From the NCBI GenBank assembly GCA_031371805.1, contig JANMKB010000244.1:1-41324 (forward strand): a DNA stretch of 41,324 bases, in the 5' to 3' direction. The notes under the pieces are model-generated. The model saw only the letters and a list, made by a program, of their open reading frames with translations. It did no database searches and was not told the origin of the DNA. Each line of letters opens with the position of its first letter. Within the stretch, counting starts at the first letter, position 1. The translations under genes were made by a program, and so were the position numbers. This DNA is from Blastocatellia bacterium. Its GTDB lineage: Bacteria; Acidobacteriota; Blastocatellia; RBC074. Of the stretch, positions 1 through 41,324 are shown piece after piece.

Positions 1-485
1 GCAACCGCGACGGCGAAGTTCTCGATGATCCTGGCTCCTTTAAAACCAAAGAAGAATCCAAACTTTCCGTACTGGAATATATTTTGCAACCAGCGGTTTA
101 TCCCGATCTCTACGACAATTTTACACACATGGTCAGGATTAATTACTACCCACCGCGTGGAGACAATAAAGAAGGTTGGGACAACATTGATATTTTTGGC
201 TGGCTTGGCTACCCGATGCAAATCAAGATTGATTTTCTGTGCCGCGATTCAATCCTCGCCGCGCCGCTGGTCTTGGATTTGGCGTTGTTCATGGATTTAG
301 CGCAACGCACGGGAATGAAGGGAATTCAGGAATGGCTGTCATTTTATTTCAAATCGCCAATGTGCGCACCGAAGCTTTACCCCGAACACGATTTGTTCAT
401 TCAACTGATGAAGCTGAAAAACACATTGCGCCATTTGCGCGGTGAAGAACTCATCACGCATTTGGGCTTGGAATACTACGACTAA
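1..485 (+). CDS. ino1: myo-inositol-1-phosphate synthase, C-terminal part (runs off the window start)
   Basis: Frame is open from base 3 (NRDGEVLDDPGSFKTKEESK...). Motifs YYPPRGDNKEGWDNIDIFGWLG and CRDSILAAPLVLDL...LSFYFKSP. Confidence 0.93.
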   Translation, partial: NRDGEVLDDPGSFKTKEESKLSVLEYILQPAVYPDLYDNFTHMVRINYYPPRGDNKEGWDNIDIFGWLGYPMQIKIDFLCRDSILAAPLVLDLALFMDLAQRTGMKGIQEWLSFYFKSPMCAPKLYPEHDLFIQLMKLKNTLRHLRGEELITHLGLEYYD

Positions 486-591
486 GAAGATATTCGCGGT
501 TATTGGACGCTGTCGGGTATTGCTATATTCTGATCGGCACACTACGAGGTCTGCAACGAAAAAGATGATATAAAATTGGTGCGGTCAGAAA

Positions 592-2775
592 TCATCGGAA
601 CAGATCAGTCACATCCATTGAAAAGAAGAAGGCGCCGCGACCTTCTTGCGCTCGTGGTCGCGGGTTGACAGCATAGCCAAGCGTCACATTGAAATTGACT
701 AGGGTGAGCCGTACTCCTCCGCCGATGCCAAAGCGTGTGCCATATTTGTCGGGCCAGATTCGGGCGGCGTCGAAAATACCCACCGGGCTGACGGCAATGA
801 TGTTGAGTTCGTGAAACAACGACTGCACAATCGGCTGGAGTGACTGTAAGGCCTCATCGGCTTGTTTCTCTGCCTGCTTGACAGGTATTCCATTGATTGC
901 CAGCGCCAAAGCATCTTGCTGCTGTACCATTGAAGTTCTGATCACTTCAACTTGTGCCTTTTCAGTCGCCAGATTTATATTCCCCAGCGTGGCAATCAAA
1001 TGATTGAGATGGTTAATAAATTGGTTCAACGGCGACGAACTACCAATAACGTAGTCATCAAGCTTACCTGGGTCAGTAGTTTTTGTCTTTTGCAGAGCAT
1101 CTTCTGCAATGCTCAGATCATCACTGAGATCGGATAAATCATCTTCTAGTGCTGCTAAAGACTTGGCTGTGAGTTTGCCGTGCAGCGCAGTCAATTGCTG
1201 TAAGTCAGCCTCCAGCGGAGGTAAAATCTTAAGTAATTCCTTAAAGTCTCGCAGTTTCCGTTTATACGCTTGAATAAGAATCTGGCGTTGCGAGCGTATC
1301 TCTCCAGTTAATTTCTCGCTGAACTGAGGATCGGTGATTAGTTCTTTGGGAAGAATTGCACGCCCCCAGAGCGGTCGTGCAACTGTAATATTGACAGAGT
1401 AAAATTTTGTGCCACCAAGCGGTGCCAGTGTAGCTAAAGCATTCAAGCGATTCTGCGGGAAACTGCGAATGAACGGAGTACTTCGGATGTGCCAGCTATC
1501 GCCCGTGATGAATTCCTGTTGGGCGTTACCGCCGAAGAAACTTTCTACAACTGGCAATTTGCCCAATTTCTGAATTACTCCGCCCGTGAACTGCGCTTCA
1601 AGATCAAGTGTTTTGTGAAATGCGCCTGGCGTTTGGGCGCTCACTTCTTTCGGCAAAAAACGCATCGTCAGAGCGAGATCAACTACGTGCTTAATGAAAT
1701 CAATTGAAGTCGAAGCTCCATTTGTACCAGCTTGCAGTCCGTATGACCCGGTAAAGGAAGATGTAATTTGGGGGGCAGAGATTTCGGTGGGAGGGATTTT
1801 GGGATAAGAAGAGCGTGCCGTCAGGCCTGCGTATGCCTTGAGCGAGCCATAGCCAGAGTTCGACAGGTTATTGCTCACTGTGACTGCCGCTTTTGGATTG
1901 GTCTGCTGGTTGCCACCTTCGAGAGACATGCCGAAACGCAATACTAAGCCTTTGGTTCCAAGCGGTTCTGATGCCCCGAAAAGTTGTGCGCTAAGCTTCC
2001 CTGAACGCAAGCGGATACTATCGGCAGGGGTGTCAGAATGCTGGTAGCCAAGCCGATATTCCAGATGAGACAGGAGCGACTTACCTGGCTCTCTTGATCC
2101 GACCAGGACAAGTTCCTCAAAGTTGCTGTCATTAGAGCCGGTGGCGGTGAAATCCAGTGTGTCAAAGATACCACCGGGCGTCCGCATCTTAACGTTCATT
2201 CCGCCAAAGAGTCGGCGCGTACGGTTATAACCGATCTGCGGCCTGACCAGCAGGAAACCTTTTGCCTGGCTGGTAGCAGACGCCATTGCTGGATGCTCTA
2301 CTTCCGCCTGTTTCAACTCAAACGTATGGCTTAAGTATGAATTGTAGTTGGTAGTAAAAACGCGATAGACGACATCCAGTTCAGGAATCGGCCTGGTTTC
2401 CACATCACAACGTTCGATATGAGGTCGCACCACGATTAGCCGGAAAAGTTGATCACCATTGGTGTCAGCCTCTTTCAACTTCTTGTTAATCAGATCCAGT
2501 CCATCATTCAACTGCGAGACGGAGAATGGCATGCCCTTACGCAGAGGAAGATCTGATTTGATGGCGTTAAGACTGCTGGTAACAGTGTGCAAGAAGTCGA
2601 ATGGGCTTTCGATTCGCACCTCCCGCACACGATACTTGTCTTTGGTAAAAATGTCGGAGGTGGCAGGTTGTGAGCATACTTGAGCCTTAGTGGCAGATGC
2701 TGTTACCAAAAGGCAGAATAAACTGCTCATTAGCGACCATACGCTAAGACTAATAATTCGTTTAAGCAGTAGCAT
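592..2775 (-). CDS. Omp85/BamA-TamA superfamily outer-membrane protein with POTRA-like N-terminus and large helical insertion
   Basis: Signal peptide; POTRA-like segment (YRVREVRIE...LPLRKGMPFS); alternating beta-strands; IRSF equivalent of the VRGF loop motif; C-terminal FDAARIW...FGIGGGVR...LGYAVNP...FFFSM. Confidence 0.7.
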   Translation of the reverse strand: MLLLKRIISLSVWSLMSSLFCLLVTASATKAQVCSQPATSDIFTKDKYRVREVRIESPFDFLHTVTSSLNAIKSDLPLRKGMPFSVSQLNDGLDLINKKLKEADTNGDQLFRLIVVRPHIERCDVETRPIPELDVVYRVFTTNYNSYLSHTFELKQAEVEHPAMASATSQAKGFLLVRPQIGYNRTRRLFGGMNVKMRTPGGIFDTLDFTATGSNDSNFEELVLVGSREPGKSLLSHLEYRLGYQHSDTPADSIRLRSGKLSAQLFGASEPLGTKGLVLRFGMSLEGGNQQTNPKAAVTVSNNLSNSGYGSLKAYAGLTARSSYPKIPPTEISAPQITSSFTGSYGLQAGTNGASTSIDFIKHVVDLALTMRFLPKEVSAQTPGAFHKTLDLEAQFTGGVIQKLGKLPVVESFFGGNAQQEFITGDSWHIRSTPFIRSFPQNRLNALATLAPLGGTKFYSVNITVARPLWGRAILPKELITDPQFSEKLTGEIRSQRQILIQAYKRKLRDFKELLKILPPLEADLQQLTALHGKLTAKSLAALEDDLSDLSDDLSIAEDALQKTKTTDPGKLDDYVIGSSSPLNQFINHLNHLIATLGNINLATEKAQVEVIRTSMVQQQDALALAINGIPVKQAEKQADEALQSLQPIVQSLFHELNIIAVSPVGIFDAARIWPDKYGTRFGIGGGVRLTLVNFNVTLGYAVNPRPRAQEGRGAFFFSMDVTDLFR

Positions 2776-2797
2776 AACATCTCCGACTGTAATTTAT

Positions 2798-3175
2798 TCA
2801 GTTGATTGGTGAGCCAGGGTTTCTCGCTGCAATTACGTTTTGCGCATCAGCGTCAGTCCGTTTTTTGGAAACTTTCTTTTGTTTGAAAAGCTTTGCTGTG
2901 TCAGAAGCAGCAAAGGAAGCACGTGCCTGATCTCCATCTAACCCATGTTTGGCAGTGGCTTCAGCCTTATCATGGAAGTCTTGATGGATAGTTACTTTTA
3001 AGGTAACCAATGGTTGAAATGGATCGGTCGTCTTTGCTCTCTCTTCAAGATCAAAAACCATTGTCCAGTCAACCGTGTCGCCAGGATTGCATTTTTTAAT
3101 GAGGGTCAGGTTGATTTTGCGCAGTTGATTGGGTGTGACAACCAACAAGTCAACGGAAAAAGATGTACAGGCCAT
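2798..3175 (-). CDS. hypothetical protein, no signal peptide
   Basis: 125-aa ORF with a strong AAGGAG RBS, 22 bp upstream of the Omp85 gene on the same strand. Confidence 0.75.
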   Translation of the reverse strand: MACTSFSVDLLVVTPNQLRKINLTLIKKCNPGDTVDWTMVFDLEERAKTTDPFQPLVTLKVTIHQDFHDKAEATAKHGLDGDQARASFAASDTAKLFKQKKVSKKRTDADAQNVIAARNPGSPIN

Positions 3176-3218
3176 GAAAGTATCTCCTTTAATCCCTTAA
3201 GAGGGTCGGTTGAAGTTG

Positions 3219-3284
3219 ATGTGTCAATCTTTGTGATGTCAACCAGTCTGAAATGACAAGTTGACTTGCCTCTGATCGGCACAT
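3219..3284. other. long imperfect intergenic hairpin
   Basis: Nested arms ATGTGTCAATC/GATCGGCACAT and GTCAAC/GTTGAC. Confidence 0.5.
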
Positions 3285-3329
3285 TTACAAAATGAAATTA
3301 GGTGCAAGACATTTCATCTCACTCCTGGG

Positions 3330-3980
3330 TTAAAGTCCTGCAAGCTTCTTCAGATCGTCCAACGTTCCATTGAAACGATCCAAGTCTACTTGATTGCTGT
3401 TGATGCCATTGACCGTCCCTTTTTCTGAGAATTGCCAGATCGTGTGTTTGGCAAATCCCTGTGGGATGTTCGGCTTCGGTTTGAAGATGTAGTGCGCGAC
3501 CCAGAGCGGATGGCTGGCAAACTGTGCCGTCCCATTCAGTTTCGCGTTCCAAAACGAGGCGCTGGTGTAGATGATCGGTGTCCGCCCCAGTGCCGCTTCT
3601 ACTGTGTCGAGCCATTTTTGGACGCCGTTGATAATTACAGAAGCGCTCTTTCCGTCATCGGCTTCGACATCAAGCGTGGGTGGCAAGTCGCCTGGCTCCA
3701 GGTGCTTGACGACGTGCAGGAAGCTGTCGGCTTGCGCTTGAACATCACTGCCGGGGTGAAAGAAATGATAAGCACCACGCAGCATGCCGTTGCTCTTGAT
3801 GGCTGCATAGTTTGCAGTAAAGTGTGTGTCCTTGAGGCCGATGCCTTCGGTGGCTTTGGTAAAGGCGAAGGCGATGCCAGCGGCGTGGACTTTTGACCAG
3901 TTGATGATTCCATTGTGATGCGAGACATCTACACCACGTACCGCATCGGTATCAGCGAAAGTTGTTGGTTGATTTGCCAT
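3330..3980 (-). CDS. GH25 family lysozyme/muramidase, catalytic domain only
   Basis: GVDVSHHN, KATEG, RGAYHFF, LDVE (DxE), PIIYT, LWVAHY, WQFS, VDLDRF. Confidence 0.93.
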   Translation of the reverse strand: MANQPTTFADTDAVRGVDVSHHNGIINWSKVHAAGIAFAFTKATEGIGLKDTHFTANYAAIKSNGMLRGAYHFFHPGSDVQAQADSFLHVVKHLEPGDLPPTLDVEADDGKSASVIINGVQKWLDTVEAALGRTPIIYTSASFWNAKLNGTAQFASHPLWVAHYIFKPKPNIPQGFAKHTIWQFSEKGTVNGINSNQVDLDRFNGTLDDLKKLAGL

Positions 3981-4331
3981 GATTTGTTATCTCAATCAGT
4001 AATGATCTTTTTGGGCAATTCATTTCAGGGAACGGCAAATGTTTTTGTATTTAATTTTCCGGTGCGAATTAATCCATCCAATACAAGCACCAAATGAACA
4101 GCTAAAAAACCGTTGCCAGACATCACGCCGCCGCCGGAGCGAAACGTTATCATCGTTTGTTTATAGGGGTAAAGTTACCGCCAGCACCTCGCCACAAAAG
4201 GAAGAACTCTTTCGTGCGAACAGGTCAGAACCACAACTGACAATTACCTGTCAGACTTTCGGAACAGGAAATCGTTTGCTTGTCATTTGAATTTAGTATT
4301 GGGGGAATCTTGCCAGAGAGGAGTATAGAAG

Positions 4332-4349
4332 TTGCAATAAATATTGCAA
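4332..4349. promoter_or_regulatory. perfect 8-2-8 inverted repeat, possible operator
   Basis: TTGCAATA-AA-TATTGCAA in the divergent intergenic region between GH25 and gpsA. Confidence 0.35.
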
Positions 4350-4423
4350 GCGATTCGGTTGCAAATGTTTCATTTAATCCTCTCTATCTTGTAAATTCTG
4401 TTCATCCTGTCTATGTTTTGCCA

Positions 4424-5422
4424 ATGAAGAAAATTGCCATCATCGGCGCAGGTAGTTACGGGACTGCGCTTGCCTTGGTCGCCGCTCAGGCTGGACATGA
4501 AATAAAGCTTTGGGCGCACGATCCTGAAGTCGCGGCGACGCTCAAAACCCAAAAGCAAAATAAAGTTTATCTGCCCGGTTTTGACTTATCTGAAAATATT
4601 TCTCCAACGCACGATTTGTCTGAAGCTCTGCACGATGCTGAGTTAGTTATCACTGCCGTTCCTTCGCACGTTTGCCGCGAAGTATATGCAAATATGCTCC
4701 TGTATTTACAGGGCAAAATGATTTTCGTCAGCGCAACGAAGGGCCTTGAAATTCAGACGCAGATGCGCATGGAAGAAGTTGTGTGTGATGTTTTGCAAAC
4801 GAAATTTGCTCCGCGTTACGTCGCACTATCCGGCCCGACGTTTGCGCTGGAAGTTGCGCAAAATCAGCCCTGTGCCATTGTCGCTGCATCGTCTGATTTA
4901 GACGCTGCGACGGTTGTGCAATCCGTTCTTTCGACACGCCGCTTTCGTGTCTACACAAACAACGATGTCGTCGGCGTTGAAATCTGCGGCGCAGTCAAAA
5001 ATGTGATGGCAATTGCCACCGGATGCGTAAACGGTTTGGGACTGGGCTACAACAGCGCAGCGGCATTGATTACACGTGGGCTGGCAGAAATGACACGGCT
5101 GGCAGTGAAGCTGGGTGGACGCGGCGAGACGATGGCGGGCTTAGCCGGAATGGGTGATTTAGTGCTGACCTGCATGGGCAATCTTTCGCGCAATCGTCAG
5201 GTTGGTTTTGAGCTTGGACGTGGACGCACGCTCAAAGAAATTGTGAGCGAAACGCGGCAGGTTGCAGAAGGAGTGAAGACGGCGCAGGCTACGCATGAAT
5301 TATCAGAGCGCCTCGGCGTCGAATTGCCAATTACGACCGGGGTCTACAAAATGTTGTACGAAGATAAGACGCCACAGGAATTGTTAATGGAATTGATGGA
5401 ACGACCCCTCAAAGGGGAATAG
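4424..5422 (+). CDS. gpsA: NAD(P)H-dependent glycerol-3-phosphate dehydrogenase
   Basis: MKKIAIIGAGSYGTALA, SATKGLE, LSGPTFA, GAVKNVMAIA, GDLVLTC..SRNR, VAEGV. Start placed at ATG 4424. Confidence 0.96.
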   Translation: MKKIAIIGAGSYGTALALVAAQAGHEIKLWAHDPEVAATLKTQKQNKVYLPGFDLSENISPTHDLSEALHDAELVITAVPSHVCREVYANMLLYLQGKMIFVSATKGLEIQTQMRMEEVVCDVLQTKFAPRYVALSGPTFALEVAQNQPCAIVAASSDLDAATVVQSVLSTRRFRVYTNNDVVGVEICGAVKNVMAIATGCVNGLGLGYNSAAALITRGLAEMTRLAVKLGGRGETMAGLAGMGDLVLTCMGNLSRNRQVGFELGRGRTLKEIVSETRQVAEGVKTAQATHELSERLGVELPITTGVYKMLYEDKTPQELLMELMERPLKGE

Positions 5423-5434
5423 AATTTTCTCAAC

Positions 5435-5515
5435 ATGTACAAGCGTATTTTGTCTACAATGCAATTGAATGTTGAGGCTGGACGCATGATCATGACGAAT
5501 CATGCGGTCAAAGTT
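5435..5515 (+). pseudogene. N-terminal remnant of a DUF4258-like putative toxin
   Basis: MYKRILSTMQ...GRMIMTNHA resembles the DUF4258 N-terminus (..y.mT.HA). The rest is missing and the remnant is fused in frame to the next gene. Confidence 0.5.
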
Positions 5516-5770
5516 ATGAATACTGGAAAAACAAATTCGTACCAGATATGCCGGAACTGTGGGATGAGTGCCGCACGACAAGTCAAGCGCGACGAAATTT
5601 ATGGGCGTGGAAAACAAGCCGTCATTATTGAAGATGTTCCAATGATTCAATGCGATCAATGCGGGATGATTTATCTAGAGCCGCAAGTCATCACAACCAT
5701 TGATGATATTTGCGCACATCCTGAAAAGTATACGGCACAGGAGTATCGTCCGGTTGCCAAAATCGCGTGA
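5516..5770 (+). CDS. YgiT-type/MqsA-like zinc-finger protein (putative antitoxin)
   Basis: CRNCG...IIEDVPMIQCDQCGMIYLEP. Confidence 0.85.
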   Translation: MNTGKTNSYQICRNCGMSAARQVKRDEIYGRGKQAVIIEDVPMIQCDQCGMIYLEPQVITTIDDICAHPEKYTAQEYRPVAKIA

Positions 5771-5801
5771 AGCAAAGTGAGCTACAACACTCGCCTTGCC
5801 A

Positions 5802-5833
5802 TAATGGAATTGATGGAATGACCAGAGGAATAA
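5802..5833 (+). repeat. degenerate second copy of the gpsA 3' end
   Basis: TAATGGAATTGATGGAAtGACC (5802-5823) matches 5385-5406 at 21/22. It continues AGAGGAATAA versus AGGGGAATAG after a 6-nt gap. Confidence 0.85.
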
Positions 5834-5869
5834 GTTTGAATTAAATTGTAGCCATCAAAGGAGAGAGCC

Positions 5870-7675
5870 ATGCCCAATCGTTTATGCGCCGTTTTTCTCT
5901 TAGTTTTGTTGAGCAGTTGCTTTGCAAATCCAGCTTTCAGCCAGACTGAAAATACCGGAAACTTTACCATCAAGCCCGGACAATCTGTGTATATCGTTGC
6001 AGTCAAGGGCGATTGCGGAGGCGCTGCTGTTTCGGGGATTGTGAATGGGCAACTTATCATGGCTGGTGGGATGCCGCCCAGTGAATCCAAAGAGCAGCGC
6101 AAAATGTTAGGCTATACAGAACCGCTTCCTCACGTCGCCGAAATCATTGGGCAGGCGATGTCAAAAGACAAAACATTTGTAGTCGTCAATTCGCCCGACA
6201 AGGCGGATTTTATCTTTCACGTTTGTGCAGCGTATACGGAAGACCTGATGAATCCTGAAGTGCTGCGGCGGATGAATATGCGGTCGCAGTTAGTCTATTC
6301 CGAAGCGCGGATGATTCCGGCGTCCGTTTATCGCGCCGATAAAGAAGCGATTTTTGCTCCCATGTGGAAGGCCAAAACACCTGACCTTCAACGGTCTGTC
6401 CCGGCAAGTGATGCCAAGCCTGGAGAGAAAAAGAAAAAAGAGAAAAACCCTCCTGCCCCGCAACAACAAGGAAGGGTAGTCGTCAATGGTGTGCAAATGG
6501 CCATCGGGCCAAATACCGCAAATCGCTCGGCAGATTTTGATGATTTGATAAAATATTTTTTGCTGGATTATCCAAAAATTGCCGCGATAAAAATTCCTAA
6601 AGCGGGCATGGTGACTGCCACAATTATAGAGGATTCTCAACGCCCTGCCTTAACCAATAAACCTGATGACGCACCACTAGAAAAATCGCGTCCAGCGTTA
6701 GTAAAAAAGGCTGGGGAGCCGCTGACAGAAGCCAAATCTGAAACAACCGCCAAGCCTGCCACTGAAGCCGAAGAAGTTATCAAAGTGGATACTGCCCTGG
6801 TTTATGTTCCGGTGCGCGTCTTCGACAAAGACGGCAGGTACGTTCCTGATTTAACCAAAAAAGAATTCAAAGTTTTTGAGGATGATTCAGAACAGGAGAT
6901 TGAAAATTTTAGTAACGTGGATGACCCGTTTCATGTCGTGTTACTGCTGGATATGTCCGGCAGTACACGCTTCAAGGTCGAAGAAATTCAGGATGCAGCG
7001 CTGGAATTTATTGAGCAACTTCGTCCGCAAGATCAGGTGATGATCGCATCGTTTGAAAGCGCAATTTATGTAGATGCAGATTTTACGAATGATCGGGCAA
7101 AGCTGACCAAAGCAATCCTTCGCACACATACGGGTGGAGGTACGCGCTTGTATGATGCAGTTGATTTAGTCCTGACGGAAAGGCTGAATAAAATTCAGGG
7201 GCGCAAAGCGATTGTGCTTTTTTCGGATGGCCTTGACGGCACAAGTAAGGTCGCAACGTTAATGGGAAACTTCGATAAAGTTGAAGAGGCGAATACGTTA
7301 GTCTATACAGTTCATTACGATACAACGCCTGGCCTTTCTCAAGGGGTGCAAATTAACGGGGTTCTGGTTCAGCCGCATATCGCCGCAGGTGCGAAAGAAC
7401 GAATGAAAGAAGTAGCTGAACGCGCCACAATGTACATGAATGAATTGGCAATCCGCAGCGGAGGGCGCAGTTACGAAGCCGCTACAATGACTGATGCCAA
7501 ATCGGCCTTTGCCAATATCGCCGAAGAATTACGTCGTCAATACTGGCTGAGTTATTACTCCACGAATCCAAAAAGTGATGGCAGCTACCGAAAAATTCGC
7601 GTCGGAGTAAATCAATCCGACAGCAAAAAATGGGCAGTCCGTGCGAAAAATGGGTATCGCGCTCCGAAAAAATAG
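5870..7675 (+). CDS. secreted VWA-domain protein (acidobacterial VWFA-related type) with extra N-terminal domain
   Basis: Signal peptide; EVIKVDTALVYVPVRVFDKDG; MIDAS DMSGS; GGTRLYDA; RKAIVLFSDG; IAEELRRQYWLSY. Confidence 0.88.
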   Translation: MPNRLCAVFLLVLLSSCFANPAFSQTENTGNFTIKPGQSVYIVAVKGDCGGAAVSGIVNGQLIMAGGMPPSESKEQRKMLGYTEPLPHVAEIIGQAMSKDKTFVVVNSPDKADFIFHVCAAYTEDLMNPEVLRRMNMRSQLVYSEARMIPASVYRADKEAIFAPMWKAKTPDLQRSVPASDAKPGEKKKKEKNPPAPQQQGRVVVNGVQMAIGPNTANRSADFDDLIKYFLLDYPKIAAIKIPKAGMVTATIIEDSQRPALTNKPDDAPLEKSRPALVKKAGEPLTEAKSETTAKPATEAEEVIKVDTALVYVPVRVFDKDGRYVPDLTKKEFKVFEDDSEQEIENFSNVDDPFHVVLLLDMSGSTRFKVEEIQDAALEFIEQLRPQDQVMIASFESAIYVDADFTNDRAKLTKAILRTHTGGGTRLYDAVDLVLTERLNKIQGRKAIVLFSDGLDGTSKVATLMGNFDKVEEANTLVYTVHYDTTPGLSQGVQINGVLVQPHIAAGAKERMKEVAERATMYMNELAIRSGGRSYEAATMTDAKSAFANIAEELRRQYWLSYYSTNPKSDGSYRKIRVGVNQSDSKKWAVRAKNGYRAPKK

Positions 7676-7691
7676 GAAAAAGGTTTCGCCG

Positions 7692-8162
7692 GTGATACTA
7701 CCAGATTATAAAATTCGCCTTGCTACAATTGATGATGCTGCTATTATCGCACGTCATCGCGCCGAGATGTTTTTTGATATGGGTTATATTGATGCACAAC
7801 AGATGGACATCGTCGCTGGTAATTCTTTACCGATGCTCCAGGCGATGTTGGTGTCCGGCGAGTATCGTGGCTGGCTGGTAGAATTTGAAGGTGAAATTGT
7901 TGCAGGCGGTGGTATGATTTTGCGTCGCTTGTTGCCGCGTCTTGGTTGTTTCAGCGGAGGACAAGAAGCCTATATTTTGAATATGTTCACTGAGCGTGAA
8001 CATCGCCACAAAAATTTGGCGCGGCACCTGATGCAAGTGATGATTGAGTGGTGTCAGAAAAATAAAATGGGTCGAGTTTCCTTGCACGCTTCGGACGCGG
8101 GTCGTCCACTCTATGAAAGTCTGGGATTTGCAACGACCAACGAGATGATGTGGAAGCAGTAA
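7692..8162 (+). CDS. GNAT family N-acetyltransferase
   Basis: IRLATIDD, YILNMFTEREHRHKNLAR, LHASDAGRPLYESLGF. GTG start chosen. Confidence 0.88.
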   Translation: MILPDYKIRLATIDDAAIIARHRAEMFFDMGYIDAQQMDIVAGNSLPMLQAMLVSGEYRGWLVEFEGEIVAGGGMILRRLLPRLGCFSGGQEAYILNMFTEREHRHKNLARHLMQVMIEWCQKNKMGRVSLHASDAGRPLYESLGFATTNEMMWKQ

Positions 8163-8180
8163 AGAAAGTAGTTTTACGAG

Positions 8181-8642
8181 ATGTCAGAGAAAATTATCAG
8201 CTCCAACCGAGCCGCCTACCATAATTATTTTATCCTTGATACTTACGAAGCGGGAATCGTACTCAAAGGGACGGAAGTGAAATCTGCGCGTGAAGGCAGT
8301 GTGAATTTGAAGGAAGGATATGTCCTGGTGCGCGATGGCCAAATCTGGTTGCTCAATGTGCATATCAATCAATATTCACACGGCAATCGTGAAAACCATG
8401 ACCCGACACGCGAACGTCGCCTGTTAATGCACAAGCGCGAAATCGTCCGCTTGCAATCAAAAATTAAGGAAAAAGGCTTGACTGTCGTCCCGACAAAATT
8501 TTATTTCAAGAATGGATTTATCAAGTGTGAGATCGGCATTGCGCGCGGAAAGAAACTGCACGATAAACGCGAAACGGAAACGAAAAAAGATCAGGAGAGA
8601 GAAGCGCGTTCAGCGCTGAAACAACGAAATAGAGATGATTAA
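8181..8642 (+). CDS. smpB: SsrA-binding protein
   Basis: NRAAYHNY..YEAGIVLKGTEVKSAR, RERRLLMHKREI, ARGKKLHDKRE. Confidence 0.97.
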   Translation: MSEKIISSNRAAYHNYFILDTYEAGIVLKGTEVKSAREGSVNLKEGYVLVRDGQIWLLNVHINQYSHGNRENHDPTRERRLLMHKREIVRLQSKIKEKGLTVVPTKFYFKNGFIKCEIGIARGKKLHDKRETETKKDQEREARSALKQRNRDD

Positions 8643-8644
8643 AA

Positions 8645-8672
8645 TGTCCAACAAACTGAAGTTTATTGGACA
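8645..8672. repeat. REP-like palindrome
   Basis: TGTCCAA-C-AAACT-GA-AGTTT-A-TTGGACA just after the smpB stop. Confidence 0.6.
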
Positions 8673-8750
8673 CTTGAAAATTTAATTTACGGTGTAATTA
8701 TTAAAGCAAACAAGGAAGTTTGCCGGATATTTTAGGAGCTAATAAATCAA

Positions 8751-10244
8751 ATGGAAGTCAAAGCAGACGCACGGAAATTTCACGAAATCGAATGTGATGC
8801 GTTGGTGGTCAGTGTCTACGAAGGCGAAAAGCCGGAGGAGAGCAACGCCTTAGCCGAACTGGACAAACGTTCCAACGGAGTCATTACTTCATTGATCGAA
8901 AATGGTGAATTATCAGGGAAAACCGGAGAAATTGTTTACCTGCACAGCCCCGGCGACATCGCGGCAAAGCGTTTGTTATTGCTCGGCGCGGGGAAGCTGG
9001 CGGATTACAATACCGATGTCGTGCGACGTGTGGCGGGAACTGCGGCTCGTTTTCTGCGGGCAAAAAATGTACGCAAATTTGCTTTCTTACGACGCTCACA
9101 AATTCCGCTCGGCGATGCCGTTCAGGCAGGCGTCGAAGGGGCACTGCTCTCACTGTGGGACGCCAATAAATATCACACCAGCGACAAAGAAGAGAAGTTG
9201 ATTGAGCAAATGATTCTGGCTACTGTTGAAGGCGATTCTCAGGAATTATCGCAGGGCGCTGAGCGTGGACAAATTTTAGCCGAAGCCGCCAACTTCGCCC
9301 GCGAAATCGTCAACGAACCAGGCAATTACATGACTCCGACCGAACTTGCTCGTCAGGCGGAAGAGGTTGCGCAAAAATACGGTTTAGAAATTGATGTGCT
9401 TGACGAAGCGCGGATGAAAGAGCTTGGCATGGGGTCTTTGCTGGGCGTTTCACAGGGCAGTGCCGAACCTGCCAAATTAATTGTGCTGACGTATACGCCA
9501 AGCGCCGAGCCGACCTCGAAAGAAACCATCGCCATCGTTGGCAAAGGGGTGACGTTCGACACGGGTGGTATTTCAATTAAGCCAGCGGACAGCATGGAAA
9601 AGATGAAATACGATATGGCTGGCGGCGCGACAACCATTGCGGCGATGCGGGCGATTGCACAACTCAAGCCCTCTATGAATGTTATTGGTATTGTTCCCGC
9701 CGTCGAAAATATGCCGGGCGGACGTGCGCAGCGTCCCGGCGATGTTGTTCGTTCGATGGCTGGTAAAACTATCGAAGTTATCAACACCGATGCTGAAGGT
9801 CGTTTAATTTTGTGCGATGCGCTGACGTATGCGATCCAGCTTGGCGCGACGAAAATTGTAGATTTGGCGACGCTGACCGGAGCCGTTTCTATCGCGCTTG
9901 GCGATGTGTATGTTGCCGCGTTGGGCAACGATCAGGAATGGATAGATGCGGTAATTAACGCAGGCAAAGCTTCGGGCGAAAAGATTTGGCAATTGCCACT
10001 TGACCGTGAATACCGCGATCAAATCAAGAGCGATATTGCCGACATCAAAAATGTTGGCGGTCGCAAAGCCGGGACGATCACTGCCGCATATTTCCTGCGT
10101 GAATTTGTCGGCGATATTCCCTGGGTGCATCTCGACATCGCGGGTACAGCCTGGAATGACAGCAGCAAACCTTATCTTTCAGTTGGGCCGACAGGAATTT
10201 GTGTCCGAACACTCGTGAACCTGGTGAATCAAATGGCGAGCTAA
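8751..10244 (+). CDS. pepA: leucyl aminopeptidase (M17)
   Basis: VGKGVTFDTGGISIKP, MKYDMAGG, NTDAEGRLILCD, ATLTGA, WVHLDIAG. Confidence 0.96.
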   Translation: MEVKADARKFHEIECDALVVSVYEGEKPEESNALAELDKRSNGVITSLIENGELSGKTGEIVYLHSPGDIAAKRLLLLGAGKLADYNTDVVRRVAGTAARFLRAKNVRKFAFLRRSQIPLGDAVQAGVEGALLSLWDANKYHTSDKEEKLIEQMILATVEGDSQELSQGAERGQILAEAANFAREIVNEPGNYMTPTELARQAEEVAQKYGLEIDVLDEARMKELGMGSLLGVSQGSAEPAKLIVLTYTPSAEPTSKETIAIVGKGVTFDTGGISIKPADSMEKMKYDMAGGATTIAAMRAIAQLKPSMNVIGIVPAVENMPGGRAQRPGDVVRSMAGKTIEVINTDAEGRLILCDALTYAIQLGATKIVDLATLTGAVSIALGDVYVAALGNDQEWIDAVINAGKASGEKIWQLPLDREYRDQIKSDIADIKNVGGRKAGTITAAYFLREFVGDIPWVHLDIAGTAWNDSSKPYLSVGPTGICVRTLVNLVNQMAS

Positions 10245-10361
10245 AATATTGCCAGGTGCTTGTAAGTTAGGTGACTACATGGCGCGAAAGAGGAAAATAT
10301 AAAGACTTGGCAATATGAAACAGAGTGAAGTAGGAATCATAAATTTACTTTATAGTGTATT

Positions 10362-11144
10362 TAAGCACCTAAGCAAAAGTAATGCAGTATTTTGAGCCGA
10401 CACCTTTTAAGACCGCAAAAAGGTCTTTCGTTAATTGTGCAAACGACTCACTCGTGCTCAGGGGCAACCATTCGTATTTGATTTTGCGCCACAGGTGTTC
10501 GATCAAATTCAGTTCCGGGCAAGAGGGCGGGAGGTGCATAATGTGCAGGTCGTGCGCCTCTCAGTCTTCCAGGCGGTCGGTAAAATCCGCGCTCCAATGA
10601 ACGGGCGCCTTGTCGCGTACGACCAGCGCCGAGCGCTTGAGTTGACCGCAAATTCGTCCAGACAATAAATAATGGTGTCACTGTCGAGCGACTGTGTGAA
10701 CGCGTAAGAATGAAACTCTTGTTGCAGGCTCCACAAGCCCATCACGTTCTGGCGCGGCCCGTGCGCGGCAGCCAACTCCCAGCACTCGCCGACTTTTTGC
10801 CACGCATACGGGACACTCGGAATGGTCGTGAAACCGGCTTCGTCGCTGTACCACAAATCAAACTCACGTTTGGGCAAAGCGCAATATTGACGCAGGTCGG
10901 CGCGCGTTTGTGTGGCGCCACGAAAGGCTGCTTCGTCCCGGCTCGAACGCCGGCTGCGGCGCCTCCGTTTCCAGGTATAGCCGGCTGCCCGGAGCCAGCG
11001 TTTCAGTGTCTCTTTACTCACGATTTGCCGAAAAGTAGTCGTGATCCAATGTAATCCCTGGCGCAACAAACGTGGCTCTTTAAGCGTTTGCGCAAGGGCT
11101 TGGGACTGTTCTTCCGCGTTCAGTTTTGGCGGTCGCCCACTGCT
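10362..11144 (-). mobile_element. IS630-family element remnant (left end deleted, transposase frameshifted and with an internal stop)
   Basis: SGRPPKL, winged-helix segment, YSDEAGF; then in another frame VVRDKAPVH...ED*EAH...LPPSCPELNLIEHLWRKIKYEWL...KYCITFA*. Right end TAAGCACCTAAGCAAAA at 10362. Confidence 0.88.
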
Positions 11145-11186
11145 CACCTTCTGCTTTATCAATCCTTCCTGTGTGAGGGGCTTCAT
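11144..11186 (-). pseudogene. HEPN-domain gene 5' remnant
   Basis: Restoring one T gives MKPLTQEWIDKAEG, a typical HEPN N-terminus, overlapping the MNT end. Confidence 0.65.
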
Positions 11187-11480
11187 ATAAAACTTTTCCG
11201 CGCTCCATGATTTCCTGCATAAAGCGATCTCCCAGCCGCAAATGTTCGCTCACCTGATCAGACGTTCGCACTAATAAATCAATCGGAGTAAGCGTATTCA
11301 GATATTGGAGAATTTTGATCGCCTGCAGGTGTGCCGTCCTTCGTAATCCATCACCACCAGCAAGTCAATATCGGATTCAGGCCTGGGTGTGCCATCGGCC
11401 TGCGAGCCGAATAAGATGATTTTGTCGGGATGAAAATGCGCGGCAATTTGTTTGCTAAATTGTGCAATGCGCGATGCCAA
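11160..11480 (-). pseudogene. minimal nucleotidyltransferase (MNT antitoxin), frameshifted
   Basis: FHPDKIILFGSQADGTPRPESDIDLLVVM; second frame PIDLLVRT...GDRFMQEIMERGKVLYEA. Confidence 0.85.
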
Positions 11481-11765
11481 AAAGTTTTTGGGGACAGTGG
11501 CGGAAGGGGTGACAGTTGTTGTTGCAGCGGCTCGGTTCAGGGCGAGTGAATTGTACGGGGTTCACGTAGGCGTGTCAAAAAAATAATTTCGTGCTGATAA
11601 GGAGAATTGAGATCGGAGCCGCCTGATTGTGGGGTGATTTTGCCGTCTTGCAATATTGCTTGCCATCGTCTAAACCCGCTGTTATTCTTGCCGTTTATTT
11701 TGCTGTCAAAAATGATGACATGGCTGTGCAGCAAATTTTTCAAACCTTAGTACCAGGCAGGATTT

Positions 11766-13583
11766 ATGACCAACCCTATTCGTAATATCGCAATCGTCGC
11801 GCACGTTGATCACGGCAAAACTACTTTAGTTGATTCAATGCTCAAGCAATCCGGGCTGTTCCGCTCCAACGAAAAAGTTGTCGAGCGCGTAATGGATTCG
11901 ATGGATTTGGAGCGTGAACGCGGCATCACCATTATGGCGAAAAATACTTCGGTGCATTTTGGTGACCTGAAAATTAATATTCTTGATACGCCAGGTCACT
12001 CGGATTTTGGCGGCGAAGTTGAACGCGTATTGACGATGGTGGATGGAATTCTTTTGCTGGTGGACGCTTCAGAAGGCCCGCTCCCGCAAACGCGTTATGT
12101 TTTGTCAAAGGCTTTGGAACTAAAGCTGAAACCAATTGTTGTTATCAACAAAATTGATCGCCAGGATGCGCGCGTAGAAGAAGTCGTCAGCGAAGTCTAC
12201 GACCTGTTTATTGACCTTGACGCGGATGATGACCAGATTGAATTTCCGATTTTGTATGCAATTGCCCGCGACGGCATAGCGAAGCATGAACTGGATCACG
12301 AAAGCGAGACGCTGAAACCACTGTTTGAAGAAATCGTCCGCACGATCCCAGCGCCAATTGGTAACCCAAACGCACCGTTGCAAATCCTGGTGGCGAACCT
12401 GGATTACAGCGAATACGTCGGACGCCTGGCAATCGGACGTATTTTCAATGGCTCCATTGCCATCGGCGATCAGGTCTCAGTCTGTGGCATTGACGGACAA
12501 CTTACAAAAACCAAAGTCACACAGCTTTACGCTTTTGAGGGCTTGAAACAGGCACCGATTGAACGCGCCGAAGCAGGTGAAATCATTGCGCTGGCCGGCA
12601 TCGAAGGCATCAATATTGGCGATACTGTGACCTCGGCAACCGACCCGCGACCGTTGCCGCGCATCCACATTGATGAACCGACGATCTCCATGATTTTCAG
12701 CGTTAACAATTCGCCGTTTGCAGGCAAGGAAGGGAAGTACGTGACTTCGCGGCAAATTCGGGAACGCCTGGATAAAGAATTGCTTGGTAATGTGGCAATC
12801 AAAGTCGAAGACACCGATTCGCCGGAAAAATTCAAAGTTTCAGGCCGCGGTGAATTGCAACTCGCAATTTTGATTGAGCAAATGCGCCGCGAAGGTTTCG
12901 AGCTTAATGTCGCTCGCCCCCAGGTTGTCACGCGCAAAAATGACGAAGGCGGATTGCAGGAACCCATTGAAATGGCAGTGATTGACGTACCTGATCAATT
13001 CATTGGCATCGTCACCGAAGCGATGGGACGCCGCAAAGGGCAGATGACGAAAATGGTCAATCACGGTCACGGTCGGGTGCGGATGGAATTTGAAATTCCT
13101 TCGCGTGGGTTGATCGGTTTCCGCAATGAATTTTTGACCGAAACTAAAGGTACAGGTTTGCTCAACACATTATTCCTGCGCTGGGGAAAATGGCAGGGCG
13201 AGTTGCACGGACGCGGCACAGGCTCGCTGGTTTCGGATCGCACCGGCCCGACAACGGGATACGCAATTTTCAATTTGCAGGAACGCGGCGAATTGTTTGT
13301 GAAACCGCAAGTCGAAGTTTACGAAGGCATGATCGTCGGCGAAAATTCACGTGTCGTTGATTTGGATGTGAATATCGTCCGCGAAAAGAAGCTGACCAAC
13401 ATGCGCGCCTCCAGCGCCGATGAAGCGTTACGACTTGTCCCCGTGCGCGATTTGACCCTGGAACAGGCCATCGAATACATCGCCGAAGATGAACTGGTCG
13501 AAGTCACTCCAAGCTCAATCAGAATGCGCAAGAAAGTATTGCCAGCGAATATGCGCCCGAAATCCAAGAAAGCGGCGGAATAA
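11766..13583 (+). CDS. typA: translational GTPase TypA/BipA
   Basis: [55 protein letters not shown]. Confidence 0.98.
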
Positions 13584-13633
13584 TTGTCACTACGCGGTTA
13601 AGAGGCTAAAGTATTCTGAAAGGAGCTAGACTA

Positions 13634-13867
13634 ATGGCGCAAAACTTACTCGTTGAAATTGATCTGCCTGAAAGTCTGAATCAGTTCAAATTGCCTGTTG
13701 GCGTGAATGAGCGATTACAGGATTTACTAGATCGCCAGGATCAAGGCCAGAGCCTCTCGCACAATGAAAGAAAGGAAGCTGAAGGGCTGGTTGATTTGGC
13801 GGAATTTCTTTCATTACTGCGGTTGCGAACTCAAAGAATACAGCGTGAAGGACAGCCTGCCGCATGA
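13634..13867 (+). CDS. small helical protein, putative antitoxin partner of HNH nuclease
   Basis: AAGGAG RBS; ATGA overlap with the HNH gene; RLQDLLDRQD...ERKEAEGLVDLAEFLSLLRLR. Confidence 0.75.
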   Translation: MAQNLLVEIDLPESLNQFKLPVGVNERLQDLLDRQDQGQSLSHNERKEAEGLVDLAEFLSLLRLRTQRIQREGQPAA

Positions 13868-14274
13868 GTTACATTTCGGCATTTCTGCGACGGCTCGCTA
13901 TCCGTAGGGCAAAGAATCGTTGTGAATATTGTCGTTTGTCGCAAGTTGGGCAGGAAGCCACTTTTCATATTGATCATATCATTCCGGTTAATGCTGATGG
14001 GCAAACTATCGCTGACAATTTAGCCTTGGCTTGCGTTTCCTGCTCATTACGGAAAGCCGCCCGTCAAACTGCCATTGATCCACAAACTAATCAGAAAGTT
14101 GCGTTGTTTCACCCACGTCAAGAGCGGTGGACAGATCATTTTTACTGGGAAGGCCCGGAAATTATTGGTCTGACGCCGACAGGCCGAGCAACAATTGCTG
14201 CTTTGGATATGAATCGTAAATTGATCCTGGCAATTCGCGTAGAAGAAATTTTATTGGGACGGCATCCAAACTAA
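13864..14274 (+). CDS. HNH endonuclease
   Basis: RCEYC...FHIDHIIP...DNLALACVSCSLRK, LFHPR..W.DHF.W, GLTPTGRATI..L.MN. Confidence 0.9.
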   Translation: MSYISAFLRRLAIRRAKNRCEYCRLSQVGQEATFHIDHIIPVNADGQTIADNLALACVSCSLRKAARQTAIDPQTNQKVALFHPRQERWTDHFYWEGPEIIGLTPTGRATIAALDMNRKLILAIRVEEILLGRHPN

Positions 14275-14291
14275 ACAAAATTTTTGACAAG

Positions 14292-14395
14292 TAAGTAGGT
14301 CGGCAGAATCATTACGGTATAAAGATTCGCTTTCGGTCAATGAAAACAGGGCAGTCAGATTTCAAAATACCAGAATAGATTTGCCTGGGTACTTA
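14292..14395. mobile_element. 104-bp MITE-like element related to IS630
   Basis: TA-bounded imperfect TIRs TAAGTAGGTCGGCAGA...TTTGCCTGGGTACTTA. The last 34 nt align without gaps to the IS630 right end at 10362-10395. Confidence 0.75.
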
Positions 14396-14421
14396 GGCTT
14401 TACCCAAACGCGAACCCGTGC

Positions 14422-14600
14422 GCATCAACGGCAGATGAAGCGGTGCGCTCAGTGTCCGTGCGCGAACTGACGTTGGAACAAGCAATCGAATATATCGCCG
14501 AAGATGAACTGGTCGAAGTCACTCCAAGCTCAATCAGAATGCGCAAGAAAGTCCTGTCAGGGAATATGCGTCCGAAGTCAAAGAAAGCGGCGGAGTAATT
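14422..14600 (+). repeat. diverged second copy of the typA 3' end (58 codons plus stop, no start)
   Basis: Aligns ungapped to 13407-13585, with a 59-nt identical core (14494-14552 = 13479-13537). Encodes [58 protein letters not shown]. Confidence 0.95.
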
Positions 14601-14689
14601 CTTGTTCTAAAAACAAACCCTGCTGGATGACATAGACAGGTTAGCAGGAGCGTTTAGCTGGAGAAAGTAGAAACTCTGCTGCCATAAAT

Positions 14690-14723
14690 TAGCCCTACAA
14701 AGTCATAAGGCTCTGTAGGGCTA
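14690..14723. terminator. stem-loop, probable terminator between convergent units
   Basis: TAGCCCTACA...TGTAGGGCTA followed by TAATTTTT. Confidence 0.6.
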
Positions 14724-14759
14724 TAATTTTTCCAAAGTGGATTGTGCCTTTACTTTAAG

Positions 14760-15173
14760 TTATTTTGATTTTTTCTCTAATAGAGCATTGATTGCATTGA
14801 GTACATTTGCAGGTAATACTGTTTCTGATACTCCACCATCCTTAAATTTAATAGAGCGATTAACAACAAAAGATTTAGTTAAATCTTCGGTTAATGTCAC
14901 TACCCAGCGCACATTTACATCTTTGTCATAAATAAATATAACGGGGATTGTTTTTTCTTCTAAGGACTCAAAGACTGGAGGTGTCTTTTTAGCTGATTTG
15001 CCTTTGACCAGCTCGTAAGTGTCACCATTAGCTGTGATTATTAGCGTACCCTGTTCAGTGTTTGTAGCCCTAAAAGGAGATTCTATTAAGGTGCTCCAAG
15101 CACCTGTTTTAATCCAGCTATCTTCTATAACTTTTTCATTATCATTATTTTTCTCATCGCTAATATTAATCAT
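14760..15173 (-). CDS. hypothetical protein (AT-rich)
   Basis: 137-aa ORF, 12 bp downstream of the preceding same-strand ORF. Confidence 0.6.
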   Translation of the reverse strand: MINISDEKNNDNEKVIEDSWIKTGAWSTLIESPFRATNTEQGTLIITANGDTYELVKGKSAKKTPPVFESLEEKTIPVIFIYDKDVNVRWVVTLTEDLTKSFVVNRSIKFKDGGVSETVLPANVLNAINALLEKKSK

Positions 15174-15185
15174 TTTTACTTTATT

Positions 15186-15778
15186 TCAATTACCTTTTAC
15201 CTGCCCCCAAGAGGTTATTTGATTGTCGGCAGCTATATAAAGCGCACACTTCCCCTCTTTGTTTATGACAAAATCATAGTTGATCTCAGGGTTAGTTGAT
15301 CTTACTTTACCAGTAACTGTATCAAACAGGTAGGCAGACTGAAGAGGGGTTAACGTTATATACTCAGACTTATCATTAATAAACCCAATATTCATTAAAT
15401 TAGATATTACTTTGCTGTTATGATATTCAGTTGTCTCAAGGTTGCTTATTTTAATCCGGGCCAGTGCATAGGCATTACCGTTAACTTGCAATTTAGAAGA
15501 CAATGAATAAATATAATCTTCTTCAATTTTCCACAGTGGGATAGTTGAGTTGGTGAGAATTGAGACAGGCAAATACCAGTTAGTTTGTTTCGCGTTATTA
15601 GATAAGTCGAATTTTGTCAAGGTACTAAATTGATAGAGGTCATCGGTCTTTACGATCTACAAGTAGTCCTTGCTAACAGTGATGGTAAAATCAGCTTGGT
15701 TAGGTGGTTCTTGCCCTAATACTTGCCAAGCATTTTCATTGATACAAAAGATTAAACATAAAACTATCAAGGTTATTC
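15186..15778 (-). pseudogene. secreted hypothetical protein, 5'-truncated with in-frame stop
   Basis: The frame of ORF 15186-15620 extends upstream through TAG (15657-15659) to a signal-like ITLIVLCLIFCINENAW segment that lacks its start codon. Confidence 0.55.
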
Positions 15779-16761
15779 TAACTCAGAGCATTAGGCGCTA
15801 TTGTAAAGTTTGCGCGGATCTGTGTGTCTGTATTTGAGGCAATCGTATACGTTATTCCAGTGCCACTAATTTGAAGCAGCGGGTTTATGCCAAACCCAAT
15901 TCCGTCAATAACAAATTCTTTGGTGGTTCCTGACTCCCAGGCTGCCGGACTAATAGCGGTTATAGTAGGGGTAGGATCACCAACTGTGAACGCTTGTTGA
16001 TTACTAATTCCGAACATATTGGTGAGAGTTAAGGTTTGTTGTCCTGTTGTGGCGTTACTGGCAAGTGTGTAGTATAAGTTCACTTGCGAGTAACTAACAT
16101 AAACAGGAGTGACAGAAGGATTTCCACCACTGATTTGGGCTTGTGTGGTGCCAAGCATATATTGCCCATAAATCTCTATATAACCGGAACTACCTCGGAC
16201 TGCCCCTGATGGAATAATTCCTTCAATTGCAGGTGGACGCGCGGCATAGCCAACCCCTGTTGTCCCAATATAAATATAACTACTTTGGACGTAGAGAGGG
16301 CCGCTATTAGGTAAGAATTGAAACCCACTGGGGTTTGAATTGCCAGTGGAGCCGAAATTAAAGCCCGCAGGGTTATAGTAACTATACCCATAATCAGGGT
16401 CGTAGTAGGTGTAATAAGCAACGACGTAGTGATCACTTTCCAGCTTATAGCTGGAAGGAATAACTACTGGCGCATGCATGTAGCCGTAAGCTATATTCTG
16501 AGAGCTTCCACTTAAACCGCTTCCTGACCGTATGAGTACCCAAAGCAGTCCTTGTTTCTGGTAAAGATACCCTCCGACATATGCGTCATAATAAAAGTTT
16601 GCATAGTAATCAAGTTCAGTTGCCGAATAAGTGTCAACTGTAACGGGGTTGGGGTTAATTATTGCTGAAACGCCAATCACATATTGCGCCTGAGCTGCTT
16701 ACGTTCCAAGTGAAATAAGCACTGCAATAGAAAATGCAATTGTGAGCCAATAACGAAACAT
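15778..16761 (-). pseudogene. secreted IPT/TIG-repeat protein; stop in signal peptide and 3'-truncated
   Basis: MFRYWLTIAFSIAVLISLGT*AAQAQY (TAA 16699-16701); IPT repeats PPAIEGIIPS..IEIYG and PTITAISP..IDGIGFG; ends abruptly within the second repeat. Confidence 0.7.
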
Positions 16762-16769
16762 CTGAGACT

Positions 16770-17211
16770 ATCGCGCTCTTTCTGCATTTTTATTAACTCC
16801 TATGGAACTTTAGGCAAAGCGTCACGCGAAGGTAATTTTCCATCCGGGAAGTTCTTTCTTTCATTTGCGATAAAGGCTTTTGCCTTGGAATCTTGCAAGG
16901 CGAGTGTGGTTTCAAGTTCAGTAGCAGCTTGATTCAATTTAGTAAATTCCCCATCCGTAAGCCCTAATTTCTTTTGATAATAAACACGGAGCGGTTCGCC
17001 CATCTTCTCCTTGCTTTTTCATCTCATCGGATTTCTTTTCGCAATGATTTACATGGCCTAAGAAATGCCGATACACCAAATGATCGGGAACTGTCGTTGC
17101 GGGGTTAGCGGGCACATTATTGGTATTTACTGGTTTAGTGTTTTGTGCGGCAATGAAAATGCTGAGAACAAAACAGAGGATGATTGAGCTACCTAAGACA
17201 TAAGCTTTCAT
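16770..17211 (-). pseudogene. secreted helical hypothetical protein, frameshifted
   Basis: ORFs 16939-17211 and 16800-17003 join by a frameshift near 17000; reading continues past the TAG (PKVP*ELIKMQKERD). Confidence 0.7.
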
Positions 17212-17342
17212 GAGGTTCCTTTTTCTCTGTCAACTGCTTGACGCTTTGGTAAGGGCGGTGAGTTTGGTATTTTACCGCTGGTTCTTTTGATAATTTGAAC
17301 TACACGCATACGTAGCCCGTCTCAAAAAAGATCGTGATGAAT

Positions 17343-17427
17343 TTCGCCAAAGAACAGGGCAGCGTTCTGTTCCTGGCGAAGACAGTAATTAGTTCAGGTC
17401 TGTACCATAGAAAGTACAGGCAGGACT
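17343..17427. promoter_or_regulatory. two inverted repeats in the divergent promoter region of the XRE gene
   Basis: TTCGCCA..GAACAG/CTGTTC.TGGCGAA and CTGTAC-N8-GTACAG (17400-17419). Confidence 0.4.
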
Positions 17428-17467
17428 TAGCGAAATTGCAAAGAGTTTTTTCAGGAGGTAACTCCTG

Positions 17468-17764
17468 ATGCCTTTAGGGGGACGCGTTAAGCCGGAGCGG
17501 TTGCCAGAAAAGCTATTGCAAATTCGCGTGGCATTGAATTTGTCGCAGACGGATTTGTTGCGGCGGCTGGGGCTGGAGGACGATTATTTTTATACGATCA
17601 TTTCCAAGAATGAGCTTGGCACACGTGAACCGACGTTGCGCGAATTGTTAGGCTATGCGCGGCTGGCAAATGTTTATGTGGAAGTTTTGATGGATGACGA
17701 CCTGGATTTGCCAATGGACATCCCCGTTCTGAAAAAACATGAGGGCAACAGGCGGAAGAAATAA
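17468..17764 (+). CDS. XRE-family HTH transcriptional regulator
   Basis: EKLLQIRVALNLSQTDL...ISKNELGTREPTL..L..YARLANV; AGGAGGT RBS. Confidence 0.85.
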   Translation: MPLGGRVKPERLPEKLLQIRVALNLSQTDLLRRLGLEDDYFYTIISKNELGTREPTLRELLGYARLANVYVEVLMDDDLDLPMDIPVLKKHEGNRRKK

Positions 17765-17774
17765 TCGCCTCAGC

Positions 17775-18707
17775 TTACTTTTGCGTTTTTCCTTTTAATT
17801 CCACGGCGGGGAAATTTTTCAACTGTTGCCACAGAATGAGAACACTCCCATCCTGAGCTTTATCAAGGACTCGGAAAATATAAATGGCGTCGGTTTTTTT
17901 ATAATTGATGGCTCGAACGGCATAGGTCGTAGCGGCCTTTGCTGACATATTTGCCTGGACACGGAAGCTGTCTTTTGTGATTCCTGCCTTTAAAATTTTC
18001 TGCTGATTGTCGAACTCTTTATATTCTTTTGGGGGCTGAAATTCTGATAAATATTTGAGTGCTGGTTGTGCAAGCGTAATGTTTTCGAGCGGAATATTTC
18101 CAAGCTCGGTGAACAATGCGAGGGCATAGCCGGAAGTATAGGCGAAGCTCTGCGCCATTCCGCCGGATGACGCCATAGTCGTTCTTTTCATTTCGGAATA
18201 AGCTGGCTGAAAAGTATTTTCGAGCAACCTGATTTGCGACCATTCATTCGCAATATGATTGCGTTTGGCGAATGAGTAATAGGTTCCGCTGCCGGGAATG
18301 TTGGGAAAGGCAGACTGTGTTCTGACATCATTTACTGCGACCTTATTTTCTTTGTAAGCCAGCAGTTTGATCAGGCCGGTTTCCGGCTGGCGCAGAAAGG
18401 CTGAATATTTATTGCGAATTTCATCCTCTACCGTGAGCAATAATTTTTCTTTAGCTGGCAATTCAGTCTCATTGTTGTAAAGAGCTGCGCGATCATTGTT
18501 GCGCGCTTTTGGGTTGTTGGTTGAAGCCTCTAATTTTTCCTTAACATCTTTGGTTCCTTTTTGTTCTTCTTCGCGGATTTTTCGCTGACTTTCCTCGCGC
18601 GCCATAATGTCACTGACGCTTGGAACCTGTGCCGGACAAAGCATCGGCAAAAGCAAAAGAAGCAGATACGAACTCAATTTTTCAATAAGATTTCGATTGG
18701 GTTTCAT
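17775..18707 (-). CDS. secreted hypothetical protein
   Basis: Long ORF with a signal-like LLLLLLPMLCPAQ after ATG 18707. Confidence 0.75.
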   Translation of the reverse strand: MKPNRNLIEKLSSYLLLLLLPMLCPAQVPSVSDIMAREESQRKIREEEQKGTKDVKEKLEASTNNPKARNNDRAALYNNETELPAKEKLLLTVEDEIRNKYSAFLRQPETGLIKLLAYKENKVAVNDVRTQSAFPNIPGSGTYYSFAKRNHIANEWSQIRLLENTFQPAYSEMKRTTMASSGGMAQSFAYTSGYALALFTELGNIPLENITLAQPALKYLSEFQPPKEYKEFDNQQKILKAGITKDSFRVQANMSAKAATTYAVRAINYKKTDAIYIFRVLDKAQDGSVLILWQQLKNFPAVELKGKTQK

Positions 18708-18803
18708 AACTAATTCCCGTAGCTCTTGATTGAACGAGGCATCTATCGTTTTTGACAGGGTTGACAATAATACGTCATCGGTTCTTCTTTACGCTAGTTC
18801 CTA

Positions 18804-18871
18804 ATGCGGAAACACGCACGCAGTAAGTGTGGTTTTCATTCTGCGCCCTTACTGCGTGCGGGCTTCCGCAT
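18804..18871. repeat. REP-like long palindrome
   Basis: ATGCGGAAacaCGCACGCAGTAAG ... CTTACTGCGTGCGggcTTCCGCAT. Confidence 0.75.
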
Positions 18872-18880
18872 AATCATGAG

Positions 18881-18922
18881 AAAAAAGGGCGTGCTATTTC
18901 AGCCTGCCCTTTTTATTTTTTT
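18881..18922. terminator. probable bidirectional intrinsic terminator
   Basis: AAAAAAGGGC...GCCCTTTTTATTTTTTT. Confidence 0.65.
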
Positions 18923-18940
18923 TCGCCTCTCGCAAGCAAA

Positions 18941-19338
18941 TTACTTAATCACAAACGCGGACAGCTCTTTCGGATTCTTCAGATTGAAGATGCGACCTTC
19001 CCGTTCGTCAATACAGTAATCGGGGTCTTTGTCCCTGAACATCACCTGACGATCACTTTCACCTGTCGTCATATTGACGCCCACCACGCCAGCGGCTTTT
19101 TCTTTGCCTTCCACCAGGTTAGTCATGATGTATGCAAAATTGTTCGTGGTTTTTGTCGCGCTGTAACGTTTGGTTAAAAACTTTTCGTAAGTAAGGGGCC
19201 AACGTCGGTCATTTCATACCATTTGATGTCCAGCGCAGGTTTGTGTGTCCATGACGCACCATCGGCGAAAATGTTAGTGGTGAAGGCAATGAGGAATAAA
19301 CAAAAAATCCCTGGCATCTGTGAGCGAAAATTTTTCAT
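18941..19338 (-). pseudogene. secreted (beta-propeller-like) protein collapsed by internal deletion
   Basis: Signal peptide plus N-terminus (MKNFRSQ...IFADGASWTHK...DIKWYEMTDVG) joined out of frame to a C-terminal segment (KRYSATK...GVVGVNMTTGE...PDYCIDE). Confidence 0.5.
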
Positions 19339-19610
19339 AAATATAAACTCTCCCTGGGTGGAAAAATGGGGTTAGCGGTAGCGGGGCAGCAGTCAATAAA
19401 TCGGGGTCGTTGATTTATCTGACAGTGGGGGTTGTGAAAAGATTGGGCGAAAGAGGAGCCATCTTTCTTCACCTCAATAACGCAGGGTTTAGGGATAAAA
19501 GGTGCCAAGAAGTAGAAAATTTTTTGGTGGTGAGATTTAATTGCGATAAGGTTGACTGGTAATCGTTAATGTAAGTGAAATCCTTAATTTTCAAAGCGAG
19601 ATAAAAAATC

Positions 19611-22013
19611 ATGAGGCGTCGTAATTTCTTAAAAACAAGTGTCGAGACCGCTGCGGGTGTGGCACTGGCGAGTTGCTTAACCGTCAACGCCAACGCTGCC
19701 GATTTGCCGCAGCGTACAAATGTTTTGTGGTATCGCCAACCGGCAATAAAGTGGGAAGAGGCGTTGCCACTGGGCAATGGACGATTGGGCGCGATGGTAT
19801 TTTGTGGCGTCCAAACGGAGCGGTTGCAAATTAACGAAGACACCATCTGGGCAGGCGAAAAACGTGATCGTAATAACCCGGAAGGCGCGCACAGCATCCC
19901 GGAAGTGCGCCGCTTGTTGATGGAAGGCAAAATCAAAGAGGCTGAAGTACTCGCCGAAAAAAATATTATTTCAATTCCCAAACGCCTGCCTCCGTATCAG
20001 CCGTTTGGCGATTTGATACTGAGGTTTTTCGGGCAGGAAAAATTTAGCGATTATGTCCGCGAACTTAATCTGGACTCCGGCATTGTCAGCATAGATTACA
20101 AATCCGGCGGCGCGAATTTTACCCGTGAAATTTTTTCCTCCGCTGTGGATCAGGTGATCGTGATGCGCCTGACCTGCGACAAACCTGGTCGCATTTCGTT
20201 CGCGGCTACTTTGACGCGTGAACAGGATGTGAAAATGCTGATTGTGGCAGGCAACCGCGTTGTGCTGGAAGGCGAAGCGATTGCGCGAGATGAGAGGCAT
20301 CATGACGAACGCAAAGTCGGCGTCAAATTTCAGGGCGTGTTACAGGTGATGCCCGAAGGCGGAAAAACCAGAGTTGAAGGCAACGAATTTGTCGTTGAGA
20401 AAGCCAATGCTGCGACTTTAATTTTTGCGGCGGCAACTAATTTCAAGCAAAAAGATTTTGCGGCTCAATGCGATCAGTATTTGGTTGCAGCAAAAAAGCC
20501 TTACACCAGACTGCGGGCGGCTCACGTTGCCGAGCATCAAAAAATATTTCGCCGCGTTGATTTCAGGCTCACTACTTCGAGCCCCGATTTACCAACGGAT
20601 GAGCGATTGCAGCGCATAAAAACTGGTGCATCTGATCCGGGGCTGGAAACTTTATACTTTCAATTTGGCAGATATTTGTTGATGGGGAGCAGTCGTCCCG
20701 GCACGATGGCGGCGAATTTACAGGGCATCTGGAATGACAAGCTCGCGCCGTCGTGGGACAGTAAGTTCACGATCAACATAAACACGGAGATGAATTACTG
20801 GCCTGCCGAAGTTTGTAATCTGACCGAAATGCATGAGCCGCTGTTTGGCCTGCTTGAAAATGCCCGCGAAGACGGACGCAGAATAGCGAAGAATTTGTAC
20901 GGCGCACGCGGGTTTGTTTTGCACCACAACACAGACGCGTGGGGGCATGCCGTACCGATTGACGGAGTTAGTTCAGGGCTTTGGCCAATGGGCGCGGCGT
21001 GGTTAAGCCTGCATCTGTGGGATCATTATGATTACGCCCGCAATCAGGTATTTTTGACGTATCGTGCCTATCCGATAATGAAAGAAACTGCCGAATTTTT
21101 TCTTGATTATCTGTTTGATGATGGCAAAGGGCAGCTGCTTACCGGGCCTTCAATTTCGCCGGAAAATCGTTACCGCACGGCTGCGGGTGCAGTTGGAAAA
21201 CTTTGCATGGCTCCGGCGATGGACAGCGCCATCGCGCATGCTCTTTTCACACGGGTGATTGCCGCAAGCGAGATTCTGGGCATTGACGAAGATTTTCGCC
21301 AACAAATAATTGCGGTTCGTGATCGCCTGCCAGCGCCAAAAATTGGTAAGTATGGACAGTTGCAGGAATGGCTGGAAGATTATGACGAACCTGATCCTGG
21401 TCACCGCCACATTTCGCATTTGTTCGCGCTGCATCCGGGTAATCAAATCACGTTGCACGGCACGCCGGAACTGGCAATGGCGGCGCGTGTTACGCTGGAG
21501 CGCAGACTCAAAGCCGGAAGCGGTCACACCGGATGGAGCCGGGCGTGGATCATTAATTTTTGGGCGCGACTGGGCGAAGGTGACACGGCGCACGAAAACA
21601 TTCTGGCCTTGCTGGCGAAATCAACGCACCCGAATCTTTTTGATAATCATCCGCCCTTTCAAATTGACGGAAATTTTGGTGGTACGGCAGGCATGGCGGA
21701 AATGCTGTTGCAAAGCCACGCTGGAGAAATCAGCTTTTTGCCCGCACTTCCGCGAGCGTGGTCAGAAGGCGCAATCAAAGGTTTGCGGGCGCGTGGCGCG
21801 GTGGCAATTGACCTGAGCTGGAAAGATGGAAAAGCTGCGCTGGCAGTTTTGCGACCACAAATAAACGGCACACATAAATTGCGTGCGCCACGTGGTCAGA
21901 AAATTATTGACGTGCTGGAAAATACAAAAAAACTCTCCGTCCAAACGGCTGACGACGGGTTGTTGATGGTGCAGATTGTGGCTGGCAAAAAATACGAAAT
22001 CAAATTTAGCTGA
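19611..22013 (+). CDS. GH95 family alpha-L-fucosidase, Tat-exported
   Basis: MRRRNFLK; WEEALPLGNGRLGAM; FQFGRYLL; ANLQGIWN; NINTEMNYW; HRHISHL; PFQIDGNFG. Confidence 0.93.
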   Translation: MRRRNFLKTSVETAAGVALASCLTVNANAADLPQRTNVLWYRQPAIKWEEALPLGNGRLGAMVFCGVQTERLQINEDTIWAGEKRDRNNPEGAHSIPEVRRLLMEGKIKEAEVLAEKNIISIPKRLPPYQPFGDLILRFFGQEKFSDYVRELNLDSGIVSIDYKSGGANFTREIFSSAVDQVIVMRLTCDKPGRISFAATLTREQDVKMLIVAGNRVVLEGEAIARDERHHDERKVGVKFQGVLQVMPEGGKTRVEGNEFVVEKANAATLIFAAATNFKQKDFAAQCDQYLVAAKKPYTRLRAAHVAEHQKIFRRVDFRLTTSSPDLPTDERLQRIKTGASDPGLETLYFQFGRYLLMGSSRPGTMAANLQGIWNDKLAPSWDSKFTININTEMNYWPAEVCNLTEMHEPLFGLLENAREDGRRIAKNLYGARGFVLHHNTDAWGHAVPIDGVSSGLWPMGAAWLSLHLWDHYDYARNQVFLTYRAYPIMKETAEFFLDYLFDDGKGQLLTGPSISPENRYRTAAGAVGKLCMAPAMDSAIAHALFTRVIAASEILGIDEDFRQQIIAVRDRLPAPKIGKYGQLQEWLEDYDEPDPGHRHISHLFALHPGNQITLHGTPELAMAARVTLERRLKAGSGHTGWSRAWIINFWARLGEGDTAHENILALLAKSTHPNLFDNHPPFQIDGNFGGTAGMAEMLLQSHAGEISFLPALPRAWSEGAIKGLRARGAVAIDLSWKDGKAALAVLRPQINGTHKLRAPRGQKIIDVLENTKKLSVQTADDGLLMVQIVAGKKYEIKFS

Positions 22014-22048
22014 ATAACTTAACTCGCCTTACTTTTGCCAGCGCCCGA

Positions 22049-23515
22049 TTATTCCGCCCGATAATTAGGTGCTTCTTTTGTAATGAACACATCGTGAACG
22101 TGTGATTCTTTCAGGCTGGCGGCAGTGATTTTGATGAAGCGCGCATTCGTTTTCAGTTCTTCAATTGTGCGGCATCCGGTGTAGCCCATGCCCGCCTTCA
22201 GGCCGCCAACCAATTGTCCAACTAAAGCCGCCAGCGAACCTTTGTGCGTCACGCGACCCTCGATGCCTTCGGGAACCAGCTTGCTTTCGGCTTCGGTGGA
22301 TTCCTGTCCATAACGATCTTTGCTGCCTTCTTTCATCGCGCCGATGGAACCCATGCCGCGATAAGATTTGAAATTGCGTCCCTGATACAAAATGATTTCG
22401 CCCGGCGATTCGTCCGTACCGGCGAGCAATGAACCAATCATGACGGAGTCTGCGCCGGCGGCAATGGCCTTTGTCACGTCGCCGGAAAATTTAATTCCGC
22501 CATCAGCAATGATCGGGATGCCTGAACCTGCCGCTGCTTTCGCGCATTCGGCCACGGCAGTGATTTGGGGAACACCTGCGCCAGACACGACCCGCGTAGT
22601 GCAAATTGAGCCTGGCCCCATTCCTACTTTTACTGCGTCTACGCCTGCGTGAATCAGAGCTTTTGTGCCTGCTCCGGTTGCCACATTGCCAGCGATTAAT
22701 TGCACTTCGGGATATTTTTGCTTGACTGCTTTAATGGCTTCAAGCACGCGCACAGAATGACCATGCGCAGTATCAATCGCCAGCACGTCGACGCGCACTT
22801 TGATGAGTTCAGCCGCGCGTTCGAGAAAATCTCCGGTTGCGCCAACGGCTGCGGCGACGCGCAGTCTGCCCAAATCATCTTTGGCAGCGTTGGGATATTT
22901 GATCGCTTTCTGAATATCTTTGACGGTGATGAGTCCTTTGAGGTGATAGTTTTCGTCCACTACTAACAGCTTTTCGACGCGATGCTTTTGCAGGATACCT
23001 TCAGCCTCGCGCAAAGTTGTGCCGACAGGAACGGTGATGAGATTGTCTTTCGTCATCACTTCAGAAATAGAGAGTTCCAGCCGATTCTCAAACCGCAAAT
23101 CACGATTAGTCAGAATTCCAACCAGCCTGCCATCACTCTGCACAATCGGCACACCGGAAATTTTAAAGCGCTGCATCAATTCCAGCGCATCGCGCAGCGG
23201 ACGTTCCGGCGTAATTGTTACCGGATCAACGATCATGCCAGATTCGGAGCGTTTGACTTTATCAACCTCATCGCGCTGCACTTCAATCGGGAAATTTTTA
23301 TGAATGACTCCGATGCCACCCTGTTGCGCAATCGCAATTGCCATCGGGCTTTCGGTGACAGTATCCATCGCTGAGCTAAGAAGCGGGATATTCAAATAGA
23401 TGGTGCGAGTTAAGCGCGTGATGGTGTCCGCTTCGGTGGGCAAAAATTCGGAATAATCAGGCAGTAATAAAACGTCGTCGAATGTCAGTGCTTCGGGTAG
23501 ATTTTCGGTTAGCAT
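22049..23515 (-). CDS. guaB: IMP dehydrogenase
   Basis: [19 protein letters not shown] pair, [29 protein letters not shown]. Confidence 0.98.
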
Positions 23516-23560
23516 AAATTTAGAGCTTTATTTTTATCCGCAATAACTTGGAGCGGTCTA

Positions 23561-23599
23561 TAAATAAACAAAAACCGCGCAGGCTTTTTTGCCGCGCGG
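23561..23599 (-). terminator. strong intrinsic terminator ~45 nt upstream of guaB
   Basis: Minus strand CCGCGCGGC-AAAAAA-GCCTGCGCGG-TTTTTGTTTATTT. Confidence 0.8.
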
Positions 23600-23697
23600 G
23601 TCTGGATTACGAACGATTAGCATGGTGCCGCATCTGGGCAGCTTTGCCTCGTGACCACTCCACGAGTGCCATTTTAGGAAAATCATCAACCAGCCAT

Positions 23698-24546
23698 TTA
23701 CTGGATAAACTGCTGGTAATTTTCTTTGGTGATAACAACACTTTCAGCAATGAACTTGCCCTTGTTTGCGTTGATCCTGATGGGACGCCCATTAAGGTAA
23801 GCATCCAGGGTCGTCACGTTACCAATATTAACAATCAATCTATCGTTGCCGGAAATCTCCCTGATCTCGCCCGGCTTGAGCGTCACCATTTCACTTTTCG
23901 GATTGGCGTCAGCCCGGACTTTAATCCAGCATTCTCCATCTTTGGCTTGCAGCTTTAGTTGCAAGGCTCCCGTCAGGGGAGGAGCAGGTGTCGTGGCTCC
24001 TGGTAATGAAGGTGATGGTGATGCACCAACTGATGAAGTTGTAGCAGGTGACTGGGTGCTTGTAACTGAAGCGGTCGGAGATGACGAAAGTCCTTCATCA
24101 GGTGTTGCTGAAGTTGTAGCATCAGGTGTTGCTGAGATGGCAACAGGGGGAATAACTTCGCTTGCTTTGAACCAGCGGTAAGCTGTGAAAATTCCTGCAC
24201 TCAATAAAAGTAAAATAATTACAATGAGAGCGATGCTGCCCCATGGAGAACTGACTTCTTCATCAATTCCTTCCATGCTCGGCGCTAAGGTGCGAGGTGC
24301 TTCGCCGCCCTGAGATTCTAACTGCTGTCCATACATCACCAGCGCCTGCTCTTCGTCCATCCCGACAAAACGAGCATAGCTGCGCACAAAGCCGCGATTA
24401 AAAATGCCGCCAGGAAGAATTGAGTAATTGTCAGACTCAATTGACTGTAAGAACCGACCACCAATATGAGTTGCGTCAGAAACGTCCCGAATGGTGAACC
24501 CTTTTTCTTCCCGCAATCGCTTGAGTTCTTCGCCTAATGTGGGCAT
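23698..24546 (-). CDS. rodZ: RodZ-like protein (HTH, TM, linker, DUF4115)
   Basis: LGEELKRLRE...LPGGIFNRGFVRSYARFVG; single TM; S/T/P linker; CWIKVRAD...IGN. Confidence 0.8.
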   Translation of the reverse strand: MPTLGEELKRLREEKGFTIRDVSDATHIGGRFLQSIESDNYSILPGGIFNRGFVRSYARFVGMDEEQALVMYGQQLESQGGEAPRTLAPSMEGIDEEVSSPWGSIALIVIILLLLSAGIFTAYRWFKASEVIPPVAISATPDATTSATPDEGLSSSPTASVTSTQSPATTSSVGASPSPSLPGATTPAPPLTGALQLKLQAKDGECWIKVRADANPKSEMVTLKPGEIREISGNDRLIVNIGNVTTLDAYLNGRPIRINANKGKFIAESVVITKENYQQFIQ

Positions 24547-24695
24547 GCGTAACCTTTGCCTATCCCCTTCTACATCCTGGTTCTGCGATGAGATTTTTTT
24601 CGTGAATTATTGATCTTGAAAATACAGCTCAACAAGTCGGCAATCTTACAGTTAAATTATCGCGGCTGTCAATTTTGCAGGCACACTATTGTTTT

Positions 24696-25961
24696 TTACA
24701 TTCGTTTCGTGGCAGCCAGTCGGGCTGCCTGTTTGCGAATGACATCAGGAACATTGCGATTAGAGGTCAGCGCCTTCAGGTCTTTGGGGAACAAGCGATT
24801 GAGGAGCGGCAAGCTGGTTCCAACAGGAGTCCGGGCATTTTGTACCAGATGGTGAATAATTGGATAGCTCCGAATCCATTGGCGATTGAGTGCAATCAGG
24901 CGCAATCCTTCTTCTGGCAAGGACTTCATCGCTGAGATTGCTTCAACTTCGGGCTGGGTAATCCGTGGATTGCCGAGGACACCGAGAATGACCGATTTGT
25001 TGGAATCGCGGCGTAGAATGTTGCGTGCTTCGCGGTTACCTTTGAGGGCGAGCTTGACGCGTGATTTGATATTCATTCTGGTGATCTTCTGCATCATCGT
25101 CAGGCGCTCGACGGTTGTCTCTTCACCATCCATCTTCATTTCATTGATGATGCGCTCAGCTTCAGCTTCTGCCTCAGAGTCAGCCGGGGTTTCAGCTTCA
25201 GAGCCGACTGAAACTTCAACCAATTGTTGCGGCGGATCGGGTTCTTCCTGAACCCGTTGCATTTCATCCCGAATAATTTTAATGAACTCGGACCCTATCT
25301 TAGGATCATCATCGGATTGAAAAGCTGCTTCAAAATTCAGGTCTTCAACCGGAATGTCGTCATCAAGCATGTCCGGCAGGGATTCTTCGACATAGTTGAG
25401 ACCTAAAGCCGCAGACATCGCTGCTGCACGGGCGCGACGTTCTTCGCCAATGCGTTTGGCCCCCAGTTCTTTCTCGAAAAATTCAATTCGTACTTCTTTT
25501 GCTCGGCGAATGGCTTCGGCACTACTGGCTTTGTTCTCAATCAGTGAGGTAATAATTTCAGGATAGCGAATCATGCGTTCCTGATTGATCGCAATCAATT
25601 CAAGTAATTTAGCTTCTTTATTCCAACGCGCTAATTCAGTGATTCCCTGATCCGGGGTCGAATCATTCAGAATCAGGGCTTCGTAAATCTCCGTCTTACC
25701 GCCACGCCAACTGCATAAATGTTGCAAAATATCCCGTGGGGTTTCTTTTATTAACACAACTTGGCGCATTCTTTCAGGCGCAAAATCGTTCAGAGATTTC
25801 GTGGCTAATGAGCGTATTTCCGCGTCATGATCTTTGCTCAGAACAACGAGAATTTCCAGCAGGTCTTCCGATGGAATGGGTAGCGCAGCACGGGCGGCAG
25901 CGAGTTTGGCGGCAGCAGGGGCGGCTCCATTACGGATAGCAGTAACAATAGGACTAGCCAT
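24696..25961 (-). CDS. conserved hypothetical helical-repeat protein
   Basis: 421-aa ORF with an acidic linker and C-terminal RVKLALKGNREARNILRRDSNK..VL.NPRIT..EV. Confidence 0.8.
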   Translation of the reverse strand: MASPIVTAIRNGAAPAAAKLAAARAALPIPSEDLLEILVVLSKDHDAEIRSLATKSLNDFAPERMRQVVLIKETPRDILQHLCSWRGGKTEIYEALILNDSTPDQGITELARWNKEAKLLELIAINQERMIRYPEIITSLIENKASSAEAIRRAKEVRIEFFEKELGAKRIGEERRARAAAMSAALGLNYVEESLPDMLDDDIPVEDLNFEAAFQSDDDPKIGSEFIKIIRDEMQRVQEEPDPPQQLVEVSVGSEAETPADSEAEAEAERIINEMKMDGEETTVERLTMMQKITRMNIKSRVKLALKGNREARNILRRDSNKSVILGVLGNPRITQPEVEAISAMKSLPEEGLRLIALNRQWIRSYPIIHHLVQNARTPVGTSLPLLNRLFPKDLKALTSNRNVPDVIRKQAARLAATKRM

Positions 25962-26013
25962 AAAAAATTAAGCGTAAAGATAAAACGAGAAACTGCGCAC
26001 CTGATGTATCAGG

Positions 26014-26793
26014 TTACCTGACATTTTCATCCTGAAAAAATAAATATCGGCTGGGTCTTTCCGAGGTGCCACGTTCAAAACCCGCGCAATATAAACCTTC
26101 CGACAGGTATTGTTGAAATGCCGAACGGAGTTTGAGTTGCCATTCCTGCGCCTCGGCCAAATGGCGGGCTTTAATTTGCTCAATGTCAAAGGGGACTTCG
26201 ACAAAAGCCTGCGGCGTTGCTGAAGTCTGAGTTTCTCCAGTCTGATTTATGATGGTATTAACACGTGGTGAATTCACCCACCATTCAATCAGCAAACGAT
26301 CTGTATCCAATCCGCGATGTAAGGTGCTGGTGCTATGATGACCGCAATAATTGACTTTATATTTGCGAACGACTCCGCCCAGCTTCACAATATTGAGATA
26401 AGCATTGCGCGATTGCAGCGGATCAAAGGTCCAAACCATCAGGGGAACATTTAATTGTAAAGCCCGCTGCCGTTGCGCGAATTTGAGCTTCATCCCAATC
26501 CCTGAATTTTGCAGTTCCGGCTTAACCGCTAACATGTGGGAGTAATAATAAGGTTGCAACCGATCATCAAAGGCTGGCAAGGCATGGGCAAATCCAAGCA
26601 TCTTTCCATCTTTATCTGCAAATGCGCCCAGGGTAAATCCACCGCTGTTTTTAGTAATGACCAGAGAGCGCGGAGGCGTAATATCCAAATCCGAGAATTG
26701 CCAAACCTCCCGCTGCATATCAAGACAGGCGCTATAATCCTCAAAACTTGCGCAATCACGAATTTGATGGCTTGGCGAATAAGTAAGGGACAT
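26014..26793 (-). CDS. GNAT family acyltransferase (type often linked to N-succinylamino acid racemase)
   Basis: YYSHMLAV...GIGMKLKFAQRQRAL...WTFDPLQSRNAYLNIVKLG...GLDTDRL..EW. Confidence 0.85.
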   Translation of the reverse strand: MSLTYSPSHQIRDCASFEDYSACLDMQREVWQFSDLDITPPRSLVITKNSGGFTLGAFADKDGKMLGFAHALPAFDDRLQPYYYSHMLAVKPELQNSGIGMKLKFAQRQRALQLNVPLMVWTFDPLQSRNAYLNIVKLGGVVRKYKVNYCGHHSTSTLHRGLDTDRLLIEWWVNSPRVNTIINQTGETQTSATPQAFVEVPFDIEQIKARHLAEAQEWQLKLRSAFQQYLSEGLYCAGFERGTSERPSRYLFFQDENVR

Positions 26794-27010
26794 ATCTAAA
26801 GAGTAGCAAAATGAGAAAAGATGAGAATACTGTTGGAGGACGTAGCTCAAGTCAAGATTTAAATCAATAATTAAGTTTAATGTTGTTTAAGGTACGAGTG
26901 GGATGCTATATTTTACCCGTCTCGTTCTGACCGCCTACCGAGCATCGCCCCGCAATTAGATTTTTATTGTGTTTATTATTTAATTGCCCCTTCAAACAGG
27001 ATTCTCACCT

Positions 27011-27217
27011 ATGACCAGCTATTTTCGTGCGGAAATTAATGGCAACGCTCAGGACTGTGCCAAACTTATCAATGAATTACGTGACAGCAAATGGGATATC
27101 TACGTTGACGAGGGATATTTGATTGTTTCAGAGATCGAATGGGATCGTTTGGAACAGCTTGCCAGGACCTATCATTGTGAAATCAATTCATTATCTCAGG
27201 TTCAGCAAGCCGCATAA
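27011..27217 (+). CDS. small hypothetical protein
   Basis: 68-aa ORF filling the intergenic gap, plausible protein composition. Confidence 0.55.
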   Translation: MTSYFRAEINGNAQDCAKLINELRDSKWDIYVDEGYLIVSEIEWDRLEQLARTYHCEINSLSQVQQAA

Positions 27218-27239
27218 TTACTATTTGGCGACGCCCTCA

Positions 27240-28055
27240 TTAAATGATTTTAAGGTTTTCGACCTCTTCTGGTAAGCAGCTTAAGGCGGAACGGGCAGCA
27301 TCCTGATGAGCACTTTTAATAGTTGTTCCCTGTCCGGTTGCCAGGCGCTTACCATTGACGCGTAATTCAACTTGAAAGGTTCGTTTGTGATCAGGCCCGT
27401 GCTTTTCAAGAATCGCGTATTTCGGGGTCGGTAAGCCGTGGGCTTGTAAGCTTTCCTGGAGCGCCGTCTTGTAATCTGTTGCGGTCAGGTCAAGTGGATC
27501 CATCGCCGCGAATGTTCCGGCAAATTGCTGTTTGACGAAATCTCTGGCTGCCTCAATGCCGCCATCCAGATAAATCGCTGCGATCAGTGCCTCATAGGCA
27601 TCAACCATTAAATGAGATTTGTTGCGTCCGCCGGTTTTTTCTTCTCCGCGATTCAGCAACAAATAATCGCCAAGTTTAATGCGCACTGCATGAGTTTGCA
27701 AATTTACCGCACTTACCGTAAAGGCTCGTAACTTGGACAGTGTTCCTTCTTTTTCAGTTGGGTATGTTTCCAATAACCAGGCGCTGACCAAAAATTCCAA
27801 CACTGCATCGCCTAAAAACTCCAGCGCTTCGTTATGCAAGGGGCGAGGCTCCGGCTGTTCATTGGCAAAAGAGCGGTGCGTTAGGGCGCGTTGGAGTAAA
27901 TTCAAATCACGAAACTGATAACCGATAATCCCCTGAAGTTGGGTCATCGCCTGCTCTACTGAACGATTAGCGTTAGCGGAAATTTGACTGACGTCTTTTT
28001 TAAGCAATTTTTCAGTCAATTCTTCTGCTCCTGATTGTTCTAAATCATCACTCAT
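27240..28055 (-). CDS. rnc: ribonuclease III
   Basis: [33 protein letters not shown], ds[11 protein letters not shown]...GPDH. Start uncertain. Confidence 0.95.
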
Positions 28056-28151
28056 GACAGCTAACTTAATACCATAAAACAAAAGCCAGCGCTCGTTGTC
28101 GAGAGCCGGCCTTTGCCTCAACCTCAGATTGTGACTGATGATTACTACGCG

Positions 28152-29348
28152 CTACCTGGGTTTTTTAACTGGTGCTTTAGTTGTTGCCTTAGCTGGTGTG
28201 GCAGGTTTTTCACTTCCACCAGCATCTGGTTTGGCTGTCCCACCAGCAGGGGCCGTCGCCGTTGCCTTACCACCTTTACCCTTGGGGGCAGTAGGCGGAG
28301 GAGTAGTCGTAGACTCTTCAGTCTTGATTTTCATGTCTGTGACGCTAACATCGGGCTTAAAGTGTTTGACCAGTTCCTCAATTTTGAAATCCTTATTGAG
28401 AAATTTAGCAAACGCTTCACATTGTCCCCTGGCATCATCATAAACAGCTTTGTACTCAGGTTTACCTTCTGTCAAAGCCATCACACGCGCATAATCATTC
28501 GTCATTTTTTCGACGACGGGATAAATTTTTCCTAGTAACCCCTTGCCCTTTTCGCCTGTCTTCTCATCGTTGGATAAGGCGTTATACTCAGCATTAAGCT
28601 TGGTATAAAGAGATGTGGTTGCTTCGGCGCGTAATAAATAGGTATTCGGGTCCTTATAGGCTGTGCCTTCTTTAATGTTCGCCGCTTTGGTCAGGTACTC
28701 AATTGTCTTCTCATTATCAGGAGGCGTTTGACGTAAATAATAAAGACCTTCATACTGAATCAGGCGGGCTGTATTGTCCTTACGGAAGCTGTCCCACTCC
28801 GGCTGTTTCCAACCTTCAGGGGCGGTTGCTTGCGCCAGCATGGGCAGGGCTTTTTCTGTGTACTGCAGCCCGCGAGCAGTGTCTTTATAAAAACCAACAA
28901 GCACGCCATATCCTGTCCCCAGAGGCATCCGCGTAGAAAAATACGCATCAGGCTTAGGTGACTTGCTGATCCACGCATCACAAGCCGAAAGAAAACCATT
29001 TAGATTTGCTTCATTTGGAGTAGCGAAAAAAGTTTTATCCGCTTCTGAGCATTTGTTGTAGACCTGTTTCAGCTCATAGCGCGCTATATACGCCAGTGGG
29101 CTTTTCCGCCAGTAGGGGTCAATGTTAGGGAATTTTTCAAGAAAGATTTTGGCCTTTTCATACTTTTTGGCCTCATCCTTCTCGTTGTAATAATCCTCAT
29201 AAAAAGGACGTGCATCGTCTGGTAAAGGTGGCGTAGGCTGTGCCTGCTGATAGGCACCATTGCCAGCGTTGTAATTGGCGAGTTTCGGCGCAGACATCAC
29301 AGAGACGCTGAGGGATAACGCCAGGGCAAATAAACCGAACTTCTTCAT
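28152..29348 (-). CDS. secreted TPR-like helical protein with P/A/T/K-rich tail
   Basis: Signal peptide MKKFGLFALALSL; GGAGG RBS; helical repeats. Confidence 0.75.
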   Translation of the reverse strand: MKKFGLFALALSLSVSVMSAPKLANYNAGNGAYQQAQPTPPLPDDARPFYEDYYNEKDEAKKYEKAKIFLEKFPNIDPYWRKSPLAYIARYELKQVYNKCSEADKTFFATPNEANLNGFLSACDAWISKSPKPDAYFSTRMPLGTGYGVLVGFYKDTARGLQYTEKALPMLAQATAPEGWKQPEWDSFRKDNTARLIQYEGLYYLRQTPPDNEKTIEYLTKAANIKEGTAYKDPNTYLLRAEATTSLYTKLNAEYNALSNDEKTGEKGKGLLGKIYPVVEKMTNDYARVMALTEGKPEYKAVYDDARGQCEAFAKFLNKDFKIEELVKHFKPDVSVTDMKIKTEESTTTPPPTAPKGKGGKATATAPAGGTAKPDAGGSEKPATPAKATTKAPVKKPR

Positions 29349-29774
29349 AAAAAATTAATCCTCCGAGTCATTTCATTAAGCTGGACATTAATCTGCGAAG
29401 TGTCAGAATTGATCCGGCTATTGCAGAAACAGCCTGCCGAACATCTGTTTTTTATTAACCTGACCGACACCGCAAAAACTTACTGACAAATTATCAAAGG
29501 GGAAACTTGAATACATCGCAAAGTCGCAACACGCAGCATTCAAATCTCTTCCTCTGTCTTCAACTGCATTTTCCTCAATTTCCAATCAATTCAATTATTC
29601 AGTCGCAAATTTTACAACCAGCAAAAAGATTGATTTGGGCGAGAGGGGTAAGCGGGGCAACTGTATCATCAAACGCACTTCCCTGAAACTTGTCAGATGC
29701 TTGCGTATTGTGCATGATTCAAATACTTTGTCAATTGCCCTAACTGCGAACACTTAGTTGATGCTAAAGCGAAC

Positions 29775-30926
29775 ATGGTTGCACTTCTTAATTACTTTGT
29801 CCAACGACAGGAAAAAATTATTCAACTGACCCGTGAATTGGTTGAGCAGGAGACAACTTCGCGGGAAGAAACGCGCTTGAATGCAATTGCTCATTTTGTG
29901 GCAGAAAGACTTCAACCATACGCTTCCGAGGTGCAGCTTTCCCCCAGCCCTGGTTACGGGACGCATTTGTGTGCGCGCTTTAATTTCGGACATCAATCTG
30001 ATGCGCCACAAGTTTTGCTCGTTGGGCATCTTGATACTGTCTGGCCTGTTGGGACGTTGGAACGCTTACCGTTTCGCATCACGGAGAAAGGTAAAGCTCA
30101 CGGGCCTGGAATCTTCGATATGAAAGCTGGTATAGCTGTGGCAATGCAAGCGCTTGAGGCAATCGCTACGCAAGAATTACAAACAAAACATCCGGTAACT
30201 TTATTACTGACCTGTGATGAAGAAATTGGGAGCAAAACATCACGTGCTTTAGTCGAAGCAGAAGCTCGGCGTTCAGTTGCCGCTTTAATACTGGAGCCGC
30301 CGATTCCTGGCGGTCGTGTCAAAACCGGACGCAAAGGAATTGGCGGATTTATGCTCAAAGTCACAGGCCGTGCTGCGCACGCCGGGCTTGACCCAGGTCA
30401 GGGCGTCAACGCGATTGTTGAATTGGCACATCAAACTTTGCACCTTGCCGCGCTCAATAATTACGAACAGGGAATTACAGTCAATGTCGGAGTTGCAAAT
30501 GGTGGCACGACGTCCAATGTCGTCCCAGCGGAAGCAAGCGCCAAAATAGATTTTCGTTTCTGGAAAGATGAAGACGGCGCTGAGGTCGAAGCCATTATTC
30601 GCCATTTACAACCAGTGCTGGAGGGCGCAAAGCTGGAACTCATGGGCGGCATTAATCGCCCTCCGATGGAGCGTTCTGAAAAAAATCTTGCCCTGTATGA
30701 AATCGCTAAACGCTGTGCCGCAGAAATCGACATTGATTTACAGGAAGGAGTGGTTGGTGGAGGCTCTGACGGGAACTTTATCGCGGCGCTTGGCGTTCCC
30801 ACACTTGATGGTTTAGGTGTGGACGGCGCAGGCGCACATGCTGAACACGAACATATTATTTTGTCGGATATTCCGCAGCGTGCGGCTTTACTGACGCGAT
30901 TAATAACTGTAGCTGGTGGTTCTTAA
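29775..30926 (+). CDS. M20 family metallopeptidase (glutamate carboxypeptidase-like)
   Basis: [44 protein letters not shown]. Confidence 0.92.
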
Positions 30927-30933
30927 ATTATTT

Positions 30934-32205
30934 ATGGAACGCATTTACCGCGACCCCGTTCACAACATCATCGCTCTTTCCGATCATCGCGCAGATGATG
31001 CGTTGCTGATCAAATTAATTGATACGCGGGAGTTTCAGCGCCTGCGTTACATTCGTCAGCTTGGTCTCGCGCATTACACGTATCAGGGCGCAGAGCATTC
31101 GCGGTTTACACACAGCCTGGGCGTGATGCACCTGATGACGCGAGTGCTGAATCGCTTTAACGAAAAACACAAAATCAGTGATGAAGCGCGAGTGGTTGCG
31201 CGGGTTGCCGCTATGTTGCACGATCTTGGGCACTGGCCTTTTTCGCACGTGATGGAAAAAGTAGTGCACCAAAGTCATGAAAGCTGGACGACAAAAATTA
31301 TTGGGGCCGAAAATACGCAGGTAAATGCGCTGCTCAGGGCTTTTGATTCATCGCTCCCGGACAAAATAATTGCGGCTATCGAACATAAATATCTGCCGTC
31401 TTTTGTCGGGCAACTCGTTTCATCGCAACTTGACGTGGATCGGTTTGATTACCTCCTGCGCGACAGCCTGATGACCGGTGCGCAATATGGCAACTATGAC
31501 CTGGAATGGATTATTCAATCGCTGGAAGTTGATCTGGAAAATGATCGTGTTTATTTATCAGCGAATGGTTTGTACGCTGCCGAAGAATATTTGCGTGCCC
31601 GATATTATATGTTTCGCCAGGTGTATTTCCATCACACATTGCGTTCGGCGGAGGTTGTTTTGCAGGGAATTATGCGCCGTGCGTGTGAGTTGGCAAGAGC
31701 GGGACAACTGGGATTTATGCTTGCCGATTCGGTGATGCAGCGCGTGCTGACCAAACAGGAATTAACGGTCGAGGATTATTTACGTTTCGACGACCACGAT
31801 ATGATGTTTCATATCAAACAGTGGACGCGTGAAGCTGATCCGATCTTACAGGATTTCGCCACGCGCTTTATTGAGCGCCGACTTTTCAAAGCGCGTGATC
31901 TTGATTTTCCTGAACCCGAACGCAAAGAAATCATTGCCGAGGCGCGCGAGAAAATTGCCGCCGCAGGCTTTGATCCGAATTATTACCTGATCGAAGACCG
32001 CGCCGCCGATGTGCCGTATTACAGTTATTATCGTCCCGAAGGCAAGGCGCGTTTGTATATTGAAAGGCGCGGCTCAAGTGGCGAGCTTTGCGATATTGCG
32101 GAAATTTCTGATGTGGTGCGTGGGATGAGCGGTTACGAAATTCATCGCGTTTGTTATCCGGCTGAGGCCGGTCAGTCAATTGAGCAGCTTTGGAAAAAAC
32201 GGTGA
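30934..32205 (+). CDS. HD-domain phosphohydrolase (YwfO/SAMHD1-like)
   Basis: [57 protein letters not shown]. Confidence 0.92.
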
Positions 32206-33083
32206 GCGTAAAAAGCAAAAGTCAAAAATCAAACAGCAAAATTGCCGCGCATTTTTTACTTTTTCCATGCGCGTTATGTTGTTTGTTGTTTGATTGTTCG
32301 CTGGCGCAATCACGGATCGCAATTCTTGATTTTGTCGGCGAGCGCGAAGCTTCAAATCATTTGCGCAAGCTGGCAGACAAAGCAGAATTTACGCAAATTG
32401 ATGTGGCACAGCTTGAAATTGCCGTCAAAGGATCAGGTTACAATGGCAGCTTAAATCTGACGCTTGATGAGGCGCGTGCGCTGGGCTTGAGTATTGGCTG
32501 CGATTATTACATCGTCGGAATCGCACGAGTTTTGCGTCGTCTGGGTTCAGCCAGTGAATTTTATTTTGATGTGATGCTGGGAACTTTTTTAGTTGAAACG
32601 AGCAGTGGGAAATTAATTAATTTTTCGTTTGAGAAAGCGCAAACTGCTAATGAAATATTGGCGCACCGACAACTGCTGAATTTAGCTGAAAAGATTTGGC
32701 TCAGCAGTACAGTCGCCATAAAATCTGCGGCGGGAAAATCTGTCAACGCAGAAGAACCCCAGCAGATTTACGAGGTTGACTCTGCCGAGGCAGTAAGGTT
32801 AAAAATTAAACCACCACAATTTTTTCGGCGGGTCAAACCGACATATACTGAAACAGCTTCATTCGGGAATATTACTGCCACCATTGAACTGAAAGTAGTT
32901 TTTCAATCTGATGGGCGCATCGGCGCGGTTGAAATTATGCGCTGGGGCGGGTTCGGACTAGATGAATCTGCTCTCGCAACCGTCAGACAATTGAAATTTG
33001 AGCCGGCAAAAATTGCTGGTAGCCCGGTTAATGTCAGTGCCATTGTGCGTTACAACTTTGGTCAGGAGGAAAAAGCAAAATGA
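32202..33083 (+). CDS. TonB C-terminal domain protein with extra N-terminal domain
   Basis: KPTYTETA...LKVVFQSDG...[19 protein letters not shown]; GTGA overlap with the HD gene. Confidence 0.8.
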
Positions 33084-34063
33084 ACTTTTCTGCCCGGTTA
33101 TTAAGGGTCTTACTGAATACAATTTTATTTATTTTGTTAGCTTGCAGCGCCCAGGCGCAATGGCAGGTCATGCGCCAGGACGATACGCGCTGCGATTCAA
33201 AAGGCAATCGCTGTGACCTGAATGCAATCTTTTTCGCGGACAAAGAAAATGGCTGGCTGGTGGGTGATCGCGGCATCATCCGCGCCTCACAAAACCAGGG
33301 AGAGCGCTGGGTCGCACAGGATGCTGGTGTGAAAACTGCCCTTAGCGATGTCGCCTTCACCAGTAAAAAAGATGGATTTATTGTTGCTGTTGGCGCTCGT
33401 CTTTACCGCACGGCGGATGGCGGTAATTCCTGGCAATTGATTTATCAAATCGTTGCTCCGAAAAATGCCGTGAAGCAGGAATTGCCGGAACTTTACAGTC
33501 TTGCCTTTCCGAATAAGAAAAAAGGCTGGGTCGTGGGAACTGAAGGTCGCATTCTGCATACGGAAGATGGTGGAAGTACCTGGGCGCAACAGGAAAGCGG
33601 AACCAGAGAAGAATTAGTTCATGTCAAATTCGTCAACGATAAACGCGGTTGGATAGTTGGTGGCAATGGGATCATTTTGTATACCGAAGACGCCGGACGC
33701 ACGTGGGCTAAACAAGCCAGCGGCGTCAAACGCCATCTTTATCACATTGATGCAATCGGTAAAAAAGACGCTGTTATTGTAGGCGATAACGGTCTTGTAC
33801 TGAGAAGCGAAAATGGCGGTTTGTCGTGGGAGCCGATTAAAGTGGAGACCAGACAAACCCTGCTCAGCATTGCTTTTATCAATGACGATCTGGGCTTTAT
33901 CATCGGTTGGAAAGGAACTGTTTTGCGCACCGGCGATGGTGGCAAAACCTGGGTGGTACAGGAAAGCGGAACTAAACAAAATCTGTACGGCTTGTTTGCG
34001 AAGAAGAAACAAATTTGGGCAGTTGGTGGCGATGGATTGATTTTGCGTTATAACGACAGATGA
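33080..34063 (+). CDS. YCF48-like BNR/Asp-box repeat beta-propeller protein
   Basis: Repeated GWxVGxxGxIxxTxDGGxTW units; signal peptide; ATGA overlap. Confidence 0.9.
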   Translation: MNFSARLLRVLLNTILFILLACSAQAQWQVMRQDDTRCDSKGNRCDLNAIFFADKENGWLVGDRGIIRASQNQGERWVAQDAGVKTALSDVAFTSKKDGFIVAVGARLYRTADGGNSWQLIYQIVAPKNAVKQELPELYSLAFPNKKKGWVVGTEGRILHTEDGGSTWAQQESGTREELVHVKFVNDKRGWIVGGNGIILYTEDAGRTWAKQASGVKRHLYHIDAIGKKDAVIVGDNGLVLRSENGGLSWEPIKVETRQTLLSIAFINDDLGFIIGWKGTVLRTGDGGKTWVVQESGTKQNLYGLFAKKKQIWAVGGDGLILRYNDR

Positions 34064-34090
34064 TTGTCTTTGCCTTAACTTCGCACTTTT

Positions 34091-34522
34091 ATGACTAAGA
34101 TTTTTACGGCGCGCTGGCTTTTTCCGATCACTTCGCTGCCAATTGCGCAGGGTGCAATCGCGGTTGAGGCCGATCAATTCTTGCGGTTGACACGCTTGAT
34201 AAAATTCGTGCGCAATTTCCCACGGCTGCCATTTGCGATTTTGGCGCAGCCGCGATTCTGCCTGGCCTCATCAACGTTCATACACATCCTGAGTTAACCG
34301 CCTTTCGTGGTCGCCTGGAAGATGCCCGGCGCTTTTGCTGAATCGCTCAGTCGCCGTAGCATTGAATTCACTGCGCCTGGCTGCTCGACGATTAAGTATT
34401 TCAAACAGCTTGGCGTTTTGGAGACCACGCCATTATTGATTCATGGACAGGTACAAACGCTGGATGAAGTGCAGGTGTTACGTGCCGTGCAAAGAGCGCA
34501 GCAGAAATTAGCTATGATTTAG
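34091..34522 (+). pseudogene. amidohydrolase family gene collapsed by frameshift and internal deletions
   Basis: IFTARWLFPITSLPIAQGAIAV; after a frameshift DFGAAAILPGLINVHTHPEL (HxH); then YFKQLGVL..PLLIH joined directly to a C-terminal GQVQTLDE helix. Confidence 0.8.
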
Positions 34523-34558
34523 GCAGAAGTGACAAAGGTGATTTTAATTATAAATGAC

Positions 34559-34595
34559 ACGGAGCGTTCAAAGTGTCGCACTTCAAACGCTCCGT
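34559..34595. terminator. stem-loop between convergent genes
   Basis: ACGGAGCGTT..AAGTG/CACTT..AACGCTCCGT. Confidence 0.6.
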
Positions 34596-34614
34596 ATGTC
34601 CAATTCATTTGTAG

Positions 34615-35901
34615 CTAAATTTTTGCTGGTTCCAGTTTTGGCGCAAGGATGTTAATTGCGCCCCATGCCAACAAATAAATAACGCCGGCAATAATAAACA
34701 TTGGCAAATAATTACCGGGGTTTTGCCCCAGCACCTTGCCGATGTAATACGGCAGCAACATTCCTCCAATCGCTCCTGCACAGCTTCCAATACCAACAAC
34801 TGAGGCAACAGCTTTGCGCGGGAACATATCTGTCGTCAAAGTGAACAGATTGGCTGACCAGCCCTGATGCGCTCCGGTAGCGATACCAATCAGCAAAATG
34901 GCCAGCCAAACGCTGGTGGTGAAATACGCCAAAATAACAATTGGCATCATTGCAGCAAACAGGAACATCGTCGTTTTGCGAGCTTTGTTAACAGTCCAGC
35001 CACGTTTGATAAGTGCCGAAGACAAATAGCCGCCACCAACCGAACCAATGTCTGCGATGATGTAAACAACAGTTAAGTACGGGATTAAGTCAGTGCCCTG
35101 AATACCGAAATTTTTATTCAGAAATTTTGGCAACCAGAACAGATAAAACCACCACACCGGATCAGTCATCATTTTACCAACTGCGAAGGCCCAGGTTTGG
35201 CGCATTCCAAGCAATGGCAGCCATGGGGTTTTCGTTTCGTCTTCTTCTTTCTCGCCAGCACGAATGAGTTTTAATTCCTCACTGGAAAGACGCGGATGAT
35301 CTTCAGGTCGCTGGTAAAATGCCCACCAGAAAATCAACCATAAAAAACCGACAGCGCCAGTAAAAATAAAGGCACTTTGCCAACCGAATTTTGCTGATAA
35401 GACCAACGCCGTAGCCGGAGCGATAATCGCTCCGACATTAGTCCCAGCATTGAAAATTCCGGTGGCGAGCGCTCGTTCTTTTTTTGGAAACCATTCCGCT
35501 ACTGTTTTTAGGGAAGCGGGAAAATTTGCGGCTTCGCCAATGCCGAGACCAAATCGGGCGACACCGAAGCCAAACGCAGTGGCAGCGAAGGCGTGTCCCA
35601 TTCCGGCCAGAGACCACATCACCAGTGCAATTGAGAAACCAATCTTCACGCCAATTTTATCCAGCACTCCGCCCCAAACCAAAAACATAATTGCGTAGGC
35701 AAACTGAAACGAAATCACAATGTTGCTGTAATCCGCCTCTGACCAGCCGATCTTGTTTTGCAATTCTGGCGCGAGTGTTCCCAGCACCTGACGATCTATG
35801 TAGTTCACCACCGTAGCAAAAAAGAGTAGTCCGCAAATGTACCACCGCAAATTTTTAATTTTGCCTGCCGCAAGCACAGAGCTGGAGATGTCCTGATTCA
35901 T
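34615..35901 (-). CDS. MFS transporter, ExuT-like hexuronate (ACS) family
   Basis: RWYICGLLFFATVVNYIDRQ, GEAANFP, EWFPKKERALATGIFNAG, TDPVWWFYLFWLP, AHQGWSAN. Confidence 0.9.
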   Translation of the reverse strand: MNQDISSSVLAAGKIKNLRWYICGLLFFATVVNYIDRQVLGTLAPELQNKIGWSEADYSNIVISFQFAYAIMFLVWGGVLDKIGVKIGFSIALVMWSLAGMGHAFAATAFGFGVARFGLGIGEAANFPASLKTVAEWFPKKERALATGIFNAGTNVGAIIAPATALVLSAKFGWQSAFIFTGAVGFLWLIFWWAFYQRPEDHPRLSSEELKLIRAGEKEEDETKTPWLPLLGMRQTWAFAVGKMMTDPVWWFYLFWLPKFLNKNFGIQGTDLIPYLTVVYIIADIGSVGGGYLSSALIKRGWTVNKARKTTMFLFAAMMPIVILAYFTTSVWLAILLIGIATGAHQGWSANLFTLTTDMFPRKAVASVVGIGSCAGAIGGMLLPYYIGKVLGQNPGNYLPMFIIAGVIYLLAWGAINILAPKLEPAKI

Positions 35902-36024
35902 TTATTTCTCCGACCGAAAAAAGGAATAATTTTGAGATGTTGGAACGTGATGTTCGTTTTGAACTGCGTGGACAGGATAATACGCTGACCGAGGTTGGTC
36001 AAACTGATAGGTAAGATTTATAGG

Positions 36025-36047
36025 GAGGGAGACAATACGTCTCCCTC
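36025..36047 (-). terminator. hairpin downstream of Omp85 gene
   Basis: GAGGGAGAC-AATAC-GTCTCCCTC. Confidence 0.5.
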
Positions 36048-36069
36048 GCCTGATTTGGCTGACGGACGG

Positions 36070-37260
36070 CTATGAGATTTTCGGAATACCGACAAACATG
36101 CGCCGACCTTCGCCGCCGCCGAGTCCGATGTAAACTTTGAAATACACGCGATCCGCAGAAAACACCGTGAAGCCAAAGCCGTAGCTGTGGCGCAAACGCG
36201 CGGAGCCTAAGCCGCCGAGTGTGGGCGCAACCTTTCCCGTATCGTAAAACGCAAGTGCGCCGAAACCATTCTTAATGTTGATCTGATATTCCGTTTGCAC
36301 CACCATCAAACTCCGATCACGAAAACGGTAGTCCGCGAAACCGCGCAACGCGGGATCATTGTTGATGTCTGACCCGCCCAACGTTTCCTGATAATAAAAC
36401 GGCACTTGTTTGCCCCCGCTTGTCCGCGCTGAAGAGAGGCGAAAGCGTACATCAAAATAACTATCCGGTTTCGGAATTTTAAAATGATGTTTCAAGTCAG
36501 TGTCGAAACGACCAAATGAAAATTGTCCGCCGTCAGTATCCTGAAAGTAACTATAGCCAATTTTGTAATCCAGATTATATGGCTTCGTCGTTGGAAAATG
36601 CGGCTTCGCAAATGCTTCGTAGCGCATGAAATGCGGTTGCTTCGTCAAGCCTGGCGTAGTCGCTTCGGTGAATTTCTTTTCAATTGAAATGTCCTTCGTC
36701 CCCAGGTTTTTTGCGGCTTCGACATGGGGCCAGAGGCTTTCGATTGTGCCGCCAATGGCTAACCAGCTACTGACCGGATTGTAAACTTCGAGGCCGAGCT
36801 TCGTATCACGACGGGCGAAAAACACCTTGTCATCTTTCCTTGTATTTGGTCCCAAACCAAAGTACGCCATTTTTGGCAACCCCCAATGCTTGACGTATGC
36901 GTTGATGGCAAAACGATCTCGCGCCGAATTATTTTCGCCCCACGCTTTGTGCGTAAATTTTGTCCCAACCTCGACCTGATAAAATTTCTGGAATGTTACC
37001 GCACCGGAAACCGAAACATTGCGCTGCCAGGCATCCTTATTAAATTCGGTATAGTAAGCCGCGCCGAGGCCAAAGCCGCTGCCAGGCACGATGCTGGTGG
37101 GCGGCAACGGACGTACGGGCTTATGCGTAAAAACCTCTCTGCCGCAATCTTCCCAATGAATTTTGCTTGGCTCCTTTCGTGCGATTTCACAGGGCGATTG
37201 TGCGACCACAGAACTTGCCAGCGACAGCAGGAGTAAAGTTGCAAGAATGATTCTTCTCAT
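36070..37260 (-). CDS. Omp85/BamA-TamA family beta-barrel protein without POTRA domains
   Basis: Signal peptide; PGSGFGLG; VPFY..TLGG...LRGFADYRFRD; FYDTGKV; SYGFG. Confidence 0.8.
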   Translation of the reverse strand: MRRIILATLLLLSLASSVVAQSPCEIARKEPSKIHWEDCGREVFTHKPVRPLPPTSIVPGSGFGLGAAYYTEFNKDAWQRNVSVSGAVTFQKFYQVEVGTKFTHKAWGENNSARDRFAINAYVKHWGLPKMAYFGLGPNTRKDDKVFFARRDTKLGLEVYNPVSSWLAIGGTIESLWPHVEAAKNLGTKDISIEKKFTEATTPGLTKQPHFMRYEAFAKPHFPTTKPYNLDYKIGYSYFQDTDGGQFSFGRFDTDLKHHFKIPKPDSYFDVRFRLSSARTSGGKQVPFYYQETLGGSDINNDPALRGFADYRFRDRSLMVVQTEYQINIKNGFGALAFYDTGKVAPTLGGLGSARLRHSYGFGFTVFSADRVYFKVYIGLGGGEGRRMFVGIPKIS

Positions 37261-38771
37261 TTCGCGCCTCCCGCTTTTTTGGTTTTCGCCACGGGTTTCT
37301 TACCCTTTGATGGTTTCCTGGGCGCAGGGGCTTGGGCTTGGAGCTTGCCTTGCAAATCGCGCAGATACCCCGCTACATCATGTTCCGTTTTGAAGGAACG
37401 AATAGTTTTCCCCGATTGTTTTTGCGCGGGCAATTCGCTTTCGAGCGCCAATCCCTGATAGAGCATTGCCAGTTGAAAATCTGACATCTCATGCCTGACT
37501 TTGGGTTTAGGCTTGATCTTGCGCATGGGCATGGCACTGGCGGAGCGCGTCGGCATCGCTAACAATCCCATTGCCTCCGGCTCAACAATCTGTTTGGCAG
37601 GTTTGGGAAAAGTGATGGTGTCAGTGCGCGGCGCATCCAGCGTGATACAGAAATCTAACGTATTCGCCAGTCTGTCGCGTTCGCTCAGGAAATTGCCCGG
37701 AAAGCCTTTGGTGAAAAGCTTGCGTGCCGTGGCAACGATTGAAGTGTGATCGAACAGTGTGCCGATGATTGTGCCTTTTTTGATATATGGCGAAACCACT
37801 ACCGCCGGCACACGCACACCGAGGCGCTGAAAATCGAAGGCCGGCAGGCTGCTGTTCTTGCCATCGGGATTCACCGTTTTTGGTGGCGGGACGTGATCGT
37901 AAAGGCCGCCGTGTTCATCATAAACAATCACGAGCATCGAACTTTCCCACAAGGCTTTGTTTTTGCGCAGCGCAGTGTAAACGTCACTGATGAGTCGCTC
38001 GCCTTCAGCAACTTCATGGTCGGGATGCTGATCGTTCGCGGCGAAAGTATCATCGCTGTTGAAGCGCGGCTCGACCACGGTGTACGTTGGCAACGTTCCT
38101 TTTTTGCAATCGTTGAGGAAATTATTGAAGGTGCCAAAAAACTTCCCCTGATTTTTTTTCAGATAAGCAATCTGCTGCGTAATGGTCGAATCATGAAAGT
38201 AAATTTTGGTCGAAATACCAGGCTTTTCTGTATCCAGCAATTCGTAAATAGATTTGAAATTGCCACCCCAATCCGGGGCCATATCAACACGCCCCATCGA
38301 AGTCCCATAATTCACAAAAGCGCGATTGGGCAGGGTTGGCCCCGGCACGGATGAAAACCAGTTGTCGCAAATGGCGTACTCCTTCGCCAGCGTCGTCAGC
38401 ACTGGAATCTGCGCCGGATCAAAGCATTTCATGATCTTGCGTGCCTTCTTCGGATTATTGGTGTGACCCTGGTAGTTTTTGACAAAGCCCGTCATCAAAG
38501 GCGTTCCATCATTATTTCCATTTTTGTTACTGAAAATCTGCTCATTAACATCAATCAGAAAATGACCTGGATCAGGCCACAAATCGCCCGCGTTTTGCGT
38601 ACCCTTACTGACTTTTACTTGCGTGCCGTCGGGCGCGGGGACGGTTTCATTTCCAGTCAGTCCATTAATTGGATAGTCGGGGCTTTTCATAAATCCGAAC
38701 AAATGATCGAACGAACGGTTTTCCATCATGAGCAGCACGAGGTGCTTAATTTTGTCTTTTGCTGAGGGCAT
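37257..38771 (-). CDS. phospholipase C/acid phosphatase (phosphoesterase) family protein, no signal peptide
   Basis: IKHLVLLMMENRSFDH, DNWFSSVPGPTLPNR, NDQHP, YDEHGGLYDHVPPP, LGVRVPA, FDHTS. Confidence 0.92.
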   Translation of the reverse strand: MPSAKDKIKHLVLLMMENRSFDHLFGFMKSPDYPINGLTGNETVPAPDGTQVKVSKGTQNAGDLWPDPGHFLIDVNEQIFSNKNGNNDGTPLMTGFVKNYQGHTNNPKKARKIMKCFDPAQIPVLTTLAKEYAICDNWFSSVPGPTLPNRAFVNYGTSMGRVDMAPDWGGNFKSIYELLDTEKPGISTKIYFHDSTITQQIAYLKKNQGKFFGTFNNFLNDCKKGTLPTYTVVEPRFNSDDTFAANDQHPDHEVAEGERLISDVYTALRKNKALWESSMLVIVYDEHGGLYDHVPPPKTVNPDGKNSSLPAFDFQRLGVRVPAVVVSPYIKKGTIIGTLFDHTSIVATARKLFTKGFPGNFLSERDRLANTLDFCITLDAPRTDTITFPKPAKQIVEPEAMGLLAMPTRSASAMPMRKIKPKPKVRHEMSDFQLAMLYQGLALESELPAQKQSGKTIRSFKTEHDVAGYLRDLQGKLQAQAPAPRKPSKGKKPVAKTKKAGGAK

Positions 38772-39061
38772 GTTCTTATACCTCCGGGTAGGAATGTGGT
38801 TATTGTTTTATGTAATCTCGCAGTTAATGTACCAGGTGAGGAAGCAACGAAATCTGGCCGCGACTTGCGCTGTAAGCTAGCTCACTTATTCTTTCCATTT
38901 TGGGGGAGGACTGATGTATAGCAAAAAAAAGTTTTAACCGCCACAAAATAATGAAGCCAGCTTTATCCCCGTCGCGTCAATAGTATTGGCAAAACGGAAA
39001 GATCGTGATTTAGTAACTTCTCCACAATTAGCAATTCATCTTAAGCAAAGGACAAACAACT

Positions 39062-40333
39062 ATGACAATTGAACGCAGAGATTTTATCAAACAGGCAGCA
39101 GCAACCACTGCCCTCGGATTAACCCTTCCAACCAGTCGCATTCTTGGTGCAAATGATCGGGTGCGCATCGGCATCATCGGCCCCGGCGCACGCGGCCAGG
39201 AACTGATGCGCGAATTTGTGAAAGCGCCGAACCTCGAATTCGTAGCGCTTTCTGATGTCTACAATTCACGTTTCGACCAGGCCAAAAAATTGCTGAGCGA
39301 GACCGGGCAAAATACTACGAACATCAAAACTTTCAGCGATCATCGCAGGATGCTGGAGATGAAAGACCTTGATGCTGTGATTGTCGCCACGCCGTTGCAT
39401 TGTCATTCACGGCATTTTCTCGACACGCTTGCAGCGGGCAAAGATTTGTACAGCGAAAAAACGATGACGTGGTCAATCGAAGAAGCCGAAGCCTGTCTTG
39501 CCGCCGCGAAAAAATCCAAAAGCGTTGTCGGCATCGGCCTGCAACATCAAAGTGCGGGCTATTTTGAAGACGCTCGTGCGTGGTTCAAATCTGGTCAACT
39601 CGGCACGATTTCGCACGTTGAATCGTGGATGAGCCGCAATTCTAAACGCGGACAAGGGCAGTGGTTGCGTCCGGTTCCGTCCGATTGCACTGCCGATAAT
39701 GTGAAGTGGGATTCATTTTTGAATGGTCGTCAGAAGCGTGCCTTTGACGCTTACAAATTCATCAACTGGCGTTTCTTCTGGGAATTTTCCGGCGGCAATG
39801 TCACCGAAAATATGGTGCATCAAATCGCGTGGATCATTGGCGTACTTGATTTGGGCTTACCGACCGCAGCCTATATGTCAGGCGGAGTTTTCGTCGAAAA
39901 AGACGGACGCGAAGTCCCCGACACAATCGCTGTGACCCTGGATTATCCAAACGATATGGTAGTCACGTGGCAATCCTCATTCAACAATAGTCGTTATGGT
40001 TTGGGCGCACGGATTCTCGGCTCAAATGGTTCAATTGAATGGTTGATGGGATCGAATGATATGGTGTCCGGCAAATCAGTCAGTGGCTGGAATTATGTGC
40101 CGGAGAAAATGAATAACCCCAATGGTCAAATCATCAAAGGCGAGGCCAAAGGCGTACATCATTACACGAATTTTGTGGAGTGTACCCGTTCGCGTAAAGA
40201 GCCAAATTCATCAGTGGAGTTAGGCTATAAATCAGCCATCGCCGCGCATATGGCGAACTTATCTTATCGCAAGAAACAACGACTGACGCTGGATGAAGCG
40301 AAACAGGCAGGGCGGCAATTAGCTTCACGATAG
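39062..40333 (+). CDS. Gfo/Idh/MocA family oxidoreductase, Tat signal
   Basis: ERRDFIK, GANDRVRIGIIGPGARG, DAVIVATPLHCH, YSEKTM, NWRFFWEFSGG. Confidence 0.92.
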   Translation: MTIERRDFIKQAAATTALGLTLPTSRILGANDRVRIGIIGPGARGQELMREFVKAPNLEFVALSDVYNSRFDQAKKLLSETGQNTTNIKTFSDHRRMLEMKDLDAVIVATPLHCHSRHFLDTLAAGKDLYSEKTMTWSIEEAEACLAAAKKSKSVVGIGLQHQSAGYFEDARAWFKSGQLGTISHVESWMSRNSKRGQGQWLRPVPSDCTADNVKWDSFLNGRQKRAFDAYKFINWRFFWEFSGGNVTENMVHQIAWIIGVLDLGLPTAAYMSGGVFVEKDGREVPDTIAVTLDYPNDMVVTWQSSFNNSRYGLGARILGSNGSIEWLMGSNDMVSGKSVSGWNYVPEKMNNPNGQIIKGEAKGVHHYTNFVECTRSRKEPNSSVELGYKSAIAAHMANLSYRKKQRLTLDEAKQAGRQLASR

Positions 40334-40446
40334 AATTAAAGAGAAGCGCATCAATGCTGACTTAGCGGATTATCATAGGTAAATTTGCTAAGTGAGAAGC
40401 AGCAAAATTCATGTTAAGCACTATTATTTGAAGAGACTCGGTCATT

Positions 40447-41226
40447 ATGGAAAACGCGGAAGAAGACAGGATCAAAATTACAGTGGGAGACGAAAAAGCG
40501 CAACAAAGCTTTGCTGATAAACACAGAGGGTTTCTCATAAGCCTTGATAGTCTCAAAATAGCTTTTGAATCATTCAGCTCTCACTTAGCTGGAAAGGAAG
40601 ACGATCTGATAGGTAGATCCCTTTTTTATCTGGCCTATCTTGCTTGGGAAGACTTCAATGAGATATTAGTTCTAAGCGCCAACGGACTCACAACAGGTGC
40701 ACAGAAGATTCTTAGAGGAATGTTCGAGCGAACCGTAACTACAAACTATTTGCAAAAACATCCGAATGAGATTGAGTTGTTTTGGAACTATTACTGGATT
40801 GACCAAAACAAGCTTGCTGCCGATCTCGAAAGAGAGTTCCCTGATGTATTCCCCAAAGAAAACCTTGATGAGATAAAGGCAAAATATGACGAGGTGAAAG
40901 AACTGTACCAGGTTCCTGTTTGCAAGGTGTGCAAATTGCCCGATTGTGAAGAATGCAAGAAGACGCGCGTAAATCACACTTGGTCCAAAAAAGATATTAT
41001 CTCAATGGCAAAGGAAGTAGGAGTTCCAACTCATATAATCAAAGGGGCTTACTACTTACCACTAAACGAAGCGCACCCAAAAGTCGGAGCCATCATTGTC
41101 CGTATCGATCAATTGAGCGGTAGTTCCAAAACACAAAATGGTATTGAAATACCCTTCATTGTTGCTTATGGTCTCCTTCTCGCAATCTTAGAGCGTGTTT
41201 TAAAAGCCCTCGGTCGTAACTGGTAA
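40447..41226 (+). CDS. DUF5677-like helical protein, 3' end probably cut by the IS
   Basis: ILRGMFERT...YL, CxxC..CxxC insert, W.KKD..SMA..VG, Y....AHP. The last codons run into the IS end. Confidence 0.55.
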   Translation: MENAEEDRIKITVGDEKAQQSFADKHRGFLISLDSLKIAFESFSSHLAGKEDDLIGRSLFYLAYLAWEDFNEILVLSANGLTTGAQKILRGMFERTVTTNYLQKHPNEIELFWNYYWIDQNKLAADLEREFPDVFPKENLDEIKAKYDEVKELYQVPVCKVCKLPDCEECKKTRVNHTWSKKDIISMAKEVGVPTHIIKGAYYLPLNEAHPKVGAIIVRIDQLSGSSKTQNGIEIPFIVAYGLLLAILERVLKALGRNW

Positions 41227-41324
41227 GATAGCGGAATGAACTACCAATTCTTTCCGAGCGACCAGACCGACCGAGAGTGGGAGTATATCAAAAGGTTCGT
41301 GCCAGCGTCCAAAGCTGGCGGACG
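41191..41324 (+). mobile_element. IS5-family element, left end and transposase start (ATG 41236), runs off the window
   Basis: TTA|GAGCGTGTTTTAAAAG end; [30 protein letters not shown] matches the YPSDLTD.EW...P....GGR N-terminus. Confidence 0.85.

Follow-up and report, generated by a model that had tools for sequence, protein, structure and literature searches.

Small cassettes behind typA and gpsA of a Blastocatellia bacterium are followed by a second copy of the host gene tail and lack a recombinase

How toxin–antitoxin (TA) and defence cassettes reach chromosomal sites without mobility genes is an open question, and it is raised by a 41,324-nt stretch of a Blastocatellia bacterium genome (contig JANMKB010000244.1, here called the window), in which two small inserts lie behind typA and gpsA and each is followed by a second copy of the tail of its host gene. 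A first-pass annotation of the window had described a gene, a two-gene TA-like cassette and a repeated gene tail, occurring twice. Both repeats are real, whereas the gpsA cargo is not a two-gene cassette. The annotation was right that neither insert has an integrase or transposase: the inserts measure 379 nt and 827 nt, contain only the small ORFs named below and are too short for an integrase. The features at the typA locus are:

11766..13583, + strand, typA/bipA (Pfam GTP_EFTU, 5.1e-53; BipA_C, 2.7e-47)
13398..13585, + strand, typA tail copy 1, functional and in frame
13634..13867, + strand, 77-aa helical partner of the HNH nuclease, no Pfam match, uncharacterised family
13864..14274, + strand, 136-aa HNH nuclease, PtuB-like (PF01844, 1.3e-10; PADLOC PtuB, 2e-11), with invariant Cys/His/Asp/Asn columns
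14292..14395, no strand assigned, MITE with TA...TA ends and imperfect inverted ends, between the HNH gene and typA copy 2, missing from the first-pass annotation
14413..14600, + strand, typA tail copy 2, displaced, with an open frame and non-conservative changes at its 5' edge
14690..14731, + strand, terminator-like hairpin and T-run after copy 2 (site with T-run at 14709–14722, longer stem read from the sequence), probably the native typA terminator

The two typA tails (13398–13585 and 14413–14600) form a repeat of 188 nt with 84% identity, a spacing of 1015 and an internal run of 59 identical nt. Each copy extends to the TAA stop plus 2 nt, and copy 2 still matches the BipA_C Pfam model (2.5e-13). 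The repeat search, the ORFs and Pfam (PF01844) agree with the offset and the helical and HNH cargo given originally. Besides these two ORFs, the insert of about 0.83 kb holds a MITE of about 100 nt, which aligns with sharp ends to four copies in G006 and to further ones in G012 and G003; one of the G006 copies adjoins ORFs that by eye resemble an IS630-type transposase, and a loose end in the contig data falls at its left edge (14292). The MITE is a later arrival than the typA cassette. IS630-like and MNT/HEPN remnants precede typA, and the DNA after copy 2 includes a low-GC stretch. The only terminator-like site comes after copy 2, with none between the end of typA and the cassette, which fits the suggestion that the cassette borrows host transcription; promoter-like sites did not rise above shuffles, and no Rfam match, introns included, was found in 5300–14800.

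An assembly chimera, which had been named as a possible source of the layout, is contradicted by independent contigs from two studies. Logan contigs of run X2 are unbroken across 13508–14523 (the samples of X1–X3 may be those from which the genome came), and those of the second study bridge the joints at 13585 (X5 record 28) and 14413 (X4 record 24). Neither a cassette-skipping joint nor a circle joint appeared in the contigs of four runs, a type of data that drops rare forms. Among same-genus genomes, only that of the window (G000) carries a cassette at typA: in 12 of 13 the gene ends at its stop without one, and typA was not found in G008.

The two ORFs of the typA cassette lie on the same strand with an ATGA overlap, and the partner is upstream of the HNH gene in 80/80 loci. 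The partner family has at least 1604 relatives (cluster representatives), and those with a source name are mostly called “hypothetical protein”. A complex model of the two proteins scored 0.89, against 0.02 for the best control, a mark reached by 58/80 solved complexes and 2/110 mismatched pairs; at least 95% of the contacts are shared between model runs, and the partner has a pLDDT of at least 78. The modelled interface covers HNH residues 29–38 and 58–62, including the invariant H35, D37, H38 and C60, and supports binding of the partner over the active site; the partner is a likely inhibitor or antitoxin of the nuclease. With small, co-oriented and overlapping genes whose products are predicted to bind each other, as in type II TA systems, the pair looks like a TA or nuclease–immunity pair. 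The HNH gene has an internal stop in two loci (L104 and L139), and the partner alone is left in G008 and G015, the latter an unpublished genome; judged by these sequences, erosion of the nuclease with the partner kept looks like that of toxins. The nuclease belongs to a homing endonuclease family and lies outside any intron or intein (PF01844, 1.3e-10). A PtuA ATPase, which would accompany PtuB in Septu, is absent, the neighbours being typA and the 77-aa partner, and the HNH protein had no match in a phage collection.

At gpsA the layout is the same on a smaller scale, with the following features:

4280..5422, + strand, gpsA, NAD-dependent glycerol-3-phosphate dehydrogenase (Pfam NAD_Gly3P_dh_N, 1.4e-48; NAD_Gly3P_dh_C, 1.1e-55), with a true start probably downstream of 4280
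5385..5422, + strand, gpsA tail copy 1, in frame and ending in TAG, aligning with the one gpsA tail present at the G012 empty site
5423..5801, + strand, gpsA insert of 379 nt, absent from G012 and G010, holding a YgiT-type zinc-finger ORF
5802..5833, + strand, gpsA tail copy 2, the native tail, displaced and carrying a 6-nt deletion, ending in TAA

The reported offset of 417 is real, with 21/22 positions identical, a pair for which our own arithmetic gives a chance expectation of about 1e-4 in the stretch; comparison with G012 extends the duplicated piece from the 22 nt first noted to the last 38 nt through the stop. The YgiT-type zinc finger assigned to the cargo was recovered (TIGR03831, 2.6e-12) in an ORF of about 84 aa with a likely start at 5516 and its stop at 5770, in which an N-terminal CxxC zinc ribbon is present and matches to YokU and MqsA are weak. 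The DUF4258 protein assigned alongside it was not, as a Pfam search found no such match in the ORF at 5435–5770 or on the opposite strand. At gpsA the cargo consists of a single antitoxin-like gene with no recognisable toxin, rather than a toxin and an antitoxin, and has neither an adjacent DUF4258/MqsR toxin gene nor a C-terminal HTH domain. An intact DUF4258 and YgiT pair is found elsewhere in the genome, on C299. The site itself occurs in several states: it is empty in G012 and G010 and filled in the same way in the G008 assembly, and G005 has a homologue of the cargo without duplication. The DNA 3' of copy 2 matches that downstream of gpsA in G012 and is native. As had been asked of the relatives, filled and empty sites could be compared, and what they offered were empty sites rather than larger integrase islands.

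A genome-wide tail scan, in which 27 tail matches and 0 reverse-complement controls reached a score of 32, brought the total to five cases in the same genome, and the expected TA- or defence-like character of the cargo was seen across them. The three further duplications enclose a DUF6932 nucleotidyltransferase and a 69-aa ORF behind an Rpn/YhgA-like gene (C197), an AbrB-like gene and a broken PIN-like ORF (C234), and an AbiJ/PDC-S32-like gene and a 125-aa ORF (C373). At C234, G000 has two alleles of the tail and AbrB unit in tandem, of which relatives have one or the other. C197 is untraceable in relatives because its host gene is multi-copy and a dispersed palindromic repeat of about 265 nt follows copy 2. 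A further repeat of 51 nt with 82% identity, C96, encloses a GMC oxidoreductase and a cytochrome c and was kept outside the five counted cases. A cassette-free oxidoreductase locus in G000 gives no cassette left end because its downstream DNA is not conserved. Rejected candidates comprised tandem paralogs similar along whole genes (C722, C300, C634, C247, C340, C480, C594, C539 and C699), dispersed REP-like repeats (C559 and C484), apparent spurious antisense ORFs (the “genes” of C552 and C684) and matches of 66–69% identity treated as paralog-like (C407 and C484).

The helical and HNH pair is found in many phyla, and the tail-duplication layout behind unrelated genes in several, in a dataset made up mostly of MAGs. 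A flanking direct repeat was present in 25/72 testable HNH loci, and one starting no more than 250 nt after the HNH gene in 14/72, against 6/369 shifted controls (0, 2, 2, 1, 1 and 0 in the six control sets); among paralogs of the family, 2 of 36 testable loci were further strong cases. About 80% of cassette loci lack a duplication, and a protein-level search for diverged tail copies gained little (13/72, several of them weak or paralogous). The host genes encode an NMT1 binding protein, an E2 acyltransferase, a VWA protein, GcvP, a CoA-transferase, a PQQ propeller protein, a Trans_reg_C protein and TypA; with the VWA protein and the regulator here and the Rpn/YhgA-like host above, “housekeeping”, as the hosts had first been called, is too narrow. 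In 18 loci, the window included, the spacing of the copies is 697–1126 nt, so only two genes fit. Copy 1 ends within 3 nt of the host stop in 12 coding cases, and in four loci (L076, L089, L121 and L095) what is duplicated is non-coding terminator DNA and not a gene tail. Copy 2 begins 0–45 nt past the last cargo stop at gpsA, C197, C373, C234 and most HNH loci, and, if the MITE is left out of the count, about 36 nt past the HNH stop at typA. By eye, the repeat boundaries have no motif in common, and the stop codon often differs between otherwise near-identical copies. None of the 80 HNH loci adjoins typA. In another genus, g2, the PQQ gene is followed by the cassette and duplication in G064 and by the cassette in G062 and lacks a cassette in G060, G065 and G014, so that close relatives differ in whether this one site is occupied, as is seen with homing elements; G063 of this genus has an HNH homologue on the contig of the PQQ gene together with short matches to the partner region.

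What distinguishes the two tails bears on where each came from. Over 14 pairs the differences are mostly synonymous, with a pN/pS of 0.29, and copy 2 has no stop or frameshift. Single pairs gave 0.18 (typA), 0.13 (L073), 0.21 (L145), 0.15 (L154) and 0.07 (C197), and three pairs were near 1 (L119, L104 and C234). By our own estimate a freely drifting copy would give about 0.55 or more, against 0.07–0.21 in the longest pairs. In G064, copy 1 has unique variants absent from copy 2 and from five relatives, and copy 2 with its downstream DNA aligns with the cassette-free G060. Compared in this way, the two tail copies look like diverged functional alleles, from which it would follow that the cassette came with a foreign tail and displaced the native one; the proposal that the element brings its own gene tail is supported by this foreign look of the element-side tail. 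The typA locus is more complex. Left of a 67-nt core that is nearly identical, copy 1 resembles the native tail (139 versus 49 agreements with 11 relatives), and right of it the copies are about even (22 versus 15); these counts require the assumption of a hybrid typA tail, produced by gene conversion or crossover. Sliding-window identity against eight relatives showed no recombination breakpoint along typA.

We lean towards an integrase-free “tail replacement”, in which a selfish cassette imports the tail of an ortholog and leaves the resident tail behind it. A small cassette would enter the genome with the last 40–190 nt of an ortholog of the gene upstream, so that the host gene ends in the imported tail (copy 1) and then continues into the cassette, and copy 2, the resident tail, would be an unused remnant ahead of native downstream DNA. 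The left joint would be formed by host homologous recombination within the conserved gene, and the right joint would be made once and then inherited, so that copy 2 could serve as the right-hand homology arm. The cassette would be read from the transcript of the host gene and persist because its loss is harmful. What was observed directly is the layout and the fact that it recurs, the sites that are empty in relatives, a divergence between the tails like that of alleles, and inserts too small for a recombinase; the route connecting these is one we infer, since neither an intermediate of recombination nor a circular or excised form turned up. Two features fall outside the explanation: how tight the right joint is, and how often otherwise near-identical copies differ in their stop codon. 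More tentatively, the helical and HNH pair itself could be a widespread, undescribed minimal mobile element of 0.7–1.1 kb, a nuclease–inhibitor cassette that is recombinase-free, enters conserved genes at their 3' ends with a recoded replacement tail and uses the native tail as a second homology arm, with the nuclease providing a break in naive alleles, addiction, or both, and with other TA cassettes taking the same route passively.

An unlikely possibility is that small islets behind conserved genes are occasionally moved by one-sided homologous recombination (homology-facilitated illegitimate recombination), that the leftover tail has no role and that frequent transfer or retention over-represents the HNH pair. 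Five unrelated cargos in one genome, including a lone antitoxin-like gene without a nuclease, would suit this, as would G005 and G062, where the matching cargo lies at the gene in question with no duplicated tail, and the C234 alleles that stand in tandem in G000 and singly in relatives; passages of PMC13617665 propose that compact TA islets integrate by homologous recombination at flanking core genes, and one-sided recombination is documented (PMC3240628). A random joint would leave variable donor DNA, however, whereas copy 2 starts 0–45 nt past the cargo stop, and the enrichment behind the HNH pair (14/72 versus 6/369) also speaks against it. Active homing would instead have an HNH nuclease, released from its partner, cut the cassette-free allele near the start of copy 2, with repair copying tail 1 and the cassette and the broken native tail rejoined behind them. 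The HNH fold with its conserved metal and catalytic columns, the polymorphism of the cassette at one gene among close relatives, the odd non-conservative changes at the 5' edge of copy 2 in typA and G064, and the up to at least 19 family copies per genome among the matches listed are all compatible with such cutting, as is the shared start of the orphan typA tails in G014 and G000, at one codon (residues 5–6 of the 66-aa query). A parallel exists in fungal mitochondria, where, according to passages of PMC6279837, atp6 and cob are trailed by duplications of the host C-terminus, and free-standing homing endonuclease ORFs of the GIY-YIG or LAGLIDADG type stand beside these or between them. We nevertheless consider homing improbable: a single highly conserved protein lies behind many unrelated genes with no common target motif, and it is 60–75% identical across phyla while the hosts differ, which argues against sequence-specific homing by protein recognition. 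The layout also occurs with nuclease-free cargo (gpsA, C234 and C197). No HNH gene lies near the orphan typA tail of G014 among the matches listed, and the other orphan typA tails of g2 are not syntenic. None of the 150 matches listed (214 further exist) places an HNH gene on the contigs with typA or orphan typA tails of G014, G015, G063 and G064. Orphan typA tails of G062 and G072, at contig ends with overlaps of 141–144 nt, were read as assembly breaks and not as events.

Integrase islands are classically recognised by direct repeats that rebuild the 3' end of the gene they enter, and the repeats seen here do derive from the gene tail and leave the gene intact, so remnants of larger islands at the typA and gpsA 3' ends, reduced to a TA pair, also have to be weighed. 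The identical 59-nt run within the typA repeat, the IS630-like and MNT/HEPN remnants and low-GC stretch around typA, and the orphan typA tails far from typA in G014, G064 and G063 could be read in this way. Such an origin is very improbable: no recombinase gene lies in or next to either insert, no relative searched has an island at these sites, and repeated decay in several phyla to the same two genes, with copy 2 beginning 0–41 nt past the HNH stop and a spacing of 0.7–1.1 kb, would be very unlikely; at gpsA it is ruled out, as the cassette-free sister genome differs only by the insert. Barely credible, finally, is duplication of the target in situ, by a transposition-like step with staggered cuts 40–190 nt apart that are filled in, or an assembly artefact. 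Repeats 95–98% identical at L073, L139 and L124 and the four loci that duplicate non-coding DNA would suit such a step, yet the pN/pS of 0.29 lies below the value for free drift, the repeats stop at the stop codon and not downstream of it, and a repeat search and Pfam found neither inverted repeats at the insert ends nor a transposase. The transposase, terminal inverted repeats and in situ repeats of a transposon or IS are thus missing, and an artefact is at odds with the joints bridged by contigs of two studies and with the same gpsA architecture in G008.

Tail replacement by an imported cassette shares traits with several known systems and differs from each. Like mitochondrial homing genes, in the passages of PMC6279837, the typA cassette has a nuclease ORF behind a conserved gene, a partial second C-terminal copy downstream and no integrase; unlike them, it belongs to bacterial chromosomes of several phyla, encodes an HNH rather than a GIY-YIG or LAGLIDADG enzyme, always has a small partner (modelled on the active site) and uses many hosts. 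Genomic islands, prophages and ICEs at gene 3' ends, which are restored from attP, likewise show direct repeats of the tail, an intact gene and a displaced tail at the far end, whereas the present inserts are 0.4–1.1 kb long, lack an integrase and are flanked by long diverged repeats rather than a short identical core. In transformable bacteria, homology-facilitated illegitimate recombination usually costs the recipient some DNA where the illegitimate joint forms; in our cases the recipient DNA survives as a repeat, and the joint is consistently at the cargo end. The likeness to that process lies in one homologous anchor, one non-homologous joint and the addition of small foreign segments (PMC3240628). 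With Septu the HNH protein shares sequence likeness to PtuB models (2e-11), and in place of the PtuA ATPase it has beside it the 77-aa helical protein, whose family has no name. Chromosomal TA islets, as described in passages of PMC13617665, are small addictive cassettes without mobility genes that are scattered in relatives and for which host recombination is proposed; those passages describe no tail duplication, whereas one flank here duplicates a piece of the same gene, so that the two arms fall within a single conserved gene and the element could pass between genomes of differing gene order. Keyword searches of the open-access literature, supplements aside, found neither this cassette nor TA islets with duplicated tails described in bacteria.

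If true, a cassette that carries a spare tail would explain how essential genes receive integrase-free insertions without damage, why the same cargo arrives repeatedly behind the same gene across lineages, and why orphan gene tails occur in genomes. The signature of a gene, a small cargo and a second tail ending at the stop codon is searchable in any genome. The 77-aa partner represents a very common unannotated family (those at least 1604 cluster representatives), which, judging by the complex model, is likely an inhibitor of a common HNH nuclease, and the arrangement as a whole suggests how DNA might be inserted behind conserved genes without a recombinase, on a design taken from nature.

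In the Blastocatellia genome studied here (G000), a small cassette, together with a foreign version of the end of its host gene, stands before the resident tail of that gene; no recombinase is present, and this layout recurs across genes and phyla. The window is one entire contig (C266) of a 6.25 Mb assembly in 753 contigs with 48.9% G+C. Its typA gene carries the tail duplication that the first-pass annotation had claimed:

11766–13583, typA
13398–13585, typA tail copy 1 (188 nt)
13634–13867, partner ORF, 77 residues, no Pfam family
13864–14274, HNH nuclease ORF, 136 residues (PF01844, 1.3e-10)
~14292–14395, MITE of ~100 nt, TA...TA ends, imperfect inverted ends
14413–14600, typA tail copy 2 (84% identity to copy 1)

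Both copies reach the TAA stop and two further bases, where the similarity ends. A 48-nt spacer separates copy 1 from the partner, which overlaps the HNH ORF by ATGA. Identity is uneven along the tail, with 55/77 positions before a core, 64/67 within it (including a 59-nt identical run) and 36/42 after it. The MITE is a later arrival than the rest of the insert; it occurs once in G000, four times in the relative G006 and also in G012 and G003, and one G006 copy adjoins ORFs that by eye resemble an IS630-type transposase. Just upstream of typA, at 10369–11186 and 11080–11480 (both minus strand), lie a broken DDE_3/IS630-type transposase in two ORF pieces and, adjoining it, a short NTP_transf_2 nucleotidyltransferase ORF with a 63-residue neighbour, resembling a decayed MNT/HEPN-type pair. 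Directly after copy 2, positions 14600–15800 have 33–37% G+C against 49% for the genome and hold two minus-strand ORFs (137 and 144 residues) without a Pfam family; this may be a further foreign insert in the 3′ flank of typA.

The region is unbroken from 13508 to 14523 in Logan contigs of sequencing run X2, with breaks only at the 31-mer-identical core. Runs X1–X3 may be the samples behind this assembly; a second study bridges positions 13585 (X5, record 28) and 14413 (X4, record 24) with few differences. In two relatives typA is split at contig ends exactly in its tail with overlaps of 141–144 nt (G072: C389, C455; G062: C647, C793, C725, C1170), and these may reflect strain mixtures with and without an insert at this site, or plain assembly breaks.

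typA ends in its stop codon with nothing cassette-like behind it in 12 of 13 same-genus genomes; the gene itself was not found in G008. Four genomes (G004, G007, G011, G014) carry the cassette at other loci, where no repeats are detectable. Only the partner ORF was found at the cassette locus of G008 (L030), and typA is followed by the partner alone in G015 (L019), a claim resting on one unpublished genome. At typA, gpsA and the C234 site described below, no relative compared holds an integrase or any larger island. Orphan typA tails distant from typA occur at non-syntenic positions within one genus (G014 C35, L036 4035–4225; G064 C521; G063 C448), and the one in G014 has an internal stop and 87% identity to that genome's own typA tail.

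A similar arrangement had been proposed for gpsA, which ends at 5422, and there the 21/22 repeat is present as reported; by our own arithmetic, about 1e-4 such pairs would be expected by chance at a distance of up to 3 kb within 12.5 kb. Comparison with the empty site in G012 (G010 is also empty) showed that the duplication covers the final 38 nt of gpsA, stop included; copy 2, at 5802–5833, has lost 6 nt, and native downstream sequence follows it. The two-gene DUF4258-like/YgiT cassette claimed for this site could not be upheld: the 379-nt insert holds a single ORF with a YgiT-type zinc finger (TIGR03831, 2.6e-12), the claimed toxin comprises at most a dozen residues, and a Pfam search detected no DUF4258. 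The same architecture is assembled in G008 at 96.7% identity, and G005 has the YgiT gene neatly between gpsA and the next gene without duplication. Copy 1 ends in TAG, as in the YgiT carrier G005, and copy 2 in TAA, as in the empty G012.

The last 180 nt of 9060 ORFs (at least 100 residues) were compared with the following 4 kb of the same genome. Pairs scoring at least 16 numbered 81 for tails versus 31 for a reverse-complemented downstream control and 69 for mid-gene segments; a score of 32 was reached by 27, 0 and 14, respectively. Most strong tail pairs were excluded as tandem paralogs, dispersed repeats or spurious ORFs. Three contigs show the layout in addition to typA and gpsA:

C197, Rpn/YhgA-like host gene; repeat of 146 nt at 92%; cargo, a DUF6932 nucleotidyltransferase and a 69-residue ORF
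C234, histidine kinase host; repeat of 80 nt at 91%; cargo, an AbrB-like ORF and a PIN-like ORF with broken N-terminus
C373, PSCyt/PSD1 protein host; repeat of 45 nt at 93%; cargo, an AbiJ/PDC-S32-like gene and a 125-residue ORF

On all three contigs, copy 1 stops at the host stop codon or 12 nt short of it, and copy 2 begins 0–45 nt past the last cargo stop. By the genome-wide tail tally that the first-pass annotation suggested, the layout is rare (five cases among ~5262 filtered ORFs), yet all five cargos in G000 are small TA- or defence-like modules. At the C234 site, G000 carries two AbrB alleles in tandem, separated by the second tail; G012, G002, G001, G007 and G005 have the first allele, and the apparently empty G009 and G003 carry a different AbrB(+PIN) allele. 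Just behind tail copy 2 of C197 (L001, about 350–620) lies a ~265-nt dispersed repeat that matches both strands (palindromic) and has dozens of copies per genome across the genus. Head duplications also occur: on C299 (L005) the first 77 nt of a 651-residue gene are duplicated at 96% identity 2.1 kb upstream (22445–22521 and 24647–24723), with three cargo genes in between (344 residues, a DUF4325 STAS-like protein and 199 residues) and an intact DUF4258+YgiT pair just ahead of the upstream copy.

Eighty related HNH loci (59–75% identity) were found in Acidobacteriota, Cyanobacteria, Planctomycetota, Chloroflexota, delta-proteobacterial and Binatia MAGs and others, all 80 with the partner ORF directly upstream. 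Once the cassette boundaries were set exactly, 25 of the 72 testable loci had a direct repeat shared by the 450 nt upstream and the 2.5 kb downstream. In 14 of the 72 a repeat of at least 40 nt begins within 250 nt past the HNH stop (E of 1e-8 or better in 11), versus 6/369 in six shifted pseudo-cassette controls (0, 2, 2, 1, 1 and 0). Within the window's family, 60 of 87 genomes have HNH homologs, one in G000 and up to 19 per genome (17–19 matches in G062, G064 and G102). Forty paralog loci were fetched and 36 were testable; four have a close repeat versus 1 and 0 in controls. Two of them stand out: a 175-nt repeat (91% identity) whose copy 2 begins 6 nt past the HNH stop, and a 191-nt repeat (92%) whose copy 2 begins 4 nt past it. 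Copy 1 ends within 3 nt of the host stop in 12 coding cases (typA, L073, L139, L119, L124, L104, L094, L068, L091, L114, L145, L154), as seen only at protein level for L091, L114 and L068, and the hosts are unrelated: NMT1-type binding protein, E2 acyltransferase, VWA protein, GcvP, CoA-transferase III, PQQ propeller and Trans_reg_C regulator. At L076, L089, L121 and L095 non-coding terminator DNA is duplicated instead of a tail, and the distant repeats at L071, L078, L110 and L129 may be paralogous domains. Copy spacing is 697–1126 nt in 18 loci, leaving room for two cassette genes only.

Codon comparison of 14 tail pairs gave Sd 90.7, Nd 84.3, pS 0.239 and pN 0.070 (ratio 0.29), with no stop or frameshift in any copy 2. 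Per pair, pN/pS is 0.18 for typA, 0.13 for L073, 0.21 for L145, 0.15 for L154, 0.07 for C197 and 0 for C373, and near 1 for L119, L104 and C234. In-place duplication followed by drift of one copy would yield ~0.55 or more by our estimate, so the observed ratio points to divergence that mostly arose while both tails worked in genes of different lineages. In G064, copy 1 has patches found in no relative, at which copy 2 matches all five; copy 2 and its downstream DNA also align with cassette-free G060, indicating that copy 1 arrived along with the cassette while copy 2 represents the resident tail. The typA tails are mosaic, copy 1 being native-looking before the core and undecided after it, so either a crossover within the tail or a subsequent gene conversion has to be postulated. 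Similarity would end at the stop codon because the imported piece goes on as donor spacer and cassette. Stop codons differ between otherwise near-identical copies at L139, L119, L124, L145 and gpsA, which the mechanism proposed below does not account for.

The HNH protein retains the Cys4 and His/Asp/Asn columns, and its solved relatives are only the HNH domains of Cas9 and of other HNH-domain proteins. It resembles PtuB of Septu (2e-11), but PtuA is absent beside it. Thirty-five cyanobacterial plasmids carry it, whereas no phage record does. At least 1604 cluster representatives belong to the partner family; among the 120 listed, none has a Pfam domain, and those given a name at source are called 'hypothetical protein' in all but one case. 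A complex model of both proteins scored 0.89, a mark reached by 58/80 solved complexes and 2/110 mismatched pairs in a benchmark that is rough, as our own alignments were used; the best control scored 0.02. At least 95% of contacts are shared among the model runs, partner pLDDT is at least 78, and the predicted interface comprises HNH residues 29–38 and 58–62, including the invariant H35, D37, H38 and C60. As a prediction, the model supports binding of the partner to the HNH protein. The HNH gene has an internal stop in L104 and L139 beside an intact partner, and in G008 and G015 it is gone although the partner remains, resembling the erosion mode of toxins in TA pairs; we interpret the two genes as encoding a nuclease and its inhibitor.

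On the left side, entry would occur by host homologous recombination inside the conserved gene. The right joint lies at the very end of the cargo; it would have formed a single time and been passed on since, letting copy 2 serve as another arm in that conserved gene. In L114, L066 and L076, copy 2 even provides the stop codon of HNH; the tightness of this joint is unexplained by the proposed mechanism. The cassette may be expressed by read-through from the host transcript, since typA has no terminator-like site ahead of the cassette and one behind copy 2, and addiction would keep it in place. The HNH protein might also break naive, cassette-free alleles: in favour of this, the G014 orphan typA tail and the window's copy 2 begin at the same codon, and the 5′ edge of copy 2 bears odd changes (typA, G064); against it, one conserved protein stands behind many unrelated genes and nuclease-free cargos have the same layout.

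The nearest described counterpart is in fungal mitochondria, where atp6 and cob have C-terminal duplications next to free-standing homing endonuclease ORFs (PMC6279837). The repeats follow the same logic as in integrase islands, but the integrase is absent here. It has been proposed that recombination at flanking core genes disperses TA islets, in the consulted portion of PMC13617665 without the tail duplication seen here. A keyword literature search found no bacterial description of this layout, which is not proof of absence. Tentatively, and at somewhat under even chances, the cassettes could represent a distinct class of recombinase-free tail-swapping elements.

Follow-up and report, generated by a model that had tools for sequence, protein, structure and literature searches.

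A foreign gene pair and a second, differently spelled gene tail behind typA in a Blastocatellia bacterium

The typA locus and its stranded tail

The window analyzed here, that is, the whole stretch of 41,324 nucleotides, is a complete 41-kb contig of a metagenome-derived Blastocatellia assembly (6.25 Mb in 753 contigs, 4% contamination), in which a single full-length typA was found. The end of this gene is present twice, and the features at and around it are the following.

11766..13583, + strand: typA/bipA, 605 aa, the intact anchor gene (Pfam GTP_EFTU, BipA_C and EFG_C)
13407..13585, + strand: repeat copy 1, codons 548-605 and the stop of the working typA
13479..13537, + strand: block identical in both copies, 59 nt, codons 572-591, a putative crossover or gene-conversion tract
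13634..13867, + strand: gene of a 77-aa three-helix protein outside any named family, a putative antitoxin or regulator of the HNH protein, judging by gene order
13864..14274, + strand: gene of a 136-aa HNH-family protein (Pfam HNH, E 1.3e-10)
14292..14395, no strand: MITE, 104 bp, non-coding; begins with TAAGTA and ends with TACTTA, with imperfect terminal inverted repeats (18/28)
14422..14600, + strand: repeat copy 2, a stranded typA tail without a start
14760..17764, - strand: low-GC (41%) block of broken genes (137+144 aa, 300 aa and 90 aa), with an HTH gene on the + strand

Copy 2 sits 1,015 nt downstream of copy 1 and corresponds to the last 58 codons of typA plus the stop. In agreement with the preliminary description of this DNA, the two copies align without gaps (151 of 179 positions identical, 84%) around a core of 59 identical nucleotides, which in copy 2 occupies positions 14494-14552. 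The codons differ by 11 synonymous and 5 non-synonymous changes before the core and by 6 and 2 after it, the latter being the counts first given, which makes 17 against 7 over the whole repeat. Homology ends upstream of codon 548, and there copy 2 has no reading frame that reaches a start. The spacer of 838 nt between the copies is made of two ORFs and the non-coding MITE. A DNA profile of typA tails revealed no further remnant at E < 0.04 in the window's genome or in the regions tested in its relatives. In one genome (G248), an unrelated gene has at its end 42 nt that match the start of copy 2, a match taken as chance. The scan for promoters and terminators gave no enrichment above shuffled sequences.

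The identical core stands out from the rest of the repeat. Among the 58 codons, 34 are identical and 19 of these are consecutive (permutation p = 5e-5). Across 55 pairs of typA genes from 11 relatives in the genus, an average of 7.7 of these 59 sites differ (minimum 1), and the longest identical run in any pair does not exceed 47 nt. Since the genes of the genus differ to this extent, the core is not a conserved DNA motif; it needs recombination between the two tails.

The two tails as alleles of functional genes

The flanks outside the core have a dN/dS of 0.15, with pS of 0.65 and pN of 0.10. It had been argued at first sight of the sequence that such a synonymous bias is not expected of a neutrally decaying duplicate, and the argument holds: the null model in which copy 1 is under selection and copy 2 has been neutral since the duplication is rejected (P = 0.0011). 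Using 38 typA tails of the family, an AU test also rejected the two pre-core segments as sisters (p = 0.016). The rejection of a decaying duplicate argues for the origin already proposed for the two tails, and our data support it: they are alleles from functional typA genes of different lineages. Copy 2 carries the changes L555V, L557S and P559S, all at residues that are invariant in the 38 family tails compared (38/38). Its ancestor was thus functional in another lineage until fairly recently, and copy 2 has begun to decay since.

Which of the two tails is foreign is less clear, as the pre-core signals conflict. Copy 2 has both T550 and E562, a combination that occurs in 9 of the 26 genomes from other genera but in 0 of the 12 from its own genus, which would designate copy 2 as the foreign tail. 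At position 13458, in turn, copy 2 has the base of 12/12 genomes of the genus and copy 1 that of 25/26 others, which would designate copy 1. The pre-core segment of copy 1 is nearer to the genes of the genus (mean 58.0 vs 52.4 of 72), the core is slightly nearer to other genera (similarity of 0.83-0.85) than to its own (0.79), and P593 of copy 1 is common only to genomes G003, G009 and G012. Trees of the pre-core 72 nt and of the post-core 37 nt have too few columns to place donor and host. Hence, of the initial proposal that the core marks a recombination tract, the recombination itself stands, but the reciprocal swap of lineages at the core is no more than possible, given the conflict before it and the 37 unplaceable nucleotides after it. 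In addition, we estimate from pN that a 59-nt block of the same age as the decay of copy 2 should hold 2-3 differences. Their absence makes a later conversion at least as likely as a single crossover, and one event does not account for everything.

A foreign C-terminus of the working TypA, also suggested early on, is possible. The last 58 residues of the protein are nonetheless 93-97% identical to those of 11 of the 12 matching relatives in the genus, and 91% identical to those of the twelfth, so that any functional effect of a foreign end would be small.

A small gene pair as passenger

The start of the HNH ORF overlaps the stop of the 77-aa gene by 4 nt. The 77-aa protein has 1,604 homologs. 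It matches no Pfam, NCBIfam or PADLOC family above cut-off, and a search of the atlas gave no name; its structural model is helical (pLDDT 81.6) and has no significant fold match in the PDB. No known toxin or antitoxin family was matched in any of these searches (Pfam, NCBIfam, PADLOC and PDB folds). The HNH protein has 7,332 homologs among 8,000 scored candidates, and its family occurs in 46 of 87 genomes of the bacterial family. The source labels of these homologs indicate Acidobacteriota, probably Blastocatellia. At all 14 other loci where HNH identity exceeds 60%, an ortholog of the 77-aa protein is encoded directly upstream of the HNH gene (14/14). Against PADLOC, the HNH protein gave weak matches only (PtuB being the best, E 2e-11, and REase_II, E 0.002), and the cassette has no methyltransferase. 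HNH nucleases usually carry Asn or His at the second Asn/His (third HNH) position, which we take to be that of Ser61 in this protein. This serine is invariant in 62 aligned sequences, and with Ser61 in place of the usual Asn/His the nuclease activity is uncertain.

The two genes fit the layout of a type II toxin-antitoxin pair, as they are small, coupled and co-inherited, with the smaller one first. The pair is most likely a passenger, namely a toxin-antitoxin-like islet. Gene order, together with the type of cargo found in such slots, is the basis for this putative toxin-antitoxin role.

A variable slot behind typA

The 104-bp element between the pair and copy 2 was unmentioned in the preliminary description. 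It has the traits of a MITE: it is short and non-coding, with inverted repeats, TA at both ends and dispersed copies. The TA ends suggest that it is IS630-like. Four copies were found at unrelated sites in genome G006, partial ones in G012 and G003, and a second, diverged copy within the window's genome. We also considered a composite transposon bounded by a 34-nt inverted repeat (10362-10395 versus the end of the MITE) and rejected it, as no remnant of the typA 5' end lies outside.

The block of broken genes downstream of copy 2 has intact homologs directly behind typA in G009 and G012 (22-58% protein identity), which places copy 2 at a junction that relatives also have at the end of typA. 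Elsewhere in the genus, the interval between typA and xseA holds various small gene pairs (their families assigned by eye) or nothing. Two contigs of a second study, each a single contig with a depth of 3-4, differ from the window. One of them has other sequence to the left of the MITE, which indicates that the unit formed by the tail, the pair and the MITE is not fixed. In the other, the typA tail is followed by sequence unlike that of the window, and both contigs together indicate that the slot varies among close strains. No strain with an empty site was found for the window's locus in the closest genome or in metagenome contigs. The former (G008, 95% complete, with 92-94% DNA identity on both flanks) lacks an assembled typA; in the latter, a scan for the exact 23-nt core pattern gave 0 matches and one with the typA tail protein gave distant relatives only (65-78% identical).

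Recurrence of tail scars

To quantify recurrence, the last 58 residues of TypA were used as query, and they matched 371 of the 401 genomes of the class, four unpublished genomes being counted in the denominator only. More than one tail match was found in 9 genomes, and 8 of the 371 were kept, including G000. The two matches of G262 both lie at contig ends and were left uncounted as an assembly break, and the extra tail of G173 was inferred from four contig-end pieces. In metagenomes, a second typA tail was present in 2 of the best 80 of 595 confirmed loci, and 58 of those 80 had at least 1 kb of downstream sequence. In the control with the 5' end of typA, 1 of 80 genomes had a second match, which lies at the edge of a contig; the threshold was E <= 1e-18, and short pieces would escape it. 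Within the family, 5 of 78 genomes with a match have a second typA tail, four of the five belonging to one genus, vs 1 of 83 with a second tail of the control gene guaB.

We compared 11 tail repeats from 10 genomes or loci, of which 8 concern typA and the others guaB, a TonB-type receptor gene and an Rpn-like gene. They are 66-213 nt long and 78-99% identical, and every one aligns from the stop codon. Their codons differ by 99 synonymous vs 26 non-synonymous changes, and the longest identical run is at no fixed place. The cargo is diverse: a PIN pair (locus L172), a Panacea pair (guaB of G012), an ORF of 131 aa (G161) or one of 1,611 aa (L202), and the typA tail copies elsewhere flank cargo that has no recognised HNH gene. 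The ORF lists of these loci, read by eye, showed no ORF recognisable as an integrase, be it between the copies or next to them, and some of the cargo proteins were also scanned for families. The loci include one with 568 nt of cargo between copies that are 99% identical, an identity that points to a recent insertion. The 77-aa/HNH pair of the window is itself found behind the TonB-type receptor gene of G179, with a tail repeat of 127 nt (97.6% identical). In the window's genome, among 57 classed pairs of same-contig repeats, the order of gene, small pair and tail is also seen at a kinase gene (contig C234) and at an Rpn-like gene (C197), although the layout of the latter could have another cause.

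The guaB gene of G012 is a case that shows the direction. It is followed by the Panacea pair and then by a guaB tail, and the sequence after this stranded tail is the one that directly follows guaB in G009 and G003, where there is no insert. At 3/3 informative sites that differ from the working gene, the stranded copy has the base of G009 and G003. In this case the resident tail was displaced and the working gene acquired foreign bases, and the exchange does not have its left boundary at the identical block. By analogy, the working typA of the window may well end in a foreign tail.

Comparison with known systems

Insertion with long target duplication was reportedly first described by Nobusato et al. 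in 2000. It was treated as a genomic class by Furuta, Abe and Kobayashi in 2010, and the cases they describe include an HNH-domain gene, mcrA, and repeats that span stop codons (PMC2853133). The likeness with the typA locus is extensive, since their class also has nuclease-bearing cargo of less than 20 kb without a mobility gene, and variable direct repeats of more than 30 bp, often over a stop codon, that leave the gene intact (PMC2853133). However, the cargo there is a restriction-modification unit, instead of a toxin-antitoxin-like pair, and those tabulated repeats that were compared are 96-100% identical (PMC2853133), whereas those of the typA locus are 84% identical and represent two alleles with a synonymous bias. 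An empty site was demonstrated for the class (PMC2853133) and, among the present cases, for guaB of G012. The class is defined by its junction, restriction-modification cargo being the selection criterion of the 2010 survey. At its junction, the typA locus has repeats of more than 30 bp, an insert of less than 20 kb without integrase or transposase, and, with its counterparts, variable length and position of the repeats.

Experiments in Escherichia coli come close to the same outcome. There, 56 of 60 clones carried a partial duplication of lacZ, of 109-950 bp in the 14 that were sequenced, which arose through trimming, re-circularisation and a single crossover (PMC3240628). As at typA, gene-end duplications of variable length surround foreign DNA, and in these experiments host functions suffice for it, but this is a laboratory system in which, unlike at the typA locus, the donor and recipient alleles are identical (PMC3240628). 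In its classical form, homology-facilitated illegitimate recombination (HFIR) gives deletions, not duplications (PMC3240628).

Other systems share parts of the pattern. In type VI effector-immunity modules (T6SS) and at the 3' tips of Rhs and CdiA genes, a new module behind a conserved anchor displaces older 3' pieces downstream; the anchor there is a toxin gene whose function the new tip alters, whereas typA is a housekeeping anchor with a near-synonymous tail (PMC5361080). Solo toxin-antitoxin islets between core genes are likewise small pairs without mobility genes, for which a spread by flanking homologous recombination was proposed, but such two-sided replacement leaves no duplicated tail, and the term 'direct repeat' is absent from the main text of that work (PMC13617665). 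How these solo pairs reach chromosomal sites without mobility genes is, in the same work, still argued from inference (PMC13617665). Finally, the H47 genomic island of E. coli lacks a recombinase and has long imperfect direct repeats that recombine at identical patches; it spans 13 kb and its mobility was shown experimentally (PMC5426353). The literature searched, by titles and abstract openings and with few subscription journals covered, gave no description of typA as a target of integration and none of such a scar in Blastocatellia.

Origin of the insertion

The duplicated typA end is the insertion scar of a foreign gene pair that came with a second, differently spelled tail, and such insertions are of a known kind, seen repeatedly in these bacteria both at typA and at other genes. 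We think it probable that the locus is the footprint of additive gene transfer by host recombination. This reading builds on what is observed, namely the anatomy of the locus, the two-allele origin of the tails, the recurrence with variable ends and cargo, and the lack of an integrase between the copies, and it adds by reasoning the recombination route, its direction and the toxin-antitoxin function. Host recombination with one homologous anchor fits the varied 5' ends, the diversity of anchors and cargos and the lack of a linked integrase. Foreign DNA with the end of another lineage's typA and the adjoining cargo would have entered the cell, and its typA part would have been trimmed to less than 200 nt. 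The trimmed piece would then have joined the far end of the cargo, as a circle or through an equivalent one-sided illegitimate joint. Through a single homologous exchange within the typA tail, the cargo would have come to lie behind a typA that is still complete, with the second, start-less tail stranded behind the cargo. The 59-nt block would represent either the exchange tract or a later conversion between the nearby copies, and the slot was probably reworked more than once, considering the MITE and the differing cargo in related strains. The genome encodes a competence-family gene. No Ku gene was found in the assembly, which leaves the joining step without an assigned enzyme.

The main rival to host recombination is a decayed integrase island, an explanation that we regard as unlikely. 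Integrative elements at the 3' ends of protein genes leave an intact gene with a recoded tail and a displaced tail downstream, and such replacement tails are the textbook footprint of integrase-driven islands; these elements encode an integrase, and their crossover is fixed at the repeat's 5' end. The locus could be the remnant of such an island targeting the 3' end of typA, which would have brought the recoded replacement tail and later shed the integrase along with most of the island's body, perhaps through trimming by the MITE, or it could be a gene-less islet moved by an integrase acting in trans. Several observations go in this direction. Extra tails are more frequent at typA than at guaB in the family (5/78 vs 1/83), the repeats of G000 and G014 begin close to -183, each with an AGGCTTT located about 17 nt upstream, the displaced guaB copy of G012 is the resident tail, as after integration, and the genome has 8 tyrosine-recombinase (PF00589) matches, all on other contigs. 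However, four of the five typA cases in the family come from one genus, and the AGGCTTT of G014 falls within the last codons of a gene that abuts the stub. The same scar is found at unrelated genes, and independent insertions have no crossover position in common, with 5' ends that range from -66 to -213 and identical runs at differing places. Reading the loci by eye brought up no recognisable integrase-like ORF, even in the recent 99% case, and neither an integrase nor a fixed crossover is seen here.

If the resident typA end had been duplicated locally in tandem, the cassette inserted later, copy 2 left to decay neutrally and a single conversion had happened recently, no second allele would be needed; we consider this course improbable. 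It would account for the decay of copy 2 at invariant residues and for near-identical tail repeats such as those of G161 (98%) and G179 (99%), which are what a true target duplication yields. The two post-core segments also resemble each other more than any other sequence (81% over 37 columns, support 90/82). Yet pS of 0.65 vs pN of 0.10 speaks against neutral decay even with copy 1 under selection (P = 0.0011), there are zero indels across 179 nt, the AU test separates the two pre-core segments (p = 0.016), and T550 and E562 of copy 2 recur in the working typA of other genera (9/26) but in none of the genus (0/12).

The preliminary description had offered the HNH protein as a free-standing homing nuclease with a recoded tail resistant to cutting. 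In this reading the protein would cut typA and the cassette would spread by break repair, which we find very improbable. The HNH gene does adjoin a recoded gene end, the ortholog pair of G179 is also flanked by a tail repeat, and nuclease-made breaks during insertion are conceivable, as restriction genes have been proposed to make them (PMC2853133). But a typA-specific homing nuclease is not supported as the cause of the scar: none of the 30 other HNH loci examined holds typA (0/30), their neighbours being unrelated genes, and the typA scars elsewhere are free of recognised HNH genes. Both alleles, including the 59 identical nucleotides, coexist in one chromosome, and the 136-aa protein, which has serine at the usual third HNH position, is always found with its small partner among close orthologs. 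Least credible of all is an assembly chimera of two strains, or of the chromosome and a free circle, joined via the 59-nt block: the assembly is a metagenomic one (753 contigs, 4% contamination), no listed piece covers the whole window and none listed from the second study bridges the junction of copy 1 and cassette, but depth is even over the cassette (9.8) and the flanks (8.8 and 9.7) in a run that contains the entire window and is possibly the source sample, and a second-study contig (about 95% identity) spans the non-homologous junction between the MITE and copy 2.

Implications

The direct payoff of the window is modest, as TypA remains intact with hardly any change and this class of event is already known. 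What deserves to be followed is the survey of scars, since typA alone has them in about 2% of genomes, and the widespread pair, as yet without a name, formed by the HNH protein and its partner. As a tentative and rather doubtful generalisation, toxin-antitoxin-like islets of a group of Acidobacteria, probably Blastocatellia, might travel without integrase, tagged with the last 60-210 nt of whichever conserved gene precedes them, a tail that host recombination would use as a portable attachment site. An exchange between the copies by recombination would release a tail-bearing circle able to re-enter other strains, and each round would recode the end of a housekeeping gene and strand the old one. 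This would be a general, recyclable route for solo toxin-antitoxin pairs, and a toxin-antitoxin family not yet described would be represented by the 77-aa/HNH(Ser) pair. Under host recombination with one anchor, the two-allele tail scars would record natural additive insertion between donors and recipients as far apart as species (about 15-20% DNA divergence), and housekeeping genes could have their last codons swapped as a by-product of insertion.

Limits and flanks of the variable region

Identity to the closest comparison genome, G008, sets in abruptly at window position 19198, where just the start of a gene is left; in G008 this gene extends over 306 aa or more. This position marks the right boundary of the variable region. 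The region upstream of typA and the intergenic spaces hold the following features.

Features in the window
8640-8700, short intergenic repeat, with numerous dispersed copies in G008
10509-11186, relic of an IS630-type transposase (weak DDE_3 match)
11080-11480, broken nucleotidyltransferase-antitoxin gene, upstream of typA
18800-18870, second short intergenic repeat, with numerous dispersed copies in G008

The two repeats are probably REP- or MITE-like, and the second is also present elsewhere in the genome of the window (ORF-start matches). Window 10362-11591 is a rearrangement junction, because G008 differs after pepA, which is followed there by a DnaJ-domain-like gene, and keeps a nucleotidyltransferase/HEPN-like pair unbroken at another place. 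A DUF4129 gene precedes typA in most genomes of the genus. The pepA gene itself (window 8751-10244) has 91% DNA identity to G012, a genus relative, whereas window 19,000-30,000 is mostly 66-79% identical to that genome; pepA was probably exchanged between the two lineages.

Gene-tail scars and repeats at other loci

Start-less gene tails and small gene pairs were also found on other contigs of the same genome.

Further loci in the genome of the window
C234:7761-11341, kinase gene, small pair, copy of the kinase tail, second small PIN-like pair
C247:20359-21735, a tandem of two related gene pairs, PIN-like, between an aspS-like and a mutL-like neighbourhood (names assigned by eye)
C396:23061-24362 / C644:8530-8871, pair on separate contigs with a start-less gene tail of 349 nt
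C611:9899-10594 / C707:10398-10505, pair on separate contigs with a start-less gene tail of 159 nt

The genes on C234 form two stacked islets with a gene-tail scar between them. The tail copies shared between contigs are 82-85% identical, and the one on C644 adjoins an Rhs-like locus.

Long direct repeats enclose such pairs in other genomes.

Direct repeats in comparison genomes
L267 (G170:C75), 3662-5903, 184 nt, 95%, enclosing an HNH pair
L266 (G001:C415), 1119-2398, 256 nt, 80%, enclosing a DUF6036 nucleotidyltransferase pair

The repeat of L267 is a piece from inside the upstream gene, not a gene end. Finally, the stranded typA tails of four genomes, G014 (L079), G215 (L081), G212 (L083), and G325 (L077), adjoin what was labelled by eye as either an Rhs-like locus or modules of ECF-sigma/Ser-Thr-kinase-like type, which suggests that larger accessory blocks are also anchored at the typA end.
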